In this document: piece after piece, positions 1-64,000 of the stretch
How positions within the stretch are numbered: the first letter of the stretch is position 1
Layout: every line of letters starts with the position of its first letter
NCBI GenBank assembly: GCA_034521955.1
Contig: JAXHLT010000003.1
Span: forward strand, 4,735-68,734
Length of the DNA stretch: 64,000 nt
Reading direction: 5' to 3'
Source of the DNA: Halanaerobiales bacterium
GTDB lineage: Bacteria > Bacillota > Halanaerobiia > Halanaerobiales > M55B127
Program-made: the position numbers and the translations under genes
Notes under the pieces: model-generated
Seen by the model: the letters and a program-made list of their open reading frames with translations, nothing else
Databases searched by the model: none
Told to the model about the DNA's origin: nothing

Positions 1-43
1 TAGTAAGATACATGTGATATATATCACTTAAAAAATAATAAAT

Positions 44-144
44 ACTCCGAGTCTTATAATCCTAAAGAAAATATTGCAATCAATGGAACTAAGACCGACA
101 GGGTATCTTTGGAAACATAGATGCCTCCCAAGGTGGAAAGGAGT
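44..144 (+). promoter_or_regulatory. Moco/Tuco (molybdenum/tungsten cofactor) riboswitch candidate, aptamer
   Basis: P1 ACUCC(44-48)/GGAGU(140-144). GAG junction. Stem GUCUUA(51-56)/UAAGAC(90-95). GACCG. Hairpin GGUAUCU(102-108)/AGAUGCC(119-125) followed by UCCC and GGAAAGGAG. The same layout with compensatory changes recurs at 19651-19752. It lies 5' of an AOR-family operon. Confidence 0.7.
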
Positions 145-190
145 AGCGGTAAGTTAGTCAAAAGAATCTTATTTGCGCTTTCCTTTCGAA

Positions 191-230
191 AAAAAGCACT
201 TTTTAAATAAATAATAAAGAGTGCTTTTTT
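191..230 (+). terminator. Intrinsic terminator/attenuator (expression platform of the leader)
   Basis: Stem AAGCACU(194-200)/AGUGCUU(220-226) followed by a U-run to 230. It sits between the aptamer and the RBS at 244-250. CUUUCC at 178-184 could compete with the GGAAAG of the aptamer. Confidence 0.65.
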
Positions 231-259
231 ATATGCAAACAATGAGGAGGTATGTATTT

Positions 260-934
260 ATGTCAAAAGAGAACCAAGAATCCAAGAACTTTATGCAGCG
301 TCCGACAACTCGTCGTGAATTTATCAAAAAGAGTGTAGAGGGTGCTGCCGGTGCAGCAGTATCATTTTCAATTTTAAATTTATTTACTGATTCTGCTCAA
401 GCACAGGGAATTAAAACAGCAGATGGTATTGTAATAGTTGACCCTGTTAAATGTACCGGTTGTAGAAGATGTGAGACAAATTGTACAGCATTTAACGATG
501 GAAAAGCTCACCCTTATATTTCACGAGTTAAGGTTGGACCAAACTACAACTTTGGTAAAAACGGACCATCATATAATTACAGATATGGTGATGGTAACTT
601 AGGAGACTTTACCATTGTTGGAGAAACTTGTAGGCAGTGTGAATCTGCAAGGTGTATCAGTGCTTGTCCTATGGATGCAATTTCAGTTGATGAAAAGACA
701 GGTGCAAGGGTAATTGATAAGAAAAAATGTGTAGGTTGTGGAAGATGTGCAGTTGCATGTCCATATGATATTCCTACTATTGACCCTGAAACTAAAAAAT
801 CAACAAAATGTACACTTTGTGAAGGAGAACCAACATGTGCTGCAGGTTGTCCGACTGGAGCTATTGAATTTGTTCCTTGGGAAGATGTAGAAATGGCATT
901 AATTGAAAGAGAAAACTTAATAGAAAATAACTAA
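260..934 (+). CDS. Tat-signal 4x[4Fe-4S] ferredoxin-like electron-transfer subunit (DmsB/NrfC/YdhX-like)
   Basis: RBS AGGAGG then ATG 260 (the track ORF starts further upstream at 221). N-terminus TTRREFIKK plus a hydrophobic stretch plus AQA gives a twin-arginine signal. Four Cys clusters: CTGCRRCETNC, CRQCESARCISACP, CVGCGRCAVACP, CTLCEGEPTCAAGCP. Confidence 0.85.
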   Translation: MSKENQESKNFMQRPTTRREFIKKSVEGAAGAAVSFSILNLFTDSAQAQGIKTADGIVIVDPVKCTGCRRCETNCTAFNDGKAHPYISRVKVGPNYNFGKNGPSYNYRYGDGNLGDFTIVGETCRQCESARCISACPMDAISVDEKTGARVIDKKKCVGCGRCAVACPYDIPTIDPETKKSTKCTLCEGEPTCAAGCPTGAIEFVPWEDVEMALIERENLIENN

Positions 935-951
935 AATAGGAGGTAAGAAGT

Positions 952-3036
952 ATGCCAAAATATCAAGGTTGGGCTGGAAAGATTTTACGTGTAAATTTAT
1001 CTAACGGTTCCATTACTACTGAAAATACAGTTAAGTATAAAGATTATATAGGTGGAATGGGATTAGGATATAAAATAATGTGGGACGAAGTAGATGAAAA
1101 TACCAAACCATTTGATGAGGAAAACAAGATTGTGTTTGGTGCAGGACCATTAACAGGTACAGGAGCACCATGTACAGCAAGAACAAACATAACTTCATTA
1201 TTACCTGCTAATCCACAAAATTTAATTGGAGATTCACATATGGGAGGAAATTTTTCTCCAGAGATGAAGTATGCTGGTTATGATGCAATCATAATTGAAG
1301 GAAAAGCTTCAAGACCAGTATGGTTAAGAATAGAAGATGACAAAGTATCCCTTGAAAGTGCTTCCCGTTTATGGGGACAGGGTATCTTTGATACAACTGC
1401 TAATATAGCTTCTATGATGGGTAAGGAAGCCCAGGTTGCTGCAATAGGTCAGGCTGGTGAAAACCAGGTTCCACTTTCCACTATAATGACAAATGGAAAC
1501 CATTCAGCTGGTGGACATGCGGGTATTATGGGTTATAAAAATCTTAAAGCGATTGGTATAATTGGAACTCAATCTGTTAAATATGCAGCAGATAAAGAAG
1601 ATTGGATAGAATTAAATGAATCAGTAATGTCAATAATTGGTGCAAATAATCAGCATGTTGTACCAAGTACACCACAGCCATGGGCTGAATTCCATGATGC
1701 TTCAAGTCGCTGGACTGCTCAAGAAGGACTTTATTGGGGAGCAGCTGATCAAGAAATAGAAACTGGTATTTGTAAACCGGAAGATACAAATCGAATTGGT
1801 TACAGAACTATGAAAGCAATTAAAGACTTAGGTCCAATCTCTGAAGACTACACAGTTCGAATGGGTGGATGTCAATCTTGTCCAATCCGCTGTCATTCAA
1901 GTGTTAAAGTACCAGAATTAGAAAAGTATGGAGTATCTCCATATGTTTCAAATACATGTGTAGGATTTTGGAGTCATTGGTATGTAAATCAAAATGCTGA
2001 ATCAGAAAAAGATAATTTCTTAAATAAGACATTAGGTGCTCAATTAGCTGATGATTATGGTCTTTGGTTTAATTACGGTCAGTTAGGAAGAGACTTAAAA
2101 TATCTATATGATAATGGAATATTTGAAGAAGTACTTCCTGAAGATGAATATAATGATATTCCTTGGGATCTATATGAAGTTGGAGATCCAGCATTTTTAG
2201 TTGATTTCTATAGAAGATTAGCTTATCGTGAAGGTGAAATAAGTCATATCAGTGATGGCTCAGCAGCAATAGCAGAACGTTGGGATTTAGGTGATGATTA
2301 CTGGAATAGTAAAACAAATAAATTATGGTCACGTATGGGCTATCCTTTACATCATGCCAATGAATCAAATGCTCAGGTTGGTACTTTAATCAATACAATA
2401 TTTAACCGTGATCCAATGTGTCACTCACATCAGAACTTTATTGGAAGTGGTTTACCAACAAAACTGCAAAAAGAAATTGCTGCAGAAACTTGGGGTTCAG
2501 AAGATGCTATTGATGTTCCTGCTAATTATACTCCAATGAATCGTGCAAAAGCTAAATTTGCAAAATGGAGTTTAATTAGAAATGCACTTCATGACTCAAT
2601 GACAGTATGTAACTGGATGTTCCCAATGGTTACATCACCACTTAAGTCAAGAGATTATCGTGGAGATACAACCATTGAAGCTAAATACTTCTCATTAGCT
2701 ACAGGTATGGAGGTCAGTGAAGAAGAACTAGATAAAATTGGTAGAAAAATCATGACCTTACACCGTGCAATGACAGTAAAACAGATGGGAACAGTTGATA
2801 TGCGTAATGAACATGATAGAATTACAGATTGGGTATATGATATGGATCCTGATAAAAACGCATTTGAAGCTGGTACAATTAAGATGGATAGAGAAGATAT
2901 GGAAACAGCAAGAACAATGCTTTATGAAGAATTTGGCTGGGATCCTAAAACTGGTGCTCCAACAGCTGAAACGTTAGATGAACTTGGATTATCAGATGTT
3001 AAAGAAGAGCTAGCCAGTAAGAACTTGTTACCATAG
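952..3036 (+). CDS. Aldehyde:ferredoxin oxidoreductase (AOR) family Mo/W-pterin enzyme, long YdhV-like form
   Basis: 694 aa. AOR-type N-terminus (GWAGKILRVNLSNG, GAGPLTG) and [4Fe-4S] motif CQSCPIRC. It is about 90 aa longer than classical 605-aa AORs. It has no signal peptide of its own. RBS AGGAGG lies 8 nt upstream, and the gap to the Tat-signal FeS gene is 17 nt. Confidence 0.85.
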   Translation: MPKYQGWAGKILRVNLSNGSITTENTVKYKDYIGGMGLGYKIMWDEVDENTKPFDEENKIVFGAGPLTGTGAPCTARTNITSLLPANPQNLIGDSHMGGNFSPEMKYAGYDAIIIEGKASRPVWLRIEDDKVSLESASRLWGQGIFDTTANIASMMGKEAQVAAIGQAGENQVPLSTIMTNGNHSAGGHAGIMGYKNLKAIGIIGTQSVKYAADKEDWIELNESVMSIIGANNQHVVPSTPQPWAEFHDASSRWTAQEGLYWGAADQEIETGICKPEDTNRIGYRTMKAIKDLGPISEDYTVRMGGCQSCPIRCHSSVKVPELEKYGVSPYVSNTCVGFWSHWYVNQNAESEKDNFLNKTLGAQLADDYGLWFNYGQLGRDLKYLYDNGIFEEVLPEDEYNDIPWDLYEVGDPAFLVDFYRRLAYREGEISHISDGSAAIAERWDLGDDYWNSKTNKLWSRMGYPLHHANESNAQVGTLINTIFNRDPMCHSHQNFIGSGLPTKLQKEIAAETWGSEDAIDVPANYTPMNRAKAKFAKWSLIRNALHDSMTVCNWMFPMVTSPLKSRDYRGDTTIEAKYFSLATGMEVSEEELDKIGRKIMTLHRAMTVKQMGTVDMRNEHDRITDWVYDMDPDKNAFEAGTIKMDREDMETARTMLYEEFGWDPKTGAPTAETLDELGLSDVKEELASKNLLP

Positions 3037-3138
3037 TTAAAATATATCTCAAGATTTAATTTAAATTAAGTAAAATAGGGAACTGCTTATAATATTTTAT
3101 AGGTAGTTCCCGATATAAAAATTAAGGAAGTGTGAACT

Positions 3139-3672
3139 ATGGGTAATAATAATATAGAAAAAAATATTTTAGATATTATTACAAAATTGGTTAGAGATAG
3201 ATCTGCTCAAGCTCAAATTACTACTTTAGATGAAATAAAAGAAAAAGTTTCTAATTTAACAGATGAAGAATTTGAAGATAAAATTGAGATACTCAAAACT
3301 GATGATAAGTATAAAGATATAAGGGTTTTGAGTGGTAAGAAGGGCAGATATTTATTTTCAGATAATGATATGACATTAAAATATGCAAAACTTATGGCTC
3401 AAATTGAAGAAAATGATGTAAAAGGTTTAATAGCAAAAACTGTAAGAGAAGATTCAAAAATATATCCAAGACCTACAGATACTACAGTATTTAATAAAAG
3501 CCCTTTCTATTTAGAAGATGATGTACTAATAGATGTTATTGAACAGATGAAAGATGAAGAGGAATATAAAGATATACAAGAAGTTGAGGCTTCAAATGGT
3601 GCTTTATACCTTTTTTCCAATAAACATATGGAAAAGATCATGCTATTGGACTTACAGAATGGGTTGAAGTAA
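3139..3672 (+). CDS. Hypothetical acidic protein (accessory to the AOR module, function unknown)
   Basis: 177-aa ORF with RBS AAGGAAG and no motif I recognise. It occupies the position that ydhW has in E. coli ydhYVWXUT, but homology is not established. The 3' end is uncertain: after the A4 run at 3632-3635 the +1 frame reads KDHAIGLTEWVEVIRKETP up to TAG 3690-3692. Confidence 0.5.
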   Translation: MGNNNIEKNILDIITKLVRDRSAQAQITTLDEIKEKVSNLTDEEFEDKIEILKTDDKYKDIRVLSGKKGRYLFSDNDMTLKYAKLMAQIEENDVKGLIAKTVREDSKIYPRPTDTTVFNKSPFYLEDDVLIDVIEQMKDEEEYKDIQEVEASNGALYLFSNKHMEKIMLLDLQNGLK

Positions 3673-3703
3673 TCAGGAAAGAAACACCGTAGGAGGATCA
3701 TTA

Positions 3704-4409
3704 ATGAGAAAACTTAAACCAAATCATATAAAAGGAAAAACAAATGTATGTGAAGAGACACCAATTGATTTAACAGTAAATGGAAAAGATATTGTTACTT
3801 TTATGTGTACACCTCAAAATTTAAAAGAATTGGCAGTAGGATATCTTTATATACAGGGAATTATTAATGAAGTAGATGAAATAAACTATTTAGCAGCTTG
3901 TGAAGATATGGATACAATAAATGTGGGTGTTAATGGTAAATTAGATGAGTCTTACGGTAAATTAAAAAGATGTATTAGCAAGTAGTTGTGGAAAAGCACT
4001 TGATGATGATAAATTAAGAGATTTAGGTAAGGTGGATTCTAAGATAAAAATTCCTCTTAGTAAGATTAAAAAAATAGCAAAAAAAATGTTTTCAAATACA
4101 GTTTTATATAAAAAAACTGGTGGAGTACATTGTGCAGCTATATCAGACTACAGTGATTTAATTCATCTAAAAGAAGATGTAGGTAGACATAATGCTGTTG
4201 ATAAAGTAGTAGGACAGTCTATTTTAAGTGACTTAGACTTTTCAAACAGTATCATATTTACCTCAGGACGTATTTCATCAGATATGGTATTAAAAGTGGC
4301 TACTTCTAAGTTTCCAATTGTAGTATCTAGAAGTATTCCTAGCAGTCTTGCTTTAGAGATTGCTGAAAAAGCAAATATAACTGTTATTGGAAGAATCATG
4401 CGCCTGTGA
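3704..4409 (+). pseudogene. fdhD: FdhD-family sulfurtransferase, split by a 1-nt frameshift (possible sequencing error)
   Basis: Track ORFs 3704-3985 and 4032-4409 form one protein. The frame changes in the A5 run 3964-3968, after which the sequence reads KDVLASSCGKAL. C-terminal motifs GGVHCAA and GRHNAVDK are typical of FdhD. Confidence 0.75.
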
Positions 4410-4475
4410 ACCTATTATTTACACAAAACCAGAGAAGAATAATTTGTGACTAAAAAATTATAAAGGAGGATGCAT

Positions 4476-4670
4476 ATGATGTTTGGTAAATTAGGTCCAA
4501 TGGAACTTGTATTAATCTTAGCAATTGCATTAGTAATTTTTGGACCTTCAAAACTTCCTGACATAGGAAAAGCATTTGGTAAAGCAATTAGACAGTTTAA
4601 AGATCATGCAAATGATATTAAAGATAGTGCAGATATAAATGAAGAAAAAAGTAAAAAAGAAGCAGAATAA
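4476..4670 (+). CDS. tatA: Twin-arginine translocase subunit TatA/E
   Basis: MMFGKLGPMELVLILAIALVIFGPSKLPDIGKAFGKAIRQFK is a canonical TatA TM segment plus amphipathic helix. RBS AAAGGAGGA at 4462-4470. The start could be 4476 or 4479. Confidence 0.9.
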   Translation: MMFGKLGPMELVLILAIALVIFGPSKLPDIGKAFGKAIRQFKDHANDIKDSADINEEKSKKEAE

Positions 4671-4692
4671 CTTAGTATAGGGGATGAATTAG

Positions 4693-5403
4693 TTGAGTGA
4701 TATTGAATTACCTTTAATAGAACATATAGCTGAATTAAGAAAACGGTTGCTAACTATAGTTGGTATAGTTATAGCTGGTACTATAGGTAGTTATTTATAT
4801 ATTGAAAAACTTATAGAACTACTATTAGCTCCAGTTAGAGAACTAGATTTCATTTATTTAACTCCTCCAGAGTTATTTTTATCATATTTAAAGATAGCCC
4901 TGGTAGTCGGTGTTATTACAACATCCCCTATAATTTTCTGGAATTTTTGGGTGTTTATAGTTCCGGGACTAAAGAAAAAAGAAAAGAGATACTTGGGATT
5001 ATCGATATTCATGGGTTATTTTCTGTTTTTATTAGGAGGATATTTTGCATATAGAATAATTATACCAATTACTATTGACTTTTTTGTTAAGTTACAAACT
5101 CCAGTAATACAACCACAGTTTTCATTTGGAAGCTATACTGGTTTTATTAGTTCTATTTTGTTGTCCTTTGGTATAGTTTTTGAATTACCGATTTTAATAG
5201 CGCTCTTGACTAAGTTTAATCTTATCAGAGCTGCTACTTTAAGAAAATATCGTAAATACCTAATTGTTGTAATATTTATAGTAGCATCATTATTATCTCC
5301 ACCAGATGTAATATCACAACTTTTACTTGCAGCACCACTTTTAGTTTTATTTGAAATAAGTGTGTTGATATCAAGTAGAATTGGTAAAAACAAAGATTAT
5401 TAA
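4693..5403 (+). CDS. tatC: Twin-arginine translocase subunit TatC
   Basis: 236 aa with 6 predicted TM segments. N-terminal LPLIEHIAELRKRL is a typical TatC start. TTG start with RBS AGGGGA. Confidence 0.85.
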   Translation: MSDIELPLIEHIAELRKRLLTIVGIVIAGTIGSYLYIEKLIELLLAPVRELDFIYLTPPELFLSYLKIALVVGVITTSPIIFWNFWVFIVPGLKKKEKRYLGLSIFMGYFLFLLGGYFAYRIIIPITIDFFVKLQTPVIQPQFSFGSYTGFISSILLSFGIVFELPILIALLTKFNLIRAATLRKYRKYLIVVIFIVASLLSPPDVISQLLLAAPLLVLFEISVLISSRIGKNKDY

Positions 5404-5434
5404 AGATGGTTAACAAATATATGAAGAAATATTA

Positions 5435-5472
5435 AAAAGGTCAGTATCATTGATTTGATACTGACCTTTTTT
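5435..5472. terminator. Bidirectional intrinsic terminator
   Basis: AAAAAGGUCAGUAUCA-loop-UGAUACUGACCUUUUUU. This is a perfect long stem flanked by an A-run and a U-run, between convergent tatC (+) and the 5501-6007 gene (-). Confidence 0.85.
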
Positions 5473-5500
5473 GTTAAAGCATGAAAAATGAAAATCACTT

Positions 5501-6007
5501 TTAATTTAGAAAATACAGTTTTTTGTTTAATATTTTTATAGTAAAGTTTAATACTATCCCTACAAATAATCCTTCAATACAGAATAATATTAATAATCTA
5601 AAATTATTGTAATTTACAATCGTTAAAAGGACATTTAATATATTTGTTCCAAGAAATAGATCTGTTAAATATATGGATAAATAAAAACCTAAAGCAAGTC
5701 CTAAAGATAGAATGATGATCTTAATATATTTGTTAAGATTAATCTTGGAATATAATACTAATATTAAAGATATAATAATATATAAAACTATAAAAACAAG
5801 TTGTTGTATAAAAAACAACATAATAATAATTAAAAGAGTGATCACAATAGAAATACTTTCTAAAAGATTAAACATCTTAAAGTAAATGTAAAGAGTAAGT
5901 GGTACAACAATACTATTAAAAATATTTATACTTCCTCTGAAAAGATTAAAGGAGATAATTATTATTACTAGTGAAACTGCTCCATAAGTTATACTTTTTA
6001 ATTTCAT
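5501..6007 (-). CDS. Hypothetical polytopic membrane protein
   Basis: 168 aa, about 5 hydrophobic segments, RBS AAGGGGA upstream of the ATG. No family recognised. Confidence 0.55.
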   Translation of the reverse strand: MKLKSITYGAVSLVIIIISFNLFRGSINIFNSIVVPLTLYIYFKMFNLLESISIVITLLIIIMLFFIQQLVFIVLYIIISLILVLYSKINLNKYIKIIILSLGLALGFYLSIYLTDLFLGTNILNVLLTIVNYNNFRLLILFCIEGLFVGIVLNFTIKILNKKLYFLN

Positions 6008-6196
6008 AAGTATTCCCCTTGTTTGTTATTTTTGTAAAATATGTGTTCTATTATATCATTATTATTAAGCTTTTAAAATACAAAATGCAAAAAAATTAGA
6101 TGACTTAAAGGGATATAACCATTATTATAGAAATAATATTAAAGAGTAATTAATATTAATACTACAATGCAATATTATTCGGGAGGAAAACAAAAT

Positions 6197-8344
6197 ATGA
6201 GCGATGAATTAACTTTTGCACTTGATATTGGTACAAGGACAATAATTGGCTTGCTATTAGAAAAAACAGATAATAAATATAAGATAGTAAGTTCAGCAGT
6301 CAGTGAACATAAAACCCGTGCTATGTTAGATGGACAGATACATAATGTCGAAGAGGTAGCTAATGAAGTAAGGAAAGTAAAAAACAAATTAGAAGAAAAT
6401 ATAGGACATTCATTAAAAAAAGTAGCTATTGCTGCAGCCGGAAGAGCATTAAAAACGATTACCCAAAATTACAGAATATATCTTGATAAAAACAGATATA
6501 TAAATAGAGATGATGTACGCAAACTTGAATTAATGGCAATAAAAGAAGCACAAAATAATTTGACTTCTAATCAAAGCAAAGAAAATCAAAATTTGGACTA
6601 CCATTTTGTTGGATATAGTCCAATAAGTTATCTTTTAGATGAAATAGAGATTGGTAGTTTAGTTGGCCAACGCGGTAAAAAGATTGAAGTTAAACTTGTA
6701 GCAACTTTTTTACCAAGGATAGTTATAGATTCACTTTTATCTGTAATCAACAGAGTTGGTCTTGAGGTAGAACATCTAACTTTAGAGCCAATCGCTGCTT
6801 CACATGTTGTAATCCCAGAATCAATGAATGGATTTAATTTGGCTTTAGTTGATATAGGTGCAGGGACTTCTGATATTGCTGTAACTGATAATGGTTCAAT
6901 TATTGGTTATGATATGGTACCTATTGCAGGTGATGAAATTACAGAGAAAATATCTGAGAACTTCTTAATAGATTATAATACAGCTGAACAGGTTAAATGT
7001 AATCTAAAAGAAAATGATAGTATTAAAGTTAAAACTATATTAGGTGATGAAGTTGAAATCGACTTTAATGATGTATTAGAGGCTATTAAACCACAGCTTG
7101 ATGAATTGGCTGGTTCAATTGCAAAAGGCATATTAAAGATTAATTCTAGCCCACCTCAGGCAGTTATATTTATTGGTGGGGGGAGTTTAACCTATGGATT
7201 AAAAGAGATGTTTGCTGATAAGATAGATATGATTGTTAATAGAATTGGTATTAGAAAAAAAGATGATTTAGATAATATCATTGGTGAGATAAACACAATT
7301 AATTCTACTCAGAGTTTAACACCAATCGGTATTGCAGTAACAACAAAGGAAACTCAAAGTAAAGCAGTTTTTGTAGAGGTTGAAGTTAAAAAACAAACTG
7401 TAAATTTGTTAACAATTTCAAATCCTAGTATTGCAGATGCATTATTAGCTGCAGATATAGAGGTTGAAAAATTAAATCCATCTGTTGGCAAGGGGTTAAC
7501 CTGTACTGTAAATGGAGAGTTAAAAACCGTAAAAGGAGAGTTTGGAACTAAAGGTACTGTATTTTTAAACGGAAGAGAAGTTAATTTAGATACAAAAGTT
7601 AGTAATGGAGACAGTATTGACTTTAATTTTGGTAATCCTGGTAAAGATGCTGACGCTAAGATAAGAGAAGTAGTTCCCAAAAAAGATCTTGTTGAATATA
7701 AAGTTTATCTAAATGGAAGTGAAAACAAAGTTACAACTCAACTGTTTCAAAATGAGAAATTGGTTAATAAGGATACAGAGATAAAAGATGGTGCTGATAT
7801 AAAGTATAAAGTACCTAAAACTATTAAAGATGGGATTTCACAACTGATGGAAGTACCTAAATCAATGTTGGAAAATAATGAGATCAGCTTTTATTTTAAT
7901 GGTGAAAAAAAAGTTATAAGTTCTTCTAAGTATTTAATAAAAAGTGATGAAAAAATTGTTAACCTTGACCGCAGATTAAAAGACAATCTGGATTTGTCAG
8001 TGATAGAAAAAGGAAATAAGGGATATACTGTAAAAGATTTTTTTAAAAAACAAGATATGAAAAAAATCAAGATAACTTTTAATGGAAGTGAACTTGAACT
8101 TCCAAATAAAATATGGGATGTTACTGTTAACGATAAAAAAGCTAACTTAGATTATGAAATTAATAAAAATGATGATATACAAGTTAAATCAAAGAGCTTA
8201 AATGTAAATAAAGTATTTGAGTATATTAATTATCATATATCGGAAAAGATGAAGGATAACTTAAATATATATATTAATAATGAACCTGTAGAACTAAATT
8301 CAAAGATTGAAAATGGTGATAAAATTCAAGTCAAATTAGATTAA
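6197..8344 (+). CDS. Actin-like ATPase (FtsA/EutJ/PilM-like) with long C-terminal repeat region
   Basis: RBS GGGAGGA then ATG 6197. N-terminal phosphate motifs LDIGTRTIIG and VDIGAGTSDIAV belong to the ASKHA/actin fold. The C-terminal ~330 aa contains repeated NG...(N/D)GDxI modules. Confidence 0.7.
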   Translation: MSDELTFALDIGTRTIIGLLLEKTDNKYKIVSSAVSEHKTRAMLDGQIHNVEEVANEVRKVKNKLEENIGHSLKKVAIAAAGRALKTITQNYRIYLDKNRYINRDDVRKLELMAIKEAQNNLTSNQSKENQNLDYHFVGYSPISYLLDEIEIGSLVGQRGKKIEVKLVATFLPRIVIDSLLSVINRVGLEVEHLTLEPIAASHVVIPESMNGFNLALVDIGAGTSDIAVTDNGSIIGYDMVPIAGDEITEKISENFLIDYNTAEQVKCNLKENDSIKVKTILGDEVEIDFNDVLEAIKPQLDELAGSIAKGILKINSSPPQAVIFIGGGSLTYGLKEMFADKIDMIVNRIGIRKKDDLDNIIGEINTINSTQSLTPIGIAVTTKETQSKAVFVEVEVKKQTVNLLTISNPSIADALLAADIEVEKLNPSVGKGLTCTVNGELKTVKGEFGTKGTVFLNGREVNLDTKVSNGDSIDFNFGNPGKDADAKIREVVPKKDLVEYKVYLNGSENKVTTQLFQNEKLVNKDTEIKDGADIKYKVPKTIKDGISQLMEVPKSMLENNEISFYFNGEKKVISSSKYLIKSDEKIVNLDRRLKDNLDLSVIEKGNKGYTVKDFFKKQDMKKIKITFNGSELELPNKIWDVTVNDKKANLDYEINKNDDIQVKSKSLNVNKVFEYINYHISEKMKDNLNIYINNEPVELNSKIENGDKIQVKLD

Positions 8345-8367
8345 CAAATTATAATTTAGTCCATTTT

Positions 8368-8390
8368 CTCCTTTAAAAGGGAGGTTTTTT
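8368..8390 (+). terminator. Intrinsic terminator
   Basis: CUCCUUU..AAGGGAG hairpin followed by U6, 24 nt after the stop at 8344. Confidence 0.55.
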
Positions 8391-8444
8391 AATTAACTTA
8401 ATAAATATTTAAAATAATCATCACAATTTCAACATATTTACAGG

Positions 8445-8537
8445 CTATAATATAAGTAAGTAATAAAGTGAAAGCCCCAAACTAGAGTTGAAAATGCCAA
8501 TGCTAATACCAACAAAATGGAAGAAAATACTTTTCAT
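8445..8537 (-). CDS. Candidate 30-aa hydrophobic peptide (below the track length cutoff)
   Basis: The minus strand carries AAGGAGGA, 10 nt, then ATG. It encodes MKSIFFHFVGISIGIFNSSLGLSLYYLLIL followed by a stop, a single TM-like peptide. There is no homology evidence. Confidence 0.25.
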   Translation of the reverse strand: MKSIFFHFVGISIGIFNSSLGLSLYYLLIL

Positions 8538-8554
8538 AAGTACTAATCCTCCTT

Positions 8555-8583
8555 GAACCCTGTGTAGACGGGGTTCTTTTTTT
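8555..8583 (+). terminator. Intrinsic terminator on the + strand with no annotated + gene upstream
   Basis: GAACCC(8555-8560)/GGGUUC(8571-8576) followed by U7. A transcript ending here would be antisense to the 8445-8537 small ORF. Confidence 0.55.
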
Positions 8584-8725
8584 ATTTGCTTATAAAAAAT
8601 ATAATTGAAATGAATTTCAGAAAAAATTATTTAAAATTAATTAGTGGTTTTAGTTGTTCTTTAAATACATTTTTTGTTATAATAATATATGTTGAAAATA
8701 CAAAAAATATTAAGAGGTGAAAACA

Positions 8726-9904
8726 ATGAGGACAATAGGAACTCATCTAAGAGGTATCAGAGCTCCAATTGTAAAAGAAGGCGATAATTTAGTAGATATA
8801 ATTATTACCTCACTAGAAAAATCTATTAAAGAAAACAATTATGAACTAAGAAACAATGATGTAATTGGGGTTACAGAATCGGTAGTAGCTAGAGCACAGG
8901 GTAATTATGTAGATATAGATGATATAGCAGAAGAAATCAATGATAAATTTCCAAACGAAATTGGAATAGTATTTCCAATATTAAGTAGAAATAGGTTTGC
9001 TATGATCTTAAAGGGAATTGCTAAGAGTAATAAAAAAATATATCTTCAGTTAAGTTATCCAAATGATGAAGTAGGCAATCCATTATTAGATGAAAGAAAG
9101 TTAGTAGAAAGAAATATAAATCCTTACTCTGATGTTATAACAGAAGAAGAGTATTATAAACATTTCTCAGACTATAAACATCCCTTTACAGGAATAAATT
9201 ATATTGATTTATATAAGGAAATTGCAGAAGACAATGATATCGAAATTATAATATCAAATAAACCCGAAACAATTTTGGAGTATACTGATGATGTTATAGC
9301 AGCAGATATACATACTCGTTTTAGAACAAAAGAAAAATTAAAAAAAGCTGGTGCTAATATAGTGTTAGGTTTAGATGATATCTGTAACGAAGATAAAGGT
9401 AAAGGATATAATAAAGAATATGGACTTTTAGGTTCAAATAAGGCTACAGATAAAAAATTAAAATTATTTCCAAGAGATGGCCAGACTTTTGTTGATCAAG
9501 TTCAAAAGAAGTTAAAAGATAAAACAGGTAAAAGAATTGAAGTAATGATTTATGGAGATGGGGCTTTTAAAGATCCAGCTGCAAAGATATGGGAACTAGC
9601 AGATCCGGTAGTATCACCTGCTTATACTTCAGGATTAGAAGGGACTCCTTCTGAAGTAAAACTTAAGTACCTTGCAGATAATGATTTAAAGGACTTTAAA
9701 GGTGATAAGTTATTACAAAAAATGAAAGATGAAATAAAAAATAAGGAAGATGATCTAGTAGCTAATATTAAATCACAGGGTACTACTCCAAGACGCCTTA
9801 CTGATTTATTAGGGAGTTTATGTGATTTAGCTAGTGGTAGTGGAGATAAAGGAACACCAATAATTCTCGTTCAGGGCTATTTTGATAGTTTAGCTGATGA
9901 GTAA
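8726..9904 (+). CDS. CofE-like (F420-0:gamma-glutamyl ligase fold) family protein, long form
   Basis: N-terminus GIRAPIVKEGDNLVDII...VIGVTESVVARAQGNYV resembles the CofE/FbiB ligase fold as I remember it. RBS AAGAGG then ATG 8726 (the track used GTG 8717). Confidence 0.4.
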   Translation: MRTIGTHLRGIRAPIVKEGDNLVDIIITSLEKSIKENNYELRNNDVIGVTESVVARAQGNYVDIDDIAEEINDKFPNEIGIVFPILSRNRFAMILKGIAKSNKKIYLQLSYPNDEVGNPLLDERKLVERNINPYSDVITEEEYYKHFSDYKHPFTGINYIDLYKEIAEDNDIEIIISNKPETILEYTDDVIAADIHTRFRTKEKLKKAGANIVLGLDDICNEDKGKGYNKEYGLLGSNKATDKKLKLFPRDGQTFVDQVQKKLKDKTGKRIEVMIYGDGAFKDPAAKIWELADPVVSPAYTSGLEGTPSEVKLKYLADNDLKDFKGDKLLQKMKDEIKNKEDDLVANIKSQGTTPRRLTDLLGSLCDLASGSGDKGTPIILVQGYFDSLADE

Positions 9905-9938
9905 AATTATATAAAAAAATGTCTTAAAGTTTAATACA

Positions 9939-9999
9939 ACACTTCCAAAGTAGACAGTTTAACTACTTAAAATTGACTATCTACTTGGAGGTGTTTTTT
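9939..9999 (+). terminator. Intrinsic terminator (long imperfect hairpin plus U-run)
   Basis: ACACUUCCAAAGUAGA ... UCUACUUGGAGGUGU followed by UUUUU. Confidence 0.55.
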
Positions 10000-10112
10000 A
10001 CATTTTTTGTTAAAACAAATACTGCAAGCATTTTTTATGAAATGAATAACAAATTTAAATTAAAAAAACACATACCTTCATAATTTTTATTATTCTTCAT
10101 TTAACTATTTGA

Positions 10113-10373
10113 CCTCATATTCCAGTTGATAAGGTAAAATTAGATAAATCATTGAATGATCAATTCATTTCTGAAAATAATTTTGGTACTATTAAAAGTT
10201 TAATCCCTCTAATTTATAGTTTGGATTTAAAGGTTGTAGCAGAAAAAATTGAAGATAACGAAAGAAAAGATAAGTTAATTCGTGGAAATTGTGATTATAT
10301 ACAAGGATATATATTTGCTAAACCATTAAGTATTGAAGAACTAAATAAAATATATAATAAGCAATACATATAA
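10113..10373 (+). pseudogene. C-terminal remnant of an EAL-domain c-di-GMP phosphodiesterase
   Basis: The open frame from 10113 reads PVDKVKLDKSL...LKVVAEKIEDNE...GNCDYIQGYIFAKPL. This is the last ~85 aa of an EAL domain, with no N-terminal part, promoter or RBS. Confidence 0.7.
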
Positions 10374-11004
10374 CGATTTTATAACCAGGTCTAGTTATTA
10401 TTATTTGGTCTAATTTTTATACTTAAAATGTAAAAAAATTACATATTATACAACAATTTTAAAGGTATTTAGCTGACTGCATTTAATATATAATATATAT
10501 CTTATAAATATTGAGTAGCGTTAGAAATACTTTAATGGTTTATCAATTTAATAAATTTTGATGAATATATTACTATATAAATGGTTGTTAAAAATTTGAT
10601 GAAATTATACCAAGTAAATTTTCGATACGGGTAGTAGTAATTATTGTTGAATAAAGGGTGGATATTATTAATAAAAATGATATAATAAATATAAAGAAAG
10701 ATTCTCTTATTCAAGTGAAGATAAAGAAGTAGTATTAATTAATGCAATTATAAAAAAATCTAAAAATGATATTAGATAAATAAAGAATATAAAAAACTGT
10801 TGAAAATTGTTCATGTAAATATAAAGATAGGATTGAACTGCTTAAAGCAAACTATATTCTACAGCTAGTTATTTATAATAATTTTTTAAGTAAAACAATT
10901 AGAAAAAAGTATTTAAACTATCATAAATATTAACAGTCATTAGAATAATTTTTTTAAAAACTGTTATTGAATTTCTTGAAGAATAGGATCTTTGAGGAGG
11001 GAAG

Positions 11005-11458
11005 ATGATGAGAAAATTATTATTAGCTGTTGATGGATCAAAAAGTTCTCACAAAGCTGCACAGAAAGCTGCTGATCTAGGAAGTGCAATGGACTGTGAA
11101 ATAACTATTATTACTGTATTAGATATTTCTACATTAGAATTAAGTGAAATTCAATCTTATAGACCAATAGATTCATTAGAAGAGCTTATTAAAAGAAACA
11201 AAAAAGAACTTCAAAAAAAAGGAGAAAGTATTTTAGAAGAGGCAGAAAAATATTTTGATAAAACAGATATTGAAGTAAAACAAGGTTTTAGAATATGGAG
11301 ATCCTGCAGATATGATTTGTGAGTATGCTGAAAATAACGGCTTTGATATTATAGTACTAGCAGATAAAGGTATTGGAGGAGTTAAAAGATTCTTTCTTGG
11401 TAGTATAAGTGATAAGGTTTTAAGACATGCCAAAGTTTCAGTATTAGTTGTTAAGTAA
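11005..11458 (+). pseudogene. Universal stress protein (UspA family), 1-nt frameshift
   Basis: MRKLLLAVDGSKSS... continues after about 11284-11289 in the +1 frame as VLEYGDPADMICEYAENNGFDIIVLADKGIGGVKRFFLGSISDKVLRHAKVSVLVVK. Confidence 0.75.
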
Positions 11459-11513
11459 ATATTATAAATTGAAAGTTTAACCAATTAGAAATATAAAGAT
11501 TGAGGAGATATTT

Positions 11514-11813
11514 ATGTCTAAAGCATATTTCTTTTATAAGTTGATGAAATATTTAAAAGATAAAAATGTAAAATGGACACATAAAGCATTTTTTATACTT
11601 CCATTTTTATATGCAGTTTCACCAATTACAATTATTCCCTACTATTTTTTCCCTTTAGCAGGTTTATTAGATAACATTTTTGTACTTCTTGCGGGGATAT
11701 ATTATATCAAAAAAACATTAGATGACTATGATCCAAATAATCCCAACAAAAATTCAGAAAAGAAGAAAGATAATGTTATTGATATTAATAGGGATGATTA
11801 TGACGTTAATTAA
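11514..11813 (+). CDS. DUF1232 (YkvA-like) membrane protein
   Basis: LYAVSPITIIPYYFFPLAGLLDNIFVLL matches the DUF1232 signature as I recall it. RBS GAGGAG. Confidence 0.55.
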   Translation: MSKAYFFYKLMKYLKDKNVKWTHKAFFILPFLYAVSPITIIPYYFFPLAGLLDNIFVLLAGIYYIKKTLDDYDPNNPNKNSEKKKDNVIDINRDDYDVN

Positions 11814-11865
11814 TTTTAAATAGATTTTTTGTTTCTAATTATTAAACAAGAAAAGAGGTGCGTGA

Positions 11866-12399
11866 ATGAGAGTGGGGAATTTGTTTGGAGGAACATTATT
11901 AGGTGTCATATTGATTTTAATAGGATTATCCGCATTATTGAGGTCATTTGATGTTAATATTCCATTTGGAAGAATTATAATTGGAGTTTTAATAATTTAT
12001 ATTGGAATAGTAATTCTATTTGGTGGTAGTGTATTTAATACAGATGAAAACATTGTAATTTTTGGAGAGTCTAATATTAGAGTGACGAATTTTATTGAGG
12101 ATGAATATAATGTAATTTTTGGCAGTGGTGTTATAGATTTAAGGAATATTAATCTTGAAAACTTAGATAAAGAAATTGAAATAAATACAATCTTTGGTTC
12201 AAGTGAAGTACTTTTGGATTCAAGTAAACCTGTTAGAATCGATGCTTCATCAGTGTTTGGTCAAGTAAGATTACCAAATGGAAACTCAGTATCATTTGGA
12301 GATTTAAAATACAATAACATGACTGATGAAACAAGTAAAATTATCTATTTAAAGTCCAGTGTTGTTTTTGGAGAATCAAAAATAAGATTTGTTAAGTAA
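11866..12399 (+). CDS. Membrane protein with LiaF-like C-terminal domain (tentative)
   Basis: Two N-terminal TM segments, then a repetitive beta-rich region (VIFGSGVIDL, TIFGSSEVLL, SSVFGQVRL, SVVFGESKI) like LiaF/DUF2154. Confidence 0.4.
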   Translation: MRVGNLFGGTLLGVILILIGLSALLRSFDVNIPFGRIIIGVLIIYIGIVILFGGSVFNTDENIVIFGESNIRVTNFIEDEYNVIFGSGVIDLRNINLENLDKEIEINTIFGSSEVLLDSSKPVRIDASSVFGQVRLPNGNSVSFGDLKYNNMTDETSKIIYLKSSVVFGESKIRFVK

Positions 12400-12421
12400 G
12401 CAATAGTATTGAAAATAAAAT

Positions 12422-13200
12422 ATGAAGAAAAGAGAAGGTGACCTATTGAAATTATATGATTTAACACAACGAATTGGGATTTCAACCCCACCATGGCCGA
12501 CATTTAAACCTTTTGAAATGAAATATTTTAAAAGATTGTCTACAGAAAGAGTTAATGGACAGATCATAAAAACACCAAATCATATTGGAACTCATTTAGA
12601 TAGTGAAAGACATTTTTGGACTGCGGGCCGTGACATTGCAAGCATACCTCTAGAGGATCTATATGGAGAGGGAGTTGTTGTTGATTTAAGTGATGAACTT
12701 AATGACTATGATATCTATACTTCAGAGATGATAGAAAATAAAGTTGAAGTAAAAGAAAATGATATCTTAATAATAAATACAGGTTACCATAGATATAGTT
12801 GGGATCAACCAGAAGCTGATGAAGAACGTTATTTCATGAAACATCCCGGTCCAAATATGGAATTTGCACATTGGGTGATGAAAAAAAGATAAAATGGATT
12901 GGTGTAGATTGTGGTGCTGCTGATCATCCAATGAATACAGTATGCAGAACTTTAAGACCTGATCTTGCAAAAGAAGCTGAAAAACATTTAGGTAAACCTC
13001 TAGATGAAGGTTTTCCATCATAGAGATAGCAGACAGTTTATGCATACCAAGTTATTCCCAGAAGGTATTATACACGCTGAAAACCTAGGTGGAGAAAATG
13101 ATAAACTTTCAAATCAAAGATTAGCAATAGGCAATATTTCCTTGGAAAGGTATTGACATGGAAGCATGTAGTATCAAGATGTGTTGCATTTGAATGGTAA
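12422..13200 (+). pseudogene. Putative cyclase / kynurenine formamidase-like protein, multiple frameshifts
   Basis: HIGTHLDSERHF matches the HxGTHxDxPxH motif. The frame breaks at the A7 run 12881-12887 (then IKWIGVDCGAADHPMN) and at least twice more before TAA 13198-13200. Confidence 0.65.
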
Positions 13201-13310
13201 ATAGTTTTAAAACAAAAATAGCTCCTAAATATTCGGGAGCCGTTTTGTTTATTTAAATTTTAAAATACATAAAAAAGGACAGATCTAAAGTGAGAGCTAA
13301 ATAAAATTAA

Positions 13311-14322
13311 ATGGAAAAAACAAGCTATATATGTGATAGTATTTTTATCAATAGTTTTTTCTTTGAAAATATTCATATTTACATTAACACCTTTCTTTCT
13401 AGCTTTGCTTTTAACAGTTATTATTGATAAACCTGTATGTGTGTTATCAAAAAAGATTCCCAGAAATATTGCTGTATTAATAATGATCTTAATAGTAATA
13501 ACAATAATGATTTTACTTTCAATTTTTATAATTACAAATACCGTATATGAATTAACTTATCTTTCTAGAATATCTTCCTGAATATAGAGATCAAATGGTT
13601 GAATTTATAGATGATCTATTACTTAAACAACAAGAACTTTTTGATAGAATGCTGATATTTGTATCAAATGTTTTAAGAAGAATATTGGATAATATTTATA
13701 GAAGGGGAGAGGACTTTGTATCAGATACAATCAGATTGGTCATTAAATTTAACACTATATATACCTGGTTTTATAATAGTCTCACTTTTCACAATTATAA
13801 CAACCTTTTTCTTAAGCAAGGATAAAAAGTTGATTTTAAAATATATAAAGTCAAAGAAAAAATAGCTAAAGTGTTTGAATCTAGTATTGTAAAAGATATA
13901 TTTAGTTATCTTAAGGTGCAACTACTTATTATTACAAATACAACAATATTGACCCGTGATTACATTTTCATTATTAAACTATCCTTATGTCATATTAATA
14001 GCGTTTTTATGTGGTATTTTAGATATGATACCTGGTTATTAGTCTGGAGCTTTACTCTGCCTCTAATTTATATAACATTTTAACAGGTAGTGCTAGAACT
14101 GCAGCAATAATATTTATACTTTATTTAATATTGGTTAGTGCTAGACCATTTCTTGAAAGTAAGGTTTTAGGTAAAAACATTGGTGTTCATCCCATAGTAT
14201 TATTATTTGGAATCTATGTAGGATTAATAACTTTTGGTCTGCAGGGTATTATTATAGCTCCTTTATCTATAATCACTTTTAAAGCACTATTAAAAACAGG
14301 CCTAATACCTGTGAAATATTAA
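13311..14322 (+). pseudogene. AI-2E family transporter / YtvI-like permease, fragmented into 4 or more pieces
   Basis: Track ORFs 13333-13581, 13595-13825, 13871-14083 and 14131-14322 are all hydrophobic and collinear. The last piece (GVHPIVLLFGIYVGLITFGLQGIIIAP) is a typical UPF0118 C-terminus. Confidence 0.6.
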
Positions 14323-14456
14323 ATATTGAATAAATGTCTAAAACTTAAGATGAATTTCATAAACAAAAATTAAATTGTAAATAAAACTACTCTTTTAAAT
14401 AGGAGTAGTTTTTTGAATTTAAAAAAGGAATAAGTGTGAAATCAAAGAACTAATAA

Positions 14457-15707
14457 ATGAGTAAAGATAAAATAAATGGGGAGGTTAATACCATCAAGTC
14501 TTATATAGCAAGACAGCCAATTTTCAATAAAAATGAATCTGTATATGGTTATGAGCTTCTTTATAGAGATAATGCTCAAAGTATTAATAGTATTTTAAAT
14601 GATGATACTGCAACATCTGAAGTCTTAATAAATAGTTTTAGTACAATTGGAATCGAAAATATAATACAAAACAAAAAGGCTTTTATAAACTTTACAAGAA
14701 ACCTCCTTGATAAAGAGATTCCAACAATTTTAGATAGCGAGAAAATAGTTATTGAAGTATTAGAAAATGTAGATCTTAACGAAAAGATGGTCAAAGTATT
14801 AAAAAACTTACGGAAAAACGGATATATAGTAGCATTAGATGATTTTGAATATAATGAAAAAACGATTCCTTTTTTAAAGATAGCCCACATTGTTAAAGTT
14901 GATTTTTCAAATACAAATAAGGTTCAAAGAAATTTAGTTGAATGTATAGCAGATAAATATAATTTTCAATTGTTAGCAGAAAAAATAGAAACAAGAAAAG
15001 AATTTGAAGATGCAAAAGATATCGGATATTCATTGTTTCAGGGATATTTTTTTAAAAAACCAGAGATATTAGAAGGTAATTCTATTCCCGTATATCCAAA
15101 TAACTATTTTAAAGTAATTAAAGAACTTAATAAAAACAATCCTGATTTTAATAAAGTGAGCGATATTATAAAAAGTGATATGTCCTTATCATATAAACTT
15201 CTCAAGGTAATTAATTCAGCAGCTTATGGAATTAGATCAGAAGTTAAGTCTATTAAGCAAGCCTTAGTATTATTAGGAATTGAAGAAATAAAAAAATGGC
15301 TTCATCTTATGGTGATTAAAAACATTGCACATGATGAACCTAAAGAAATTATGAGGATATCTTTAGTTCGTGCTAAAACAGCTGAAAAAATTGCTGAGTT
15401 ATTAAAGCAAGAGGTAAATTCATCAGAACTTTTTATGGTGGGATTATTTTCAATGTTAGACATTTTAATGCATAGAAGTATTGATGTTGTTTTAAAAGAT
15501 TTACCTATTTCTTCAAACATTAAAAAGGGTATTATAGGAAATGAAGACAGTATTTATTCTGACGTTTTGGACTTAATAGTTGCATATGAAGAAGGTAATT
15601 GGATGGTAGTAGATAAATATTGTGATAAATTAAATATTGAAGGTAATACTTTAATCAACGCGTTTTTATTATCGATAGACTGGGGAGAAGAAGTTTTAAG
15701 TTTTTAA
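14457..15707 (+). CDS. EAL plus HDOD domain signalling protein (YuxH-like)
   Basis: N-terminal IARQPIFNKNESVYGYELLYR, VALDDF and FQGYFFKKP give the EAL domain. The C-terminal ISDIIKSDMSLSYKLLKVINSAAYG gives the HDOD domain. Confidence 0.8.
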   Translation: MSKDKINGEVNTIKSYIARQPIFNKNESVYGYELLYRDNAQSINSILNDDTATSEVLINSFSTIGIENIIQNKKAFINFTRNLLDKEIPTILDSEKIVIEVLENVDLNEKMVKVLKNLRKNGYIVALDDFEYNEKTIPFLKIAHIVKVDFSNTNKVQRNLVECIADKYNFQLLAEKIETRKEFEDAKDIGYSLFQGYFFKKPEILEGNSIPVYPNNYFKVIKELNKNNPDFNKVSDIIKSDMSLSYKLLKVINSAAYGIRSEVKSIKQALVLLGIEEIKKWLHLMVIKNIAHDEPKEIMRISLVRAKTAEKIAELLKQEVNSSELFMVGLFSMLDILMHRSIDVVLKDLPISSNIKKGIIGNEDSIYSDVLDLIVAYEEGNWMVVDKYCDKLNIEGNTLINAFLLSIDWGEEVLSF

Positions 15708-15749
15708 TATAAAAAACAAAAACTGACTCTTAAACAGGAGATGTATTGA

Positions 15750-15951
15750 ATGAAAATCAGTGAGTTTTCCAATAAATATAATATAAGTAATGATACAGTA
15801 AGATACTATATGGAATTAAACCTAATAGTGCCCATAAAAAAAGGTAAACATTATTATTTTGATAAGGGCTGTGAATAAGATAAAAAGAATATTAAGGTTA
15901 AAGGAAATGAACTTTACTTTACAGGAAATTAAAGAAATATTTTATTTTTAA
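15750..15951 (+). pseudogene. MerR-family regulator remnant (HTH only, frameshifted and truncated)
   Basis: MKISEFSNKYNISNDTVRYYMELNLIVP then a stop. The next frame reads IKRILRLKEMNFTLQEIKEIFYF then a stop. There is no effector domain. Confidence 0.6.
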
Positions 15952-15989
15952 AAGAATTAAAAAATTAACTCCTTATCAAAAAAATAGTT

Positions 15990-16280
15990 ATGGAAGGTAT
16001 TATTGTATCATGGGTTGATATACCATCAAGTGTTCTAATTCAAACTGTTGTTCCTAATAATATACTAGGAAGAGTATTAAGTGTAAAGTTTAGTATTATA
16101 AAGATAATTGTACCGATATCGTTAATATTTTCGGGGTATTTATTGGAAACCGTTTCAATTATATATATTTTTATTTTTGGATCAATATTTTTTACAATAT
16201 TTAATTTATTAATTTTTAATTCTAATTTGAAATACAGTTTAATTGAGATAGGTAAAATAAAGTTAATTAAAGATGTTTAA
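15990..16280 (+). pseudogene. C-terminal remnant of an MFS-type transporter (tentative)
   Basis: 96-aa hydrophobic ORF (VPNNILGRVLSVKFSII...) resembling the last 2-3 TM segments of an MFS permease. It has no RBS and no N-terminal part. Confidence 0.4.
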
Positions 16281-16382
16281 ATGCCTTTAACAAACACCTT
16301 AAAAAACCTTTGATATATTTGACATATGATACTTAATTACTTAAACTGTTTATGAAGTTAAGTTCAAAGGGAGGGAAATATA

Positions 16383-18161
16383 GTGAGTAAATACAATAAT
16401 GAATTAGATTATGACAGCAATGATTATAATTATTTTAATCTATTAAAGAAATTTTATAATCACTACATTAAAGACAGGAAATTCAAATATTTCTCTATAC
16501 AATTTTTGCATGTTGTAGGCGCCTTGCTGGCATTAGCCCCTCCATTAATTATAAGAAAGATTATTGATGAGGCTATTCCCAGTGGTGAGTTCAGAAATAT
16601 TTTAATTTTAGTCTTATGGGCTTTTGCAATTTATCTTAGTGCAAATATTATTAGAGGAATTAGAGTGTTTTACGGACATAAGTTTGCCCAGTATATTACA
16701 AGAGATATGAGAAATGATTTATACAATCATTATCAAGAATTATCAATGAACTTTCATGATAACAAAAAGACCGGTGAATTAATGTCTAGAATAATAGATG
16801 ACTTAAATCGTCTGCAGGAATTTATTCACCATGGTCCTGAAGCAATAATTACATCATCTGTTTTAGTAACAGGTACTGTAATAATATTGTTTTCTATGAG
16901 TGTAAAGTTAGCTTTAGTTAGTTTAATCTTTACTCCAATACTACTGATTTTTGGATATTTATTAATGAAAAAAATGCATAAAGCATTTAGAAAAACTAGA
17001 GAAAATAAAGCTATTATGAATGATAAACTAGAAGATAATCTAGCTGGTATTAAAGTTATTAAAGCATTCAATAATGAAGATTTTGAAATGGATCGATTTT
17101 CTGAAAAAAATAATGACCATGCTCAAGCAAGGATGTTAGCGATAAAATATATTAGTTTATTAATTCCAGGTTCTAGACTATTAAATATATTTGGTGTTTT
17201 AGCAGTATTAAGTTATGGAGGATATCTAACTTCTATTGGTGCAATTAGTATTGGTACAATAGTTGCTTTTTACGGTTATCTGGAAAGATTTAGAGAACCC
17301 TTACTTAGAATGGTACACATGACTGAAGGTATAAGTAGATTTTTTGCAAGTATAGAGAGATTTTTCAATCATATAGAAATACAGCCTGATATAAAGAATA
17401 ATACTGGTAAGGTTACTGCTAGTAATCTAAAAGGTGAAGTTAATTTTAATGATGTATATTTCTCATATGATGAGGAAACGGTTCTCAAGGGGATAAACTT
17501 AAAAGCTGAAGAAAATCAAACAATAGCACTAGTTGGTCCAAGTGGATCGGGTAAAACTACAATTGTTAGATTGCTATTAAGGTTATATGATATTGATAGT
17601 GGTCAAATTACAATTGATGGTAAAGATATAAAAGATTATAATCTTGAGGAATTAAGACAATCAATGGCAATGGTTATGCAGGAAGACTTTCTGTTTTCAA
17701 CATCAGTAGCAGAAAATATTGCCTATGGTAAACCTGATGCATCCAGAGAAGAAATAATTGAATCGGCTAAAAAGGCTAATGCACATCAATTTATTAGCGA
17801 AGATCTATCTGATGGATATGATACACAAGTTGGCCAACGAGGTGTAAAATTATCTGGTGGACAAAGACAGAGAATATCTATTGCTAGAGCATTTTTAAAA
17901 GATCCAAGACTATTAATTTTAGATGAAGCGACTTCTTCAGTTGACTTAGAGACTGAAGAATTAATACAAGAAGCAGTAAATGAAGTAAGACAAAATAGAA
18001 CAACATTTATTATAGCTCACAGGCTTTCTACTATTATAAATGCTGATGAAATATTATTTATTCAAAAAGGTAGATTATTAGAAAAAGGAAGTCATCAAGA
18101 GTTATTAGAGAAAAACGATCATTATAAAGAATTTTATTCAAAACAGTTTCAAACTGCATAA
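16383..18161 (+). CDS. ABC exporter, fused permease/ATPase (MsbA/YheI-like)
   Basis: 592 aa. N-terminal 6-TM domain. Walker A GPSGSGKTT, signature LSGGQRQR, Walker B LLILDEATS. GTG start after GGGAGGGA. Confidence 0.9.
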   Translation: MSKYNNELDYDSNDYNYFNLLKKFYNHYIKDRKFKYFSIQFLHVVGALLALAPPLIIRKIIDEAIPSGEFRNILILVLWAFAIYLSANIIRGIRVFYGHKFAQYITRDMRNDLYNHYQELSMNFHDNKKTGELMSRIIDDLNRLQEFIHHGPEAIITSSVLVTGTVIILFSMSVKLALVSLIFTPILLIFGYLLMKKMHKAFRKTRENKAIMNDKLEDNLAGIKVIKAFNNEDFEMDRFSEKNNDHAQARMLAIKYISLLIPGSRLLNIFGVLAVLSYGGYLTSIGAISIGTIVAFYGYLERFREPLLRMVHMTEGISRFFASIERFFNHIEIQPDIKNNTGKVTASNLKGEVNFNDVYFSYDEETVLKGINLKAEENQTIALVGPSGSGKTTIVRLLLRLYDIDSGQITIDGKDIKDYNLEELRQSMAMVMQEDFLFSTSVAENIAYGKPDASREEIIESAKKANAHQFISEDLSDGYDTQVGQRGVKLSGGQRQRISIARAFLKDPRLLILDEATSSVDLETEELIQEAVNEVRQNRTTFIIAHRLSTIINADEILFIQKGRLLEKGSHQELLEKNDHYKEFYSKQFQTA

Positions 18162-18268
18162 AGTATTTAAAAAGGCATTTCTTATTATTTATTGGGAATG
18201 TCTTTTTATTTTATCTAATTTGCCTTATAATACAATTAAACACTAATAATTTTAGAAAGGGGTCAAAT

Positions 18269-19576
18269 ATGGGATTTATAATAAATAACCCACAGCTTTG
18301 GAGAAAAAAAGGTATAGATGATAAATTAAATGAAGAAATTAAGACAAAGGTAGATAAAGATGGGAAACTAGAACTGTCAAAAGAGATTGTAGATAAATTG
18401 AATTTAAAACCAGAAACAGAACTTAGATTAAGAAATGATGGAGATACACTTATGATAAAAAGAGCTGATCCTTTGTTAAGTCGTGTATATATAGAACCTA
18501 CAACCGACTGTAACTTAAACTGTAAGACCTGTGTAAGACATTCCTGGGATGAAAAAATCGGGAGAATGGATTTACAAGATTACATAAAAATTATTGATGA
18601 TTTAAAAGAATTTGATAATTTAGATAGGATAAGTTTTTGGGGAATAGGAGAGCCTCTTTATCATCCTGATATTGTAGAGATGATTAAAAGGGCTAAACAA
18701 TTAAATGTTAACACCCAAATTATTACAAACGGTCTTTTACTAGATGAAAGTATGTCTCGGAATTTATTAAAAGCAGGATTAGATAGTCTAGTTGTTTCAT
18801 TAGATGGTACATCTCCAGAAACGATGGCTGATATTAGATCTGGAGCTAATCTAGAAGAGATAATTAATAATGTAAAAACATTTAAGAATCTAAAGTCAAA
18901 ATATAATGATAATAAAACAGAAATCGGAATAGAATTTGTAATTATGAAATCTAATGTAGGCGAGTTAAAAGACTTAAGAAAATTAGCACTTGAATTAGGT
19001 GCGTCTTTCATATTTTTAACAAATCTATTACCTTATACAGAAGCGATGACAGATGAAATACTTTATTCATTTAGTAATAGTAGGTCACAGCCAGAAGAAA
19101 GAACAGAACATAGACCTGAAATATATCTTCCGCCAACAGATTTAAATAAAGATACAGTAAATTCAATTTCAAAGATAGTGGGTAAAACCAGTTCAATTAG
19201 TACGAGACAGGTCCCTTTCGATCCCCACAATGGGTACTGTAAGTTTGTAGAACAGGGTAGTGTAGCTATTAATTGGAAAGGTGAAGTTAGTCCATGTGTG
19301 CCATTAATGCATAGTTATGACTGTTATATAAGAGAAAGAAAAAAACATTTTAAATCTTATGATCTTGGTAATATACAAGATAGTGCATTAGAGGATATAT
19401 ATAATAGTGGAGAGTTTAAAGAATTCAGAAAGAAATTAATTGAATTTCCTTTTTCAGAATGTACACAGTGTTCAGGGTGTGATATGTCTAAAACAAATGA
19501 AAAAGACTGTCATGGGAATACCTTCCCTGTTTGTGGAGACTGTTTGTGGGGTAAGGGAATTGTGCAATGTCCATAA
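18269..19576 (+). CDS. Radical SAM/SPASM-domain protein with N-terminal AbrB/SpoVT-like domain (candidate tungsten-enzyme maturase)
   Basis: The rSAM cluster is CNLNCKTCVRH (Cx3Cx2C). The C-terminus is Cys-rich and SPASM-like (CKFVEQG...SPCVPL...CTQCSGCDM...CHGNTFPVCGDCLWGKGIVQCP). The N-terminus KLELSKEIVDKLNLKPETELRLRNDGDTLMIKR is AbrB-like. Confidence 0.75.
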   Translation: MGFIINNPQLWRKKGIDDKLNEEIKTKVDKDGKLELSKEIVDKLNLKPETELRLRNDGDTLMIKRADPLLSRVYIEPTTDCNLNCKTCVRHSWDEKIGRMDLQDYIKIIDDLKEFDNLDRISFWGIGEPLYHPDIVEMIKRAKQLNVNTQIITNGLLLDESMSRNLLKAGLDSLVVSLDGTSPETMADIRSGANLEEIINNVKTFKNLKSKYNDNKTEIGIEFVIMKSNVGELKDLRKLALELGASFIFLTNLLPYTEAMTDEILYSFSNSRSQPEERTEHRPEIYLPPTDLNKDTVNSISKIVGKTSSISTRQVPFDPHNGYCKFVEQGSVAINWKGEVSPCVPLMHSYDCYIRERKKHFKSYDLGNIQDSALEDIYNSGEFKEFRKKLIEFPFSECTQCSGCDMSKTNEKDCHGNTFPVCGDCLWGKGIVQCP

Positions 19577-19584
19577 AAAAAACA

Positions 19585-19608
19585 TTGTGAAACTATTATT
19601 TTTCACAA
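19585..19608. repeat. Perfect 8-bp inverted repeat UUGUGAAA-N8-UUUCACAA
   Basis: 19585-19592 pairs with 19601-19608, 9 nt after the rSAM stop and about 45 nt upstream of the riboswitch. No U-run follows. Confidence 0.5.
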
Positions 19609-19650
19609 CTTATAAAGGAATTTTAGGTTTTCCCTGTAATTAATATAATA

Positions 19651-19752
19651 TACCTTCGAGTCTTGGAGCCTAAAAAACTAATAATGTTTTATGGCAAATT
19701 GACCGCTGGGTTATAGTAGAAATACTATAGCCTCCCGTGTTTGGAAAGAAGA
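19651..19752 (+). promoter_or_regulatory. Moco/Tuco riboswitch candidate, aptamer (second copy)
   Basis: P1 CUUC(19654-57)/GAAG(19748-51). GAG. GUCUUG/CAA..GAC. GACCG. Hairpin GGUUAUAGUA(19709-18)-GAAA-UACUAUAGCC(19723-32), then UCCC and GGAAAG. RBS AAAGGAGG at 19761-68 follows directly, with no terminator. Confidence 0.7.
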
Positions 19753-19776
19753 TAAATCATAAAGGAGGTATAATTA

Positions 19777-21583
19777 ATGGGGAAAATTCAAGAATTTTCA
19801 GTACTAAGAGTTGATTTAGGAAAACAAACGGTAAAAAGAGAGATAATTGCAGGTGAAAGAGTAGAAAAGTATTTAGGAGGTAGAGGATTAGCATCAAAAA
19901 TTCTATATGATGAGATTGATCCCAAAGTAGATCCTTTAAGTCCTGAAAACAAACTAATTTATGCTACAGGTTTACTGACTGGTACAGCTGCCTCCACAGG
20001 TGGACGTTATATGGTTGTTACTAAGGGTCCATTAACCGGTACAATAGCAAGTAGTAATTCCGGTGGATTTTTTGGTGCAGAGCTTCGTTTTAGCGGTAAT
20101 GATATGATTATCTTTGAAGGTAAGTCTGATAAACCGGTTTATCTTTCAATCAAGGGAGATAAAGCAGAGTTAAAAGATGCCTCACATATTTGGGGTAAAA
20201 AAGTAAATGAAACAACAGATATGTTAATAGAGGAATTTGGTGATGATGGTGCTAGGGTAAGTTGTATAGGTCCTGCGGGAGAAAACCAGGTAATGTTTGC
20301 ATCTATTATGAATGAAAAACATAGAGCTGCCGGTCGTACAGGTGTTGGTGCAGTTATGGGTTCGAAAAATCTTAAAGCTGTTATAGTTAAATCTGATGAG
20401 AATAAAGTTAATTATGATAAAGAAAGTGCAATGGAAGTTGTTAGAAAACAAACTAAAATGTTAAAAGAAGATGGTGTTACAGGTGAAGGACTCCCTGCTT
20501 TAGGAACAAAAGTATTAGATAACATTATTAATTCTAATGGTCTTTATCCATCAAATAACTTCCAGTTTGGAACATTTGATAAGACTGAAGAAGTATCTGG
20601 AGAGGCTTTAGTTGAAAAAGGTTACTTACAGTCTAATAAAGGTTGTTATGGATGTCCAATAAGATGTGGACGTGACGTAAAACTACCTAATGGTAGATCT
20701 GGTGAAGGACCTGAATATGAAACAGGTTGGGCCTTTGGAGCAGACTGTGGAGTTGATGATTTAAATGCAATAACTGAGGCTAACTTTTTATGTAATGAAT
20801 TAGGACTCGATACAATAAGTGCCGGTACTACAATAGCCTGTGCAATGGAATTGATATGAAAACGGTTATATAGATAAAGAAGAATTAGAAAATGGTCCTG
20901 AACTTAATTTTGGTTCTTCTGAATCAATTATTTATTATACAAAGCAAATGGCTTATAGAGAAGGTTTTGGAGACAAATTAGCTATGGGATCATATCGATT
21001 AGCTGATTCTAAAGGTCATCCTGAACTTTCAATGTCAGTTAAAAAGCAGGAACTTCCTGCATATGACCCAAGAGGAGTTCAAGGTCAAGGTTTACAGTAT
21101 GCAACTTCAAATCGAGGAGGTTGTCATGTAAGAGGTTATATGATATCACCTGAGGTAATTGGTGCTCCTGAGAAGTTAGATCCACAAGAATTAAAAGGTA
21201 AACCAGAATGGGTTAAAATATTCCAGGACTTAACAGCTGTAATAGATTCAGTGGGAATGTGTTTATTTACTTCATTTGCATTAGGTTTAGATGACTATAA
21301 AGAGATAGTAAATGCTGGAACAGACTTTAATTATACTTCAGATGAACTTTTACAAGCTGGAGAAAGAATATATAACTTAGAAAGAAAGTTTAATTTAGAA
21401 GCCGGAATAAGTCCTAAAGAAGATAAACTTCCTAATCGTTTTACAGATGTTCCACTTCCTGATGGCCCACAAAAAGGTGTTGTTTCTAAATATAAAGAAA
21501 TATTACCTAAATATTATGAAGAAAGAGGATGGACTCCTGAAGGAGAAATCAGTACTGATAAAATTAATGAATTAGGATTATAA
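19777..21583 (+). pseudogene. aor: Tungsten-type aldehyde:ferredoxin oxidoreductase (classical ~602 aa), interrupted by one extra base
   Basis: Track ORFs 19777-20859 and 20948-21583 form one protein. Skipping A 20854 gives ...CAMEL-YENGYIDKEELENGPELNFGSSESIIYYTKQMAYREG.... Motifs present: GGRGL, GPLTG, CYGCPIRCGR, EYETGWAFGADCG, GLDTIS. Confidence 0.85.
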
Positions 21584-21588
21584 TAAAT

Positions 21589-21870
21589 ATGAAAATAAAA
21601 GTAAAATTATATTCTTTATTTAGATTAAATCTAAAAACTTCTGAAGTAAACTATGAGTTCGAAAAAAATATAAAGGTTAAAGATTTAATAGATAGACTTG
21701 ATGACGATTTTTCAGGTTACTTTTCTGAAAAATTATTGGAATCTGGGGAAATCAAAACTGGTTCCATTATTTTAATTAATGGCAAAAATATTTTTCATAT
21801 TGATAAATTAAACTCTAAAATTAAACATGGAGATATTGTTACAATGTTTCCACCATCTGCAGGAGGATAG
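21589..21870 (+). CDS. MoaD/ThiS-family ubiquitin-like sulfur-carrier protein
   Basis: 93 aa ending ...HGDIVTMFPPSAGG (C-terminal Gly-Gly). It starts 5 nt after the aor stop. Confidence 0.75.
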   Translation: MKIKVKLYSLFRLNLKTSEVNYEFEKNIKVKDLIDRLDDDFSGYFSEKLLESGEIKTGSIILINGKNIFHIDKLNSKIKHGDIVTMFPPSAGG

Positions 21871-21933
21871 AATTATATCTCTTGCAAATTAAAGGATAAT
21901 TTGATATTATTACTTTCAGCAAAGAAATAGAAG

Positions 21934-22350
21934 GTGGACAGATTGAAAGTAGCAGTAATTGATGGATTAGGAGGCGGTTTGGGTTCACAAATCGTCAATA
22001 AATTAAATAAACAATTTGGTGATAGTCTTAAAGTATTAGCTCTCGGCACGAATGCTGGAGCTACTTCTAAGATGATTGCCAATGGTGCCGATGAAGGTGC
22101 AACAGGAGAAAATGCAATTGTTATCAATGTCAAAGATGTTGATATTATCATTGGTCCACTAGGTTTGATAATTCCCAATTCTATGAAAGGTGAAATAACT
22201 ACTGTGATGGCCGAAGCTATTGCAGGTTCAAAAGCCAAAAAAATTATAATTGGGATGAAACAACCTCATGTAGAACTTGTCGGTGTCAGTAACAAATCTT
22301 TAAATGAATTAATAGAAGAAGCGATAGAACAAATTAAAAATCATATATAA
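21934..22350 (+). CDS. DUF3842 family protein
   Basis: KVAVIDGLGGGLGSQIV...ALGTNAGATSKMIANGADEGATGENAIV matches my memory of DUF3842. The start may be GTG 21934 or TTG 21943. The antisense track ORF 21873-22238 is treated as spurious. Confidence 0.55.
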   Translation: MDRLKVAVIDGLGGGLGSQIVNKLNKQFGDSLKVLALGTNAGATSKMIANGADEGATGENAIVINVKDVDIIIGPLGLIIPNSMKGEITTVMAEAIAGSKAKKIIIGMKQPHVELVGVSNKSLNELIEEAIEQIKNHI

Positions 22351-22373
22351 ATCAGATTTATATAAGGATCACG

Positions 22374-22417
22374 AAGGTCTTTACCTGTATTTACTTACGG
22401 GTAGGACCTTTTTTTAT
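22374..22417 (+). terminator. Intrinsic terminator
   Basis: AAGGUCUUUACC...GGGUAGGACCUU followed by U7. Confidence 0.7.
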
Positions 22418-22443
22418 TTGTATTAAAAAAGGAGGAAAACATT

Positions 22444-22989
22444 ATGAATACTAAAAAGTATGTTTACAGTTCTTTATTTATTGCATTAGGAATTTTATTA
22501 CCAATGATTTTTCATGTTATAGGTGGACCAAGCTTGGGAAGAGTTTTATTACCGATGCATTTGCCGGTATTAATAGGTGGGGCTTTTGTAGGACCTTTAT
22601 TTGGTTTAATTATAGGGTTAATTACTCCAATTTTAAGTTCATTGTTTACAGGAATGCCACCAGTTTTACCTATATTACCAATTATGGTTGGAGAGCTAGC
22701 AGTGTATGGACTTGTTATGGGTTATCTTTTTAATAGAATTAAAATGAATGCCTATCTATCGTTAATATTAACTATGCTTGCTGGACGTATAATGGCTTCA
22801 ATCATAGTAATGGGACTTGTCTATGGATTTGGTTTTGGTCAACTTCCAGGCAATCCAATTCTATATATTTATGGAACTATAACAGCAGGTATGCCGGGTA
22901 TTATAGGACAACTTATAATAGTACCTATTGTGATAAATTATTTAAAAAAGTATAACAGTTCTAAATTATCAACTGAATCTGTTTTTTAA
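22444..22989 (+). CDS. ECF-transporter S-component-like membrane protein (substrate unknown)
   Basis: 181 aa with 5-6 TM segments. It is Gly/Pro-rich (LLPMHLPVLIGGAFVGPLFGLIIGLITP), like ECF S components. RBS AAGGAGGA. Confidence 0.4.
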   Translation: MNTKKYVYSSLFIALGILLPMIFHVIGGPSLGRVLLPMHLPVLIGGAFVGPLFGLIIGLITPILSSLFTGMPPVLPILPIMVGELAVYGLVMGYLFNRIKMNAYLSLILTMLAGRIMASIIVMGLVYGFGFGQLPGNPILYIYGTITAGMPGIIGQLIIVPIVINYLKKYNSSKLSTESVF

Positions 22990-23077
22990 ATAAATTTTAT
23001 TTAAAAAGGAATATTAAACCCTTCTCTTTAATTAATAATATAGAATAGCATTATTAATTGATAGGGGGTTATTTTAG

Positions 23078-24055
23078 ATGCCAGCTAATTTACCACCTCA
23101 GTATTATGAAGCTGAGGAAGTATTTAGAAATGCACAAACTTCGGAAGAAAAAATTGCCGCATTAAAAGATATGCTTTCAATTATGCCTAAACATAAAGGT
23201 ACTGAAAAACTTCAAGCTGATTTAAAAAAAAGAATTTCTAAATTAAAGGAAGAAAAAGAGAAAAAAAGCAAAACAAAAAGCACATATAATCCATATTTAA
23301 TTGATAAAGAGGGTGCTGGTCAGGTAATATTACTGGGATATCCTAATGTTGGTAAGTCCTCAATAGTAGAATCTTTAAGTAATGCAAAGGTTAAGGTTGC
23401 TAAATATCCTTTTGCAACTTCTTTACCGACAGCAGGTATGATTAACTTTGAAGATATACAAATTCAATTAATAGATACTCCTCCATTAGTTCCTGAAGAT
23501 GTGCCGGGTCCGATGGTGAGCGCTATATTTCATGCTGACTATTTAGCAGTTGTAATAGACATATCTGCAAAAGATTGTCTTGACCAATTATCAGGTATTA
23601 TTGATTTTTTAGAAAATAAAAGATTGATTAGAGAAGATATACCTGAAAATGTAAAGGCATATCATCTTAATGATATTTTAATTATTGCAAATAAAATTGA
23701 TTTAGAGGGTGTAGATGAAAACTTAGATATAATAAAAGAGCTTTATCCTGAGCTAGAAATTTTAAATGTTTCTACTAAAAATAATCTAAATATAGAGAAA
23801 ATACCTAAAATACTATTTAAAAAATTAAAAATAATTAGGGTGTATAGTAAAGCCCCTGGAGAAGAACCAGATTATAAGCAACCATATATACTAGACAAAG
23901 GAAGTATAGTTTTAGATTTTGCCCAACTTATTCATAAAGACTTTGCCAAAAAACTTCAAAAAGCAAATATTTGGGGGTCAGCTCGATTTGATGGTCAAAG
24001 TGTGGCAAAAGATCATGAATTAGAAGACAAAGATGTTGTGGAATTGCATATATAA
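23078..24055 (+). CDS. OBG/DRG-family GTPase with C-terminal TGS domain
   Basis: G1 GYPNVGKSS, G3 DTPP, G4 NKID. The C-terminus ...DGQSVAKDHELEDKDVVELHI is TGS-like. Confidence 0.75.
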   Translation: MPANLPPQYYEAEEVFRNAQTSEEKIAALKDMLSIMPKHKGTEKLQADLKKRISKLKEEKEKKSKTKSTYNPYLIDKEGAGQVILLGYPNVGKSSIVESLSNAKVKVAKYPFATSLPTAGMINFEDIQIQLIDTPPLVPEDVPGPMVSAIFHADYLAVVIDISAKDCLDQLSGIIDFLENKRLIREDIPENVKAYHLNDILIIANKIDLEGVDENLDIIKELYPELEILNVSTKNNLNIEKIPKILFKKLKIIRVYSKAPGEEPDYKQPYILDKGSIVLDFAQLIHKDFAKKLQKANIWGSARFDGQSVAKDHELEDKDVVELHI

Positions 24056-24080
24056 ACTTAAAAAGGAATGAATAAATAAA

Positions 24081-24497
24081 ATGAATGAAAAAGAATTAGC
24101 AATTAATGAACTTAATAACAGTGAGTATTCTTTAATAATAGTGAAAAGTAATAAAATTGTATATAAGAGTAAAAAAGAAAGTGTTGGTTCTATTGTTGGA
24201 CTTTTAGAAAACAATCCTGAAATTTTAAAAGATGCTATTGTTGCAGATAAAATAATTGGTAGGGCAGTAGCTATGATTTGTGATTATAGTTCAGTAAACT
24301 TTTGTTATGGTAAAATAGTAAGTAAAGGTGCAGTGGATATTTTTGAAAAAAGGAATTTAGAATATGAAGCAGAAAATATAGTTAAGGCTATAAAAAACAG
24401 AGATAATACTGATTTATGTCCAATAGAAAAATTGACTTTGGATGTTGATGACAGTGAAGAGGGAATAAAAAGAATAAAAGAATTTATTAATAATTAA
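24081..24497 (+). CDS. DUF1893 (TM1506-like) domain protein
   Basis: VADKIIGRAVAMI...SKGAVDIFEKRNLEYEAENIVKAIKNRDNTDLCPIEKL matches the DUF1893 pattern as I recall it. Confidence 0.55.
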   Translation: MNEKELAINELNNSEYSLIIVKSNKIVYKSKKESVGSIVGLLENNPEILKDAIVADKIIGRAVAMICDYSSVNFCYGKIVSKGAVDIFEKRNLEYEAENIVKAIKNRDNTDLCPIEKLTLDVDDSEEGIKRIKEFINN

Positions 24498-24516
24498 AAA
24501 TGAGAAGGTGAGATTA

Positions 24517-24930
24517 ATGTATAGTTATTTTAAGGTCTATATTTTAGCATTTTTAGTATTTATTTTAATTGATTCCATCTGGTTAGGATCAATAGCTAAA
24601 AAATTATACAGAAAACAGATTGGGTTTTTAATGAAGGAAAACTTTGATATGAAGGTAGCTTTAATATTTTATCTGGTATTTATTGTCGGATTATTATTTT
24701 TTGTTTTAAATAATGCTATAATTAATCAAAGTTGGCAGTATGCATTATTTGCAGGTATGTTTTATGGGTTTATTACCTATGCAACATATGATATAACAAA
24801 CCTAGCTACTATTAAAGACTGGCCTGTATTTTTAACTGTTATTGATATTATCTGGGGTTCGGTACTATGTGGCACAACCTCTATAATTACTTATCTTATT
24901 GCTGTAAATATTGACTTCTTTAAAGTATAA
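24517..24930 (+). CDS. DUF2177 family membrane protein
   Basis: MYSYFKVYILAFLVFILIDSIWLG...YATYDITNLATIKDWP. 4 TM segments. RBS GAAGGTGA then ATG 24517. Confidence 0.5.
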   Translation: MYSYFKVYILAFLVFILIDSIWLGSIAKKLYRKQIGFLMKENFDMKVALIFYLVFIVGLLFFVLNNAIINQSWQYALFAGMFYGFITYATYDITNLATIKDWPVFLTVIDIIWGSVLCGTTSIITYLIAVNIDFFKV

Positions 24931-24997
24931 GTTTAGAAGAAGGTGGGTTAAATGAAGATGTTGACATAAGATTATTCTTAGCTAGTATTGATTTCAT

Positions 24998-25021
24998 TTT
25001 TTATGTAATATTACATAAAAA
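24998..25021. repeat. Perfect 24-nt palindrome TTTTTATGTAAT/ATTACATAAAAA (operator-like)
   Basis: Exact 12+12 dyad. It lies 10 nt downstream of a promoter-like TTGACA(24961-66)-16 nt-TAGTAT(24983-88). No intact gene follows. Confidence 0.6.
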
Positions 25022-25191
25022 TGAGATAGGTGAAGAATTTTTTCCAGATATTATCAAATTTCTAATAAGCGGAATCATCTGCAAGTTAGAAAAAAATTTA
25101 AAATCTAATGAATGAGTATTGAAGATATTCATTTAATATTAGACAAATATTAAATATTCACGCACTGAAATGGAGAAGATCCGTAATTTAA

Positions 25192-25449
25192 GCATCAATG
25201 CTTATGGGATCAATGGTTATTACTGCATCCACCTTGAGTTTTTTAGGTATAGGAGCACCACAAGGATATGCAGATTGGGGTCAAATGATTTCATTTTCAC
25301 GTAACTGGATTCTCGGTGGTGAAGGTAATGCTATTAAATATTGGTATACAGTTGTAATACCTGGTAGTGCGATTACATTTTTCTGTTTATCCTGGAACTT
25401 AATCGGAGATGCCTTTAGAGACATTTTAGATCCAAAGCTTCAAAATTAA
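25192..25449 (+). pseudogene. oppC: 3' remnant of oligopeptide/dipeptide ABC permease (OppC/DppC)
   Basis: Only the last ~85 aa are present (ASTLSFLGIGAPQGYADWGQMI...LIGDAFRDILDPKL). The frame is closed by TAA at 25189-91. No oppA, oppB or 5' oppC is present. Confidence 0.75.
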
Positions 25450-25464
25450 AAACATATAAAGTAG

Positions 25465-26480
25465 GTGATAGAATTGAGTAAAGAAAAGCTTATAGATGTT
25501 AATAATTTAGCAACATATTTTCATACTGAAGAAGGAACAGTAAAAGCGGTTGATGGAATAAGTTTTGATATCTATCCTGGAGAGACACTTGGAATAGTAG
25601 GTGAGTCAGGTTGTGGTAAAAGTGTAACATCACTATCCATTATGAGACTTATCGAATCTCCACCTGGACAGATCGAAAATGGCGAGATTATGTTTAACGG
25701 TAAAGACTTAACAAAGTTAAGCCAAAAGAGATGAGAAAGATCAGAGGTAATGATATCTCAATGATTTTTCAGGAGCCAATGACCTCCTTAAATCCGGTAT
25801 ATACCGTTGGAAATCAAATTATGGAAGCAATTTTAATCCATAAAGATGTAAACAAAAAAGAGGCCAGACAGCAAGCAATAGATATGTTAACAAAGGTAGG
25901 AATACCGCTTCCTGAACAGCGTGTAGACGAATATCCTCACCAGTTAAGTGGAGGTATGAGACAGCGTGTAATGATAGCAATGGCCCTATCATGTGATCCA
26001 CAGCTTCTAATCGCAGATGAGCCAACAACAGCGTTAGATGTAACAATTCAGGCTCAGATATTAGAGCTGATGAATGGTCTAAAAAGACAGTTCGGAATGG
26101 CAATAATGATGATCACTCACGATTTAGGTGTAATAGCAGAAGTATCAGATCGTGTAGCGGTAATGTATGCTGGAAAGATAGTAGAGTACACAGATGTTGA
26201 GACACTTTATGGAAATCCAAAACATCCATATACCTGGGGATTAATGCATTCAATTCCTCATATCGAAAAGGACTTAGACAGATTATTGGCGATACCGGGT
26301 AATGTACCGAATCCGCTTAATTTCCCAACTGGATGTAAGTATAACACAAGGTGTCAATTTGCAACAGATAAGTGTAGAACAGATGAACCTGACATAGAAG
26401 AGATAGAAGAAGGCCATCACGTAGCGTGCTGGCATATAGATAAGCTAGAAGAAGCCAAAAAAGAAAAGTATAGTGCTTAA
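25465..26480 (+). pseudogene. oppD: Oligopeptide ABC transporter ATPase OppD, 1-nt frameshift
   Basis: Track ORFs 25465-25734 and 25731-26480 form one protein. The frame breaks at the A4 run 25724-25727 (expected [21 protein letters not shown]). Walker [17 protein letters not shown], and a C-terminal oligopeptide-type Cys-rich tail. Confidence 0.85.
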
Positions 26481-27481
26481 TGGAGGTGAATAATTTGGCA
26501 GAAGCGAAAAAATTACTTGATATAAAGAACTTAAAGAAGTACTTTCCTGTAAAGGCAGGGGTATTTCGCAAGACAGTAGCACAAGTAAAAGCGGTAGATG
26601 ATGTTAGTTTTTATATAAAAGAAGGAGAGACCTTGGGACTAGTAGGAGAATCCGGGTGTGGTAAATCAACAACCGGTCGTACAATTCTTCGCCTCCTGGA
26701 AGCAACAGCTGGAGAGATCTGGTTTGAAGGTAAGAACTTAGTTGAATTAAACAAAAGAGATCTAAGAGAGATGAGAAAAGAGATGCAGATTATCTTTCAG
26801 GATCCATATGCATCATTAAACCCACGTATGACAGTAGCAGATATAGTGGGAGAGCCGATAGATATTCACAATTTAGCTTCAAGCAAAAAAGAAAGAAACG
26901 AGAAAGTAGCTGAGATATTAGATACAGTAGGGCTAGGTTCAGAATACATGAAAAGGTATCCTCACGAGTTTAGTGGTGGTCAGAGACAGCGTATAGGTGT
27001 AGCAAGGGCCTTAGCTGTAGATCCATCATTGATCATTGCAGATGAGCCGGTATCGGCCTTAGATGTATCAATTCAGGCTCAGGTAATCAACTTGATGCAG
27101 GACTTACAGAAAGACTTTGGATTAACCTATTTATTTATTGCTCATGATTTAAGTGTAGTAAAACACATCAGTGATCGTGTAGCGGTAATGTATTTAGGAA
27201 AGATAGTAGAGTTAGCAACAAAAAAGGAGTTATTTGCTGATCCGAAACATCCTTATACTAAGTCATTACTATCAGCAATACCGGTAGCAGATCCAACATA
27301 TGAGAAAGATAGAGTTATCTTAGAAGGGGATGTACCTTCACCGGTGGATCCACCATCAGGATGTAATTTCCATCCACGTTGTCATTATGCGATGGATATA
27401 TGTAGTGAAGTTGAACCGGAGTTTAAGGATTATGGCGATGAGCATTTTGCTTCCTGTCATCTACTTGAACAGGATGAGTAA
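26480..27481 (+). CDS. oppF: Oligopeptide ABC transporter ATPase OppF
   Basis: [28 protein letters not shown]. The TAATG overlap with oppD indicates coupling. Confidence 0.9.
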
Positions 27482-27718
27482 ATTTAATAAATAAATCATA
27501 TTTACTCAATCTATCAACCTTCCGGGGTGAAGTAGTCTCTAATCCAGATTATATCCTCACGGAAGTGTTAATGATAGATTATATTTTATAATTTGTGAAA
27601 ACTCTATATTTTGGGTTTTCATTTTTTATTTTAATTACATAAAATTTTGCACTATTTGTTTAAATATAGTAAAATAGAGTTAAGTTAATTAAAATAACAA
27701 ATAAAAAGGGGATTAAAA

Positions 27719-28567
27719 ATGAGTGAAAAAATTGCTGTGGTGACTGACAGTACAAGTGATTTATCAAAAGAAATATTAAAAGAAAAAAATATTGAATCAT
27801 TTCCATTAAAAATTATATATAGTGATCGTGAATATAGAGACAGAGTAAATATACAACCTCAGGAAGTATATGATAGTTTTGAAAAAGAAATTCCTTCTAC
27901 ATCTATGCCCGGTCCAGAAGAAATAAAAAATAAATATTTAGAATTAAAAGATAAAGGTTTTACCCATATAATTTCAATTCACATTTCTTCAGGCTTGAGC
28001 GGTACTTATAACACCTGTAAAATGGCAAGTAATGAAATTGAAGGTGTTACCATTGAATTAATAGATTCAAAGATGTTATCAATGGGATTAGGTAGATTAG
28101 TACTATATGCACAGGAATTAGTAGATAAAGGTGAAGACAGTTTTGATAGTATTGTAGAGATGGTAAAAAATAAGATTGATAGAATTGATCTTTACTTTGT
28201 TGTAAGTACTTTAAAGTATCTAAAAAAGGGTGGAAGAATTGGTAAAGTTAAAGGAACTATAGCAGAACTATTAAATATTAAACCAATAATTTCTATTGAT
28301 GAAGAAGGTAAATATTACACTTTTGATAAAGTCAGAAGTAGAAAAAAATCTATAAATAGACTAATAGATTTAGCTAAGGAAAAAATAAATGACGGGATTT
28401 GTTTTGTTGATGTCATGCATGCTGATGCTAAAAAAGAAGCTTCTAGTATATTAGATAAATTAAAAGACCTTAATAATGTAAAAGAAGCATCATTAGGAGA
28501 AATTAGTCCGGCTATGGTAGTACATTCTGGCCCGGGATTAATAGGAGTTTGTATCACAAAAGAATAA
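27719..28567 (+). CDS. DegV-family fatty-acid-binding protein
   Basis: IAVVTDSTSDL...STSMP...HISSGLSGTY...GGRIGK are DegV hallmarks. Confidence 0.85.
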   Translation: MSEKIAVVTDSTSDLSKEILKEKNIESFPLKIIYSDREYRDRVNIQPQEVYDSFEKEIPSTSMPGPEEIKNKYLELKDKGFTHIISIHISSGLSGTYNTCKMASNEIEGVTIELIDSKMLSMGLGRLVLYAQELVDKGEDSFDSIVEMVKNKIDRIDLYFVVSTLKYLKKGGRIGKVKGTIAELLNIKPIISIDEEGKYYTFDKVRSRKKSINRLIDLAKEKINDGICFVDVMHADAKKEASSILDKLKDLNNVKEASLGEISPAMVVHSGPGLIGVCITKE

Positions 28568-28579
28568 ATACTTTATTAG

Positions 28580-28605
28580 CCTCCATTTAAACATGGAGGT
28601 TTTTT
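28580..28605 (+). terminator. Intrinsic terminator
   Basis: CCUCCAU-UUAAAC-AUGGAGG followed by U6. Confidence 0.85.
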
Positions 28606-28734
28606 GTTGCGATGTTGTATATATATACAAAAAACATATAAATATTTTGTTATATTTACAAGAAGGAATCAACAATAATATTTTGAATATTTATAAAAGT
28701 GATACAATAATAAATTATAATAAGAGGTGGCCAA

Positions 28735-29964
28735 ATGTTACTAATAAAAAACGCACAATTGGTTGGTGAAAAAAATAAAAAGGATATATTAATTAAGGAA
28801 GGTATTTATTTTAAAATTGAGGATAACATTACTCCTACTGAGGATTGTGAAATTATCGATGCTAAAGGTAATTTAGTAACCCCAACATTTGTAAATCCAC
28901 ATATGCATTTAGACAAGGTATATACAGCTCTTGACGGCAGACAAAGTATAGAAGAAACATTAGAAGAATCAATTACCATTATGCATAAAGCCAAAAGAAA
29001 TTATACAGTTGAAAGTGTTAAAAAAAGAGCCATTAGAGCTATCAAGGACTGTGTAGGTTTTGGTACAACCAAAATTAGAACTAGTGTAGATATTGATAAT
29101 ATTATCGGTTTAACAGGTTTAAAAGGGGTTATGGAAGCTAAAAAAGAGTGTGAAGATATCTGTGATATACAGATAGTAGCTTTTCCACAGGAAGGTATAT
29201 ATAACAATGAAGGAACTGAAGAATTATTATGGGAAGCTATGGAATATGGTGCAGACTTAATTGGAGGTATGCCAGCTGCCGAATATACTGACAAGTATTC
29301 AAAAAAACATGTTGATTTAGTATTTGAGATAGCAAAAAAATATGATGTGGATATTGATATGCATATTGACCAGACTAAAGATATTTTTGCAAGATCTCTT
29401 GAATATACAGCTATGAGATCTTATGAAGAAGGATATCAGGGTAGAGTAACAGGAGGTCACTGTACATCAATAACTTATCAAAATGATGCTCATGCAAAAA
29501 AAGTTATGGAACTTTTAAAGTTTGTAGATTTTAATGTATGTACAAATCCACAAGTTATAGCCATAATGGGTATAGATCCTGAACCAAGAACAAGAGGTGT
29601 TACAAGAATAAGAGAAATGGTTGAGATGGGTATCAATATTGCAACCGCTCAAGATACAATATGTGATGGGTTCCATATTTTTGGAAAAGGTGATCCTCTA
29701 GACTATGGTCTTTTATTATCATATGTAGCACAGTATAATACACCGGATAAAGTAAAAATTATATATGATATGATCACTAAAAATGCTGCTAAGATACATC
29801 GTCTTGAAGGTTATGGAATTGGTGTTGGAAATAAAGCAGATTTAAACATAATAGATGCAAAAAATTTACAAGAAGCATTTAGAACCAGAGCAGATAGAAG
29901 TTATGTGATTAAAGATGGGAAAGTGCTTGTTAGAAATTATAGTAGAAGAGAATATCTGATATAA
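28735..29964 (+). CDS. Metal-dependent amidohydrolase, cytosine-deaminase-like
   Basis: FVNPHMHLDK (HxH metal motif), later DMHIDQ and ATAQDT. 409 aa, the size and layout of the CodA/AtzC-type subfamily. Confidence 0.65.
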   Translation: MLLIKNAQLVGEKNKKDILIKEGIYFKIEDNITPTEDCEIIDAKGNLVTPTFVNPHMHLDKVYTALDGRQSIEETLEESITIMHKAKRNYTVESVKKRAIRAIKDCVGFGTTKIRTSVDIDNIIGLTGLKGVMEAKKECEDICDIQIVAFPQEGIYNNEGTEELLWEAMEYGADLIGGMPAAEYTDKYSKKHVDLVFEIAKKYDVDIDMHIDQTKDIFARSLEYTAMRSYEEGYQGRVTGGHCTSITYQNDAHAKKVMELLKFVDFNVCTNPQVIAIMGIDPEPRTRGVTRIREMVEMGINIATAQDTICDGFHIFGKGDPLDYGLLLSYVAQYNTPDKVKIIYDMITKNAAKIHRLEGYGIGVGNKADLNIIDAKNLQEAFRTRADRSYVIKDGKVLVRNYSRREYLI

Positions 29965-29974
29965 TCAAAATAAT

Positions 29975-30029
29975 AAACCCTTTTTGGTATGCATTTTTAA
30001 AATATAACATACTAAAAAGGGGTTTTTTT
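29975..30029. terminator. Bidirectional terminator (long hairpin)
   Basis: AAACCCUUUUUGGUAUG...CAUACUAAAAAGGGGUUU followed by U7, between convergent genes. Confidence 0.75.
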
Positions 30030-30978
30030 AACTAAATATATAATAAAGTATAAATGAAAGTAGATATGTAATATTTATCCAAAGAAAGTTTTTAATTGAT
30101 GTTTTGAAAGTACTTTTTTTACTTTGTTTTCTTAAAAATAATTTAGTATTATTATATACAGGTAAAATGGTAAAAAATACTAATAATGAAATGACAGGAA
30201 TTATTTTTAAAAATATAAGAAACAATATATTAATATAAGATAGAATATACAAAGATTTAAAAAGTATTAACGATTTTTCTTTACCAATATAGATTGGTAA
30301 TGTATAACGCTCATTTTTAATATCATCGTCAATATCTGAAATATTATTTGCTAACATAATATTAGCAACACTTAATACAACAGGTAATGAGACTAAAAAT
30401 ATAATAATTAATTTTAAAATGTCTATCTCTAAAAATATTCTGTAGTTTTCTATTAATATATTAATAATTTTACTATTCATATCAAGATGAATATGAACAG
30501 CTAAAAAGAATACAACAAACCCCATAAAAAAACTAGATAATAATTCACCAAACGGAGTTCTTGATATAGGAATTGGACCAAAAGAGTATGTAATTCCAAC
30601 TATAAATGATATAATTCCAACAAATAATACGATTAAATCAGTTCTTAGAAATAAAATCAATCCACTAATAATTGCTAATAGTAACATAGTAAAAATTGTT
30701 GTGATAACTGTGGTTGTTTTTAAACTATAATTATTAATAGGGTTATGAACATTATAGTTATAACCTTGTTCATGTTTAGCCTTTTTGTAGTCATAGTAAT
30801 GATTTGTAGCAGTAGTAGTCATATCTATTAATATTACAGATATGAAAAAAAGCAGTAAGTTTAACACCTTTAATTGCCCAAATCTATTTAAAGTATAAAA
30901 GGTTCCTAACAATAAGGGGATCATACTGGAAACTTTAGTTCGTATTTCAACTAAGGATATAAAACTTTTTATATTCAA
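30028..30978 (-). CDS. menA: UbiA-family prenyltransferase, MenA/DmkA-like (1,4-dihydroxy-2-naphthoate polyprenyltransferase)
   Basis: 316 aa with 8-9 TM segments. NHYYDYKKA (first Asp-rich motif) and ANNISDIDDDIKNERYTLPIYIG (second motif), as in MenA. TTG start with GGAG RBS. Confidence 0.7.
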   Translation of the reverse strand: MNIKSFISLVEIRTKVSSMIPLLLGTFYTLNRFGQLKVLNLLLFFISVILIDMTTTATNHYYDYKKAKHEQGYNYNVHNPINNYSLKTTTVITTIFTMLLLAIISGLILFLRTDLIVLFVGIISFIVGITYSFGPIPISRTPFGELLSSFFMGFVVFFLAVHIHLDMNSKIINILIENYRIFLEIDILKLIIIFLVSLPVVLSVANIMLANNISDIDDDIKNERYTLPIYIGKEKSLILFKSLYILSYINILFLIFLKIIPVISLLVFFTILPVYNNTKLFLRKQSKKSTFKTSIKNFLWINITYLLSFILYYIFS

Positions 30979-31269
30979 TGTCGACTACTCCTTTTTAATA
31001 GTTATTTAACTAGACAATAGTTAAGCTCCTGAAAAAATCCAGGAGCTCTGTGAAAGGATGTATATATTAACTTAGACATAAATGATTAAAATCCTTTTAT
31101 TTAAATTCAATTTATTTATTATTCTTGATTATTTGACTAAACTAATATCTGATTTATAAATTATCTGAAAATTATAATAAATATTGTTATATTTGCAGGA
31201 AAAAAGTATAGTTCTGTTTAACCTATTAAGTACAAGTGAAATAAATATCAAAGGGGTGTTTATAAAAAT

Positions 31270-32155
31270 ATGGAAGATAAATTCAAAGGAGCTTTAATGG
31301 GTTTAATAGTAGGAGATGCTCTTGGTGCACCATTTGAAGGAATGAAAAGTAAAAATATTAAATTTGATAATAAGATGGAAAGTGGTGGACCACATAATAT
31401 AAGAGCTGGCCAATGGACAGATGATAGTTCGATGGCTCTTTGTTTAGCTGAAAGTTTAATAAAAGATGGTTTTGATTTAGAAAGTCAGATGAATCGTTAT
31501 GTTAAATGGTTTGAAAACGGTTATCTAAGTTCCAAAAAGAAATCATTTGGAATAGGTAGTAATACTAGTTTAGCAATAACAGATTTCATACAAAAAAATG
31601 AACTGCCTCCTCAAAGAGAAAAAGCAGCAGGTAATGGCAGTATAATGAGATTGGCACCTATTCCCATGTATTACATAAATAACTATGATAAAACAGTTTA
31701 TTATTCAGCCAAAGAGCTCTATAACAACACATAATAATATTATGGCTATAGATTCTTGTAAATTTTTAGGTGCATTTATACATTATGCGATAAATGGTAA
31801 GGATAAAAACTTTTTAATTGGTGATGTATATAAAAATATGGATCTTGATGAACGTGTTTTAGATAGAGTTAAGGGTGATTTTAAAAATAAGGATAGAAAA
31901 GATATTAATTCAGACGCTTTTGTGTTAAATACCCTTGAAGCTAGTTTATGGTGTTTTTATAATTCAGATGATTATGAATCTGCTGTAAAGCTTGCAGTTA
32001 ATTTAGGAGGAGATACTGATACAACAGCAGCAGTTACTGGACAAATGGCGGGATCATTTTATGGTAGCAGTAGTATTCCAAAAGATTGGATTAATAAATT
32101 AGCAAAAAAAGAGCTTATACTAAGTCTAATAAGAGGATTAAAACAAGCACTATAG
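31270..32155 (+). pseudogene. ADP-ribosylglycohydrolase family protein (DraG/ARH-like), 1-nt frameshift
   Basis: GALMGLIVGDALGAPFEG...WTDDSSMAL, then after about 31711-31716 the +1 frame reads SSITTHNN...GGDTDTTAAVTGQMAGSFYG. Confidence 0.8.
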
Positions 32156-32209
32156 ATAATCTTTAGAACATACATAAATTAAAGTTATATTGATAAAGTT
32201 AAATACTTT

Positions 32210-32243
32210 CATTCACCTGGTTTTATTTGGGTGAATGTTTTTT
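32210..32243 (+). terminator. Intrinsic terminator
   Basis: CAUUCACC-loop-GGUGAAUG followed by U6. Confidence 0.8.
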
Positions 32244-32313
32244 ATTTTACAGGAAAATTTAAATATATCAAGAATTTATAATAATAGTAGTTAATGTAAA
32301 GGAGGCTTTTAAT

Positions 32314-33279
32314 GTGTTTGTAATTACAATTTCAAGGCAGTCATCAAGCCTCGGAGAAGAAATTGCTGAAGAATTAGCAAATAAATTAGGGGTAAAATTA
32401 TTAACAAGAGACCATGTAATTAATAATTGGCTTTCAGATGTTGCTGATGATCATGATATACATATGTTAAAAGAGACATCTAAACATTATTTAAAGTCAG
32501 CACAAAATGGTAAAACATTTAAAGATATAATTATAAAGAAATTAAAAATGAAAGTTGAGAAAGAAAATCTTGTCATTTTAGGACTGGGCTCTCAAATTAT
32601 CTTTAAGGATTATGCTCATGCTGTTCATGTGAAGATAATATGTTCGGATAAAATTAGAGTTCAACGTGTAATGGAAAAATATAATATAAATAGAGAGCGA
32701 GCAATAAGATCTGTTGATTTAAGTGATAGAAAACATAGAAGATATGTGCATAGATTATTTAATAAGGATTGGAACAATAGTTCATTGTATCATCTTAATA
32801 TTAATACAGCAGGGTTAGCTGTTAATGAAGCTGTAAACTTAATTATTCACCTTCTTGAGATGAAAAAAGAAAATCCAGAATCATTATTTAAAAACTTAGA
32901 TAAATATAAAAGTCATATAAATAAATCAGAAGATATAGATTTTGTTCATGATAGTGAAAAGGATTTTGCAGAAATATTGGATATGTATAATATTAAGTGG
33001 GAGTATGAACCCTCAGAATTCCCTCTAGAGTGGGATGCAGAGGGTAATATATCAATGGGTTTTAGACCTGACTTTTATCTTCCTGAATTCGATACTTATA
33101 TCGAACTTACAACCATGAAACAAAAATATGTAACAGAAAAAAATAAAAAAGTAAAGATGTTACAAAAACTTTATCCAAATATAAATATTAATATTGTATA
33201 TAAAAAGGATTATCATAAACTATTGAATAGATTTGGTATAAATGAAATAAAAGAAGATGAAGGTGAAAATGATGAATAA
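32314..33279 (+). CDS. Fusion protein: cytidylate-kinase-like N-domain plus PD-(D/E)xK-nuclease-like C-domain (function unknown)
   Basis: The N-terminus ITISRQSSSLGEEIAEELANKLGVKLLTRD resembles the cytidylate kinase-like family. The C-terminus ...GFRPDFYLPEFDTYIELTTMKQKY resembles a restriction-endonuclease-like core. GTG start after AAGGAGG. The 3' end overlaps hpt by 23 nt. Confidence 0.5.
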   Translation: MFVITISRQSSSLGEEIAEELANKLGVKLLTRDHVINNWLSDVADDHDIHMLKETSKHYLKSAQNGKTFKDIIIKKLKMKVEKENLVILGLGSQIIFKDYAHAVHVKIICSDKIRVQRVMEKYNINRERAIRSVDLSDRKHRRYVHRLFNKDWNNSSLYHLNINTAGLAVNEAVNLIIHLLEMKKENPESLFKNLDKYKSHINKSEDIDFVHDSEKDFAEILDMYNIKWEYEPSEFPLEWDAEGNISMGFRPDFYLPEFDTYIELTTMKQKYVTEKNKKVKMLQKLYPNININIVYKKDYHKLLNRFGINEIKEDEGENDE

Positions 33280-33800
33280 TGAAAACATTGGAGAAATTAT
33301 TTTTAGTGAAAAGGATATTAAAAATAGGGTTTTAACAGTAGCTGAAGAGATTAGTAAAGATTATAAAAATACTGAACCAATTTTGATAGGAATTTTTAAG
33401 GGATCTGTATACTTTTTGTCAGACTTAAGTAGGTCTTTAGAATATTGAACATAATATTGATTTTTTATCAATTGGAAGGTTTAAAACAACGGAAGAGTCG
33501 AAAGAAAAGGTTAAAATAACAAAAGATTTAGATTTAAGTATTAGAAATCGAGATATAATTGTAATTGAAGATATTATAAGAACTGGTTTAACTCATAGTT
33601 ATATTTTAAAAAATTTAAAACCTAGAAGACCCAATAGTATAAATTTATGTGTTTTTTTAGATTGTAAAAAACAGAGGTTGGTTGATTTACCTATTAAATA
33701 TAGTGGATTTGATCTTGATGATCGCTTTGTAGTTGGTTATGGATTAGATTATGAAGAAAAATATAGGAACTTGCCATTTATTGCAGAGTATATAAAATAA
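33257..33800 (+). pseudogene. hpt: Hypoxanthine phosphoribosyltransferase, 1-nt frameshift
   Basis: IIFSEKDIKNRVLTVAEEISKDY...ILIGIFKGSVYFLSDL, then after about 33438-33446 the +1 frame reads IEHNIDFLSIGRF...DIIVIEDIIRTGLT...VVGYGLDYEEKYRNLPFIAEY. Confidence 0.85.
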
Positions 33801-34336
33801 AAAAAGGCTCCAACGAACCTTTTTGATTCATTATCCTTTTAGCAATCTTCTTTTTCACATCGAAACCTATTTAAATCATCTAAAATCCTTTCTTTAGATC
33901 TTCTTCGGTCAATATAGAGTATATTTATTGATGTTAGTACTAAAACAAGTACCAACTATCTATAAATTTCTCCTATTAACCTCCAACCCAAAGTCCAGAT
34001 GTTACCGAACAATCTAGGTATTCGATAAAGATTGTTACTTAGGATAAATTCTCTTAAGTATTCCTTGGAGCCTATTTTTATTATAGTCTACATATCTTTA
34101 ATAGTCAAAGATGTGAGTAAAGCTATTAAGAGCAGTCACAATAAAATAACTAATTAATTCTTCTAAATAGTTCTTTTATCTTAAAATATCAAATAAATAT
34201 GTAATATATAAATAAATATACATTGATTATTGATATATAATAGTGGTAAGATTATATTATAGAGTAAATATAATAAGTTATATTTATTTTTCATAAATAT
34301 ATTTTAGATATTCTCTTATGAAAAGGAGGAAGTAAA

Positions 34337-34784
34337 TTGTTAAAAGGATTTAAAAGTTTTATCTTGAAAGGTAATGTAGTGGAAATGGCTGTAGGTATTA
34401 TTATTGGCTTGGCATTTAATAAGATTATATCATCTTTTGTTAATGATGTATTAATGCCTCCTCTTAGTTTGATAATTGGAAAAATAAATTTTTCAAATTT
34501 ATATATCAATTTAAGTCAAAGAGAATTTGAATCTTTAGCTGTAGCTGAAGAAGCAGGAGTTCCAATAATTAAATATGGACTTTTTATAAACACACTTAGT
34601 TGATTTTATAATAGTTGCTTTTGTTTTATATATGGTTATAACCTATTATAATAAATTAAATGAAAAAAAGAAAAAAGAAGAAGTTGCTAAAGCATCGGAT
34701 ACTAAAGAATGTCCTTATTGTTTTTCAACTATTAATATTAAAGCTACTGTTTGTCCAGAATGTACAACTAATTTAGAAAATTAA
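34337..34784 (+). pseudogene. mscL: Large-conductance mechanosensitive channel MscL with C-terminal CxxC..CxxC tail, 1-nt frameshift
   Basis: MLKGFKSFILKGNVVEMAVGIIIGLAF... The frame changes at about 34596-34600 to [13 protein letters not shown]...[24 protein letters not shown] start after AAGGAGG. Confidence 0.85.
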
Positions 34785-34810
34785 AAACTAATATATGGAG
34801 ATGATTTATT

Positions 34811-35917
34811 ATGGAAAGTGAAGCACTGAAGTATATTTTACTTAATAATACAATTTATAATTACTTAGTATCTATAAGTATTATTGTCTTAGGTTTGATT
34901 CTTATCAGAGTTTTAAGATATGTTTTTTCTAAAAAAATAAATAATCTAATAAAAAAATATTCTGCTAGGTTTGCTGATTTTACTGATAAGTTTATTGAAA
35001 AAAGAGTTATTCCTTTAACTAGTATAATAATTATTTATGCAGCATTAAATAGACTTAATTTAAGTCAATCAATACACAAATTTGTTAATATTGTTTTTAT
35101 ATTTTCTATAGTAATATATATTACTTTACTGATTCAAGATATAATTGTTTATACAATGAAAAAGTACTGGGAGAAAAAACAAAGTAATCAAGCTCAAGAC
35201 ACTGTTTTTACAGTTTCAGTATTTTTAGTAAAGTTAATAACCTGGTTAGTTGCTCTATTATTTATATTAGATAACTTAAATATTGAAATTAGAGGTCTTA
35301 TAACAGGACTTGGTGTTGGTGGTATTGCAATTGCATTTGCAGCCCAGACTATATTAGCTGACATATTTAGTTATTTTACTATATTTTTGGATAGGCCATT
35401 TGATATTGGAGATTTTATAATTATAGGAGAATATAGAGGTAATGTAGAACATATTGGGATTAAAACAACAAGAGTAAGAAGTCTAAGTGGTGAACAGTTA
35501 GTATTTTCTAACAATGATTTGACAAATTCAAGAATTCATAACTATAAAAGGATGCAGAGAAGAAGAATCAACTTTAATTTTGGAGTAGTTTACAGTACTC
35601 CAGTTGAAAAAGTGGAAAAAATACCAAAGATAATAGAAGATATAGTAAATAGTGTAGAAAAAACCTGTTTTGATCGAGCACATTTTGCCACTTATGGTGA
35701 TTTTAGTCTAATATTTCAAGTTGTTTATTATGTAGAAGATAGTGATTATAAAATATACATGAATATTCAAGAAAAGATAAATTTAAAGATAAAAGAAGTA
35801 TTTAACAAAGAAAACATTGAATTTGCTTATCCTACACAAAGTATTCATGTCTATGATAATGACAAAAACATTAATATTGAGCCACTCAATAAAAACGGGA
35901 GGGAAAATCATGAGTGA
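34811..35917 (+). CDS. MscS-family small-conductance mechanosensitive channel
   Basis: 368 aa. TM region then GVGGIAIAFAAQTILADIFS...PFDIGDFI...G.VE.IGIKTTRVRSL is the MscS core. Confidence 0.85.
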   Translation: MESEALKYILLNNTIYNYLVSISIIVLGLILIRVLRYVFSKKINNLIKKYSARFADFTDKFIEKRVIPLTSIIIIYAALNRLNLSQSIHKFVNIVFIFSIVIYITLLIQDIIVYTMKKYWEKKQSNQAQDTVFTVSVFLVKLITWLVALLFILDNLNIEIRGLITGLGVGGIAIAFAAQTILADIFSYFTIFLDRPFDIGDFIIIGEYRGNVEHIGIKTTRVRSLSGEQLVFSNNDLTNSRIHNYKRMQRRRINFNFGVVYSTPVEKVEKIPKIIEDIVNSVEKTCFDRAHFATYGDFSLIFQVVYYVEDSDYKIYMNIQEKINLKIKEVFNKENIEFAYPTQSIHVYDNDKNINIEPLNKNGRENHE

Positions 35918-36317
35918 TAAAAATAAATTTGAGGTTAATAAAAGTGAAGAAGAATGGAAAAAGAAGTTGACAAAAAATGAATTTTTAGTTTTAAGAAATA
36001 AAAAAACAGATCCTCCTTTTAAAAATGAATACTATACTAATAAAAGAAATGGTATCTATAAATGTGCTGCATGTGGAAATAAACTCTTTGATTCTAAAGA
36101 TAAATATGATTCTGGTTCGGGTTGGCCGAGTTTTACGAAACCTATAAATGAGAATGCAGTAAAATATCAAGATGATTTTAAATTACCCCAAAAAAGAACC
36201 GAAGCAATATGCAGCAGATGTGGAAGTCATTTGGGACATCTTTTTAATGATGGACCTAAACCCACTAATAAAAGATACTGTATTAACTCTACATCACTCG
36301 ATTTTATAGAAGAGTAA
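35910..36317 (+). CDS. msrB: Peptide-methionine (R)-S-oxide reductase MsrB
   Basis: RBS GGGAGGGA then ATG 35910 (the track ORF is extended upstream to 35817). CAACGNKLF, GWPSF, CSRCGSHLGHLFNDGP, RYCINS. Overlaps the mscS-family gene by 8 nt. Confidence 0.9.
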   Translation: MSDKNKFEVNKSEEEWKKKLTKNEFLVLRNKKTDPPFKNEYYTNKRNGIYKCAACGNKLFDSKDKYDSGSGWPSFTKPINENAVKYQDDFKLPQKRTEAICSRCGSHLGHLFNDGPKPTNKRYCINSTSLDFIEE

Positions 36318-36403
36318 TGTTAAATGTAAACTTGACTAAAATACTCGGATATTATATAGTAATATTAGAAATGGTTGACAATTATTTTTAAGAAGGTGTA
36401 ATA

Positions 36404-37339
36404 ATGAAATATTTATATGGACCGGTTCCATCAAGAAGATTGGGAGTATCTTTAGGTATTGATTTAATACCTTATAAGATTTGTTCATTTAACTGTATAT
36501 ACTGTGAATGTGGTAAAACTACTAATTTATCTATTAAAAGAAAAGAATTTAAACCAGTTGAAAAAATTATAAAGGAGTTAGATGAATATCTAAAAGAAAA
36601 ACCTAAACTAGATTATATTACTTTTTCAGGTTCAGGAGAACCAACTTTATATTTACATCTAGGAAAGATTATAAAATTTATTAAAGCTAATTATCCCGAA
36701 TATAAATTAGCATTGTTAACAAATAGTAGTTTGTTGGGGGATAAAAGTCTTAGAAATGAATTAAAAGAACTTGATTTAATAGTTCCTTCTATAGATTCTG
36801 TTATTGATAAGAATTATAAAAAAATTAATCAACCTCATAAGGACATAACTTTAAATCAGATTATAGAAGGTTTAATTTCTTTAAGAAAAGAGTTTAAAGG
36901 TAAAATATTTCTAGAGATATTTATTGTACCAGGTATAAATGATAGTGAAGATGAGTTTAAAAAGTTTAAAGGAATTATAGATAAGATAAATCCTGATCGG
37001 GTACAAATTAATACTTTAGATCGTCCCGGTACCGAAAAATGGGTAGAACCTGCTGATAAAAATATACTTGAAAAAGCTGTAGAAATTATTGGTAAGAAGG
37101 CAGAAATTATTGGTCCTTATATACCTGAAAAAACTACGGTTAAGTTAAGTCATGCTGTAAAAAAAAGAATTATTGAAATGATTAGCAGAAGACCCTGTAC
37201 TGTAAAAGATCTTTCTGAAATATTAAACTTACATGTTAATGAAGTTAATAAATATCTAAGAGAAATAGATCAAGAAATAGACATACAAACAAAGGATGAA
37301 AAAAGAGGTAAGTTTTATTTTATTATGAAGGAGGTCTAA
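36404..37339 (+). CDS. Radical SAM protein (COG0731-like) with C-terminal winged-helix-like tail
   Basis: CSFNCIYCECG (Cx3Cx2C), FSGSGEPTL (SAM-binding GGE-like). The C-terminus RIIEMISRRPCTVKDLSEILNLHVNEVNKYLREI is HTH-like. Confidence 0.7.
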   Translation: MKYLYGPVPSRRLGVSLGIDLIPYKICSFNCIYCECGKTTNLSIKRKEFKPVEKIIKELDEYLKEKPKLDYITFSGSGEPTLYLHLGKIIKFIKANYPEYKLALLTNSSLLGDKSLRNELKELDLIVPSIDSVIDKNYKKINQPHKDITLNQIIEGLISLRKEFKGKIFLEIFIVPGINDSEDEFKKFKGIIDKINPDRVQINTLDRPGTEKWVEPADKNILEKAVEIIGKKAEIIGPYIPEKTTVKLSHAVKKRIIEMISRRPCTVKDLSEILNLHVNEVNKYLREIDQEIDIQTKDEKRGKFYFIMKEV

Positions 37340-37342
37340 AAA

Positions 37343-37567
37343 GTGGCTGAAGAGATAAAGGTTGATTGTAAAGGTGAAAACTGTCCAGTTCCACTAGTGG
37401 AAACTAGAAAAGCAGTTCGAAAAGCAAATAAAGGAGATATATTAGTTATTACTGGTGATCATTCTGCATCAAAAAAGGAAATACCTATGGCTGTTGAAGC
37501 AATGGGTTTAGAACTATTATCAGTTGAAGATAAAGATGATTATTGGGAAATTAAAATAAAGGTTTAG
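37343..37567 (+). CDS. TusA/SirA-family sulfur carrier
   Basis: 74 aa. DCKGENCPVPLVETRKAV carries the conserved CPxP active-site Cys motif. GTG start 3 nt after the preceding stop. Confidence 0.8.
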   Translation: MAEEIKVDCKGENCPVPLVETRKAVRKANKGDILVITGDHSASKKEIPMAVEAMGLELLSVEDKDDYWEIKIKV

Positions 37568-37577
37568 AGGTGTTATT

Positions 37578-38000
37578 ATGTCTACAGATAAAACTACTTT
37601 GATTGTAGAAAGTGGAGACTTTGATAAAATATACAGTGCCTTTATTATAGGTAATGGTGCTTTGGCTATGGGTATGGATGTCTCTATGTACTTTACATTT
37701 TGGGGATTAGAGAGATTAAAAAAGAACAATTTAGATAAAGGTCCTTTATCTAAGATGAACTTTTTAGGTTTAGGTAAGTTATATATGAAGTGGAAGATGA
37801 AAAAGGCAAATGTGAGACCATTAGATGATATGCTAGATGATTTTGTAGAGTTAGGTGGTAAAATATTTGCTTGTGATATGACAATGGAAATTATGGGAGT
37901 TACAAAGGAAGAATTAAGGGATGAAGTGATTACTGATTACTGTGCAGTAGGAACCTATATTAAAGAAGCCAGAGAATCAGAGATTACTTTATATATATAA
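37578..38000 (+). CDS. DsrE/DsrF/DrsE-like family protein
   Basis: 140 aa. TLIVESGDFDKIYSAFIIGNGALAMGMDVSMYFTFWGL and FACDMTMEIMG are typical of the DsrE-like (PF13686-type) proteins that accompany TusA. Confidence 0.65.
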   Translation: MSTDKTTLIVESGDFDKIYSAFIIGNGALAMGMDVSMYFTFWGLERLKKNNLDKGPLSKMNFLGLGKLYMKWKMKKANVRPLDDMLDDFVELGGKIFACDMTMEIMGVTKEELRDEVITDYCAVGTYIKEARESEITLYI

Positions 38001-38016
38001 AATTTGGGGTGATAAA

Positions 38017-39186
38017 ATGAATAATGATATAGTCTATCTTGACAATTCTGCTGTTACAAGATTAGATGAAGAAGTATTAGAGGCAATGAAGCCTTATTTT
38101 TTTGATACCTATGCTGTTGCAACTTCAGAATTTGCATATACAATGGGTATAGAAGCAAAAGAAGCCCTACAAAATGCAAGAGAAGTAATAGCTAATTCTC
38201 TAAATGCTGATAGTGATGAAATAATATTTACTTCTGGAGCAACAGAGTCAAATAATTTAGCATTAAAAGGTATAATGTATAATCAAAAAGAAAAAGGGCA
38301 TTTAATAGTTTCAAAATTAGAAGATTTTTCTGTGTTAAACACAGCTAAAGTTTTGGAAAAACAAGGATTTGATGTGTCGTATATTAATGTGGATTCTAAA
38401 GGTAAAATAGACTTAGATGAACTAAAAGATACAGTTAGAGAAGACACTGTGTTAGTATCTATTCAACATGCTAATCAGGAAATTGGAACAGTTCAAAATA
38501 TAGAAGAAATTGCAAAATATTTAGATGAAAAAAATATACTTTTTCATACTGATGCTACACATTCATATAAGAGAATAAATATAGATGTAAAAAAAATACC
38601 TGTAGATTTAATCACTGTTTCTGCTCATACAATACACGGACCACGCGGTATTGGAGCACTTTATAAGAAAAAAGATGTAAAACTACAGAAAATTATGGAC
38701 GGTGGTTTTCAGGAGAACAACTTAAGAGCAGGTGTAGAAAATATTCCTGCAGCAGTTGGATTTGCAAAAGCTGTGGAATTAATTACTGAAAAAGAAAATG
38801 ATAAAATTAAAACCTTAAGAGATTTATTAATAAAAAAAGTTCAAGATCAAATTGAAGATGTCACTTTAAATGGTTCGAGGACTGATAGAACACCACAGAA
38901 TGCTAATATTACATTCCATTATGTTGAGGGTGAATCTATTACATTACACCTTGATATGAGAGGATTTGCAGTTAGCACAGGTTCTGCTTGTTTTAGTAAA
39001 TCACTTGAAGCCAGTCATGTAATACTTGGTATTGGTGGAGATCATGAAAGAGCACATGGTTCTATTAGATTTACTTTTAGTCGATATAATACTGAAGAAG
39101 ATGTAGATAAAGTTGTAGAAGCAATTAAAGATGTAGTAAATAACTTAAGAGAAATAAGTCCATTAGGTAAGAAAGGAAGTGAGTAA
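38017..39186 (+). CDS. nifS: Cysteine desulfurase (NifS/IscS class)
   Basis: YLDNSAVT, FTSGATESNN, HTDATHS (PLP Lys region SAHTIHGPRGIGAL), active-site loop STGSACFS. Confidence 0.9.
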   Translation: MNNDIVYLDNSAVTRLDEEVLEAMKPYFFDTYAVATSEFAYTMGIEAKEALQNAREVIANSLNADSDEIIFTSGATESNNLALKGIMYNQKEKGHLIVSKLEDFSVLNTAKVLEKQGFDVSYINVDSKGKIDLDELKDTVREDTVLVSIQHANQEIGTVQNIEEIAKYLDEKNILFHTDATHSYKRINIDVKKIPVDLITVSAHTIHGPRGIGALYKKKDVKLQKIMDGGFQENNLRAGVENIPAAVGFAKAVELITEKENDKIKTLRDLLIKKVQDQIEDVTLNGSRTDRTPQNANITFHYVEGESITLHLDMRGFAVSTGSACFSKSLEASHVILGIGGDHERAHGSIRFTFSRYNTEEDVDKVVEAIKDVVNNLREISPLGKKGSE

Positions 39187-39187
39187 G

Positions 39188-39823
39188 ATGAGTTCTCCTT
39201 ATAGTGATAAAGTTTTAGAATATTTTCAAAATCCAAAAAATGTAGGTGAAATAGAGAATCCAGATGGTATTGCCAAAGAAGGTTCACCAGCTTGTGGAGA
39301 TATGGTTCAACTTTATTTAAAAGTAGATAAAAAAGATCAAACAATAACTGATATTAAATTTCGTTCTTACGGCTGTGCATCAAATATTGCTACTGGTTCA
39401 ATTATAACTGAAATGGCAAAGGATAGAACCATAGAGGAAGCAAAAAATATCACCTGGCAACAGGCTGCTGATGAATTAGGCGGCTTACCAGCAATAAAAA
39501 ATCATTGTTCTGTATTAGCAGTTGATGCATTAAAAGAGGCAATTAGAGACTATGAAGAAAAAAATGGTTTAGTAAAAGAACAGGTACCGACTACTATTGA
39601 GGTTATTAAAGAAAGATTAAAACATGTAATGAATCCAATTCATGGACTTGATGTTTTAAAAACAAACTTAATTGAAGATATAGAATTAAAAGATAAAAAA
39701 ATAATAGTAACAGTTGATTTAGCCGAAGACCATCAATTTGCACCGGTTTTAAAAGAAGATATTAAAGAAAAATTAGAAAATCGCTGGGATATTGAGGATA
39801 TAATAGTAAAATACAGAGAATAA
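39188..39823 (+). CDS. iscU: IscU/NifU-type Fe-S scaffold fused to a DUF59 (MIP18-like) C-terminal domain
   Basis: GSPACGDMV, YGCASNIATGS and HCSVLAVDAL provide the three scaffold Cys. The C-terminus VKERLKHVMNPIHGLDVLKTNLIEDIELKDKKIIVTVDL is DUF59-like. ATG 39188 immediately follows the nifS stop (the track used GTG 39179). Confidence 0.8.
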   Translation: MSSPYSDKVLEYFQNPKNVGEIENPDGIAKEGSPACGDMVQLYLKVDKKDQTITDIKFRSYGCASNIATGSIITEMAKDRTIEEAKNITWQQAADELGGLPAIKNHCSVLAVDALKEAIRDYEEKNGLVKEQVPTTIEVIKERLKHVMNPIHGLDVLKTNLIEDIELKDKKIIVTVDLAEDHQFAPVLKEDIKEKLENRWDIEDIIVKYRE

Positions 39824-40001
39824 ATAATAATTTATTAGTGAGAATATAGTCCCCTTTAGTCGATAGGTTAAGTAATTAAACCTTAAAACTTAAAGGGGTT
39901 TTTTATTATATAACAATTTAATTATTTACATTCTTTATCTATTGGAGTATTATTAAATTAATAGTTTCTTATTGGAGGTGATTTGTATTAATCTAGAAAG
40001 T

Positions 40002-40763
40002 ATGTTAGAAGAATTAAAAAAATTAGTGAAACATATTGGAAAGTATCAATTAGACAACTTAGATAAAGATATTTCTGTACAAAAGAAATCTTCAGCTATT
40101 GATTTAGTGTCAGAGATTGATAAAAATTCAGAAGAGATGATTATTGAATGGATTAATAGTAATTTTTCTGAACACAATATATTAGCTGAAGAACAGGGAA
40201 CTACAAACAAGGGCTCTGAATATACTTGGGTAATTGATCCTTTAGATGGTACAACAAATTATATACACGGTTTTCCACTTTTTTCAATATCAATAGCCTT
40301 AATGAGAGAGGATAAACCAATTCTAGGTTTAATTTATGCCCCGTATTTAAACGAACTATACTATGCTATTGAAAATAAAGGAGCTTATTTGAATAATAAA
40401 AAGATATTTGTATCAAAAGAAGAAACTTTAATGGATAGTCTATTAGTTACGGGATTCCCATATGATTTTAAAAATAATAAACACAATAATATTGATGTAT
40501 TTAAAAGTCTAATATTAAAATCAAGGGGAATAAGAAGGATTGGGAGTGCAGCATATGATTTAGCAGCAGTTGCAGCTGGGAGATTTGATGGTTTTTGGGA
40601 GTTCAAATTAAATCCCTGGGATGTTAAAGCTGGAGTTGTTATTATAAAAGAAGCTGGAGGAACTGTAATAGAAACTGATTATAAAGGAAGCGATTTAATT
40701 ATTGCTGGCAGTGATAAAATAACAAAAGAAATTATGAATGAAATAAAAAATATATATGGGTAA
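40002..40763 (+). CDS. Inositol monophosphatase family protein (SuhB-like)
   Basis: LAEEQG, WVIDPLDGTTNY, GFWEFKLNPWDVKAG. The start is uncertain (TTG 39972 in the track, ATG 40002 here). Confidence 0.8.
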   Translation: MLEELKKLVKHIGKYQLDNLDKDISVQKKSSAIDLVSEIDKNSEEMIIEWINSNFSEHNILAEEQGTTNKGSEYTWVIDPLDGTTNYIHGFPLFSISIALMREDKPILGLIYAPYLNELYYAIENKGAYLNNKKIFVSKEETLMDSLLVTGFPYDFKNNKHNNIDVFKSLILKSRGIRRIGSAAYDLAAVAAGRFDGFWEFKLNPWDVKAGVVIIKEAGGTVIETDYKGSDLIIAGSDKITKEIMNEIKNIYG

Positions 40764-40768
40764 TAAAA

Positions 40769-40794
40769 AAAGGAGAGCAGTTAAGCTCTCCTTT
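40769..40794. terminator. Terminator hairpin (mainly for minus-strand ndh2; shared with the + gene)
   Basis: Perfect 10-bp stem AAAGGAGAGC/GCUCUCCUUU. The U-run is on the minus-strand side. Confidence 0.75.
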
Positions 40795-40814
40795 AATTAA
40801 TTAAATTAGTGTAT

Positions 40815-42593
40815 TTATGCAGATCTGTCTTTGCGGTAACTAACCGGTTTTTTATTTAAATTGAAAAGCCAAGGCATAACATAATAGTCTAAACCGAAAG
40901 CTCTTCCTGCTCCTGCAAGTAAAGTGATTGAAATTAATAATATCCAAAGTGGTTCCCAAATACCAGCTGTAGAACCAATAGCACCAATTACAAAGTTAAC
41001 ACTTAATGCTATTGAGACAAGTGCAAATATAAATGTAAATAGTCCTGCTATTAATGCTAGTCCTATAATAAGTTCTGTTATAACCATTACTTTTTGGAAA
41101 AACACCTGATTAGGTACTACAAATGTTTCCATTAAGGTTACATAAAAGTCTGGTGTTCCAGCACTCCATAAATAAGATGAAGCACCTGATACTAAGTATT
41201 CTTCTGAACCTAACCACCCGGTTTGAACTTTATCTATACCTGAAAGTAAGAACCTTAATCCAACAAATATTCTTAGAAAGGCTAACCAGAAGGTTCCGGA
41301 TTTTTTCATCATATGTCTTACAACCATACCTATACCTCCTCGTGTATCTTTAAATTGATGTTCAATATAATCTCCTATTAAACTAAAACCGCCAATTCCA
41401 AATAAATAATGCATATTTATCAAATGTTTAGTAAACATAGCCCAAAAACCTTTAAGTTTAAGTGTATAATCACCAAACGGTTTTAATTCAGCTACAGCAT
41501 AATTTGAACCTACAGAAACCATAATACCATGCATTTGTGGTTCGAAAACTTCCAATGATTTGTTTTTAATTTTGGCTTCAATATTTTCTGCAACACATTC
41601 TCCACCTTGAACAGCTGCCTCAACTAACTGAGGGAGTGGATGTTCTAAGTCATGAGTGAACAATGCATTATCACCAATAGCATATACATTATCAAATTTT
41701 GTGGTTTGTAAATATTTATCAACTTTTATACGATTATCTCTACTTAATTCAAGATCGGTTTCTTTAAGAATTTCTTTACCTTTAACTCCACCTGTCCAGA
41801 TAACAGTGTTAGAATCAATTCTTTTTCTGTCATCACCATCTGATTGTGTTTCACTTATTTCAATGTAGTCTTTGGTAACATTACAGATTGCATATCCATC
41901 AATAATTTCAACATCTAACTCTTCTTCTAAATAATCTTCTGCAAGACTACATTGGTCATCAGATAAAACAGGTAGTATTCTTTCTAAAGCTTCAACTACA
42001 ATTAAGTTAACTTCACTTTTAGAAATATCATAGGTAAGACATAAATCATCAAACCATTCACCTAACTCACCAGCAGTTTCAATACCGGTAAAGCCACCGC
42101 CCCCAATTATAAATGTTAACATTTTTTTACGCTTTTTTAAATCTGATTCATTAGCAGCTAACTTAAACATATTTCTAATATGTTCTCTTAATGTTAGCGC
42201 ATCTTCTTGAGACCATAAAGTAAACGAATTATGTTCCATACCAGGTATATTATAATAGGTAGGTTCACTACCAATACCTAAAACTAAATGGTCATAATTG
42301 TATACCTGATTTTCGGAGCTGATTTGATTATTTTCTAAATCAAAACCAGTTATTCTGTCTTTGATAATATTTACTTTAGTATTTTCAAAGATTTGTTCAA
42401 TAGAAACTTCAACTCCACTTTTGTCGACTCTGTTTCCAGCAACTTCGTGTAACTCGGTTAATAAAATATGTTCATCGCGATCATTTATTAGATCGATATA
42501 TACTTCTGGATCTTTACGGAATTTTTTATTTAATCTTCTTGCTGCTTCAATTCCAGCATATCCAGCACCGAGTATTAGTATTCTCTTGCTCAT
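40815..42593 (-). CDS. ndh: Type II NADH dehydrogenase (NDH-2) fused to a C-terminal DoxX-like multi-TM domain
   Basis: RBS AAGGGGGA then ATG 42593 (the track starts at 42638). ILILGAGYAGIE and IIGGGGFTGIE are the dinucleotide folds. The last ~170 aa are 4 TM segments ending GRAFGLDYY, which is DoxX-like. Confidence 0.8.
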   Translation of the reverse strand: MSKRILILGAGYAGIEAARRLNKKFRKDPEVYIDLINDRDEHILLTELHEVAGNRVDKSGVEVSIEQIFENTKVNIIKDRITGFDLENNQISSENQVYNYDHLVLGIGSEPTYYNIPGMEHNSFTLWSQEDALTLREHIRNMFKLAANESDLKKRKKMLTFIIGGGGFTGIETAGELGEWFDDLCLTYDISKSEVNLIVVEALERILPVLSDDQCSLAEDYLEEELDVEIIDGYAICNVTKDYIEISETQSDGDDRKRIDSNTVIWTGGVKGKEILKETDLELSRDNRIKVDKYLQTTKFDNVYAIGDNALFTHDLEHPLPQLVEAAVQGGECVAENIEAKIKNKSLEVFEPQMHGIMVSVGSNYAVAELKPFGDYTLKLKGFWAMFTKHLINMHYLFGIGGFSLIGDYIEHQFKDTRGGIGMVVRHMMKKSGTFWLAFLRIFVGLRFLLSGIDKVQTGWLGSEEYLVSGASSYLWSAGTPDFYVTLMETFVVPNQVFFQKVMVITELIIGLALIAGLFTFIFALVSIALSVNFVIGAIGSTAGIWEPLWILLISITLLAGAGRAFGLDYYVMPWLFNLNKKPVSYRKDRSA

Positions 42594-42826
42594 ATAATCC
42601 CCCTTTACTAAATGATATTTTATAATGTGAATTTTCAAACTTAAATTAATATATAATTCACAATAAAAGATAAAATTTATTTACTTACTAATTTAAATAA
42701 TAACTTATCTTAACAATATTTTTCAAGATAAATCTGAGTTTTCCTCTAAAATTTATCTAATTAATTTGCATTTTGAGAAAAAATTCATTATAATATATTA
42801 CATAATAGACAAAAGGAGGGATAGCT

Positions 42827-43531
42827 GTGAGAAAAATCACACAAAAATCAATTTTATCTTTAGTTGCAATCTTTGTATTAGTTGCTGCATTTTCTGTAGT
42901 AGCTGGAGCACAGGATTTAAATGATGGTGAATATGTTGGTCATGTTCCTGGTGATCATGGAGACATAGTTATTGAGGTGAAAGTTAATTTTGGAGAAATT
43001 ACTGGGGTAGAGATTTTAAACAATCTTAAAATCACTAAATATCCACATGAAGAAGCTCGCGAATATTTTGTCAACTTTCCTTCAGCTGTAATTAGAAACC
43101 AAGGTACTGAAGGTATTGACGTAATTTCAGGTGCTACAGGTTCCCATGAGTCATATACTGAAGCTGTTAATATGGCTGTTAGTATTGCAAATGGTACTTA
43201 TGAAGGAAATACTTTTTATGGTGTGGGTAGAGATTATGAACATGGTCACTATTTAGTAAAAGCTGTAATTGAAGGAGAAGAAATTCAATCTGTAGAAATC
43301 GTTACAGCCAAAGATCCTGAGAATGAAGCACTTGTAGGAGACAAAGTTGCAGGAGATTATCCTTATGAAGAAGCTGTAGAAACATTTGAAAAATGGCCAG
43401 AAATGGTTGTTGAAAATCAATCTGTTAATGTAGACGTTGTTTCTGGTGCTACACATACAGATCATGGTTTAAATGGTGCTTTAGCACAATGTTTAACACA
43501 AGCTGGTTTAAATCCAGACGACTATAAATAA
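42827..43531 (+). CDS. Secreted protein with two FMN-binding (FMN_bind) domains, PplA-like
   Basis: Signal peptide ...VLVAAFSVVAGA/QD with no lipobox Cys. Two domains each end in the flavinylation motif (VISGATGS and VVSGATHT). GTG start after AAGGAGGGA. Confidence 0.7.
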   Translation: MRKITQKSILSLVAIFVLVAAFSVVAGAQDLNDGEYVGHVPGDHGDIVIEVKVNFGEITGVEILNNLKITKYPHEEAREYFVNFPSAVIRNQGTEGIDVISGATGSHESYTEAVNMAVSIANGTYEGNTFYGVGRDYEHGHYLVKAVIEGEEIQSVEIVTAKDPENEALVGDKVAGDYPYEEAVETFEKWPEMVVENQSVNVDVVSGATHTDHGLNGALAQCLTQAGLNPDDYK

Positions 43532-43558
43532 ACACAAAAATTAATATTATACTTATGA

Positions 43559-43587
43559 TAAGAGCCCTTTAATTAGGGCTCTTGTTT
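43559..43587 (+). terminator. Hairpin, weak terminator
   Basis: AGAGCCC-UUUAAUUA-GGGCUCU then UGUUU. Confidence 0.5.
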
Positions 43588-43626
43588 AATAGTATAAATA
43601 ACTAAAAGATAAGGTGACGATTAATA

Positions 43627-44709
43627 ATGAATTATAAAAGATTTGCTTTTGCAGTATTAATATTACTAATTATAGTTACAGGTGTATATTTTATTAGTGA
43701 TAATAATAACAATGAATCAACTCAAATCAATAATGAAAATAATAACAATGTAGAAGTTAAGCAAAGTGAAGGCTCTGAATTTTTAATGAACACATTAGTA
43801 AGAGTACGCATTCATGATGAAAAATCTGAAGAGATTCTAGAAGGAGTCTTAGACAGAATTAGAGAATTGGAAAACATTTTAAGTAAAACCATTGAAAATA
43901 GTGATGTATACAAAATTAATCTTAATGCAGGTAAAGAACCTGTACAAGTAGATAAAAGAACCTATGAATTATTGGAAGAAGCATTGTTTTTTGCTGAAAA
44001 GACTAATGGTTCATTTGATCCAAGTATTAATCCTATAGTATCATTATGGGGAATAGGTACTAAAGATGAAAGAGTTCCTTCAGAAGAAGAAATCAAAAAT
44101 ACTATCAGAAAAGTTAATTATAATAACCTTGCATTAATGGATGATAATAATGTATACTTAGAAAATGAAGATATGTCAATAGATTTAGGTGCAATAGCTA
44201 AGGGTTATGCAGCTGATAAAATAATTACATATTTAAGTGAAAATGATGTTGAAAGTGCTTTTATAAATATGGGTGGTAATGTATCTGTACATAGAAAAAA
44301 AGTTGATGGTTCTTTATGGAATATTGGAATTCAGGATCCTGATCGTACAAGAGGAAATATTATTGCAGCTGTAAAAGGTGAAGATATTTCTGTTGTGACT
44401 TCAGGTAATTATGAAAGATATTTTACTGAAGCAGGAGTAAGATATCATCATATAATTGATCCTGAAAGTGGTTATCCAGCCAAAAACGGTATCATAAGTT
44501 CAACAGTTATTTCAAATGATTCAAGTTATGCTGATGCACTATCTACTTCACTTTATATATTGGGAGTAGAAAAAGCATTTGAGTTAGTCAAAGATATGGA
44601 AGATATTAATATAGTTTTAATAACTGAAGAGGACAAAGCTTATGTAAGTAAAGATCTAAAAGATAAAATAACATTTACTGTTGATGAGCTTGATGTTATA
44701 TATAAATAA
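43627..44709 (+). CDS. apbE: ApbE-family FAD:protein FMN transferase (FmnB-like), membrane-anchored
   Basis: N-terminal TM anchor. FDPSINPIVSLWG, DLGAIAKGYAADK, GGNV, HHIIDPESGYPA are ApbE hallmarks. Confidence 0.85.
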   Translation: MNYKRFAFAVLILLIIVTGVYFISDNNNNESTQINNENNNNVEVKQSEGSEFLMNTLVRVRIHDEKSEEILEGVLDRIRELENILSKTIENSDVYKINLNAGKEPVQVDKRTYELLEEALFFAEKTNGSFDPSINPIVSLWGIGTKDERVPSEEEIKNTIRKVNYNNLALMDDNNVYLENEDMSIDLGAIAKGYAADKIITYLSENDVESAFINMGGNVSVHRKKVDGSLWNIGIQDPDRTRGNIIAAVKGEDISVVTSGNYERYFTEAGVRYHHIIDPESGYPAKNGIISSTVISNDSSYADALSTSLYILGVEKAFELVKDMEDINIVLITEEDKAYVSKDLKDKITFTVDELDVIYK

Positions 44710-44736
44710 TATATTAAGTTAAATGTAGGTGATTAT

Positions 44737-45723
44737 ATGTTTTGGGATCAGTATCCCGAGTTTTCAGATGAATTAAATAATTTTGAAGGATACTTTCAGG
44801 ATCAATTATCAAGCAGCAATAGATTAATATCTGATGAAATTAAAAGACTTGCTCAGGCGGGTGGTAAAAGGATAAGACCAGCCTTGGTGTTAGCTGTAGG
44901 TCATCTTGGAGATTATAATAAAGATAGGATTTGGCCGATGGCATCAGCTATGGAAATGATACATTTAGCTACTTTAATTCATGATGATGTTATTGATAAG
45001 TCTCCTTTAAGAAGAGGTGTGAATACCACACATAAGCATTATTCAAATAAAACCGCTATTTTTATGGGGGATTATCTTTTTGCATTAGCAATTGAAGTTA
45101 TTATAAGTGAGTTTGGTAATGAAAATATAGATGACGCCTTATTAAGGCAGATTAAAAACACAATAAAAAGTATTAAGCTGCTTTGTGAAGGAGAAGTTTC
45201 TCAGTTCGAAAGACAGTATAAAAAAATACCTTCTTTTAAACAATACTTAGAAGGAATTAAAAGAAAAACTGCTCTGATGTTTAAATCAAGCACATTATTG
45301 GGAGCAGATTTATCTAAAATGAATAAATATCAAGTATATAAGATGGGTAAATTAGGATATTATATGGGGATGTCTTTTCAGTTGGTTGATGACCTTTTTG
45401 ATTTTCAAGAAAAAAATGAAAAGCTGGGAAAACCTCAAAAAAATGATTTTACTCAAGGTATTTTCACATTACCAATTATTTATGTATATAATGAAGGGGA
45501 TAAAGTTTTAAGAGAAAAACTTGATAAGTACTTAGATGAGCCAGAAAAGTACTCAGAAGAAATTAAAAAAATAGTTCATAAAAATGGTGGAATTGAATAT
45601 ACAGAGAAATTAGCTTATAGATATAAAGATAAAGCACAAAATATTATTGGTTCATATCAGGATAATTATTATGGAGAAATAATTTACTGGTTGACGGAAA
45701 AAATTATAGGAAGAAGATTTTAA
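44737..45723 (+). CDS. trans-Polyprenyl diphosphate synthase (HepT/IspB/DmkB-like)
   Basis: GGKRIRP, first DDxxD LIHDDVIDKS, second QLVDDLFDF, KT..DF.QG. Confidence 0.85.
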   Translation: MFWDQYPEFSDELNNFEGYFQDQLSSSNRLISDEIKRLAQAGGKRIRPALVLAVGHLGDYNKDRIWPMASAMEMIHLATLIHDDVIDKSPLRRGVNTTHKHYSNKTAIFMGDYLFALAIEVIISEFGNENIDDALLRQIKNTIKSIKLLCEGEVSQFERQYKKIPSFKQYLEGIKRKTALMFKSSTLLGADLSKMNKYQVYKMGKLGYYMGMSFQLVDDLFDFQEKNEKLGKPQKNDFTQGIFTLPIIYVYNEGDKVLREKLDKYLDEPEKYSEEIKKIVHKNGGIEYTEKLAYRYKDKAQNIIGSYQDNYYGEIIYWLTEKIIGRRF

Positions 45724-45750
45724 AACATCGGTTTACCGGTGTTTTTTTTT
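45723..45750 (+). terminator. Intrinsic terminator
   Basis: AACAUCGG-UUUA-CCGGUGUU followed by U9. Confidence 0.8.
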
Positions 45751-45812
45751 ATCTTTTTTTATGGTATAATAGTTAAATATAGAACAAGAGTTCGCTTTCG
45801 AGGTGAAAATAT

Positions 45813-48080
45813 ATGAATATTGAACAGATGAAATCATTTTTAAAAAATAGACCAGAATTTATGAGTAGAGTTATGGCTTGGGAAGAAATAGAAGGCAAAG
45901 AGGGTAAATATGCTGAACTTCCAAATAATCTGAACTTAAAATTAAAAAATGTATTAAGAGAAAATGGTATTGAAAAACTATACTCTCACCAAAGAATTGC
46001 CTATGAAAATATAAAAAAAGATAAAAACACTGTTGTTGTTACACCAACAGCGTCAGGAAAAACTTTATGTTATAACTTACCTGTTTTAGATTCTATATTA
46101 GAAGATGATAATAACAGAGCATTATATTTATTTCCTACAAAAGCATTGTCACAGGATCAACTCTCTGGGTTATATGATCTAATAACTTCTTTAGAGGAAA
46201 ATATTAAAACTTATACATATGATGGAGATACACAGGTAAGTGCCAGAAAAAGTATAAGGCAGTCTGGCCATATTGTAATTACAAATCCAGACATGCTACA
46301 TGTAGGTATATTACCTCATCATACAAAATGGATTAAACTATTTGAAAATCTTAAATATGTTGTTATAGATGAAGTTCATAGCTATAGAGGTGTTTTTGGT
46401 AGTCATGTTGCAAATGTTATTAGAAGATTAAAAAGGATCTGTAATTTTTATGGTTCTGATCCTGTATTTATCTGTGCTTCTGCTACTATAGATAACCCCG
46501 GTGAATTAAGTTCAAAGTTAATTGGAGATGATGTTGAGCTTATAGATCAAAATGGAGCACCTAGTGGTCCCCGGGACTTTATTTTCTATAATCCACCGGT
46601 TGTAAACAAAGAATTGGGGATTAGAAGAAGTTATGTATTAGAGAGTAAAAAGGTAGCTTCAATGTTTCTAAAAAACAAAATCAAGACTATTATTTTTACA
46701 AGAAGTCGATTAAGAACTGAGATAATATTATCATATTTAAGAGATGATAAACCAAATGACGTTAATATTAGAGGCTATAGAGGTGGTTATCTTCCTAGTG
46801 AAAGAAGGTATATTGAAAAAGGATTAAGGAATGGAGATATTCATGGTGTAGTTAGTACTAATGCCTTGGAATTAGGTGTTGATATAGGCCAACTAGACGC
46901 TAGTATATTGGCAGGTTATCCGGGTACAATAGCTAGTTCTTGGCAGCAGGCTGGAAGGGCCGGTAGAGGTCAAAAGAGATCTATTTCAATATTAATAGCT
47001 TCAAGCAGTGCGCTTGATCAATATATTGTTAATAATCCTGATTACTTTTTTAATCAGCCGGCAGAAAGTGCTCTTATAAATCCAAATAATCTTATGATTC
47101 TTCTATCACATATTAAATGTGCTGCATTTGAACTTCCCTTTCAAGATGGGGAAAAGTTTGGAGTTGAAACTACAGAAGAAATTTTAAGATATTTAGAAGA
47201 AAATCATGTTTTAAGATATAAGGGTGGTAAGTGGTATTGGTCTGCCGAAAGATATCCAGCAGAAGATATAAGTTTAAGAAGTGCTTCATCTGATGATTTT
47301 GCTGTAATAGATAGGACAAAAACCGGTAGTTCTAAAGTCATTGGAAAAGTTGATTACTTTAGTGTACCTACAACTATTCATAAAGATGCAATATATATTC
47401 ATGAGGGAAAACAATATCAAGTAAAAGAACTTGATTATGATGGTAAAAAAGCCTATGTAAAAGAAGTAGATGTCAATTTTTATACAGATGCTAATTTAGC
47501 AGTTGATTTAAGGGTTTTAGATCAGTTTAATAAAAAAGAAAACAGCAAGCGAAGTTCAGAATATGGTGAAGTTGTAGTAAGTGCTCAAGCAACAATGTAT
47601 AAAAAAGTTAAATTTAATACTCATGAAAATGTTGGTTATGGTGATATTAATCTACCAGAAGTAGAGATGCATACAACAGCATGGTGGATGAGTTTAAATG
47701 AGAAGTTTGAAAATGAGCTGGATAAAAAAACACTAGAATATGCTTTATTAGGACTATCTAATTTATTAGTTAATATTGCCCCTATTTATTTAATGTGTGA
47801 TCCGGGAGATATTAATTCTACTGTCCAGATTAAATCACCCTATACATCTAAACCCACCATATTTATTTATGACAGTTATCCAGGGGGAATAGGTTTAAGT
47901 GAAAAACTGTATAGAATTGATCATGACATCTTACAGTCAGCCTATAAATATTTAAGTAAATGTCCTTGTGAAGGCGGTTGTCCGGCTTGTGTTGGACCTG
48001 TAAACGAAGTTGGCCTTAATGGTAAAGAAAAAACACTATACCTTCTAAAGGAGGTTCTAAAGGGTGAATCTAAGGGATAA
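45813..48080 (+). CDS. mrfA: DEAD/DEAH-box helicase with C-terminal DUF1998 zinc module (MrfA/YprA-like)
   Basis: Motif I TPTASGKT, motif II VIDEVHSYRG, motif VI QQAGRAGRG. The C-terminal DUF1998-type Cys4 is CPCEGGCPACVGP. Confidence 0.8.
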   Translation: MNIEQMKSFLKNRPEFMSRVMAWEEIEGKEGKYAELPNNLNLKLKNVLRENGIEKLYSHQRIAYENIKKDKNTVVVTPTASGKTLCYNLPVLDSILEDDNNRALYLFPTKALSQDQLSGLYDLITSLEENIKTYTYDGDTQVSARKSIRQSGHIVITNPDMLHVGILPHHTKWIKLFENLKYVVIDEVHSYRGVFGSHVANVIRRLKRICNFYGSDPVFICASATIDNPGELSSKLIGDDVELIDQNGAPSGPRDFIFYNPPVVNKELGIRRSYVLESKKVASMFLKNKIKTIIFTRSRLRTEIILSYLRDDKPNDVNIRGYRGGYLPSERRYIEKGLRNGDIHGVVSTNALELGVDIGQLDASILAGYPGTIASSWQQAGRAGRGQKRSISILIASSSALDQYIVNNPDYFFNQPAESALINPNNLMILLSHIKCAAFELPFQDGEKFGVETTEEILRYLEENHVLRYKGGKWYWSAERYPAEDISLRSASSDDFAVIDRTKTGSSKVIGKVDYFSVPTTIHKDAIYIHEGKQYQVKELDYDGKKAYVKEVDVNFYTDANLAVDLRVLDQFNKKENSKRSSEYGEVVVSAQATMYKKVKFNTHENVGYGDINLPEVEMHTTAWWMSLNEKFENELDKKTLEYALLGLSNLLVNIAPIYLMCDPGDINSTVQIKSPYTSKPTIFIYDSYPGGIGLSEKLYRIDHDILQSAYKYLSKCPCEGGCPACVGPVNEVGLNGKEKTLYLLKEVLKGESKG

Positions 48081-49287
48081 ATTAAAACAGTTTGAGAAAA
48101 GCGATACTTCTGATAAACATAGAAAAAAAGAAGTAGTTGAATACAAGAATATTAATAATTTTGTCAATGAAGAAGTTTCAAATTCTCAAGGCACTTATTT
48201 AAAAACTAATCAAAAATATCCTTTAGAGTATAAACATGGACTATATAAAATAGAAAAGTTTTTTTATAATATTGATTCCAAGATTTTACAAACTATCGCT
48301 AATACAGAACTCAAAAATGATATTAAAAATATCAAAGATAATATTCTCTTTATTGATACTGAAACAACTGGACTAATGGGTGGTACGGGTACTGTTGCTT
48401 TTTTAATTGGTGTTGGATATTTTAATAATAATAAATTAACAATTGAACAACACATTATGAGAGATTATGATGAAGAACCTGCCATGTTAAAAAACATAAA
48501 AGAGTTGTTAGATAAAAAAGATATATTAGTTTCTTTTAACGGAAAAAGTTTTGATTTACCTTTGATTAAAACAAGGTTAATTCTAAACAGATACAAATAT
48601 ACTAATCATAAATTACATCTTGATTTATTACATTCAGCAAGAAGAATTTGGTCTTTTTTAGACTCTTGTTCCTTAGAATCTCTTGAAAATAACGTATTAG
48701 ATTTTGAAAGAAAAGATGATATACCGGGTAGTATGATTCCAGGTGTTTATTTTAATTTTATAGAAAAAAAAGATTACAAGTTACTTGCTCCAGTTATTGA
48801 ACATAATATTTATGATATTTTATCATTAATAACACTTTTTACTCATCTAAAAGAAGTACACTTAAATAATGTTGATGACCTTAGCCCACATGAGCTTTAT
48901 CAGTTAGGAAGGTTAAAAGAAAAAGCCAAAGATTTTCATAGTTGTATTAACCACTTAGAAAAATCAGTTGATAAATCTGATGAAAGTGAGATTAGGTATA
49001 GAGCTTTAAAAAAGCTAAGCTGGCAATATAAGAGAATTAACAGATATGAAAAAGCTTTAGAAATATGGAATCTGTTAATAGGAAAAGAAAAACTAGGTAT
49101 ATTTCCTTATATTGAAAAAGCAAAGTACTTAGAACACCATTTAAAGGAATATAAAAATGCTTTAGATAATACTGAAAAAGCAATTGAATTATTAGTTGCT
49201 AATAAAGTAATTATAAGTAAATACAAAGAAAAAATATCAAAATTAGAACACAGAAAAAAAAGACTAATAAAAAAGATTAATAATTAA
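48064..49287 (+). CDS. mrfB: RNase H-like/DEDD exonuclease with TPR-like C-terminus (MrfB/YprB-like)
   Basis: ILFIDTETTGL (Exo I), SFNGKSFDLP, EHNIYDILSL (Exo III-like). The C-terminus is helical repeats. GTG start overlaps mrfA by 17 nt. Confidence 0.7.
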   Translation: MNLRDKLKQFEKSDTSDKHRKKEVVEYKNINNFVNEEVSNSQGTYLKTNQKYPLEYKHGLYKIEKFFYNIDSKILQTIANTELKNDIKNIKDNILFIDTETTGLMGGTGTVAFLIGVGYFNNNKLTIEQHIMRDYDEEPAMLKNIKELLDKKDILVSFNGKSFDLPLIKTRLILNRYKYTNHKLHLDLLHSARRIWSFLDSCSLESLENNVLDFERKDDIPGSMIPGVYFNFIEKKDYKLLAPVIEHNIYDILSLITLFTHLKEVHLNNVDDLSPHELYQLGRLKEKAKDFHSCINHLEKSVDKSDESEIRYRALKKLSWQYKRINRYEKALEIWNLLIGKEKLGIFPYIEKAKYLEHHLKEYKNALDNTEKAIELLVANKVIISKYKEKISKLEHRKKRLIKKINN

Positions 49288-49342
49288 TATTAATTTTTAA
49301 AATTAAGCTAAAATATGATATGATGAATAAAAGCACATAGGG

Positions 49343-50221
49343 GTGAGCTTATTGAAATCAAAAATTGTTAATACCTTTTCTATTGTAGGATTTGATCCAG
49401 AGACTAAAGAGTTAGGAATTGCTGTTCAATCAAAATTTTTAGCCGTAGGTGCAGTTGTTCCTTGGGCAAAAGCAGATGTAGGAGCTATTGCAACTCAGGC
49501 TTTGGCCAATTTAGATTATGGTGAAAAAGGACTTGAATACTTAAAAGAAGGTCTATCACCAAATGAAGTTATTAAAAAGTTAAGAGAGCTTGATGATGAT
49601 GATCAAACAAGACAGGTAGGGATAGTGGATGTTAAAGGAAATTCAGCAACTTTTACTGGTGAGGAATGTTATGATTGGGCAGGAGGTATTGCTGGAGATA
49701 ATTTTGCCTGTCAAGGTAATATTTTAGTAAGTGAAGAAACTGTAAAAGCAATGGCAACTACTTTTGAAAATAGTAAGGGAAAGCTTGCTGATAGGCTGGT
49801 TAAAGCCCTAACTGCTGGTCAGAAGGCTGGAGGAGATAAAAGAGGTAGACAGTCTGCTGCACTACTAGTAGTAAAAGAAAACGGTAGTTATGGTGGCTAC
49901 AATGATAAATATATTGATCTTAGGGTAGATGAACATGAGACTCCTATCAAAGAGTTGAAAAGATTATTAGATATTTTTTATTTATATTTTGGTGATGAAG
50001 AGTCAGAAAAGGTTGAACTTTCCGCAACTATTATTGAAGAGATAAAAAAATATTTAAGTGAATTCGACATCTATAATGGTAAAATAGATTCTTTAAATAA
50101 TGAAGAGTTTAAAGATGCATTAGAAGTTTTTTATCATCAGGAAAACTTTGAAGAAAGAAAACAAAAAGATGGTTATATTGATAAAGATATTTTAGAATAC
50201 ATGAGAAAAAAGGCAAAATAA
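49343..50221 (+). CDS. DUF1028 (Ntn-hydrolase-like) family protein
   Basis: TFSIVGFDPETKELGIAVQSKFLAVGAVVPWAKADVGAIATQA and GDKRGRQSAALLV are typical of DUF1028. The start codon is uncertain (GTG 49343 or TTG 49352). Confidence 0.65.
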   Translation: MSLLKSKIVNTFSIVGFDPETKELGIAVQSKFLAVGAVVPWAKADVGAIATQALANLDYGEKGLEYLKEGLSPNEVIKKLRELDDDDQTRQVGIVDVKGNSATFTGEECYDWAGGIAGDNFACQGNILVSEETVKAMATTFENSKGKLADRLVKALTAGQKAGGDKRGRQSAALLVVKENGSYGGYNDKYIDLRVDEHETPIKELKRLLDIFYLYFGDEESEKVELSATIIEEIKKYLSEFDIYNGKIDSLNNEEFKDALEVFYHQENFEERKQKDGYIDKDILEYMRKKAK

Positions 50222-50241
50222 ACAATGGAGGTGTTTGTTAA

Positions 50242-50391
50242 ATGGAACGCAAAGATTTTATTGTTGCAATTGATCAAATGTCAGATAGGAAATTGAGACA
50301 ACTTTTAAACTTTGTTTATGAGCAGTTTGAAAAAGATGACAAAGTAGATCTATTACAGGATAAAATTGACGAAATCAAGAAATTTAGCTAA
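50242..50391 (+). CDS. Small hypothetical protein (49 aa, below the track cutoff)
   Basis: GGAGG 9 nt upstream of ATG 50242. It encodes MERKDFIVAIDQMSDRKLRQLLNFVYEQFEKDDKVDLLQDKIDEIKKFS. The stop lies 15 nt before the response-regulator gene. Confidence 0.4.
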   Translation: MERKDFIVAIDQMSDRKLRQLLNFVYEQFEKDDKVDLLQDKIDEIKKFS

Positions 50392-50405
50392 AGAGGTGCC
50401 TGGAA

Positions 50406-51089
50406 ATGGCTGAAAAAATACTTGTGGTAGATGATGAAAAAAAAATATTAAAAATTGTTAGTTCTTATCTTGTAAAAGAAGGATATGAATTATTCACCGC
50501 TGAAGATGGTAAAAAAGCTTTAGAAATTTTTGAAAAGAACAATTTGGATTTAATTGTTTTAGATTTAATGTTACCTAAAATCAGTGGTGAAGAGGTATGT
50601 TCAACAATTAGAAGAAAATCAGATATTCCGATAATAATGTTAACTGCAAAAGGTCAAGAGAATGATAGAATAGAGGGATTAAATATTGGGGCCGATGATT
50701 ATTTAGTAAAACCATTTAGCCCCCGTGAACTTGTCGCTAGAATAAAGGCTATTTTAAGAAGGAGTGATTATGATTCTCTAAAAGCTGAAATCATTAGTTT
50801 TTTAAATGGTCAGCTTAAAATACATCCTTCTGAAATGAAGGTTACTTATAATGATAAACCTATTGGGTTAACAACTACTGAGTTTAATATTTTTTATTTT
50901 TTAGTTAGAAATTCTAATCAGGTATTATCTAGAGATCAAATTTTAAATAAGACAATGGGATTAGAGTTTGAAGGATTTGATAGAACCATTGATGTTCATA
51001 TAAAAAATATTAGAAAAAAATTAAACGTTTCTAATCAAAAACTAATAGAAACTGTTTATGGGGCTGGTTATAGATTTGTAGGTGAATAA
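50406..51089 (+). CDS. OmpR/PhoB-family response regulator
   Basis: ILVVDDE, DLIVLDLMLP, LTAKG, then the winged-helix output ...TVYGAGYRF. Confidence 0.9.
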   Translation: MAEKILVVDDEKKILKIVSSYLVKEGYELFTAEDGKKALEIFEKNNLDLIVLDLMLPKISGEEVCSTIRRKSDIPIIMLTAKGQENDRIEGLNIGADDYLVKPFSPRELVARIKAILRRSDYDSLKAEIISFLNGQLKIHPSEMKVTYNDKPIGLTTTEFNIFYFLVRNSNQVLSRDQILNKTMGLEFEGFDRTIDVHIKNIRKKLNVSNQKLIETVYGAGYRFVGE

Positions 51090-51090
51090 A

Positions 51091-52470
51091 ATGAGCAGAT
51101 TAGCAATGAAAATTTTTGTAATATTTATTTTAGTTTCATTAGGTGGATTAATATTAACCTCAATATTTATCAACTTCTATTTTGATTATTATTTTGAAAA
51201 CTACCTAAAAGATATTAGAAGAGATAAAGTTGATAATTTAAAATCACTTCTTGAAGAAAGTTATGCAGAAAATAATAATTGGAGTGAAGCACCTGATTTA
51301 ATCGGTAGTTTTGCCAGCCTAAATGATTTTAGAGTGGTTTTAACAGATAATAGTGGTGAACTTATTGCCTTTAGCACTTCCAACATGTTTGGACGTATGA
51401 ATCATGACACGATGGGAAGAATGATGATGGGGCAGGCTAACAATATTTTGCCTTTGGATTCTAAAAACTATAATAATTTAGAACTGACTAGTTTAGATAC
51501 AAAGGTTGGAAACTTATATTATCAATCTTCTAGAATTGATGAAATATTTACTAATACAGAAGATATATTTATGAAACAGATTAATAGAGCTATTTATCTA
51601 GCAGCTTTTATAACTGCTCTTTTTGTAATTGGTGTTACATTTTTCTTTAGTAAATACCTTACTAATTCATTAAATAAAATGAATAAAGTGGTTAAAAAAG
51701 TTACAAATGGTAATCTTGATCAACAAATAAATATAAAAGGAAATGATGAGGTATCACAGCTTGCTGATTCATTTAATCTAATGGTTAGCAAATTGAAGTA
51801 TTTAGAGAAAATAAGAAGAGAATCAGCTTCAGATTTAGCCCATGAGTTAAGAACTCCCTTGAGCAATATAAAAAATTATATGGAAGCAATTGAAGATGAT
51901 GTTATTGAATGGAATGAAGAAACTGCTGAAGAAATAAATGAAGAACTTAATAGGTTAATTAGATTGGTTGATAGATTAAACGAACTAAATGAAGCTGAAA
52001 CAAAAATACTAAATTTAAATAAAGAAAGTTTTAATATAAATAATTTAATTGAAAAAGCTGTAAAGACGTATAAAGTATCTGCTGATAAAAATAATATTAG
52101 TATACAAAAACAGTTGTCTGATGATGGGATAATTTTTGCTGATAAAGATGGTGTAGAACAAATAATTGGCAATTTGTTATCAAATGCTGTAAAATACTCT
52201 TATCAGGGGACAAATATAAAAATAAGAACTGAAAAAGATATTAATAGTTTTGCAGTCATAATTTCAAATAAAGGTTCTGAAATTACAGAGCAAGATAAAA
52301 ATCATATCTTTGAAAGATTTTATAGAGCTGAAAAGTCAAGAAAAAAAGAAAATGGAGGGCTTGGAATAGGTTTAACAATTACTAGAAATTTAGTAGAAGC
52401 CCATGGTGGAACGGTAGAAGTTAATAGTAAAGATAATATAAATACTTTTAAAGTATACTTTCCACAGTAA
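51091..52470 (+). CDS. Sensor histidine kinase (TM-sensor-TM-HAMP-HisKA-HATPase)
   Basis: H-box SDLAHELRTPL, N-box LLSNAVKYS, G-boxes GGLGIGLTI. ATG 51091 lies 6 nt after AGGTGA (the track used GTG 51082). Confidence 0.85.
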   Translation: MSRLAMKIFVIFILVSLGGLILTSIFINFYFDYYFENYLKDIRRDKVDNLKSLLEESYAENNNWSEAPDLIGSFASLNDFRVVLTDNSGELIAFSTSNMFGRMNHDTMGRMMMGQANNILPLDSKNYNNLELTSLDTKVGNLYYQSSRIDEIFTNTEDIFMKQINRAIYLAAFITALFVIGVTFFFSKYLTNSLNKMNKVVKKVTNGNLDQQINIKGNDEVSQLADSFNLMVSKLKYLEKIRRESASDLAHELRTPLSNIKNYMEAIEDDVIEWNEETAEEINEELNRLIRLVDRLNELNEAETKILNLNKESFNINNLIEKAVKTYKVSADKNNISIQKQLSDDGIIFADKDGVEQIIGNLLSNAVKYSYQGTNIKIRTEKDINSFAVIISNKGSEITEQDKNHIFERFYRAEKSRKKENGGLGIGLTITRNLVEAHGGTVEVNSKDNINTFKVYFPQ

Positions 52471-52497
52471 AATATTACAAAAATGTTTCTGTTTTAC

Positions 52498-52526
52498 TTG
52501 ACATTCAAAGGTTCTTGTGCTAAGAT
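52498..52526 (+). promoter_or_regulatory. Sigma-A-type promoter for tRNA-Leu
   Basis: TTGACA(52498-503), 17 nt, then TGc-TAAGAT(52521-26), an extended -10. It lies about 20 nt upstream of the tRNA 5' end. Confidence 0.55.
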
Positions 52527-52545
52527 AATTAATGTTTGACACCAT

Positions 52546-52631
52546 GCGAAAGTGGCGGAATTGGCAGACGCGCTAGATTTAGGATCTAGTGGGCTTCGCT
52601 CGTGGGGGTTCGAGTCCCCCCTTTCGCACCA
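52546..52631 (+). tRNA. tRNA-Leu (anticodon UAG), CCA encoded
   Basis: Acceptor GCGAAAG/CUUUCGC. Anticodon stem CUAGA/UCUAG with loop UUUAGGA. Long variable arm. T-arm GGGGG-UUCGAGU-CCCCC. Ends ACCA. Confidence 0.95.
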
Positions 52632-52695
52632 TTTAATTAAATTACACATTTATTTGACTAAAACCCCGAATTGGCTATGTCCATATCGGGGCTTA

Positions 52696-52723
52696 TTGAC
52701 ATTGTAAAGAAAAATAATATAAT
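52696..52723 (+). promoter_or_regulatory. Sigma-A-type promoter for tig
   Basis: TTGACA(52696-701), 16 nt, then TATAAT(52718-23), 28 nt upstream of the tig start. Confidence 0.55.
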
Positions 52724-52750
52724 TGTTTGAGATGAAAGGATGATAAAATA

Positions 52751-54031
52751 GTGGAAGTAAGTAAAAAAGAACTTGAAGGTAATAAGGTTGAATTAAAGGT
52801 AGAAATTACTGCAGATAGAGTAAATGAGGCATTAGGACAGGCATATAAAAAAGTTGTTAAAGATATTGATATTCCTGGATTTAGGAAAGGTAAAGTACCT
52901 CGTAAAGTATTAGAGGCAAGATATGGTAAAGAAATACTTCATAAGGATGCATTAGATATCTTGATTCCTCAAGCATATACTGAAGCAGTTGAAGAAACAG
53001 AAATTGATCCAATTGACCAACCTGATATCAAAGATTTTGATATTGAAGAAGATTCACCTCTAACATTTACTGCAGAAGTTGAAGTAAAACCAGATGTTAA
53101 ACTTGGTGAATATAAAGATCTTGGAATTGAAAAAGAAGATTCAGAAGTTAAAGATGAAGAGATCCAAGAAGAAATTGATAGAGTTAGAAATCAACATGGT
53201 CAGCTAGTTAGCTCTGATAAAGAAGTAGTTGAAGAGGGAGATTTCGTAATCATTGATTTTGAAGGTAAAAAAGATGGCGAAAAGTTCCCCGGTGGATCTG
53301 CTGAAGAATACAGTTTAGAAATAGGATCTAATACCTTTATACCTGGATTCGAAGAACAGTTAATAGGAGCAAAAGTAGGGGAAGAATTAGAATTAAATGT
53401 TACATTCCCTGAAGACTATAATGCAGAAGATTTAGCTGGTGAAGAAGTTATTTTTGATGTTAAAGTTAAAGAAATAAAGCAAAAAGAACTTCCAGAACTT
53501 GATGATGAGTTTGCAAAAGAAGTAAGTGACTACGAAACATTTGATAAATATAGAGAAAGTATAGAAGAACGCTTACAAAAGAGTAAAAAAGATAGTACTC
53601 AAAGAGAATATGAAAACAAATTGATAGAAAAAGCTTCTGAAAATGCAGAAATAGATGTACCAAATAAAATGGTAGAAGATGAATTAAACAAAATGTTCCA
53701 GAACTTTGCCCAAAGTGTTTCTCAGCAGGGTATGGAGGTAGAAGACTATTTAAATTATATCGGTACAGATGAAAATGGTTGGAAAGAACAAAATAGAGAA
53801 GCTGCAGAAAACAGAACAAGAAGTAATTTAGTGTTAGAAGCAATTGCAGAAAAAGAAGGTATTGAAATTAGTGATGAAGAAATAGAAGAACAAGTAAATG
53901 AAATTGCAGAAAATAACGACCAAGATCCTGAACAAATAAAAGCCTTTTTACAAATGCAGGGTCAGTTAGATAGTCTTAAAGATGGATTAAAAATGCAGAA
54001 AACTATAGATTATTTAAAAGAAAATAATTAA
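52751..54031 (+). CDS. tig: Trigger factor
   Basis: 426 aa. GFRKGKVPRKVLE ribosome-binding signature. FKBP-type middle domain (FIPGFEEQLIG). GTG start. Conserved tig-clpP-clpX context. Confidence 0.95.
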   Translation: MEVSKKELEGNKVELKVEITADRVNEALGQAYKKVVKDIDIPGFRKGKVPRKVLEARYGKEILHKDALDILIPQAYTEAVEETEIDPIDQPDIKDFDIEEDSPLTFTAEVEVKPDVKLGEYKDLGIEKEDSEVKDEEIQEEIDRVRNQHGQLVSSDKEVVEEGDFVIIDFEGKKDGEKFPGGSAEEYSLEIGSNTFIPGFEEQLIGAKVGEELELNVTFPEDYNAEDLAGEEVIFDVKVKEIKQKELPELDDEFAKEVSDYETFDKYRESIEERLQKSKKDSTQREYENKLIEKASENAEIDVPNKMVEDELNKMFQNFAQSVSQQGMEVEDYLNYIGTDENGWKEQNREAAENRTRSNLVLEAIAEKEGIEISDEEIEEQVNEIAENNDQDPEQIKAFLQMQGQLDSLKDGLKMQKTIDYLKENN

Positions 54032-54068
54032 ATATCTAAATTAATTATATTAAAGGGGGAAATTAAAA

Positions 54069-54674
54069 ATGAGTGGATTAATCCCTATGGTAGTTGAACA
54101 GACTAATCGTGGTGAACGATCTTACGATATATATTCAAGATTATTAAAAGATAGAATAGTATTTTTAGGTAGTCAGGTAACAGATGATATTGCAAATGTA
54201 ATTATAGCTCAGTTATTATTCTTAGAAGCAGAAGACCCAGATAAAGATATATATATATATATCAACAGTCCGGGTGGTTCTGTAACAGCAGCATTAGCTA
54301 TATATGATACAATGCAGTATATAAAACCTGATGTTGTAACAATTTGTATGGGACAAGCTGCAAGTGCTGGTGCATTACTGTTAGCTTCAGGTACAAAAGA
54401 TAAAAGATATGCACTACCATATTCTCGTGTAATGATTCATCAACCTGCTGGTGGTGTACAAGGAAAAGCAAGTGATGCTGAAGTTCATATAAATGAATTG
54501 ATGAGAATTAAAGAAGTTTTAAATGAAATCTTAAGTAAGCATACTGGTCAATCTGTTGAGAAAATAAGTCAAGATGTTGATAAAGACTATTTTATGACCT
54601 CTGAAAAAGCTGTTGAATACGGTATTATTGATAAAGTAATTACAAGAAGTGAGATGAAAGATCAACAAAAGTAG
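54069..54674 (+). CDS. clpP: ATP-dependent Clp protease proteolytic subunit
   Basis: [33 protein letters not shown] (catalytic Ser), MIHQP (His). Confidence 0.97.
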
Positions 54675-54694
54675 AGGTTTACTGAGGTGATTAA

Positions 54695-55960
54695 ATGTAT
54701 AAATTTGATGATGAAGATGGACAATTAGAATGTTCATTTTGCGGGAAATCACAAGATGAAGTAAAAAAATTAATAGCAGGTCCAGGTGTATATATTTGTA
54801 ATGAATGTGTAGACTTATGTAATGATATACTTGAGGAAGAATTAAGTGTAGATCTGGACTTGAACTTTAATAATATCCCTAAACCAAAAGAAATTAAGGA
54901 TATACTTGATCAATATGTAATTGGACAAGATAGAGCTAAAAAGACTCTTTCAGTAGCTGTATATAATCATTATAAAAGAATTAATACAAATATGAAAATA
55001 GATGATGTAGAACTACAAAAAAGTAATATCTTAATGGTTGGACCAACCGGCTGTGGTAAAACACTACTAGCTCAAACACTTGCACGTATTTTAGATGTGC
55101 CATTTGCAATTACAGATGCCACATCACTTACTGAAGCAGGTTATGTTGGTGAAGATGTTGAAAATATTCTGTTGAAATTAATCCAAGCTGCTGATTATGA
55201 TATAGAAAAAGCTGAAAAAGGTATAATATATGTGGATGAAATAGATAAATTAGCTAGAAAATCAGAAAATCCATCAATTACCAGAGATGTTTCTGGTGAA
55301 GGAGTACAACAAGCACTTTTAAAGATTATTGAAGGAACAACTGCAAATGTGCCTCCTAAAGGTGGAAGAAAGCATCCCCATCAACAGTTCATACAAATCG
55401 ATACAACAAATATATTATTTGTTTTCGGTGGATCTTTTGATGGAATTGAAAAAATTATTAAATCAAGAGTTACTGAAAAGGTTATGGGTTTTGGTGCTGA
55501 TATTAAGTCTAAAGAAGAAAAACAAAATATTGGTGAAGTGTTAAAACACATCTTACCACAGGATTTATTACACTATGGTTTAATACCAGAATTTATTGGT
55601 AGAATGCCTGTAATTGCAACATTAAATGAACTAAGTGTTGAAGATTTAACACAGATCTTAACAGAACCAAAAAATGCATTGACCAAACAGTATAAGAAAT
55701 TTTTCCAAATGGATGATGTAGAATTAGAATTTACTGAAGGTGCCTTAAAAGCAATTGCAGAAAAAACCCTAGAAGTTAATACTGGTGCAAGAGGTTTAAG
55801 ATCTGTTGTTGAGGATACGATACTTGAAATTATGTATGATTTACCTTCGCAAAATGATATTATAAAATGTATTATTGATGAAGGTGTTATTAATAAAAGC
55901 AAAGAACCGGAATTAATACGGGAAGAAAAAATTACTGATGATAGAGAAGAAAGTGCATAA
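54695..55960 (+). CDS. clpX: ATP-dependent Clp protease ATPase subunit ClpX
   Basis: Zinc finger CSFCGK...CNEC, Walker A GPTGCGKT, Walker [13 protein letters not shown]-like loop MGFG. Confidence 0.97.
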
Positions 55961-55969
55961 GATCTTAAC

Positions 55970-56007
55970 AGAGATAATAATGAAATCTCATTATTATCTC
56001 TTTTTTA
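55970..56007 (+). terminator. Intrinsic terminator
   Basis: Perfect 14-bp stem AGAGAUAAUAAUGA/UCAUUAUUAUCUCU with a 4-nt loop, followed by U6. Confidence 0.9.
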
Positions 56008-56097
56008 CTTCTAGTACATTTATTTTAAACAACTAATAATATATAATGAGTATAAGAAGATTTTAAATAGAATACTTTGGTAAACGAGGTGAAGGTA

Positions 56098-58467
56098 ATG
56101 AAAGATTTGGAAAAAGTAAAGATTAGTGATGGAGACATTGAAAAAATAGATGATGATAACATGGAATTACCCTTATTAGCATCTAGGGGAGTTGTAGTTT
56201 TCCCTCATATGGTAATACCACTTTTAGTAGGAAGAGATAAATCAATTGAAGCATTAGAAGAAGCAATGATTGAGGAAAAAAGAATTTTAATAGCTGCTCA
56301 AAAAGATGAATCTATAGAAGAACCAGCAGAAGAAGACCTCTATCAGGTAGGAACAATAACTGAAGTTAAACAGTTAGTTAAACTTCCAAATGGTATGATT
56401 AAGGTTATTGTTGAAGGTATTCAGAGAGCAAAAATAGTTGAATTTTTAGAAACCGATGATCTTTTTAGAGTAAAAGTTGATGTATTTAATGAAGATGAAA
56501 TAGATCCTGATAATTTAGACTATGAGACTGAAGCTTTAATGAGGTCTGTAATTGACTATTTCAAAGAATATGTAAAATATAATAGAAACTTTCCTGCTGA
56601 AACTATGGTTTCTGTAATAAATATTGAAGAACCAGGTAGATTAGCAGATATAATTGCTTCTAATCTAGAACTAAAATATAAAAAGGAACAAAAATTATTA
56701 GAAGCCTTCTCAAATAAAGAACGCTTAGAACTTTTAATGAAGATAATTAAAAAAGAAATAGAGATATTAAAAATAGAAAATGACATCAATGAAAAAGTAA
56801 AAGATCAGGTAGAAAAAACCCAGAAAGAATATTTTTTAAAAGAGAAACTAAAGGTCATAAAAGATGAACTTGATGAAGGTGATGCAGATGAAATAGAAGA
56901 GTATAGAGAAAGATTACAAGATATCGAATTACCAGAAGAAGTGGAAGAAAAAGTTGAAAAAGAGATTAAAAAACTAAATAAAACACCTTCTATGTCACCT
57001 GAATCAACAGTAATAAGAAATTATTTAGACTGTATGTTAGATTTACCCTGGGATAATGAAAAAAATATTGAAATAAATCTAAAAGAAGCAGAAAAAATAC
57101 TTGAAGAAGATCATTATGGACTTGAAGATGTTAAAGAAAGAATTTTAGAATATCTAGCTGTAAGGAAAATATCTAAAAAGAAAAAAAGCCCAATCTTATG
57201 TTTAGTAGGTGCACCTGGTGTTGGTAAAACATCACTGGGACGTTCTGTAGCCCGTGCATTGGAAAGAGATTTTGTCAGAATGTCATTAGGCGGGGTTAGA
57301 GATGAAGCTGAAATAAGAGGCCATAGAAGGACATATATAGGATCTAGACCAGGTCGAATAATCAACTCTATGCGAGATGCAGGAAGTAAAAATCCAGTAT
57401 TCTTATTAGATGAAGTTGATAAAATGTCTGCAGACTTTAGAGGAGATCCAGCATCAGCATTATTAGAGGTGCTTGATCCTGAACAAAACAACGAGTTTAC
57501 AGATCATTACCTTGAAGTTCCTTTTGATCTTTCAGATGTACTGTTTATAACAACAGCTAATGTAACTAGTACTATACCTGCACCACTTTTAGACCGAATG
57601 GAAGTAATTGAGTTACCCGGATATACTGAAGATGAAAAGGTAAAAATAGCTGAAAGACATCTAATACCAAGAATTTTAAATGAACATGGTCTTAAAGAAG
57701 CACAGATTAATATATCTAATAATGCTTTATATAAAATCATCCAGGAATATACAAGAGAAGCAGGTGTTAGAAATCTCGAAAGAGAGATCTCAGCTATTGT
57801 TAGAAAAATAAGTAAAGAAATAGTTGAAGGTAGAGATAAAAAAGCAAGAATTACAAAAAGAAATGTAGATAAATACTTGGGTGTTCGTAAATTCAAGTTT
57901 GAGGTTGCAAAAAAAGAAGATAGAATCGGTGTTGCTACTGGTCTGGCATATAATCAGGCTGGTGGAGATATACTCGATATTGAGGTAGCTGTTGTACCTG
58001 GTAAAGGGGAAGTTACTTTAACAGGATCATTAGGAGATGTAATGAAAGAATCTGCAAAAGCAGCCTTAAGTTATATACGTTCAAAACATGAAGAATTAAA
58101 ATTGGATAAAGACTTTCATGAAAACTATGATATTCATATACATGTTCCACAGGGAGCAGTACCAAAAGACGGACCTTCAGCAGGAATTACCATAGCTTTA
58201 GCAATTGCCTCTGCATTAACCCAAAGAAAAGTTAGGGGAGACTATGCAATGACCGGTGAAATATCATTGCGAGGTCGTGTACTGCCTGTGGGTGGTATTA
58301 AAACTAAGATTCTTGCTGCTAAAAGAGCAGGTATAAATAAGATATTATTACCGGAAGAAAATAAAGAATCAATGAGTGAAATTCAAAATTATCTTAAAAA
58401 AGATCTAGATATAAATTATGTTGAACACATGGATAAAGTCATTGATTTACTTTTAATGGAGGAATAA
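56098..58467 (+). CDS. lon: ATP-dependent Lon protease (LonA)
   Basis: [16 protein letters not shown]-domain. Walker [10 protein letters not shown]. Protease PKDGPSAGI (catalytic Ser). ATG 56098 after GAGGTGAAGG (the track used an upstream TTG at 56077). Confidence 0.95.
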
Positions 58468-58470
58468 CAA

Positions 58471-59055
58471 GTGAAAATTAATAATCCCCAGTTTGTAAAA
58501 AGCGCCCATACTGTAGATGGTTATCCCTATAATAAACTACCTGAAATTGCTTTTGCAGGTAGGTCAAATGTAGGGAAATCATCTATGATTAATAAAGTAC
58601 TAAATAGAAGAGGACTAGCAAAGACAAGTTCTAGTCCTGGTCGTACTAGGAGTATAAATTTTTTTGATATAGATAACAAATTCTTTTTAGTAGACTTACC
58701 AGGCTATGGGTTTGCTAAGGTTTCAAAAGAAGAAAAAGATAAATGGAGTATGTTAATCAATGATTATTTACACTATAGAGAAAATTTGAAAGGTATAGTT
58801 TTGATAGTTGATTCCAGGCATAAACCTACAAAAGATGACCTAGTAATGTTAGATTGGATTAGAAGTGTTCAAATACCTACAACAATTGCTGCTACAAAGG
58901 CTGATAAACTGTCTAATAATAAAAAAGCTATACAAAAAAAGGTAATTATAAATACACTTGCACTTGCTGAGGATGAAAAGTTCACTTTCTTTTCGGCAAA
59001 AACAGGTGAAGGAAAACAAATGATATTTGCATTTATTAATCAAATAATAAAGTAG
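58471..59055 (+). CDS. engB: Ribosome biogenesis GTPase EngB/YsxC
   Basis: EIAFAGRSNVGKSS (G1), DLPGYGF (G3), ATKADK (G4). Conserved position after lon. Confidence 0.9.
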   Translation: MKINNPQFVKSAHTVDGYPYNKLPEIAFAGRSNVGKSSMINKVLNRRGLAKTSSSPGRTRSINFFDIDNKFFLVDLPGYGFAKVSKEEKDKWSMLINDYLHYRENLKGIVLIVDSRHKPTKDDLVMLDWIRSVQIPTTIAATKADKLSNNKKAIQKKVIINTLALAEDEKFTFFSAKTGEGKQMIFAFINQIIK

Positions 59056-59065
59056 AGGTGTAGAG

Positions 59066-59890
59066 ATGGGCTCTCAATCATACACTAGTTCATTTGCATC
59101 AATATATGATGATATTATGGACAGAGTACCATATTTTTACTGGTATAAATATTTGCGTTATCTATTATCATATTATGATAAAGATCCTGAATATATAATG
59201 GAGTTAGCTTGTGGAACAGGTAATATGATAAAGTACTTTGTTAAAGATGCTGAAGAAATTTTTGGACTAGATAAATCAGAAGATATGCTTACAGTAGCAC
59301 AAAACAAATTAAATCAAAATCAAAATGTAAAGTTATTTCAGACAGATATGAGTAAAGAAATTAAATATGGAGATTTTGATTTTATATATTCAGTTTTTGA
59401 CAGCATGAACTATGTCTTAAAGTATGATGATTTAGTTGGAGTTTTCAAAAATGCCTATCTCAATTTAAAATCAGATGGTATCTTTATATTTGATATAAAT
59501 ACCATATATAGATTAATGGATTTAAATGAAGGAACAAAAAAAATAGATGGAAAAGATTATACCTGTTATTGGAAAGATATTGTAGATAAAGAACAGCAAG
59601 AATGGATTATTGAATTAAATATTTATCTTGAAAATAATGGTGATTTAGAAAACTTTACAGAACGACATATTGAAACAGGATATTCAATAAAAGATATTAA
59701 AGATGGATTATCAAAAGCTGGATTTGAATATGTAGATTATTATAGATCTTTTACTTTTAAAAAAGGGGATCCATATAATGATCGAATTCATTTTGTAGCT
59801 TGTAAGAATACTCCAAAAATCAATAAAATTAAGCAGCTCTTTTTAAATATTAAATGGAATATAGTAAGTTTGTTCATATCAAACTTTTAA
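59066..59890 (+). CDS. Class I SAM-dependent methyltransferase
   Basis: IMELACGTGN (motif I) and FDFIYSVFDSMNY (motif II/III region). Confidence 0.75.
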   Translation: MGSQSYTSSFASIYDDIMDRVPYFYWYKYLRYLLSYYDKDPEYIMELACGTGNMIKYFVKDAEEIFGLDKSEDMLTVAQNKLNQNQNVKLFQTDMSKEIKYGDFDFIYSVFDSMNYVLKYDDLVGVFKNAYLNLKSDGIFIFDINTIYRLMDLNEGTKKIDGKDYTCYWKDIVDKEQQEWIIELNIYLENNGDLENFTERHIETGYSIKDIKDGLSKAGFEYVDYYRSFTFKKGDPYNDRIHFVACKNTPKINKIKQLFLNIKWNIVSLFISNF

Positions 59891-59914
59891 ACCCCCAAAA
59901 AAGGGGGTTTTTAA
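59889..59914 (+). terminator. Intrinsic terminator
   Basis: AAACCCCC-AAAAAA-GGGGGUUU followed by U. Confidence 0.85.
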
Positions 59915-60057
59915 TATTAGATATGTAAATTTATTAAAGTATATTTTTCACATTAAGAAGTGTAATTTTCATTATATTAACAATTATAATCTAAATTAAT
60001 GATTTTTAAAATATATTTTATGATTAATAACTATTAGAGTTAAAATTAAAAAATAAA

Positions 60058-60134
60058 TGGTAGGGCTAACAGGATTCGAACCTGTGGCCTACAGATTAGG
60101 AATCTGCCGCTCTATCCTACTGAGCTATAGCCCC
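60058..60134 (-). tRNA. tRNA-Arg (anticodon CCU), CCA encoded
   Basis: Reverse complement: GGGGCUA UA GCUC AGUAGGAUA GAGC G GCAGA UUCCUAA UCUGU AGGCC ACAGG UUCGAAU CCUGU UAGCCCU A CCA. This is a clean cloverleaf of 77 nt. Confidence 0.93.
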
Positions 60135-60145
60135 ACTACTAATTT

Positions 60146-60174
60146 AGTATATTATCAAAGATATGCTCTGTCAA
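60146..60174 (-). promoter_or_regulatory. Sigma-A-type promoter for tRNA-Arg
   Basis: Minus strand: TTGACA (60174-60169), 17 nt, then TATACT (60151-60146), about 11 nt upstream of the tRNA 5' end. Confidence 0.5.
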
Positions 60175-60224
60175 GAAAAACTGACTAAAAAATTTATCAT
60201 CCAAAAATCTGCAGAAAGGTGATC

Positions 60225-60464
60225 ATGATGCTTACTATAAAATGTGCGAAATGCAAAAATAAATTATTCAAATATAAAAAGATTGGCAAAGGAAAGGTTT
60301 TAAGATGTTGGAAAAGTAAAATAACAAGAATTTATGATGCTGAAGTAATAGATAAAAAATTAGTCTGCAGTAATTGTAAAAATGAAATAGGTGAAGTAGA
60401 TGATAAAAAGATTAATATGAACTTAGATCAATTCACATATACAGGTACTAAAATAAGTAAATAG
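60225..60464 (+). CDS. Small zinc-ribbon protein, function unknown
   Basis: About 79 aa. CAKCKN...(38 aa)...CSNCKN gives two CxxC pairs. Lys-rich. RBS AAAGGTGA. ATG 60225 or 60228. Confidence 0.5.
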   Translation: MMLTIKCAKCKNKLFKYKKIGKGKVLRCWKSKITRIYDAEVIDKKLVCSNCKNEIGEVDDKKINMNLDQFTYTGTKISK

Positions 60465-60480
60465 TGTTAAAATATTGGTT

Positions 60481-60999
60481 TTAATTTTTGGTAATAGTCC
60501 AGTGGGTAAGATCATCTTTAATACCATCTTTTTTAAAGCCAGCCTTTTTTAGAACTTTTTGTGAAGGTAAATTATCTGTATGTGTTCTAGCAATAATTTT
60601 ATTAATTGGATTAATATCCTGATCAAATCCCCAAACGAGATATCTTTTTAAAGCCTCAGTCATGTATCCTTTCAAGCGAAAATTTTCTTTAATACCATAA
60701 CCAACCTCACATATCTTATTTTGATCTGGAATATCTTTAAAGCCGATCCTACCAAGAACTTGATTTGTGTTTTTATTGATAATTAACCAATATGTATAAA
60801 AAAAATAGTTTTCAGGGTCATTTTTTATATTAATTAATTTAATCTGATATACTTTTTGCATTATTTCTGAGAGCTTAGTATTAGAACTTATTAAGTTATT
60901 TTTTCTATAAAATCCTTCTAAATTATCAAGTGAACTTTCCAAATCAGTTTCAGTTAAAGCTATTAATTTAAGTCTTGCTGTATAAAGTTTCATAGCCAA
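60481..60999 (-). CDS. GNAT-family N-acetyltransferase (RimJ/RimL-like)
   Basis: 172 aa. LGRIGF...EVGYGIKENFRLKGYMTEALK...ARTHTDNLPSQKVLKKAGFKKDG is a typical acetyl-CoA binding core. Confidence 0.75.
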   Translation of the reverse strand: MAMKLYTARLKLIALTETDLESSLDNLEGFYRKNNLISSNTKLSEIMQKVYQIKLINIKNDPENYFFYTYWLIINKNTNQVLGRIGFKDIPDQNKICEVGYGIKENFRLKGYMTEALKRYLVWGFDQDINPINKIIARTHTDNLPSQKVLKKAGFKKDGIKDDLTHWTITKN

Positions 61000-61191
61000 T
61001 TCATCCTTTCAATAAAAATATTTTAAACCCATTATTATTATATAAAGTATTTAAAAATAATACAATAAATAAGTTGTATTAATATATCTAATTTGACTTT
61101 AGTTAAAAAAATCGGTTAAAATATAAGTACGGAATATTTATACACATCAAAAATATATATAAGTTATAGCGAAAAGTAAAAAGGGGGATTA

Positions 61192-62370
61192 ATGATGGCT
61201 AATATTGCCTTGGGTGTAATAACAAATAACATAGATACATTTTATCCATACTGTGATTTTTTATTAAATGCGCAAAAACATGGACATGAAATATCAAAAC
61301 TATATATATCATATACAAACAGATTAGACGAAGCTAAAGTTAATAAAATGAATCAATTTGTTGACATTGAACTATTAAAGATTAATGAAAACGCCAAACT
61401 AAAAAGTAACTTAATAGATTTAGGATTGTCAGAGTTAGAAGTGAAGAGATTTATTGAAAGTCAGGATTTAAAAAAATATGGATTAGTTCCCTATGGAAAA
61501 AGAAGAAACATTATTCTTGCTGCTGCCTTATTAGCAGAACCAAAAATTGACTATTTAATATTTTTTGATACTGATGTAAAACCATATATTTTATTAAATA
61601 AAGAAGGTGAAATAAGGGATATTGATTTTATTGGAAGACATGTTTCAAACCTTAAAAAAGAAGATGTAGTTATTACAACCAGTGATTATACTGGATACTA
61701 TATAATACCTTCTATGAACTTTGAAGAATTAGAGGATTTACTAACTGGACTACAAAAGGGACTGACTTATGAGTTTGTTAAGTCTGGTGATAATTTGATC
61801 ACAGAAGAAAATAAGGATAGATTAAAAGTTAAAAGGAAAAATAAAATACTGGGTGGAAATCATGCTATTGATCTAAATAAAGTTAACCTACTTGCACCAT
61901 ATTATTCAACAACTTACCATTATAGACAAGATTTAATATTAGGAAGAGGAGAAGATTTACTTTTAGGTCAAAAAATTTCAAAGTTAAACAAAAAAATTGT
62001 TGATGTAGATATGAAGATATTTCATGATACATATAAAAACTATCCCGAAGTCCCTGATATAAAAAACTTAGATATTAGAAAAAAGTTTTATTATGCTTGC
62101 CTGGGATGGATTGGTAGAAATCCTTTTTTAAATTGGTATCTTAAAAACAATGAAGGAATTAATAGTATTGAATTAGAAAAAAGCAAAAAAATACAAAGAG
62201 AAAAACTCGTTAATGGTAGTTATAGCTTTGCTGATAAATATAATTGTCCTATGTTTAAAGACTTACCAGAAGCATATTCAGTTGCCTATTCTCAACTAAA
62301 TCATATGATAGATGATTATGAAAAGTTAATGGAAATATGGGAAAAATTCATCAGTTTACTTAAAAAATAA
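61192..62370 (+). CDS. Hypothetical protein, possibly GT-A-fold glycosyltransferase-like
   Basis: 392 aa. YGKRRNIILAAALLAEPKIDYLIFFDTDV (DxD-like) and GRGEDLLLG. No family recognised with confidence. RBS AGGGGGA. ATG 61192 or 61195. Confidence 0.35.
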   Translation: MMANIALGVITNNIDTFYPYCDFLLNAQKHGHEISKLYISYTNRLDEAKVNKMNQFVDIELLKINENAKLKSNLIDLGLSELEVKRFIESQDLKKYGLVPYGKRRNIILAAALLAEPKIDYLIFFDTDVKPYILLNKEGEIRDIDFIGRHVSNLKKEDVVITTSDYTGYYIIPSMNFEELEDLLTGLQKGLTYEFVKSGDNLITEENKDRLKVKRKNKILGGNHAIDLNKVNLLAPYYSTTYHYRQDLILGRGEDLLLGQKISKLNKKIVDVDMKIFHDTYKNYPEVPDIKNLDIRKKFYYACLGWIGRNPFLNWYLKNNEGINSIELEKSKKIQREKLVNGSYSFADKYNCPMFKDLPEAYSVAYSQLNHMIDDYEKLMEIWEKFISLLKK

Positions 62371-62477
62371 GCTAAAAAATTACTTAATAATAAAAAAGAA
62401 GGTTTAATATCAATCCAAGCTTTCAAACTCAGCTAAGTTTTGATATTTTCACCTTCTTTTTTTAAATATAAATAATT

Positions 62478-64000
62478 TTAAGGATGTGTAATTATCTTTC
62501 CTTCATATGGTTTTAATATTATAGAAATCGTTTTATCATCACTTTCAATTATTCGGTCATTTAAAACATCTCGATAATCTCCACTTTTTTCTATATCCAT
62601 TTTTATATTTTGAACTATATGGCTATTATTTAAAATAACATAACTGTTTTTGTATTTCCACTTTCTTTTAAAAGCAACTATGTTGTTAGCTTCATCTTTT
62701 AAAACAAATTCAAAATCACCATTGCTAATAGTATTCAAATCTTTTCTGACTTGAATGAGTTTCTTATAAAACTTAAGTATTTCGTTGTTTTCTAACTTAT
62801 CCCACGGCATACATCTGCGGTTATCAGGATCTTTTTTACCTTTTAGTCCAAGTTCATCTCCATAATAGACCATAGGTATTCCGGGAAAAGTTAGTAAAAA
62901 GAGGATAGCTAATTTTAACTGTTCTTCATTTTTACAGTATTCATATATACGCGGAATATCATGACTTGATAAAAGATTTAATAATATATTACTAGTATCT
63001 TCTCTATAGTGATAGTAATTATTTATTATTAATGAACTGAATTTTTCTACTCCGATTTCATTTGTACCAAAAAACTTCAGCACTGCCCAATTAAATGGAT
63101 AGTTCATTACTGTATCAAATCTTTCTCCTCTTAACCATTTGCGTGCACTATGCCAAACCTCTCCTATAATTACAGCTTCCGGGTTTATGTCTTTTACAAC
63201 CTTTCTAAAACGATTCCAGAAAGTCATCTCGACTTCATCTGAAACATCAAGTCTCCAACCATCAATATTTAATTCTTCCATCCAGTATTTTGCAACATCT
63301 AATAGATAATTTTGGACTTCTAGGTTTGTAGTATTGAGTTTTGGCATTGTTTTAACATCAGTAGCAAAAGTAACATAATTAACGGTATTTTTGGTTTTAA
63401 TAGGTAGTTCTTCATAGAAAAACCAGTCTTTATATTTTGAATTTTCTCCTTTTTTTATTAAATCCTGAAAAGCAAAAAAGTTGATATCACAGTGATTAAA
63501 AACTGCATCTAAAATTACTTTAATATCTTTTTTATGAGCTTTAGAAACAAGTGTCTTTATAGTATCTAAATCACCAAAATGTGGATCAATTTTAAAGTAA
63601 TCGGCGATATTATACTTATGGTTTGTACCAGATTCAAAAATTGGAGTAAGATAAATAGCATTAGCACCTAGTTCTTTAATATAGTCTAGCTTTTCAATAA
63701 TACCCTCTAAATCGCCTCCAAAAAATGATTTATGTTCTGGTTTATCTCCCCATTTAGAAGTATTCTTTGGACTTATATCAGGATTTCCATTATTGAATCG
63801 TTCCGGGAATATTTGATATATTACAGCATCATTTAACCAATCTGGTCTTTTAAACTTTTCCCAGTCTGTAATAATTGGGTATTGGAAAAAACCGCATTCA
63901 TGTCCACGAGGTCTGTTTTCAAAAAAGCCTTTTTCATTATACCATAATTTTATTCCTTGAAAATCTTCAAGTAAAAAGTGATAACGAAATCTGGGATCAT
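62478..64000 (-). pseudogene. GH13 alpha-amylase family enzyme (neopullulanase/cyclomaltodextrinase-like), frameshifted, 5'-partial at the window edge
   Basis: The downstream part is in the track (GWRLDV, GEVWH, SHD). Upstream of 63347 the frame stays open (VILDAVFNH). It then breaks at the T4 run 63540-63543. The next frame reads DAVIYQIFPERFNNGN...GGDLEGIIEKLDYIKELGANAIYLTPIF up to the window end. Confidence 0.85.

What the first reader, a model, noticed from the sequence alone, without database searches (positions are those of the whole stretch)
44..230. Moco/Tuco-class riboswitch with a terminator expression platform in front of the Tat-AOR operon
Seen: the leader contains ACUCCGAG ... 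GACCG ... GCCUCCC ... GGAAAGGAGU, with P1 44-48/140-144, a stem 51-56/90-95 and a hairpin 102-108/119-125. A strong terminator follows at 191-230, before the RBS. The second leader at 19651-19752 has the same order of elements with compensatory pairs. In P1, C47:G141 becomes U56:A49. In the P2 stem, A56:U90 becomes G65:C95. In the hairpin, GGUAUCU/AGAUGCC becomes GGUUAUAGUA/UACUAUAGCC. That is covariation support visible without any alignment tool. Established: the Moco RNA motif (Regulski et al. 2008) precedes Mo/W-cofactor biosynthesis and Mo/W-enzyme genes, and variants lacking the P3 stem were proposed to sense the tungsten cofactor. Inference: transcription of the whole Tat-AOR operon is shut off by cofactor. 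That is odd for an enzyme that needs the cofactor, unless the switch discriminates Moco from Tuco.
Basis: partly seen in the sequence, partly recalled or inferred. Interest (0 to 1): 0.6.

Follow-up and report, generated by a model that had tools for sequence, protein, structure and literature searches.

The report
Tungsten-cofactor riboswitches before aldehyde oxidoreductase operons

Summary
Both leaders match Rfam RF01055 far above threshold: 67.2 and 75.0 bits against a gathering score of 36. Both lack stem P3, so they belong to the 'Tuco' subclass described in 2008. The RNA family is therefore already known.

The proposed cofactor-OFF terminator is not supported as stated.
- **Leader 2 (19642-19767):** it has no terminator. 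Its 4-bp P1 shares its 5' strand with a stronger helix that hides the ribosome-binding site. Forcing P1 frees that site (unpaired 0.01 -> 0.89).
- **Survey of the class:** I analysed 143 RF01055 leaders from this bacterial class. The pattern appears in 36 of 41 leaders whose first gene is an aldehyde oxidoreductase (AOR), in 10 of 12 genera. It appears in only 4 of 57 tungstate-transporter or MobB leaders.
- **Leader 1 (33-159):** the terminator at 189-230 is real and conserved. Its coupling to the aptamer is inconsistent among five orthologues. In the ligand-free fold the ribosome-binding site pairs with the aptamer core.

My reading is ligand-ON for leader 2 (about 0.65) and probably ON for leader 1 (about 0.45). 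All of this is computational.

Earlier notes of this scan proposed the same ON logic on other genomes. I found no description of it in my paper searches.

The parts
14..27 (.). Palindrome GTGA-N6-TCAC just upstream of leader 1. It is a candidate operator or promoter-overlapping site.
   Evidence: Read directly from the sequence. It is kept in 5 of 5 orthologous leaders. The regulator was not identified.
33..159 (+). Leader-1 aptamer of the Moco/Tuco class, without P3. P1 is 43-48/140-145, the P2 base is 51-56/90-95, and P4 is 101-111/116-126 with a GAAA loop.
   Evidence: RF01055 at 67.2 bits against a gathering score of 36, E 5.2e-14, model positions 1-135.
136..187 (+). Anti-aptamer hairpin H. 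GAAAGGAGUAGCG (136-148), which includes the P1 3' strand, pairs with CGCUUUCCUUUC (176-187).
   Evidence: Present in the minimum-energy fold. Both arms are conserved in 5 of 5 orthologues. Duplex energy is -13.9 to -18.4 kcal/mol.
189..230 (+). Intrinsic-terminator-like hairpin. A-tract 189-195, stem 196-204/216-224, U-tract 225-230.
   Evidence: Folds as described. Conserved in 5 of 5 orthologues with a compensatory G:C <-> A:U change. Local free energy is -6.7 to -12.8 kcal/mol.
121..128 (+). P4 3' strand plus the conserved CCUCC (AUGCCUCC). It is complementary to the ribosome-binding region 247-254.
   Evidence: Duplex energy is -14.3 to -15.6 kcal/mol in 5 of 5 orthologues. It is the consensus pairing in the unconstrained alignment fold.
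244..262 (+). Shine-Dalgarno sequence GAGGAGG (244-250) and the start codon (260-262) of the ferredoxin gene.
   Evidence: Sequence. Unpaired probability is 0.00-0.04 without constraint and 0.18-0.54 with P1 forced, in 5 of 5 orthologues.
260..3672 (+). The regulated operon: a Tat-signal 4Fe-4S ferredoxin (260-934), an AOR (952-3036) and a YdhW-like protein (3139-3672).
   Evidence: Pfam Fer4_11 and AFOR_N/AFOR_C. NCBIfam NF007382 at 221.6 bits (cut-off 213), NF007354 at 1152.7 bits (cut-off 868), and NF007411 at 140 bits, below its cut-off of 203. TRREFIKK motif.
19642..19767 (+). Leader-2 aptamer of the Moco/Tuco class, without P3. P1 is 19652-19657/19748-19753, of which only four pairs are Watson-Crick.
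   Evidence: RF01055 at 75.0 bits, E 2.7e-16. P1 pair counts on 40 related leaders.
19649..19657 (+). Switching strand UAUACCUUC. It pairs either with the P1 3' strand GAAGAU or with the ribosome-binding site.
   Evidence: Minimum-energy fold. Duplex with the SD region is -10.5 kcal/mol against -2.8 for P1.
19764..19779 (+). Shine-Dalgarno sequence GGAGG with its flank (GGAGGUAUA, 19764-19772) and the start codon at 19777-19779.
   Evidence: Unpaired probability is 0.01 without constraint and 0.89 with P1 forced.
19777..21870 (+). AOR gene interrupted by a one-base frameshift (19777-20859 plus 20948-21583), followed by a MoaD-family gene (21589-21870).
   Evidence: Pfam and NCBIfam matches. 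The gene is intact, at 601-614 aa, in 8 of 8 relatives examined.

Best explanation
Both leaders carry a P3-less Moco/Tuco-class aptamer. By the association argument of Regulski et al. 2008, this subclass senses the tungsten-pterin cofactor.

**Leader 2 most likely works as a translational ON switch.**
- The 5' strand of P1 (19649-19657) can pair with a weak proximal 3' strand, giving a 4-bp P1.
- The same 5' strand can instead pair more strongly with the Shine-Dalgarno region (19764-19772).
- Without ligand the second helix wins and translation is blocked.
- Ligand binding locks P1, uses up the anti-SD strand and frees the ribosome-binding site.

**Leader 1 probably follows the same logic by a longer route.**
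- Without ligand, hairpin H (136-148 with 176-187) pulls the P1 3' strand and GGAAAG out of the aptamer.
- The freed P4 3' strand plus CCUCC (121-128) then masks the Shine-Dalgarno region (247-254).
- With ligand the aptamer keeps these strands and the site is partly open.
- The conserved terminator 189-230 lies between them. I cannot show that it is coupled to the aptamer. It may act as a state-independent attenuator.

**Shown:** family membership, absence of P3, conservation of H and the terminator, P1 covariation, and the gene association.

**Inferred:** the ligand, the ON direction, and the role of the terminator.
For: **Membership**
- RF01055 at 67.2 and 75.0 bits against a gathering score of 36.

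**Leader 2 and its nine orthologues in the genus**
- SD unpaired is 0.00-0.08 without constraint and 0.46-0.89 with P1 forced, in 10 of 10 leaders. The energy cost of forcing P1 is 5.0-8.7 kcal/mol.

**Survey of the class**
- I fetched 149 hits from 77 of 102 genomes and analysed 143 leaders.
- The SD opens by at least 0.3 in 36 of 41 AOR-first leaders (10 of 12 genera). None closes.
- It opens in 2 of 27 TupA-like, 1 of 15 ModA/WtpA-like and 1 of 15 MobB-like leaders.

**P1 in the 40 short-gap AOR leaders**
- Pairs 1-4 are canonical in 40 of 40.
- Pair 2 covaries as U:A in 22 and C:G in 18, and is never unpaired.
- Pair 5 is unpaired in 39 of 40. 0 of 500 shuffles reach the covariation score.
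- P1 has 5-6 contiguous pairs in 25 of 27 TupA-like, 15 of 15 ModA-like and 15 of 15 MobB-like leaders.
- The helix between the 5' strand and the SD is stronger than P1 in 40 of 40.

**Leader-1 type**
- SD unpaired goes from 0.00-0.04 to 0.18-0.54 in 5 of 5 leaders.
- The core:SD duplex is -14.3 to -15.6 kcal/mol, against -6.3 to -8.0 for the rival masking strand.

**Orthologous ferredoxin-AOR operons elsewhere carry clearer ON designs**
- L015/L142 has a terminator whose 5' arm is the aptamer core. Predicted formation is 0.92 without constraint and 0.25 with P1 forced.
- L216, L219 and L221 show the SD going from 0.00-0.01 to 0.54-0.65.

**Nine transporter-type leaders in the same genus show no such opening**.
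Against: - Everything rests on nearest-neighbour folding, with 'P1 forced' standing in for ligand binding. No ligand has ever been tested on a P3-less representative.
- CCUCC and the P1 5' strand resemble anti-SD sequences by nature, so some complementarity to any strong SD is unavoidable.
- Complementarity beyond the 5-bp core is 3-7 bp only in genera g1, g13, g14 and g15. It shows no convincing covariation.
- The survey covers one bacterial class. 24 of the 41 AOR leaders come from two genera.
- For leader 1 the conserved terminator with its U-tract has no role in the ON model.
- In the window's own leader, the fold of the transcript cut before the terminator's 3' arm shows 130-135 pairing with 197-202. 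That is an OFF-type antiterminator. Sequestration is 0.58 against 0.36 with P1 forced. In L052 it is 0.66 against 0.09.
- With P1 forced, the leader-1 SD is only 0.18-0.54 open.
- The E. limosum study (PMC11725836, passages read) describes its WOR1 leader with the same sequestor/antisequestor scheme as tupABC. It saw no transcript change on tungsten limitation.
- The AOR gene behind leader 2 is frameshifted in this assembly.
Confidence: 0.55

Rival explanations
1. One reading: a classical cofactor-OFF terminator switch. Without ligand, an extended hairpin sequesters the terminator's 5' arm, so transcription reads through. The hairpin is H plus pairing of 130-135 with 197-202. With ligand the aptamer holds these strands and the terminator forms.
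For: - For the window's leader, the minimum-energy fold of the transcript cut before the terminator's 3' arm contains exactly this extended hairpin. The 5'-arm base is paired upstream at 0.58 without constraint and 0.36 with P1 forced. L052 gives 0.66 against 0.09.
- TupA-like leaders of a sister genus have the same order of elements: aptamer, hairpin, then a separate terminator. 22 of 25 of them show this behaviour.
- The tested E. coli moaA element is an OFF switch (PMC2408646, sections and passages read).
Against: - The effect is absent in 3 of 5 orthologues: L073 0.31 vs 0.20, L059 0.65 vs 0.66, L061 0.17 vs 0.12.
- The 130-135/197-202 pairing is broken in the closest relative L073, which has AAUGCG opposite UACUUU.
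- The strong decoy strand 176-187 (-14 to -18 kcal/mol) outcompetes direct pairing of the P1 3' strand with the terminator arm (-5.6 to -10.2).
- The extension is only 6 bp across a 9-nt bulge.
- The SD behaves in the opposite, ON sense.
- Orthologous operons elsewhere have ON-type platforms.
Confidence: 0.3
2. Leader 2 is an OFF switch like E. coli moaA. On this view the functional closing helix of the bound aptamer is the long helix between 19649-19657 and the Shine-Dalgarno region, so ligand binding hides the ribosome-binding site.
For: - That helix is the most stable one in the unconstrained fold.
- In E. coli the ribosome-binding site lies within P1 (PMC2408646).
- Some leaders of this class do have the SD in or next to the P1 3' strand and close on P1 forcing: L203, L205, L209 and L194.
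Against: - The proximal strand directly follows the invariant GGAAAG, as in the family consensus. It covaries with the 5' strand (U:A 22, C:G 18, none unpaired). That pattern would be pointless if the strand never paired.
- The distal helix would insert 10-14 unconserved bases between the conserved junction and P1.
- The covariance model aligns the proximal strand at 75 bits.
Confidence: 0.15
3. The leader-1 terminator is independent of the riboswitch. It would be a constitutive or protein- or condition-controlled attenuator, and the aptamer would act only on translation or mRNA stability.
For: - Its arms overlap neither the aptamer nor hairpin H.
- Equilibrium formation is 0.94-0.99 in both states.
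- Contigs from an RNA library of a 90-98% identical relative bridge it: 66-286 in X1 and 81-278 in X4.
Against: - Equilibrium terminator probabilities do not discriminate, because they are also high in both states for presumed OFF leaders.
- DNA carry-over in the RNA libraries cannot be excluded.
- A conserved terminator placed directly behind a riboswitch is normally part of its platform.
Confidence: 0.25

Closest known systems
Moco RNA motif, the molybdenum/tungsten-cofactor riboswitch (Rfam RF01055). The tested example is E. coli moaA (Regulski et al. 2008, PMC2408646).
   Same: The aptamer architecture and the conserved junctions (CCGAG, CCUCCC, GGAAAG) are the same. The GAAA-capped P4 is the same. 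The location in 5' leaders of Mo/W-related genes is the same.
   Different: E. coli moaA has P3, and its ribosome-binding site lies inside P1, which makes it ligand-OFF. Here P3 is absent. In leader 2 the ribosome-binding site lies 10-14 nt beyond a weakened 4-bp P1 and pairs with the P1 5' strand, which is an ON architecture.
P3-less 'Tuco/Wco' subclass of the same motif. 58 of the 176 representatives in Regulski et al. 2008 lack P3. The Tuco riboswitches of Eubacterium limosum, including one before the WOR1 operon, belong here (PMC11725836, passages read).
   Same: The aptamer lacks P3. It is associated with tungsten enzymes of the AOR family and with tungstate transporters. Terminator-type and RBS-type platforms occur side by side in one genome.
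   Different: The published descriptions I read discuss repression or sequestor/antisequestor schemes. None states a ligand-ON representative. The SI figures of PMC11725836 that show the models could not be seen.
Ligand-ON riboswitches of other classes. One type disrupts a terminator, as in the adenine riboswitch (Mandal & Breaker 2004, seen only as a reference entry). Another type is the translational ON adenine switch of Vibrio vulnificus (recalled, from no call).
   Same: An aptamer strand doubles as the partner of the terminator arm or of the ribosome-binding site, so ligand binding releases expression. L015/L142 shows the terminator version and leader 2 the translational version.
   Different: The aptamer class and the ligand differ. 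In leader 2 the switching strand is the 5' strand of P1.

Membership tests
RF01055 Moco/Tuco riboswitch aptamer | The covariance-model score reaches Rfam's gathering score (36 bits) over the full model. | tested here: met
   67.2 bits at 33-159 and 75.0 bits at 19642-19767. Both cover model positions 1-135 and neither is truncated.
RF01055 Moco/Tuco riboswitch aptamer | The conserved junction sequences are present (CCGAG after the P1 5' strand, GCCUCCC, GGAAAG before the P1 3' strand), and P4 has a GAAA tetraloop. | tested here: met
   Both leaders show them in the alignments and in the sequence. In leader 2 the first motif reads UUCGAG.
RF01055 Moco/Tuco riboswitch aptamer | Helices P1, P2 and P4 are supported by compensatory changes. 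| tested here: met
   P1 pair 2 is U:A in 22 and C:G in 18 of 40 related leaders, and 0 of 500 shuffles reach the covariation score. P4 differs in sequence between the two leaders yet pairs in both. P2 of leader 2 has four non-canonical positions in its middle.
P3-less ('Tuco') subclass | Stem P3 is absent. | tested here: met
   The P3 positions of the model are deleted in both alignments.
P3-less ('Tuco') subclass | The element is associated with tungsten-cofactor genes or tungsten enzymes. | tested here: met
   AOR-family genes follow both leaders. The third copy in the genome precedes a TupA-like gene, which scores 236 bits, below that model's cut-off of 400. A relative's copy precedes WtpA at 424 bits, above its cut-off of 355.
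P3-less ('Tuco') subclass | The RNA binds the tungsten cofactor directly and selectively. | not testable with these tools
   According to PMC2408646 the cofactors are too unstable for direct binding tests. Selectivity is inferred there from gene association only.
Ligand-ON expression platform (working mode, not a family) | An aptamer strand pairs, in mutually exclusive fashion, with the ribosome-binding site or with a terminator arm. | tested here: met
   Leader 2: the SD goes from 0.01 to 0.89 on P1 forcing. The same holds in 36 of 41 AOR leaders of the class.
Ligand-ON expression platform (working mode, not a family) | The same holds for leader 1, including control of its terminator. | tested here: inconclusive
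   The SD goes from 0.00-0.04 to 0.18-0.54 in 5 of 5 orthologues. The terminator forms in both states at equilibrium. An OFF-type antiterminator is predicted in 2 of 5 orthologues.

The most novel reading that the evidence does not exclude
Tungsten-cofactor riboswitches come in two opposite wirings within one genome. They are ligand-ON in front of tungsten-dependent aldehyde oxidoreductases, so the apoenzyme is made only when cofactor exists. They are ligand-OFF in front of tungstate transporters, cofactor-synthesis genes and cofactor-free aldehyde dehydrogenases. Together these would form a reciprocal RNA-based regulon that swaps isofunctional enzymes according to tungsten supply.
Probability: 0.55. 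Interest if true: 0.6.

Novelty: new variant of a known kind. Interest (0 to 1): 0.42.

Why it matters
The aptamer itself is textbook. What matters is the direction of control.

Since 2008 it has been awkward that Moco/Tuco riboswitches sit in front of enzymes that need the cofactor, because the only tested example is a repressor. If the AOR-associated copies are activators, that paradox disappears: the cell would make a costly iron-sulfur tungstoenzyme only when it can be loaded.

The class would also gain its first ON representatives, with a simple sequence signature: a 4-bp P1, a Shine-Dalgarno site 10-14 nt downstream, and a P1 5' strand that serves as the anti-SD. That signature can be used to annotate regulons.

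It would also give a natural tungsten-responsive ON switch for anaerobe engineering.

The claim is directly testable with reporter fusions.

Tried and rejected
- **Equilibrium terminator probabilities.** These were meant to read the logic. I rejected them as uninformative, because terminators are predicted to form in both states even in presumed OFF transporter leaders.
- **First automated P1 finder.** It mis-assigned P1 in several AOR leaders by picking the P2 strand. Its numbers for those rows were discarded and recomputed.
- **An antiterminator between strand 176-187 and the terminator's 5' arm.** Duplex energy is no better than -2.7 kcal/mol. Rejected.
- **Pairing of 175-181 with the terminator's 3' arm as a ligand-dependent antiterminator.** It is conserved at -7.0 to -9.4 kcal/mol, but it is weaker than the terminator (-8.2 to -12.7). 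It also cannot form before the 3' arm is made. Not adopted.
- **Covariation in the flanks of the anti-SD helix.** It is not convincing, because UAUA periodicity gives equal pairing when the register is slid by 2.
- **Selenocysteine as the cause of the split AOR gene.** Rejected. The cause is a one-base frameshift.
- **RNA evidence.** Only contigs from salt-lake metatranscriptomes of a 90-98% identical relative were available. They show the leader and the start of the gene on single contigs. They say nothing about starts, ends or regulation, and stretches without cover mean nothing.
- **Paper searches for an ON-type Moco/Tuco riboswitch.** None was found. The passages read in PMC2408646, PMC1950547, PMC11725836, PMC9481103 and bioRxiv 10.1101/2024.10.15.618519 do not describe one. 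The SI figures of PMC11725836 were not available.
Full report
**1. Observation**

A scan of the whole window against Rfam gives RF01055 (Moco RNA motif) at two places.
- 33-159: 67.2 bits, E 5.2e-14.
- 19642-19767: 75.0 bits, E 2.7e-16.

The gathering score is 36. Both hits span model positions 1-135. In both, the positions of stem P3 are deleted.

The helices are as follows.
- P1: 43-48/140-145.
- P2 base: 51-56/90-95.
- P4: 101-111/116-126, with a GAAA loop.

The hairpin at 189-230 folds as claimed. Its stem is 196-204/216-224, with an A-tract before it and six U after it. The fold of 33-262 is far more stable than shuffled sequence (z = -5.2, 0 of 200 shuffles). The consensus terminator scan did not list this hairpin.

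- P1 C47:G141 against U19656:A19749 holds.
- The differently sequenced P4 holds.
- The P2 claim is a register error. G19665 lies opposite A19698, in a run of non-canonical positions.

**2. Context**

Leader 1 precedes three genes.
- A ferredoxin-like protein with a twin-arginine motif, TRREFIKK.
- A 694-aa AOR.
- A protein with a weaker YdhW-like match.

The NCBIfam scores are NF007382 at 221.6 bits (cut-off 213), NF007354 at 1152.7 bits (cut-off 868), and NF007411 at 140 bits, below its cut-off of 203. FdhD-like and TatC genes follow.

Leader 2 precedes a second AOR and a MoaD-family gene. In this assembly that AOR carries a one-base frameshift. It is intact, at 601-614 aa, in 8 of 8 relatives examined.

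The genome holds a third RF01055 copy, in front of a TupA-like tungstate-binding protein gene.

Record titles of close relatives place the organism in the Halanaerobiales.

**3. Relatives within the genus**

All 13 genomes of the genus have RF01055 hits, 30 in all. By downstream gene (tblastn; ORFs read; clustering and Pfam) they fall into these groups.
- Ferredoxin plus AOR1, the leader-1 type: 5 leaders.
- AOR2, the leader-2 type: 10 leaders.
- TupA-like: 5 leaders.
- WtpA/ModA-like: 2 leaders.
- An operon with an FMN-binding gene and a molybdopterin-oxidoreductase-domain gene: 7 leaders.
- One leader on a contig too short to classify.

Alignment of the leader-1 type shows three conserved elements behind the aptamer.
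- The strand GCGCU(U/A)UCCUUU(C/U), complementary to GGAAAGGAGUAGCG. Together they form hairpin H, 136-148 with 176-187.
- The terminator, with a compensatory G:C <-> A:U change.
- The ribosome-binding region GGAGGUAUG.

**4. Leader 2**

The minimum-energy fold pairs UAUACCUUC (19649-19657, the P1 5' strand plus three bases) with GGAGGUAUA (19764-19772), not with the proximal P1 3' strand GAAGAU.

I compared the unconstrained ensemble with one in which the P1 pairs are forced, as a proxy for the bound state. The Shine-Dalgarno site is unpaired at 0.01 against 0.89 in the window. In all 10 leaders of this type it is 0.00-0.08 against 0.46-0.89. The cost of forcing P1 is 5.0-8.7 kcal/mol.

Nine transporter-type leaders of the same genus show no such opening.

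**5. Survey of the class**

RF01055 was found in 77 of 102 genomes, in 28 of 40 genera. I fetched 119 further hits. One unlisted hit and one sub-threshold hit were left out. Together with the 30 of the genus this makes 149.
- Three hits had no downstream ORF on their contig (L068, L118, L169).
- One hit had no recognisable P1 (L131).
- Two hits had leaders over 420 nt (L178, L212).
- 143 leaders were therefore analysed.

First genes were clustered by blastp and named by Pfam on one representative per cluster. With a corrected P1 finder, the Shine-Dalgarno site opens by at least 0.3 on P1 forcing as follows.

| First gene | Leaders that open |
|---|---|
| AOR | 36 of 41 (10 of 12 genera) |
| Ferredoxin (+AOR) | 5 of 13 |
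| TupA-like | 2 of 27 |
| ModA/WtpA-like | 1 of 15 |
| MobB-like | 1 of 15 |
| Molybdopterin-oxidoreductase-domain | 0 of 7 |
| FMN-binding | 0 of 8 |

It closes by at least 0.3 in no AOR or ferredoxin leader. It closes in 3 ModA-like leaders, in 1 MobB-like leader and in the one leader of an NAD(P)-type aldehyde dehydrogenase (L203).

In the 40 short-gap AOR leaders:
- P1 pairs 1-4 are canonical in all 40.
- Pair 2 covaries, U:A in 22 and C:G in 18, and is never unpaired.
- Pair 5 is unpaired in 39 of 40.
- 0 of 500 shuffles reach the covariation score.

P1 has 5-6 contiguous pairs in 25 of 27 TupA-like, 15 of 15 ModA-like and 15 of 15 MobB-like leaders. The helix between the 5' strand and the SD is stronger than P1 in all 40 AOR leaders, at -6.5 to -14.5 against -2.8 to -7.1 kcal/mol.

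The proximal P1 is therefore real but deliberately weak, and it competes with a stronger SD-masking helix. That is the anatomy of an ON switch.

Caveats:
- Related genomes are not independent. 24 of the 41 AOR leaders come from two genera.
- Complementarity beyond the 5-bp core is clear only in four genera and shows no convincing covariation.

**6. Leader 1**

The terminator's arms overlap neither the aptamer nor hairpin H. At equilibrium it forms with probability 0.94-0.99 in both states in 5 of 5 orthologues. The same is true of presumed OFF leaders, so this measure is uninformative.

A measure closer to kinetics cuts the transcript just before the terminator's 3' arm. It then asks whether the base of the 5' arm is already paired upstream. 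By this measure 22 of 25 TupA-like leaders behave as OFF switches.

The five leader-1-type sequences give mixed results.

| Leader | Unconstrained | P1 forced |
|---|---|---|
| Window | 0.58 | 0.36 |
| L052 | 0.66 | 0.09 |
| L073 | 0.31 | 0.20 |
| L059 | 0.65 | 0.66 |
| L061 | 0.17 | 0.12 |

In the window itself the unconstrained fold extends H by pairing 130-135 (AAGGUG) with 197-202 (CACUUU) across a 9-nt bulge. It is lost in the closest relative, L073.

Duplex energies:

| Pairing | Energy (kcal/mol) |
|---|---|
| Hairpin H | -13.9 to -18.4 |
| Terminator | -8.2 to -12.7 |
| P1 3' strand with terminator 5' arm | -5.6 to -10.2 |
| 176-187 with terminator 5' arm | no better than -2.7 |

In the opposite direction, the ribosome-binding site is masked in the unconstrained state (0.00-0.04 unpaired) by the P4 3' strand plus CCUCC. 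That duplex is 121-128 with 247-254, at -14.3 to -15.6 kcal/mol. With P1 forced the site opens to 0.18-0.54, in 5 of 5 orthologues.

**7. Orthologous operons elsewhere**

- In a more distant Halanaerobiales genome, the leader of the same ferredoxin-AOR operon (L015, which is L142) has a terminator whose 5' arm is the aptamer core: AUGCCUCCC paired with GGGAGGUAU, then nine U. Predicted formation is 0.92 unconstrained and 0.25 with P1 forced. This is a direct ON design.
- A second copy (L032) is similar but less clear, at 0.45 against 0.23.
- Three leaders of another genus (L216, L219, L221) open their SD from 0.00-0.01 to 0.54-0.65.
- L005 and L179 repeat the leader-1 layout.

**8. RNA evidence**

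Only contigs from salt-lake metatranscriptomes of a 90-98% identical relative were available. Single contigs span 66-286 and 81-278, that is, across the terminator into the gene. DNA carry-over cannot be excluded, and contigs say nothing about regulation.

**9. Literature**

- Regulski et al. 2008 (PMC2408646; section 11 and passages read) describe the motif and the P3-less group (58 of 176). They also describe its association with tungsten genes and OFF behaviour in E. coli. They offer repression as a possible explanation for copies in front of cofactor-using enzymes.
- The E. limosum study (PMC11725836, passages read) places a Tuco riboswitch before the WOR1 operon and models it with sequestor/antisequestor helices. 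Its SI figures were not available.
- Searches found no description of a ligand-ON member.
- Earlier notes of this scan on other genomes proposed the same ON reading. They are not independent evidence.

**10. Verdict**

- The proposed mechanism, cofactor-OFF through the terminator, is not supported for leader 2 and is uncertain for leader 1.
- The best-supported reading is that the AOR-associated copies are ligand-ON switches. My confidence is about 0.65 for leader 2 and about 0.45 for leader 1.
- The role of the leader-1 terminator is unexplained.

Noticed in passing
window 20840-20950: The AOR gene behind leader 2 is split into 19777-20859 and 20948-21583 by one extra base near 20850. Eight of eight relatives have an intact gene of 601-614 aa. 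The cause could be an assembly error or a recent pseudogene.
   Followed up: yes
window 3704-4409: The FdhD-like sulfurtransferase gene is in two ORFs in different frames (3704-3985 and 4032-4409). This suggests a second indel in this assembly.
   Followed up: no
window 14-27 and 19585-19608: There are palindromes just upstream of both riboswitch leaders: GTGATATATATCAC at 14-27, and TTGTGAAA-N8-TTTCACAA at 19585-19608. The first is kept in 5 of 5 orthologues. They are candidate operators of a Crp/Fnr- or Rex-like regulator. That naming is recalled and was not tested.
   Followed up: partly
L002 1501-1700 (own genome, contig C2 44703-44825): The third RF01055 copy in the genome sits in front of a TupA-like gene. 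It has a classical OFF layout: CUUUCC, complementary to GGAAAG, overlaps the 5' arm of its terminator.
   Followed up: partly
L203 (relative G026, contig C73): An RF01055 aptamer lies directly on the ribosome-binding site of an NAD(P)-type aldehyde dehydrogenase gene. The site closes from 0.53 to 0.00 when P1 is forced. This is the reciprocal (OFF) control of a cofactor-free enzyme.
   Followed up: partly
L063, L065, L067, L071, L075, L066, L069 (relatives in the genus): A variant leader, with CCGAU instead of CCGAG and P1 GAUCC/GGAU, precedes an operon with an FMN-binding protein and an exported molybdopterin-oxidoreductase-domain protein. Its terminator contains CCUUUCC in its 5' arm and loop, which is an OFF-type layout for a cofactor-using enzyme.
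   Followed up: partly
L010 1-300: In one Halanaerobium isolate, the leader of the orthologous ferredoxin-AOR operon keeps the 3' half of the aptamer, hairpin H and the terminator. The CUCCGAG 5' half is missing, and the leader scores below the Rfam threshold. It may be a decaying switch.
   Followed up: no
L029, L031, L033, L034, L036 at about 5360-5530: In Tissierellia, Lachnospiraceae and Actinomycetes relatives, an RF01055 hit of 136-141 nt lies downstream of the AOR homologue instead of upstream. It is long enough to include P3. It presumably controls the next gene.
   Followed up: no

Follow-up and report, generated by a model that had tools for sequence, protein, structure and literature searches.

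The stretch of DNA analysed here (the window, 64 kb of a Halanaerobiales genome) holds at 33–5471 a module of six genes, all on the + strand and in the order ydhY, ydhV, ydhW, fdhD, tatA and tatC, which lie behind a Moco-family riboswitch without the P3 stem and a leader terminator. The ferredoxin-like subunit YdhY (WorS; 260–934), which has four [4Fe-4S] motifs behind a twin-arginine signal, and the W/Mo-bis-pyranopterin catalytic subunit YdhV (WorL; 952–3036), a protein of 694 aa with no signal peptide, are followed by ydhW (3139–3693), fdhD (3704–4449), tatA (4470–4670) and a tatC with a TTG start (4693–5403). The module is closed by a hairpin at 5434–5471, found in a terminator scan, with a 16-pair stem and flanking A and T runs that make it usable as a terminator from both strands. 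The first-pass annotation had described six same-strand genes between a riboswitch leader and a terminator, and all of these are present; what does not hold is that each is whole, as fdhD is frameshifted and not a single ORF, and the ORF of ydhW is truncated.

Reading frames of ydhW and fdhD

As read, the ydhW ORF covers 3139–3672 and encodes 177 aa. The A run at 3632–3635 is one base short (−1), and the repaired protein, with its C-terminus compared with relatives, has about 184 aa, ends in ...TEWVEVIRKETP and reaches its stop at 3691–3693. Formerly listed as an unknown protein, it can be placed in the YdhW family (NF007411, E 9e-41; E. coli YdhW, E 3e-28). The fdhD gene is distributed over three frames (3704–3985, 3966–4400 and 4402–4449) by two +1 insertions: one is an A5 at 3964–3968 where the 94%-related locus L001 has A4, and the other lies near 4401–4403, as located by DNA alignment with the intact loci L001, L083 and L002. 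Pfam FdhD-NarQ is matched in two fragments (profile positions 1–63 and 103–222), and the repaired protein scores 200.5 bits with TIGR00129 (cut-off 140.9). Hence the family of this gene is confirmed upon repair, but the intact dedicated FdhD that had been envisaged is not found in this copy.

The module thus contains three single-base indels, one in ydhW and two in fdhD, whereas ydhY, ydhV, tatA and tatC are intact. These are more likely to be assembly errors than real inactivation because both genes are intact in the close relatives (L001, L002 and L083) and at least seven other genes of the window are also split or truncated. The latter, which include AOR2 and genes for an ADP-ribosylglycohydrolase, MscL, Usp, an AI-2E transporter and a phosphoribosyltransferase, are unrelated to the module and are broken at a similar rate across the 64 kb, which therefore points to the assembly and not to selective loss. 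One could also see the locus as a decaying pseudo-operon, in which the ydhW and fdhD frameshifts are real and the enzyme can no longer mature: the three indels fall inside about 800 bases of accessory genes, and several indels of the window lie outside homopolymer runs, where plain homopolymer miscalls would be less expected. However, once the frames are restored FdhD shares 91% and YdhW 81% of its residues with the L001 counterpart and neither has another stop, the other four reading frames of the module are whole and the breakage is shared with unrelated genes, and decay is accordingly held to be unlikely, if not negligibly so. With some of the window's indels outside homopolymers, error is not proven; should ydhW and fdhD truly be broken, this organism may have an inactive module.

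Conservation of the gene neighbourhood

Among 49 related loci with enough flanking sequence to be surveyed, YdhY is present in all 49, YdhW in 46, FdhD in 34, TatA in 44 and TatC in 27, with TatA or TatC in 47 and the exact six-gene order in 21. The adjacency of fdhD and tatAC recurs in Halanaerobiales, Clostridia, Fusobacteriota and Spirochaetota, and the order of the six genes holds in several phyla even though their surroundings vary. The neighbourhood of YdhV-like genes, fdhD and tatAC had been flagged as possibly coincidental, with relatives keeping fdhD beside a formate dehydrogenase; the survey argues otherwise, since the fdhD of the relatives lies inside the module and no formate dehydrogenase was found next to it in the loci inspected. 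Thus, by this survey, the accessory genes (YdhW, FdhD or XdhC, and TatA/C) belong to the system. The two alternatives in this set refer to a further pattern: an XdhC-family cofactor chaperone takes the place of FdhD in Sedimentibacter/Tissierella-type modules, such that FdhD only is seen beside the modules at 45 loci, XdhC only at 11, neither at 23 and both at 0. As far as could be found, there is no earlier report of such a strict either/or pattern beside these modules.

The tatA and tatC of the window, which the first-pass annotation had recognized, are both members of their families by profile score (TatA: PF02416 63.6 bits, NF011430 81.9 bits, TIGR01411 64 bits against 53.9; TatC: PF00902 208.6 bits, TIGR00945 201.6 bits against 132.7). 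It might be argued that fdhD and tatAC are general-purpose copies merely situated beside ydhYVW, with FdhD serving a formate dehydrogenase elsewhere and TatAC all Tat substrates; indeed, FdhD is known solely as the formate dehydrogenase sulfurtransferase (PMC13653126), and it is missing from 15 of the 49 modules. This is made improbable by an adjacency held across four phyla amid variable outside genes, by the lack of a formate dehydrogenase next to fdhD in the inspected loci, by XdhC replacing FdhD and never joining it, and by the window itself, in which no other protein with an RR signal was found. If YdhY is the sole Tat substrate, a "general" and a "dedicated" TatAC amount to the same thing. 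A metagenome scan of low power for similar TatCs gave, among the matches listed, generic TatCs at 31–46% identity, none of them beside YdhV.

The YdhYVW-type oxidoreductase and its known counterparts

YdhV is a full-length member of the NF007354/PRK09849 equivalog (1152.7 bits against a cut-off of 868) and is 57% identical to E. coli YdhV over 697 columns, with the CxxCxxxC motif aligned. The earlier proposal of a YdhV-type AOR-family enzyme that has no signal of its own and is paired with a Tat-signal ferredoxin is upheld, and the full-length match speaks against a cytoplasmic AOR lengthened by insertions. Its NTC motif aligns with Cys336 of the E. coli protein, a residue invariant in 16 homologues. 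The 2019 abstract of Reschke et al. reportedly mentions a cysteine ligand and a probable sulfido one. The Cys336 equivalent is a putative metal ligand here, a role taken from PMC12096430, according to which the YdhV clade and BamB have a Cys metal ligand in common and are without the second-shell residues of the aldehyde-oxidising AORs, from whose clades the Cys336 ligand is absent. Among solved structures BamB also gives the longest sequence match to YdhV of the window (residues 8–334), whereas those of AOR, FOR and WOR5 match mainly in the N-terminal ~220 residues with weak C-terminal alignments; the likeness in the Cys column is taken from the paper. BamB differs in being cytoplasmic, in having BamC-I as partners and in lacking a Tat signal.

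The Fe-S subunit YdhY scores 221.6 bits with NF007382/PRK09898 against a cut-off of 213. Its four [4Fe-4S] motifs and twin-arginine signal, both claimed previously, can be read directly: the latter consists of TTRREFIKK, a hydrophobic h-region and AQA|QG, and its twin arginines recur in 74 of 77 orthologues. The likening of this protein to YdhX has to be given up, as it is an orthologue of YdhY (37% identity to E. coli YdhY versus 28% to YdhX). The sequence ends its signal in an AxA cleavage site and has no lipobox and no C-terminal anchor; in this it is unlike many orthologues, which carry a lipobox Cys.

Enzymes of this kind were defined in June 2026 as Class V WORs (tungsten oxidoreductases), clade 41 (PMC13328260), and the same work describes a Cetobacterium somerae cluster of S, L and W subunits with FdhD, TatAE, TatC and MoeA. 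The gene-cluster type in the window is thus an already described one, of the E. coli YdhY/YdhV/YdhW kind, and the suggestion that this might be an undescribed system falls because both the clade and its S-L-W/FdhD/TatAE/TatC neighbourhood have been published (PMC13328260). The module can be read, with a probability of about 0.8, as the Halanaerobiales copy of a YdhYVW-type oxidoreductase of Class V WOR clade 41 exported by its own TatAC, the clade being assigned from NCBIfam profile scores and pairwise identity to the E. coli K-12 proteins (57% for YdhV, 37% for YdhY and 31% for YdhW). The further subunit besides L and S that is a feature of Class V is encoded as the YdhW homologue, frameshifted near its C-terminus, but the module has no gene for a cytochrome, an NrfD-like protein or a transmembrane subunit, and the membrane association of the class has no counterpart there. 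A YdhY without anchor or lipobox likewise fits poorly with the description of Class V as "membrane-associated". That the pair is instead a classical cytoplasmic aldehyde:ferredoxin oxidoreductase with its ferredoxin, bearing a fortuitous N-terminal RR motif, can draw on the Pfam AFOR_N and AFOR_C domains of YdhV, but is rendered exceedingly improbable by the equivalog score, the confinement of AOR/FOR/WOR5 matches mostly to the N-terminal part, the retention of the RR motif in nearly all orthologues, the tatA or tatC adjoining in 47 of 49 loci, the Cys336 ligand not seen in aldehyde-oxidising clades (PMC12096430) and the inactivity of CsWOR41L on 46 aldehydes (PMC13328260).

The closest published parallel is in the C. 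somerae CsWOR41 cluster (PMC13328260; locus L035), which has a Tat-signal S, L, W, FdhD, TatA/E and TatC in the same order as in the window and a YdhV 61% identical to that of the window. It is additionally preceded by tupABC and followed by two moeA genes, neither of which lies within the module of the window, while the latter is distinguished by the P3-less riboswitch leader and the frameshifts in ydhW and fdhD. The E. coli operon ydhYVWXUT has orthologous YdhY, YdhV and YdhW in the same Y-V-W order, with Cys336 and the Fe-S motif kept, but goes on with a second ferredoxin (YdhX), a putative cytochrome (YdhU) and YdhT, and it contains no fdhD or tat genes; its YdhY has TRLEFL in place of the RR motif of the window protein, along with a lipobox-like LLGC. 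What the window adds is a minimal Halanaerobiales version, in which a riboswitch leader precedes just six genes, none of them for a membrane subunit.

Proposed maturation and export, and the probable metal

A scheme for how such an enzyme matures may be proposed from these observations. The cofactor-loaded YdhV-YdhY pair would assemble in the cytoplasm, YdhV would ride out on the signal of YdhY, and the adjacent minimal TatAC would export the complex. Halanaerobiales are diderm, and upon cleavage of the signal after AQA a soluble complex would be released into the periplasm. A minimal TatAC encoded beside its substrate is known from phoD-tatAd-tatCd of Bacillus subtilis, and hitchhiker export from hydrogenase-2 and DmsAB of E. 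coli; by analogy, the window resembles such systems in its TatA/TatC pair beside the substrate and in a catalytic subunit that has no signal and would leave the cytoplasm together with a partner that bears one.

Within this scheme YdhW would act as an assembly or escort factor. An AlphaFold2 model of the 84%-identical P0122 (pLDDT 82.7) predicts two tandem winged-helix domains, and a Foldseek comparison of the model with the PDB gave weak winged-helix matches alone (best E 1.7e-3, TM about 0.3), with no chaperones of the TorD/DmsD/NarJ type among the 50 matches listed. FdhD would transfer sulfur and/or insert the cofactor as a chaperone, a role proposed because FdhD and the XdhC-family protein never co-occur beside the modules. 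Like E. coli FdhD, that of the window has the Cys121 equivalent, in a loop (SSCGKA) that aligns with the E. coli one, and the GRHNA(V/L)DK motif; the two are 26% identical, and the Cys124 equivalent is missing here as in all module-linked FdhDs inspected. The presumed client enzyme has a nucleotide-free bis-MPT cofactor, as against the bis-MGD of formate dehydrogenase. Earlier work had identified no Moco chaperone for YdhV (PMC9103625), and the remark that FdhD "might be required" was limited to one species (PMC13328260). We tentatively suggest, without regarding it as the likelier outcome, that enzymes of the YdhV clade depend on a cofactor chaperone with sulfur-transfer activity (FdhD in most lineages, otherwise an XdhC-family protein), which sulfurates and/or inserts the cofactor, with YdhW as the missing assembly or Tat-escort factor. 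If true, FdhD would serve not only formate dehydrogenases but also enzymes whose W/Mo-bis-pyranopterin cofactor is nucleotide-free. In the only published heterologous attempt, L and S were expressed without W or FdhD, and L alone was recovered, inactive on the aldehydes tested. As the accessory genes belong to the system by the above survey, their conserved set (YdhW, FdhD or XdhC, TatA/C) indicates concretely what to include in heterologous expression. The reaction is probably other than ordinary aldehyde oxidation.

The metal is more likely to be tungsten than molybdenum, because the riboswitch has no P3 stem and this class is tied to the tungsten cofactor (Regulski 2008). The link between the P3-less class and tungsten-cofactor use is correlative only, since deletion of P3 alone did not switch specificity (Regulski 2008), and the preference of E. 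coli YdhV for Mo (PMC13328260) counts against tungsten here. The aptamer (33–159, + strand) matches the Moco/Tuco family Rfam RF01055 over model positions 1–135 at 67.2 bits (gathering score 36), with the P3 positions deleted in the alignment. A P3-less aptamer stands immediately before ydhY in every Halanaerobiales relative whose upstream sequence is available, as well as in six spirochaete loci; these were found with a covariance model, a regex search having missed known copies, and as the model was built solely from P3-less copies, P3-containing ones are possibly under-detected. The expression platform (175–232, + strand) comprises a segment complementary to the 3' strand of the aptamer (175–187) followed by a hairpin with a U-run (189–232), an arrangement repeated in L001, L002, L043 and L005 with sequence changes that preserve pairing in ViennaRNA MFE folds. 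In these folds the anti-aptamer segment and the terminator are conserved, whereas the candidate antiterminator forms a weak, unconserved pairing. Also counted in favour of tungsten is a second P3-less copy of the riboswitch in the same window, which precedes a classical AOR.

A conserved module of an already described kind

The anatomy proposed in the first-pass annotation, with a riboswitch leader, six same-strand genes and a closing hairpin, proves largely right, and every element can be located by coordinates. A Moco/Tuco riboswitch aptamer (33–159, +; RF01055, 67 bits against a gathering score of 36) is followed by a hairpin with a U-run seen on folding the leader (189–232, +), and then by ydhY (260–934, +; 224 aa, four [4Fe-4S]-type Cys motifs, N-terminus MSKENQESKNFMQRPTTRREFIKK...TDSAQA/QG), ydhV (952–3036, +; 694 aa, AFOR_N and AFOR_C domains), the ydhW ORF as read (3139–3672, +; YdhW family match), an FdhD-family sequence in three reading frames (3704–4449, +), and tatA (4470–4670, +) and tatC (4693–5403, +), both by family match. 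The terminator scan places a 16-bp hairpin with A and T runs on its flanks at the end of the unit (5434–5471). An imperfect hairpin without a U-run (3078–3111; GGGAACTGC...GGTAGTTCCC) was spotted by eye within the 102 nt that separate ydhV from ydhW. Between tatC and an FtsA/PilM-like gene lies an ORF for a 168-aa multi-span hydrophobic protein (5501–6007, −) with no Pfam/NCBIfam match; it is missing from the syntenic locus L083, where the FtsA-like gene comes directly after tatC.

The 694-aa protein is, as had been supposed, a YdhV-like AOR-family large subunit without a signal of its own: the YdhV equivalog NF007354 recognises it with 1152.7 bits (cut-off 868), and it shares 57% identity with E. 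coli K-12 YdhV from end to end, with the CxxCxxxC cluster motif and Cys336 aligned, the latter invariant in an alignment of 16 homologues. Among the best 80 of 385 loci, the closest genomes are those of Halanaerobiales MAGs and Halanaerobium (76–94% identity). The solved structures of AOR, FOR and WOR5 match mainly the N-terminal ~220 residues, with C-terminal alignments weak at most, and that of BamB matches as far as about residue 330. In the YdhV clade, as in BamB, the metal is ligated by a cysteine of the protein, and the second-shell residues found in aldehyde-oxidising AORs are missing (PMC12096430). Both this cysteine ligation and the inactivity of the Cetobacterium somerae enzyme CsWOR41 in an aldehyde screen argue against a plain aldehyde oxidoreductase. 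The Fe-S partner had been likened to YdhX, to which it is only 28% identical; it is instead the YdhY orthologue (NF007382 above cut-off; 37% identity to E. coli YdhY).

Tungsten oxidoreductases (WORs) have been sorted into five classes, of which Class V, or clade 41, is the YdhV clade (PMC13328260, Front Microbiol, June 2026). In the same study the CsWOR41 operon, with L, S and W subunits equivalent to YdhV, YdhY and YdhW, has TupABC upstream and FdhD, TatAE, TatC and MoeA downstream. The L/S/W genes, FdhD, TatA/E and TatC are common to both clusters, that of C. somerae having TupABC and MoeA besides. The module is real and well conserved, but in light of this literature it is a new member of an already described kind, and the earlier suggestion of an undescribed system falls. 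Its modest value is that it bears on the function of Class V WORs, and that its accessory genes form an informative pattern.

Gene order and accessory factors

Loci retrieved from genomes with a YdhV alignment as query (the best 80 of 385, hence biased to the window's relatives) were searched with the six window proteins, and counts were taken from the 49 whose flanks reach 2.5 kb or more upstream and 3.6 kb or more downstream. YdhY was found in 49/49, YdhW in 46/49, TatA in 44/49 and TatC in 27/49; the expected company of YdhV with FdhD (34/49) and with TatA or TatC (47/49) holds in this sample. The exact order Y-V-W-FdhD-TatA-TatC recurs at 21 of the 49 loci, in Halanaerobiales, Clostridia, Cetobacterium and spirochaetes, and Sedimentibacter/Tissierella-type loci have a second layout without FdhD, W-TatA-Y-V followed by a 362-aa poly-ferredoxin. 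Since the genes flanking the module vary even among close relatives, the six genes move together as a unit. Two YdhV copies lie side by side in L066, L068, L074 and L077; in the first three a separate YdhY accompanies the second copy, so that YdhY-YdhV pairs stand in tandem.

The twin-arginine signal ascribed to the Fe-S subunit is kept as a motif in 74 of 77 YdhY N-termini. In most orthologues outside Halanaerobiales, and in E. coli YdhY, a lipobox-like Cys (L-x-G-C) follows the Tat h-region, which suggests that these may be Tat-exported lipoproteins; Halanaerobiales and Cetobacterium have an AxA site in its place.

Its near-universal presence in the surveyed modules makes YdhW a core factor. 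The window product matches the NCBIfam YdhW family (E 9e-41) and E. coli YdhW (31% identity, E 3e-28) and has no signal peptide. An AlphaFold2 model of the intact homologue P0122 (84% identical; pLDDT 82.7) comprises two tandem winged-helix-like units, with which an internal sequence repeat (YKDI...G.YLFS) agrees. The model's PDB matches are weak (best E 1.7e-3: ESCRT-II, RNA polymerase III subunits and the Chlorobium tepidum hypothetical protein 1T6S), with no TorD/DmsD/NarJ-type chaperone among the 50 listed. YdhW may be an escort or assembly factor.

Clustering of all neighbouring ORFs at 79 loci brought out as recurrent extra genes MoeA (often in 2–3 copies), a Tup/Mod-like ABC transporter trio, the 362-aa poly-ferredoxin and an XdhC-family protein. 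The last (XdhC_C plus XdhC_CoxI) stands beside fdhD-less modules (L045, L058, L060, L062, L063, L067, L070, L073, L074, L078, L080): 45 loci have FdhD only, 11 XdhC only, none both and 23 neither (Fisher p = 3e-5, phylogeny not corrected for). XdhC always adjoins the module, with varying genes on its far side; we found no earlier report in the literature of this either-or pattern beside YdhV modules. XdhC proteins are Moco sulfuration/insertion chaperones. FdhD likewise belongs to such a family (PMC13653126), and the alternation of the two argues that the YdhV cofactor would require a sulfuration/insertion step. In the literature YdhV has been assigned no Moco chaperone so far (PMC9103625). 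The module-linked FdhDs inspected keep one Cys, at the E. coli Cys121 position, the second being absent in all. In tblastn alignments the FdhD-like genes of spirochaetes (L015, L017, L022, L033, L044, L054, L056, L059; 28–37% identity) have no recognisable SxCG cysteine loop; their products may be sulfur-transfer-dead cofactor carriers, or else poorly aligned.

For C. somerae it was remarked that FdhD "might be required"; on expression of CsWOR41 L was recovered and S was not, and L co-purified with the host cysteine desulfurase IscS, treated by the authors as an unrelated co-purifying protein (PMC13328260). Because E. coli FdhD takes its sulfur from IscS (PMC13653126), this co-purification may deserve a second look. 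The accessory-gene pattern suggests a way to obtain active enzyme.

Frameshifts in ydhW and fdhD

The annotated fdhD is present as family sequence but not as one ORF, being split over three frames: 88 codons at the N-terminal end, a middle portion that holds the SSCG loop, and 15 codons at the C-terminal end. DNA alignment with the intact genes of L001 (a Halanaerobiales MAG with a YdhV 94% identical to the window's), L083 and L002 reveals two single-base insertions, one in an A run (A5 at 3964–3968 against A4 in the relatives) and one near 4401–4403. The former "177-aa unknown" is a frameshifted YdhW, one A missing from the run at 3632–3635; with the frame restored, the protein ends ...DHAIGLTEWVEVIRKETP as in relatives, its length being about 184 aa and its stop codon falling at 3691–3693.

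Many unrelated genes in other parts of the window are likewise broken, pointing to an assembly prone to indels or to a genome in decay. Besides a second AOR, they include Usp (10996–11319, truncated; profile positions 1–86 of 141), an AI-2E transporter (14029–14319, C-terminal fragment only), an oligopeptide ABC ATPase (25731–26480, N-terminus missing), an ADP-ribosylglycohydrolase in two frames (31240–32152), a phosphoribosyltransferase fragment (33441–33797) and MscL (34322–34600, truncated; profile positions 1–77 of 123). Given this breakage, and since FdhD and YdhW, once repaired, are well conserved apart from these indels, the frameshifts of the two genes more likely stem from assembly error, at a little over three chances in four. 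Real decay of ydhW and fdhD, for which it speaks that some of the indels lie outside homopolymers, is less likely on the same two grounds.

Export, leader and metal

Halanaerobiales are diderm. We propose that YdhV would take up a bis-pyranopterin cofactor of W (less likely Mo) in the cytoplasm, helped by FdhD and possibly YdhW; that the loaded protein would bind YdhY; and that the pair would be exported through the adjacent TatAC on the YdhY signal, cleavage after AQA yielding a soluble periplasmic complex. As had been observed, the module encodes no membrane, quinol-interacting or cytochrome subunit, and no further RR-signal protein or tat gene lies within the 64 kb window.

Immediately before the terminator, a conserved leader segment (175–187) is complementary to the aptamer 3' strand. 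This would suit an attenuator-like switch that lets transcription read through once cofactor is bound, though on folding the antiterminator pairing that such a switch needs is weak and not conserved. By a covariance model built here, the riboswitch lies directly upstream of ydhY wherever a Halanaerobiales locus includes upstream sequence, and likewise at six spirochaete loci; among the remaining lineages it follows the module or lies divergently upstream.

The window aptamer has no P3 stem. P3-less representatives track the metabolism of tungsten cofactor (Tuco), and P3 deletion alone does not switch specificity (Regulski et al. 2008). A second P3-less Moco/Tuco riboswitch (19642–19767, 75 bits) lies directly upstream of a classical AOR. 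This riboswitch evidence, together with the CsWOR41 data, favours tungsten over molybdenum for the module enzyme.

The classical AOR is frameshifted near 20855 (ORFs 19777–20859 and 20948–21583); a ThiS/MoaD-like ORF (21571–21867) comes after it, and a radical SAM/SPASM gene (18269–19576) lies upstream.

Follow-up and report, generated by a model that had tools for sequence, protein, structure and literature searches.

The module formed by a tungsten AOR, a MoaD-like sulfur carrier, and a radical SAM (rSAM) enzyme has reportedly been known since the work on P. furiosus aor and cmo. To our knowledge, no Cmo-like rSAM enzyme has a known reaction and no biochemical function has been assigned to the family. 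Linkage of AOR to MoaD was described by Iyer, Burroughs and Aravind in 2006 (PMC1779556), where the rSAM gene is not discussed, and the aor-ublC-rSAM trio of Thermococcales has also been published, with the suggestion that the rSAM protein encoded next to aor "might be involved" in maturation of the tungsten cofactor (PMC11323500). The trio of AOR, MoaD-like, and rSAM genes is thus already published, and the module itself is not new. On the regulatory side, Moco aptamers that lack the P3 stem correlate with use of the tungsten cofactor (Regulski et al. 2008; PMC2408646).

We analyzed a locus of this kind in a Halanaerobiales bacterium (assembly GCA_034521955.1, contig JAXHLT010000003.1, positions 4,735 to 68,734; this stretch of 64,000 nucleotides is referred to as the window, and coordinates are given within it). 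With modest confidence, we lean toward reading the locus as the Halanaerobiales form of the known module, comprising a tungsten AOR sensu stricto (aldehyde:ferredoxin oxidoreductase), a dedicated MoaD-like sulfur carrier of ubiquitin fold, and a Cmo-like rSAM/SPASM enzyme. Every gene listed by a first-pass annotation of the sequence was recovered at the same positions, and the features from the rSAM gene to the terminator all lie on the forward (+) strand.

The rSAM gene (18269..19576) encodes a 435-amino-acid protein, and Pfam profile searches matched both Radical_SAM (PF04055, 5.6e-22) and SPASM (PF13186, 2.7e-14). The CX3CX2C cluster motif, CNLNCKTC (C81, C85, and C88; 18509..18532), occupies columns that are invariant in 87 homologues, and the homologue alignment contains nine further invariant cysteines (C324, C343, C398, C401, C404, C414, C422, C425, and C434); together with the domain match, these bear out the Cys-rich SPASM-type C terminus (19238..19573) described in the first pass. 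The maturase model named there exists as TIGR04317 (NCBIfam W_rSAM_matur, an equivalog named "tungsten cofactor oxidoreductase radical SAM maturase"). This model gives the protein its highest score, 317.2 bits against a cut-off of 380, and it aligns end to end over residues 71 to 435 of a protein whose gene adjoins AOR, but it leaves the N-terminal domain uncovered, and ars-linked relatives score equally well or higher (259 to 334 bits for ten relatives from AOR and ars contexts, with 334 bits for an ars-linked Dehalobacter homologue versus 317 for the window protein). The second-best model, TIGR04311 (NCBIfam rSAM_Geo_metal, "radical SAM/SPASM family putative metalloenzyme maturase," Geobacter type), scores 256.4 bits against a cut-off of 400 and aligns well only to the rSAM core. 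In an AF2 model (mean pLDDT, 79.7), the closest solved folds are BlsE, SuiB, BtrN, DesII, anSME, and MoaA. These SPASM/twitch structures share with the model a partial TIM barrel and a C-terminal auxiliary-cluster domain; they differ in being only 13 to 21% identical to the window protein (TM about 0.45 to 0.5), which carries additional conserved cysteines (CX2CX2C...C...CX2C...C) and an AbrB-type N-terminal domain in place of an RRE.

The resemblance of that N-terminal segment (approximately residues 25 to 70; 18341..18478) to AbrB/SpoVT, proposed in the first pass, is supported mainly at the family level. Alone, the window domain matches PF04014 at E = 0.003 and 17.9 to 19 bits, under the cut-off of 24.7 bits; among homologous N-terminal domains, 26 of 38 match at E ≤ 0.05 (best, E = 1.5e-7), and a profile built from them retrieves SpoVT, AbrB, and MazE structures (SpoVT/AbrB at E values of 0.001 to 0.03). 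The domain is conserved in the homologue alignment and is modeled by AF2, as a monomer, with a β-β-α-β-β secondary structure (pLDDT, 80 to 86). Judged from these matches, it is very likely a domain of AbrB/SpoVT type, and a half-barrel of the AbrB/SpoVT/MazE kind would probably dimerize the rSAM protein or dock a partner.

Downstream of the rSAM gene by 200 nt lies aor, preceded by a leader (19642..19767) that matches the RF01055 covariance model of the Moco riboswitch over its full length at 75 bits (gathering threshold, 36 bits), so that the Moco/Tuco leader of the first pass stands. The P3 positions are deleted in this alignment, the ribosome-binding site AAGGAGG lies at the 3′ end of the aptamer, and the aor ATG follows at 19777; all 10 relatives tested carry the same aptamer immediately upstream of aor. 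A P3-less aptamer with the ribosome-binding site in its 3′ end points to putative translational control of aor by the pterin (tungsten) cofactor. Since the rSAM gene lies upstream of the riboswitch in this gene order, it would sit outside such control, which counts against the module reading. Five nucleotides after aor begins the gene (21589..21870) for a 93-amino-acid MoaD/Ubl-type sulfur carrier with the C terminus PPSAGG; the match to TIGR01687 (56.3 bits; cut-off, 49.5) upholds the earlier description of a GG-ended MoaD/ThiS-like protein.

Across Halanaerobiales, where the rSAM proteins are 61 to 91% identical, the gene adjoins the P3-less riboswitch, AOR, MoaD, and usually a ThiF-type E1. 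In 22 of 27 Halanaerobiales rSAM loci, aor lies within 2.5 kb; in the other five, either the contig ends too soon or an Fe-ADH gene separates the two. We observed three gene orders (rSAM-aor-moaD-thiF, aor-rSAM-moaD-thiF, and rSAM-adh-aor-moaD-thiF), the rSAM gene staying beside aor through several such changes. In 18 Halanaerobiales loci, the gene after aor is an orthologous moaD that encodes the same C-terminal tail, and in most relatives the E1 gene (ThiF/MoeB) comes next, while the window contains neither an E1 gene nor the thiF-DUF362-fer block of those relatives. Beyond this order, rSAM homologues show independent linkage to AOR in Longilinea, in a Clostridia metagenome-assembled genome (MAG), and in Acidobacteriota. 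Of the rSAM-aor-moaD-DUF3842 neighborhood named in the first pass, the first three genes stay together throughout Halanaerobiales and the last does not belong to the module. DUF3842 is indeed encoded at 21934..22350 (PF12953, 161.9 bits against a threshold of 28.5; 1.3e-47), 5′ of a terminator-like hairpin with a T-run (22380..22415) that had also been reported, and its AF2 model (pLDDT, 90) is Rossmann-like with weak matches to UbiX and the FtsZ N-terminal domain. In sister lineages, however, ThiF, DUF362, ferredoxin, and an opposite-strand hom gene lie between moaD and DUF3842, and no DUF3842-AOR linkage was found in other Firmicutes. We judge DUF3842 to be a passenger and, like the ABC exporter upstream, a bystander without a role in the module.

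Outside Halanaerobiales, full-length rSAM homologues (37 to 48% identity) occur mainly in arsenic-resistance operons that contain neither AOR nor MoaD. Among the 88 family rows, 39 are ars-linked and 26 are AOR-linked; the ars contexts include Acr3, ArsP, ArsR, and XdhC. An alternative that we regard as unlikely is that the family performs arsenic or metalloid chemistry, for example, an oxygen-independent reaction on organoarsenicals or thiol-bound As(III), and not tungsten cofactor chemistry, with adjacency to aor in Halanaerobiales being secondary. It draws on the number of ars-linked rows, on Acr3 often lying directly upstream (identified by TIGR00832; 375 bits, cut-off 283), on one family member fused to ArsM (NF008823; 350 bits, cut-off 263), and on the higher TIGR04317 score of the Dehalobacter protein; no paper in the collection searched describes a link between this rSAM family and arsenic. 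Yet members of the Halanaerobiales clade remain linked to AOR despite rearrangements and have no ars genes nearby, at least four unrelated lineages, and archaea too, show AOR linkage again, and arsenic chemistry would not explain why selection holds the rSAM gene next to aor, moaD, and thiF. We note that the ars majority outside Halanaerobiales could mean that the rSAM chemistry is unrelated to pterins. Tentatively, and with a little more weight than we give to arsenic chemistry proper, we propose that Cmo-like enzymes, the AbrB-domain branch among them, may run one conserved radical reaction used both beside tungsten AOR and in arsenic-resistance operons, not AOR-specific maturation; this reaction could shield or restore the pterin dithiolene, which is sensitive to arsenite, or could act on an arsenical without oxygen.

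The first-pass label "classical AOR" was right about the family and overlooked a break in the gene. In the window, aor is split between two open reading frames of different frames: a 5′ part of 360 codons followed by TGA (19777..20859; AFOR_N, 2.6e-83; AFOR_C profile positions 1 to 142) and a 3′ part of 242 codons in the +1 frame (20855..21583; AFOR_C positions 143 to 385, 1.6e-91), with the break at AFOR_C position 142/143. The cause is one extra base, A20854, at the site TTG-A-TAT-GA (20851..20859). Read through this site, the protein aligns unbroken with P. furiosus AOR (1aor; residues 10 to 601 versus 9 to 601, 747 bits, 1.5e-223) and is a full-length AOR sensu stricto. Near-identical contigs from four metagenome runs (X1, X2, X3, and X5) are all one base shorter at this site, and the closest MAGs (L004 and L028) lack the extra base and carry an intact aor; on this comparison, A20854 most likely reflects either a mistake in assembly or a lesion that the strain acquired very recently. 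That aor is a true pseudogene, in a module decaying in a lineage that has also lost thiF, seems to us improbable. The broken frame, the missing thiF-DUF362-fer block, and a similarly broken fdhD in the second AOR-type operon all speak for decay. Against it, L004 and L028 equally lack thiF and keep aor intact, both halves of the window gene are otherwise fully conserved, the X5 contig is identical to the window except for lacking A20854, and further single extra bases relative to near-identical contigs (at 3964, 4405, and 4435) point to assembly error. The frameshift is a warning that this assembly carries single-base insertions able to break genes.

The distribution of the rSAM family also bears on its substrate. 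The first-pass annotation had suggested, besides action on the pterin, that the enzyme may modify AOR or MoaD and that the AbrB-like domain could bind such a protein; we consider this protein-substrate proposal quite unlikely. Tight synteny with aor and moaD favors it, as does the presence of the SPASM enzymes anSME, SuiB, SkfB, and CteB among the nearest folds, with the N-terminal domain placed where SuiB has its peptide-binding domain. However, AOR-adjacent and Acr3-adjacent rSAM paralogs are 69 to 73% identical (69% for a pair within one genome), the latter lacking AOR or MoaD beside them, and the AbrB domain is not confined to AOR contexts, being present in 20 of 40 ars-linked and 21 of 25 AOR-linked members and so missing from four of the latter. 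We know of no side-chain modification reported in solved AOR structures from cmo-carrying organisms, which we also count against this proposal. Because such close paralogs switch between contexts, with homologues in ars operons and one fused to ArsM, the AOR polypeptide is an unlikely substrate, and a small molecule is favored, probably the pterin-dithiolene cofactor; paralogs in both contexts restrict the candidates to compounds common to the two, for example, a pterin-dithiolene or a thiol-bound metalloid. We further count for a small molecule the 47 rSAM columns invariant across AOR and ars contexts, the failure to find MoaD in any ars-type rSAM locus, the XdhC-type Moco chaperone genes directly upstream of rSAM in four ars-type loci, and the small-molecule SPASM/twitch enzymes BlsE, BtrN, DesII, and MoaA among the nearest folds. 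The position of the rSAM protein under both curated cut-offs and the lack of an E1 gene in the window (shared by L004 and L028) are counted against the module and pterin reading.

Two readings are very improbable. Programmed +1 frameshifting of aor has in its favor a 0-frame UGA immediately after the site, but slippery pairing is impossible (UUG to UGA, or AUA to UAU), a UGA at 20852-20854 in the +1 frame would leave only one codon in which the shift could take place, and in all relatives this peptide is read from a single frame; their intact frames effectively refute it. Likewise, a RiPP system in which the rSAM protein matures a peptide secreted by the ABC exporter (16383-18161; ABC_membrane and ABC_tran) would suit the SPASM architecture and the adjacent exporter, but the exporter is MsbA-like, lacks a peptidase domain, and neighbors rSAM only in the closest relatives, no Pfam match to an RRE/PqqD-like leader-binding domain was found in the rSAM protein, and neither intergenic gap holds an ORF of at least 20 amino acids, in keeping with the earlier view that no precursor is visible and that the exporter is probably unrelated.

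Under the module reading that we favor, the sulfur of the dithiolenes in both pyranopterins of the tungsten cofactor would come from MoaD, together with an E1 whose gene would lie at another site in the genome. For the rSAM enzyme we would expect radical chemistry that draws on the SAM cluster and on two auxiliary clusters and is directed at some small substrate that cells generally have available. The likeliest candidate is the pterin-dithiolene cofactor or one of its precursors, and the reaction could serve cofactor synthesis, ligation of sulfur, or repair.

The locus adds a bacterial, putatively riboswitch-controlled example of a known module and is ordinary on its own; what makes it useful is the access it gives to the function of Cmo-like rSAM enzymes, a question testable in tractable hosts. 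The relatives of this enzyme are more often arsenic-operon genes than AOR neighbors, and the family-wide arsenic link is a lead worth following. Compared with described systems, the leader shows no difference from the P3-less Moco RNA motif proposed as a tungsten cofactor riboswitch (PMC2408646), being full length, P3-less, and upstream of a tungsten enzyme gene. As in the AOR-linked MoaD/MoeB neighborhoods of Iyer, Burroughs and Aravind (PMC1779556), moaD is strictly adjacent to aor and E1 comes next in most Halanaerobiales relatives, although the window itself lacks E1. With the Thermococcales trio (T. kodakarensis tk1066-tk1065-tk1064; P. furiosus aor/cmo), the locus shares an AOR sensu stricto, an adjacent GG-ended MoaD-family Ubl, and an adjacent rSAM gene, the likeness of the latter to P. 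furiosus Cmo and T. kodakarensis TK1064 being indirect, through TIGR04317 similarity only; it differs in being bacterial, in its gene order, in the riboswitch before aor, and in the additional AbrB-type N-terminal domain of its rSAM enzyme.

Profile and ORF analysis of the window confirmed the coordinates and domain calls of the first-pass annotation. The plus strand encodes an MsbA-like ABC exporter without a peptidase domain (16383-18161), a 435-aa radical SAM/SPASM protein, here termed rSAM (18269-19576), a Moco-class riboswitch (19642-19767; RF01055 at 75 bits, threshold 36), the aldehyde:ferredoxin oxidoreductase gene aor, divided between two reading frames (ORFs at 19777-20859 and 20855-21583), a 93-aa MoaD-family protein located 5 nt 3' of aor and ending in PPSAGG (21589-21870; TIGR01687, 56.3 bits against a cutoff of 49.5), a DUF3842 protein (21934-22350), and a terminator-like hairpin with a T-run (22380-22415). 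Upstream of the exporter lies a gene for an EAL-HDOD protein (14457-15707), likely a c-di-GMP phosphodiesterase-type regulator.

The aor product had been called a classical AOR. Its family assignment stands, because the read-through protein aligns gaplessly to P. furiosus AOR (1aor; 747 bits, residues 10-601 versus 9-601) and is thus an AOR sensu stricto; the gene in the window is not intact, a break that the earlier reading had missed. This break coincides exactly with positions 142/143 of the AFOR_C profile, where the window reads ATG GAA TTG A TAT GAA AAC; without A20854, the site translates as MELYENGYI. Contigs from four metagenome runs (salt pans and lakes) carry one base fewer here, at full depth, and one contig from run X5 matches the window except for the extra aor base. 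The base is also absent from the closest MAGs (L004 and L028), from which the window differs over 6 kb by this sole coding indel. Further single extra bases, relative to near-identical contigs, occur at 3964, 4405, and 4435 in a second AOR-type operon, where fdhD is also split; those at 3964 and 4405 were seen against a 94%-identical contig. From these comparisons, we interpret the aor frameshift as misassembly or as a lesion of very recent origin. Programmed +1 frameshifting, with a shift window of one codon, is excluded in practice because the +1 frame contains a UGA (20852-20854), slippery pairing is absent, and the relatives are all in frame.

The second AOR-type operon (33-4409) is headed by its own Moco riboswitch (33-159, 67 bits) and encodes a 4Fe-4S protein (221-934), a 694-aa AOR-family protein (952-3036), a 177-aa ORF of no assigned family, and fdhD as two ORFs (3704-3985 and 4032-4409); neither rSAM nor moaD lies beside the AOR paralogue in this operon. 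Both window riboswitches lack P3, and the P3-less Moco aptamer variant has been linked to tungsten cofactor use by Regulski et al. (PMC2408646).

A one-genome-per-species scan gave 80 loci, which we searched with the window proteins and with arsenic-operon proteins; a tree was built of the enzymes (quick search, SH-aLRT support only). The loci were selected by query similarity and two peptide patterns, so context proportions among them are not unbiased. The Halanaerobiales rSAMs (61 to 91% identity) form a single clade (SH-aLRT 99), whose members adjoin aor and moaD wherever the contig extends far enough; synteny of rSAM with aor therefore holds within the order. The genes are arranged in one of three ways: rSAM-aor-moaD, aor-rSAM-moaD, and rSAM-(Fe-ADH)-aor-moaD. 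In all 10 relatives tested, including those with rSAM downstream of aor, the riboswitch immediately precedes aor. A ThiF/MoeB-type E1 gene follows moaD in most Halanaerobiales loci, and several also have genes for a DUF362 protein and a ferredoxin; in two sister loci (L007 7062-9389 and L011 4085-6789), moaD is followed by thiF, which overlaps the moaD stop, then by a 520- to 543-aa DUF362 gene and a ferredoxin gene. This block is missing from the window, L004, and L028, and no ThiF is encoded anywhere in the 64-kb window. Several Halanaerobium genomes carry an iron-type alcohol dehydrogenase gene between rSAM and aor (e.g., L010 9437-10603 and L016 9456-10622), which suggests an acid-to-aldehyde-to-alcohol route. 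The earliest-branching Halanaerobiales rSAM (L025 3458-6489) has no aor nearby and is followed by an overlapping GNAT-PLP-enzyme fusion gene.

DUF3842, which had been counted as part of the AOR module, is ruled out as a member by its gene contexts. In four sister loci (L005, L006, L007, and L011), thiF, DUF362, and an opposite-strand homoserine dehydrogenase gene separate it from moaD, and it keeps company with a downstream ECF S-component gene, a GTPase gene, and a TM1506 gene; in Desulfonispora and another Bacillota genome, it lies beside MFS or ECF transporter genes, with AOR absent. Its structural model (pLDDT 90) is small and Rossmann-like and contains a GGGxG loop; the fold search returned only generic matches of this kind, with weak similarity to UbiX and the FtsZ N-domain. 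The pairing with an ECF S component is seen in the window (21934-24497) and in locus L085 (4516-5399), where the two genes are 11 nt apart; in Halanaerobiales, DUF3842 also occurs with genes for an Obg-like GTPase/TGS protein and TM1506 (DUF1893). Together, these genes may form a unit for salvaging a vitamin or cofactor.

The rSAM protein carries the cluster motif CNLNCKTC (C81/C85/C88) and nine more invariant cysteines in its SPASM-type C terminus. The TIGRFAMs model for AOR-adjacent rSAMs named in the first-pass annotation is TIGR04317, and the window protein scores 317 bits against it (cutoff 380) and 256 bits against TIGR04311 (cutoff 400); because both scores are below the cutoffs, it is formally outside both families. 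The proposed AbrB/SpoVT-like N-terminal segment is supported. The window domain alone matches PF04014 weakly (E = 0.003), and the model matches 26 of 38 homologous N-domains (best E = 1.5e-7); a PDB search with the N-domain profile retrieves SpoVT, AbrB, MazE, and the P. horikoshii protein 2glw; and in the AF2 model (mean pLDDT 79.7; N-domain 80 to 86) the predicted order is beta-beta-alpha-beta-beta. Profile and model evidence together support residues 25 to 70 as an AbrB/SpoVT/MazE-type unit. The idea that this domain docks specifically to AOR or MoaD is weakened by its presence in both AOR-linked (21 of 25) and ars-linked (20 of 40) members. Foldseek with the rSAM model found only generic SPASM/twitch enzymes and no close solved relative: BlsE, SuiB, BtrN, DesII, anSME, SkfB, and MoaA (TM ~0.45 to 0.5; 13 to 21% identity), a mixture of peptide and small-molecule enzymes.

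Outside Halanaerobiales, full-length homologues (37 to 48% identity) lie predominantly in arsenic resistance operons, often right after Acr3 (L001, L003, and L029 to L082; e.g., L068 6858-10320 and L080 6339-9257; also protein P0075). Recurrent neighbors in the 55 non-Halanaerobiales loci are an ArsP-type permease (25 loci), Acr3 (19; confirmed by TIGR00832), ArsR (15), MTH895/ArsE thioredoxin-like proteins (14), CcdA/DsbD (14), membrane thioredoxin-fold proteins (13), a CDF transporter (9), ArsC (6), AOR (5), and XdhC (4), and one homologue is fused to the arsenite methyltransferase ArsM (NF008823, 350 bits versus a cutoff of 263). The gene immediately upstream of and codirectional with an ars-linked rSAM encodes, in 13 loci, a membrane protein of 351 aa that contains a thioredoxin-fold domain (e.g., L051 6862-7917) or, in nine, a CDF metal exporter (e.g., L045 4993-5958). 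XdhC-type Moco chaperone genes lie directly upstream of rSAM in four ars-type loci; among these genes (L030 6926-7744, L034, and L036), the best model is NF045664, "XdhC family aldehyde oxidoreductase maturation factor," at 224 bits, below its cutoff of 350. No MoaD-like gene was found in ars-type loci by HMM at an E value of 1 or less.

The tree requires eight or more switches of gene context on branches with good support. One Acidobacteriota chromosome (OY761556.1) encodes AOR-adjacent and Acr3-adjacent paralogues that are 69% identical (L075 8001-9155 and L080 8001-9257), together with a tandem pair of more distant paralogues. Identity is 73% between one ars-linked and one AOR-linked rSAM from two genomes, and TIGR04317 scores both kinds alike.

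A small, generally present molecule fits these distributions better as the rSAM substrate, and the best candidate would be the pterin-dithiolene cofactor, given the recurring company of AOR, MoaD, and E1, the XdhC genes that directly precede rSAM in four ars-type loci, and the known tendency of arsenite to bind vicinal thiols. A less likely alternative is that this family, in which arsenic operons predominate outside Halanaerobiales, carries out arsenic chemistry independent of pterins. Modification of the AOR or MoaD polypeptide, proposed in the first-pass annotation, is unlikely because near-identical enzymes adjoin both AOR and Acr3. A RiPP cluster with the ABC exporter was rejected: precursor (no short ORF lies between the module genes), peptidase domain, and RRE are all absent, and the exporter, already judged probably unrelated, adjoins rSAM only in the closest relatives. 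The original observation is partly confirmed and its interpretation partly supported.

By itself, the window locus holds modest interest; what merits pursuit is the association with arsenic genes across the family. Our literature search found no rSAM described in ars operons other than ArsL, no report linking Cmo-like rSAMs to ars genes, and no characterized AOR maturase. The window module corresponds to an already known trio, aor-moaD(ubl)-cmo-like: a 2006 paper described how AOR, MoaD, and MoeB genes are linked (PMC1779556), and a 2024 paper described the T. kodakarensis arrangement tk1066-tk1065-tk1064, remarking that the rSAM "might be involved" in maturing the cofactor (PMC11323500).

Follow-up and report, generated by a model that had tools for sequence, protein, structure and literature searches.

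A probable Listeria-type flavin-based electron-transfer module with a secreted two-domain flavoprotein in an uncultured Halanaerobiales bacterium

In Listeria monocytogenes, the locus for flavin-based extracellular electron transfer (EET) is arranged as fmnA-dmkA-fmnB-pplA / ndh2-eetA-eetB-dmkB (Light et al. 2018). EetB does not carry electrons but is now recognised as an FAD exporter's ECF-S subunit, and clean deletion of eetA produces no EET phenotype. Both eetB and fmnA are essential for flavinylation in Listeria. Across genomes, EET has been defined operationally by the presence, in a flavinylation gene cluster, of a K03885-type NADH dehydrogenase that has transmembrane helices and lies no more than five genes from a signal-peptide-bearing ApbE or FMN_bind gene; in the same work, the tail-bearing NDH-2 subtype is a marker of EET clusters across phyla (Meheust et al. 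2021). Workers on Enterococcus describe the proteins that pass electrons from reduced demethylmenaquinone (DMK) to extracellular acceptors as unknown (PMC9864754). Here we analyse a related gene cluster within a 64-kb stretch of DNA (the window) from an uncultured halophile of the order Halanaerobiales, a two-membrane relative of the Firmicutes.

Gene content and transcription units of the locus

As an earlier note on this DNA had described, ndh2 on the minus strand is divergent from a plus-strand operon of three genes, which encode an FMN_bind protein, an ApbE protein and a polyprenyl synthase.

40815..42593, minus: ndh2, 592-aa type II NADH dehydrogenase with C-terminal membrane tail (Pfam, PDB 4nwz, Listeria Ndh2)
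41376-42593, minus: NDH-2 domain of Ndh2, residues 1-406 (Pyr_redox_2, PDB 4nwz alignment)
40818-41375, minus: DoxX/DoxD-like four-helix tail of Ndh2, residues 407-592 (Pfam)
42827..43531, plus: PplA-like flavoprotein, 234 aa, two FMN_bind domains (Pfam, motifs, Listeria PplA match)
43627..44709, plus: apbE/fmnB, FAD:protein FMN transferase, 360 aa (Pfam ApbE 293.6 bits, PDB 7esa match)
44737..45723, plus: dmkB-like long-chain polyprenyl diphosphate synthase, 328 aa (Pfam polyprenyl_synt 203 bits)
30028..30978, minus: dmkA/menA-like DHNA polyprenyltransferase, 316 aa, ~10 kb from the cluster (NCBIfam NF004752)

Domain content and homology are demonstrated for every part. The likeness to the EET locus proposed in the earlier note is borne out by all five proteins, whose best Listeria matches lie within that locus (Ndh2 35%, FmnB 36%, DmkB 36%, DmkA 43% and PplA 26% identity). 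Ndh2 aligns through residues 3-591 with residues 4-623 of its Listeria counterpart (34.8% identity, E 5e-115), and its best place in the complete Listeria chromosome is the ndh2 of the EET locus. ApbE is 36.2% identical over its full length to Listeria FmnB, the structure of which, 7esa, is its best PDB match (245 bits). The polyprenyl synthase, in which both expected DDxxD motifs are present (DDVID at 83, DDLFD at 218), finds its best place in Listeria chromosome NZ_CP030101.1 at dmkB of the EET locus (35.3%). The MenA/DmkA-like gene, also recognised earlier and lying on the minus strand, encodes a protein that scores 323 bits with NF004752 (cut-off 289) and is placed best at 1311773-1312684 of NZ_CP030101.1, the position of the EET-locus dmkA (42.6%). 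The prenylation genes match the Listeria EET paralogs DmkA and DmkB best, not MenA and HepT. For the flavoprotein, homology to Listeria PplA is weak but significant (26% identity, E 9e-6), and at 29 bits against a cut-off of 325 in the NCBIfam PplA model it is far from a true PplA.

The cluster fits the definition given by Meheust et al. (2021), ndh2 being adjacent and divergent to an FMN_bind gene with a signal peptide and to apbE. Synteny is kept in relatives that are 81-85% identical, and in a census of Halanaerobiales-type loci, apbE and ispB adjoin a tail-bearing ndh2 in 13 of 13. Could the clustering nevertheless be incidental, with an ApbE that mainly matures Rnf (RnfG/RnfD), an Ndh2, MenA and IspB that serve ordinary menaquinone respiration, and an FMN_bind protein of unrelated periplasmic function? 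An rnf operon does lie ~1-5 kb from ndh2 in Halobacteroides and Halanaerocella, several Halanaerobiales loci pair apbE and ispB with ndh2 in the absence of an FMN_bind gene, and the flavoprotein has weak RnfG-type NCBIfam matches. Those matches, however, which address the Rnf/Nqr membership raised in the earlier note, reach 17-20 bits against cut-offs of 205-230, and Pfam scans of the 64-kb window found no Rnf or Nqr genes. The flavoprotein gene, moreover, is first in the apbE-ispB operon, an arrangement conserved in the window's genus. These observations, together with the marker status of the tail-bearing NDH-2 and the preference for the DmkA and DmkB paralogs, make incidental clustering unlikely.

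Both divergent transcription units are bounded by terminator-like hairpins.

40769..40794, minus: terminator-like hairpin and T-run just past the ndh2 stop (sequence)
42594..42826, unstranded: divergent intergenic region with promoter-like sites and an inverted repeat (sequence, conservation)
42765-42794, plus: promoter-like site (sequence match)
42726-42697, minus: promoter-like site (sequence match)
42626-42662, unstranded: inverted repeat TGTGAAT-N23-ATTCACA (unique in the window, 0.03 expected)
43557..43586, plus: stem-loop between the flavoprotein gene and apbE (folding against shuffles)
45722..45745, plus: terminator-like hairpin and T-run closing the three-gene operon (sequence)

The number of promoter-like matches in the intergenic region is not above chance; the inverted repeat and the plus-strand promoter are conserved in five same-genus MAG or metagenome loci. 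The stem-loop (-25.1 kcal/mol, z -5.9, equalled by none of 200 shuffles) probably acts as a partial terminator or stabilises the mRNA at a 3' end. Transcription is demonstrated in close relatives: salt-lake metatranscriptome contigs from ~90% identical relatives cover ndh2 and the flavoprotein gene, one beginning at 40761, near the ndh2 hairpin, others starting at 42814-42820, and others ending at 43588 and 43614. Contig depth is greater over the flavoprotein gene than over apbE and ispB.

The Ndh2 tail, the flavoprotein and a proposed electron path

The NDH-2 domain contains the two GxGxxG motifs that had been noted (residues 9-14 and 165-170) and scores 124.6 bits with Pyr_redox_2. The open reading frame can be extended to a TTG at 42638, a start that we rejected in favour of the internal ATG at 42593 (592 aa) as relatives all begin MSKR. 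Residues 4-406 align with residues 5-393 of the 405 in PDB 4nwz; since nearly the entire NDH-2 of 4nwz is thereby covered, the DoxX-like four-helix tail, correctly recognised in the earlier note, is ~186 aa long and not ~170. The tail passes the Pfam gathering cut-offs of both families (DoxX, 26.6 against 23.6; DoxD, 25.3 against 22.7) and its AlphaFold model (pLDDT 82) is a four-helix bundle with helices that match the four transmembrane segments, so it resembles DoxX/DoxD proteins (PF07681, PF04173), from which it differs in being fused to NDH-2. A fold search with the tail model returned no significant solved neighbour. Pfam names DoxD as a thiosulfate:quinone oxidoreductase subunit, and a quinone-related role for the tail would fit this model-based likeness.

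The earlier note had suggested that the system is a reduced one in which this tail took over the role of missing EetA and EetB. Absence from the window is real: the best E values in a six-frame, stop-to-stop hmmsearch of the 64 kb were 0.009 for the EetA HMM and 0.09 for the EetB HMM, tblastn found no match for Listeria EetA and best E values of 4.9 and 3.2 for EetB and FmnA, and PF07456 and PF07009 were absent from all membrane ORFs in Pfam scans. The two genes are also absent from the clusters of the window's genus, Halanaerobium and Orenia. Listeria Ndh2, however, has the same Pyr_redox_2 plus DoxX/DoxD architecture (DoxX, 23.9 bits) alongside its eetA and eetB; the tail co-occurs with these genes in published EET clusters (Lactiplantibacillus, Streptococcus, Paenibacillus and others), and eetB is found in 29 of 45 non-Halanaerobiales loci with a tail-bearing ndh2. 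Because EetB belongs to an FAD exporter and loss of eetA is without EET phenotype, absence of the pair bears on flavin supply and not on the electron path. Substitution by the tail is contradicted by these data, and we give it hardly any credence.

The secreted flavoprotein (FMN_bind, 57.6 bits in two stretches) has the signal peptide and paired SGAT-containing domains previously described. We used D-x-x-[S/T]-G-A-[S/T] as the ApbE substrate motif, to which both sites conform exactly.

43118-43138, plus: flavinylation motif DVISGAT, residues 98-104 (translation)
43433-43453, plus: flavinylation motif DVVSGAT, residues 203-209 (translation)

Its Sec/SPI signal peptide spans residues 1-28 and ends AGA|Q, so that a signal peptidase I site does stand in place of a lipoprotein Cys; a lipobox is lacking because the sole Cys sits at position 222. 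ApbE has the hydrophobic N-terminal anchor already noted and no Cys at all, hence no lipobox either. Given the outer membranes of Halanaerobiales, which contain LPS (PMC5007114), and the loss of the lipid anchor in this clade from both flavoprotein and ApbE, the flavoprotein is most likely, on sequence grounds, a soluble periplasmic carrier and not surface-tethered.

We consider it probable that the locus is a Listeria-type flavin-based EET (FLEET, or extracytosolic electron-transfer) module operating along the following path. The FAD-containing NDH-2 domain of Ndh2 would oxidise cytoplasmic NADH and pass the electrons to a dedicated demethylmenaquinone-type quinone, the side chain and prenylation of which would come from the operon's DmkB-like synthase and the DmkA-like MenA encoded 10 kb away. 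The DoxX-like tail would tie Ndh2 to this demethylmenaquinone-type pool, and quinol would then reduce covalently bound FMN at the outer face of the cytoplasmic membrane. An outward-facing, membrane-anchored ApbE would install FMN on T104 and T209 of the secreted two-domain flavoprotein, which would act as a soluble periplasmic carrier to a final acceptor for which the window has no gene; neither a terminal reductase nor an outer-membrane conduit was seen in the 64 kb, nor were genes of a DHNA or menaquinone head-group pathway. For a module of EET type we infer which way electrons flow, which quinone is used, that the carrier is periplasmic and that there is a final acceptor. In a two-membrane host, "extracellular" transfer is no more than a possibility, and the module may serve periplasmic acceptors only.

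Might electrons instead run mainly inward, or the module act as a redox buffer, with the quinone pool fed through the flavoprotein by an external donor or by reduced flavins in the periplasm, and no outlet for NADH? Against such a scheme, Halanaerobiales live by fermentation and gain from NADH sinks. Additionally, NDH-2 is not energy-coupled, which makes it unfavourable for quinol to reduce NAD+, and donor-side enzymes are not encoded nearby in the 64-kb window. Reversal is possible in principle according to Meheust et al. (2021), and FLEET components have been linked to cathodic electron uptake in Lactiplantibacillus plantarum (PMC10701730). On balance we find inward flow or buffering very improbable.

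A flavinylation-type motif in the Ndh2 tail loop

The tail of Ndh2 itself contains an ApbE-type core motif.

41094..41234, minus: Ndh2 tail loop 1, residues 454-500, predicted extracytoplasmic (charge distribution, AlphaFold model)
41178-41189, minus: ApbE-type core motif S469-G-A-S472 within EYLVSGASSYL (translation)

With five K+R before TM1, five K+R at the C-terminus and an acidic loop 1, this loop is predicted to face outward, and the model places SGAS in coil between helices. The motif occurs in 123 of 207 homologs, where ~3 would be expected by chance, and in 0-1 of 26 stand-alone DoxX proteins. Listeria Ndh2 likewise holds one [ST]GA[ST] motif in its tail loop (TSGAS, against SGAS here). 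The family consensus is DxxSGAS; in the window's version, YLVSGAS, the core is kept and the Asp replaced, and [LI][VI]SGAS is retained in all 16 Halanaerobiales tails examined. The comparison set thereby backs, in quantitative terms, a conserved ApbE-type tag on the tail's outer loop.

We tentatively hypothesize, while leaning slightly the other way, that EET-type Ndh2 could be a substrate of ApbE/FmnB, carrying covalent FMN on the loop-1 serine (S472 here, the TSGAS serine in Listeria) and so supplying the quinol-to-flavoprotein step. The case is sharpened by the Halanaerobiales, which keep ndh2, apbE and ispB together throughout the census, often or always without a PplA-like gene, eetB and eetA. 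If correct, a single Ndh2 polypeptide would conduct electrons from NADH through FAD and quinone to an outer-face FMN, and a flavinylated Ndh2 would answer the question of DMK-to-acceptor carriers posed for Enterococcus (PMC9864754).

Comparison with described EET loci

The window and Listeria share a tail-bearing Ndh2 homologous over its full length, an ndh2 divergent from pplA-like and fmnB genes, a cluster-encoded DmkB-like synthase together with a DmkA-like prenyltransferase in the genome, and a two-domain flavoprotein with two D-x-x-S-G-A-T sites. The 64-kb window differs in having no eetA (NusG_II, PF07009), eetB (PF07456) or fmnA (ECF-T), and its dmkA lies 10 kb from the cluster. Its flavoprotein is shorter (234 against 299 aa, 26% identical) and is secreted through a signal peptidase I site, whereas Listeria PplA is a surface lipoprotein flavinylated in both FMN_bind domains; the window's ApbE also lacks a lipobox, and the host has two membranes.

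Halothermothrix orenii, a member of the same order, was compared by its tabulated features (cluster NC_011899.1_1520-1523; Meheust et al. 2021, eLife, Supplementary file 1). The arrangement is the same, with a 327-aa polyprenyl synthase, a 361-aa ApbE and a 229-aa protein with two FMN_bind domains that is Sec/SPI-secreted and not lipidated, divergent from a 594-aa Ndh2 (Pyr_redox_2 plus DoxX) and with no eetA or eetB within five genes. The H. orenii ApbE differs in being a predicted lipoprotein, and the genes that follow in the H. orenii cluster are quinone genes of UbiD/UbiA/UbiX type, where the window has a MenA/DmkA-type enzyme encoded elsewhere. Because this listed cluster, labelled EET, has the same architecture, the locus type is already catalogued: the SPI signal and the lack of nearby eetAB are real for the window and not new, and the locus per se simply adds one more uncultured halophile to a catalogued system.

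Halobacteroides halobius and Halanaerocella petrolearia have Ndh2 proteins 58% identical to that of the window and an apbE-ispB pair divergent from ndh2. Both differ in retaining eetB (PF07456) in the cluster and in having the rnf operon adjacent; the flavoprotein, SPI-secreted in the window, takes the form of a lipoprotein in Halobacteroides, and Halanaerocella lacks it. Set beside these relatives, the window documents a reduced version of EET in a two-membrane host, with lipid anchors gone from both extracytosolic proteins and FAD-export genes unclustered, and this version suggests a di-flavin carrier that is soluble in the periplasm and comparable to small periplasmic cytochromes.

The locus and its counterpart in Listeria

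The locus is a genuine module, with intact genes, of an already known kind: flavin-based extracellular electron transfer (EET). Its genes and signals are as follows.

30028-30978, minus strand: MenA/DmkA-type gene
40769-40794: terminator-like hairpin after ndh2
40815-42593, minus strand: ndh2
42626-42662: inverted repeat TGTGAAT-N23-ATTCACA, 33 bp upstream of the ndh2 start
42827-45723, plus strand: FMN_bind flavoprotein gene, apbE and ispB
43557-43586: strong stem-loop between the flavoprotein gene and apbE (-25.1 kcal/mol, z -5.9)
45722-45745: terminator-like hairpin after ispB

The four ORFs of the cluster match their description in the earlier note, and the MenA-type gene that it reported is present, on the minus strand. 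Because relatives all begin MSKR, we place the start of ndh2 at the ATG at 42593, giving a product of 592 rather than 607 aa. This product carries GxGxxG at residues 9 and 165 (checked directly in the sequence) and scores in Pfam as Pyr_redox_2 (124.6 bits), DoxX (26.6, cut-off 23.6) and DoxD (25.3, cut-off 22.7). Its residues 4-406 align with residues 5-393 of the 405 in the NDH-2 structure 4nwz, near its whole length; the last ~186 residues, referred to here as the tail, are therefore a true addition. The 234-aa flavoprotein has two FMN_bind stretches (57.6 bits), the flavinylation motifs DVISGAT and DVVSGAT (checked directly), and, as previously described, a signal peptide cleaved at AGA|Q; its only Cys is residue 222. 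Against solved structures it gave only a weak match, to a domain of a multi-FMN protein (E 0.08). ApbE (Pfam ApbE, 293.6 bits) contains zero Cys and finds Listeria FmnB as its top solved-structure match, the polyprenyl synthase (polyprenyl_synt, 203 bits) has DDVID and DDLFD, and the MenA-type product passes the NCBIfam DHNA polyprenyltransferase model (323 bits, cut-off 289). Two other genes were considered for the futalosine pathway and rejected: NCBIfam suggests that the amidohydrolase at 28735-29964 is a cytosine-deaminase-like enzyme and the radical SAM protein at 36404-37339 a generic radical SAM.

For comparison, the Listeria EET locus (fmnA, fmnB, pplA, ndh2, eetA, eetB, dmkB) was taken from one annotated chromosomal record.

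Table. Matches of the window's proteins to Listeria EET proteins
Protein; Listeria protein; identity; E; extent
Ndh2; Ndh2; 34.8%; 5e-115; residues 3-591, including the tail
ApbE; FmnB; 36.2%; 6e-83; full length
IspB; DmkB; 35.9%; 8e-72; full length
FMN_bind protein; PplA; 26%; 9e-6; 173 aa

The proposed equivalence also holds in a complete Listeria chromosome, where the best places for Ndh2, MenA and IspB are ndh2, dmkA (42.6%) and dmkB; these lie within one 7.7-kb stretch that corresponds to the EET locus annotated in the other Listeria record. The cluster falls under the operational EET definition of Meheust et al. 2021. The record of Listeria monocytogenes NCTC7974 (NZ_LR134400.1, here L088) is filed as 'plasmid 3', yet holds chromosomal genes (ribosomal proteins, the EET locus); the match to its dmkA (L088:3407-4317) is split between two reading frames, pointing to a frameshift or sequencing error.

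Transcription and the surrounding genes

The locus is transcribed in close relatives, though DNA carry-over is possible in metatranscriptomes: contigs of two salt-lake metatranscriptomes, from ~90% identical relatives, cover ndh2 and the flavoprotein gene. One such contig corresponds to 42814-43614, beginning just past the predicted plus-strand promoter and stopping just past the stem-loop. Contig depth, a poor measure of expression, is lower for apbE and ispB. The inverted repeat at 42626-42662 occurs once in the window (0.03 expected), is kept in five same-genus loci, and could be an operator; a Rex-type reading was rejected, as the 23-nt half-site spacing departs from the Rex-box consensus.

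The EET genes are intact, unlike several split or truncated genes elsewhere in the window, which are those for an ADP-ribosylglycohydrolase, an HPRT-like protein, MscL, an aldehyde:ferredoxin oxidoreductase and an Opp-type ATPase.

33-159 and 19642-19767: two Moco/tungsten-cofactor riboswitches, upstream of Fe-S and aldehyde:ferredoxin oxidoreductase genes
18269-19576: homolog of the tungsten-cofactor oxidoreductase radical SAM maturase
31270-32155, 33257-33800, 34337-34603, 19777-21583 and 25731-26480: the split or truncated genes just listed

Relatives at 81% identity have an intact 296-aa ADP_ribosyl_GH, 175-aa Pribosyltran and 149-aa MscL proteins, and the split genes are either indel errors of assembly or gene decay.

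The DoxX-like tail of Ndh2

The absence of eetA and eetB noted earlier holds for the 64-kb window, in which all six frames are devoid of EetA, EetB and FmnA homologs. Neither the ECF S component at 22444-22989 nor the 5-TM protein at 5501-6007 resembles Halobacteroides EetB, and both were rejected as EetB; no clear substrate family and no FMN riboswitch was seen. The former lies downstream of a DUF3842 gene and matches PF12822 (65.7 bits), with a marginal riboflavin-type match (27.4).

It had been suggested that the tail may substitute for EetA/EetB. This idea fails, because the tail is canonical in EET Ndh2s and the lack of EetA and EetB bears on flavin supply rather than on the route of the electrons. 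Tail-bearing (Pyr_redox_2 plus DoxX/DoxD) EET NADH dehydrogenases are tabulated for Lactiplantibacillus, Streptococcus, Paenibacillus, Niameybacter and a spirochaete, and the Lactiplantibacillus cluster has eetA (NusG_II) and eetB (PF07456) beside the gene of its tail-bearing dehydrogenase (Meheust et al. 2021); Listeria Ndh2 also scores with DoxX in Pfam. Moreover, EetB has been shown to bind the substrate in an ECF-type FAD exporter in which FmnA is its partner, and EET is unchanged in a clean eetA deletion mutant (PMC9973259).

Of the remaining readings of the locus, the most interesting makes Ndh2 a flavinylated protein too, modified on an outer loop of its tail; this is a tentative proposal to which we give somewhat less than even chances. 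Loop 1 (residues 454-500) follows a helix with five K/R ahead of it and precedes a hydrophobic hairpin, and the C-terminus again has five K/R; this pattern fits a predicted four-helix, N-in/C-in topology with loop 1 outside the cytoplasm. The AlphaFold model of the tail (pLDDT 82) is consistent with that topology and puts the loop 1 motif in a coil; a fold search of the PDB with this model gave no significant match, the best TM-score being to the 4-helix NACHO/TMEM35A (TMt 0.60, E 3).

ApbE recognises the motif D-x-x-[S/T]-G-A-[S/T]; mutation of the Asp has minor effects only, and the motif is functional when inserted into surface loops (PMC12052999). Loop 1 of the window's Ndh2 contains EYLVSGASSYL, a motif without the Asp and with Ser as the would-be acceptor residue. 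By its sequence, trypsin would leave this loop in a single peptide of 46 residues (456-501), and that of Listeria in one of about 62, lengths that routine tryptic proteomics would probably overlook. Among 207 non-identical homologs, which are related to one another, [ST]GA[ST] is found in loop 1 of 123, versus 2.8 expected from composition-preserving shuffles (maximum 10), and just 3 times outside it. The consensus of 67 tails is DxxSGAS, all 16 Halanaerobiales-type tails have [LI][VI]SGAS, and the 628-residue Listeria Ndh2 has one motif only, TAATSGASQAA, located in its equivalent of loop 1. Once redundancy was removed by clustering at 50% identity, 16 of 34 NDH-2 fusions had D..[ST][GSA]A[ST] (0.2 expected) versus 0 of 26 stand-alone DoxX-like proteins. 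In four divergent NDH-2/DoxX fusions among the representatives of the tail family (P0131, P0169, P0142 and P0232), the outer loops are long, rich in Ala/Ser/Thr and hold 2-5 tandem motif copies, e.g. EAVSSAS or DTVTAASGA; by analogy, such loops recall multi-flavinylated proteins. A literature search for Ndh2 flavinylation found no relevant paper. ApbE may also serve Rnf.

Relatives and known systems

Among named organisms, Orenia, Halanaerocella, Halanaerobacter and Halobacteroides have the Ndh2s closest to the window's (57-59% identity). All four belong to the Halanaerobiales, whose members have an outer membrane with LPS (PMC5007114). At the genome level the closest matches (81-85%) are MAGs labelled Halanaerobiales bacterium, and the metagenomes containing this stretch are from salt pans, saline lakes and sediment. 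Neighbouring genes were counted in tail-bearing ndh2 loci flanked by 4 kb or more of sequence on each side, with HMM labels verified by Pfam.

Table. Genes adjoining tail-bearing ndh2
Gene; Halanaerobiales-type loci (n=13); other Firmicutes loci (n=45)
ApbE; 13; 30
IspB; 13; 39
EetB; 2; 29
EetA; 0; 25

FMN_bind HMM matches occur in 7 of the 13 Halanaerobiales-type loci, about 5 of these with the flavinylation motif. The iterated HMM drifted onto 324-326-aa Orenia and Halanaerobacter lipoproteins without Pfam family or motif, which were discounted. They are encoded directly downstream of ndh2 (L013:12076-13050; a 326-aa ORF in L012) and may be a lineage-specific partner. Same-genus relatives show full synteny with the window and are likewise without eetB nearby. 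One same-genus MAG locus (L011) keeps ndh2, apbE and ispB intact; its FMN_bind gene appears degraded, a 42-aa tblastn remnant (64% identity) lying between apbE and ndh2 at L011:9300-10000.

Of 37 flavoproteins from other lineages 35 have a lipobox, as does that of Halobacteroides; the flavoproteins of the window's clade have none, and ApbE has lost its own there too. The Halobacteroides and Halanaerocella clusters differ in retaining eetB, with rnf close by. Halothermothrix orenii has the same arrangement: its 594-aa Ndh2, with DoxX, is encoded divergently from a 229-aa Sec/SPI protein with two FMN_bind domains, ApbE and a polyprenyl synthase. No eetAB lies nearby there either, and the cluster is labelled EET in the table of Meheust et al. 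2021. The missing nearby eetAB and the non-lipidated flavoprotein are thus not new features, and since a near-identical architecture is already in the published census, the locus is another case of a known EET kind.
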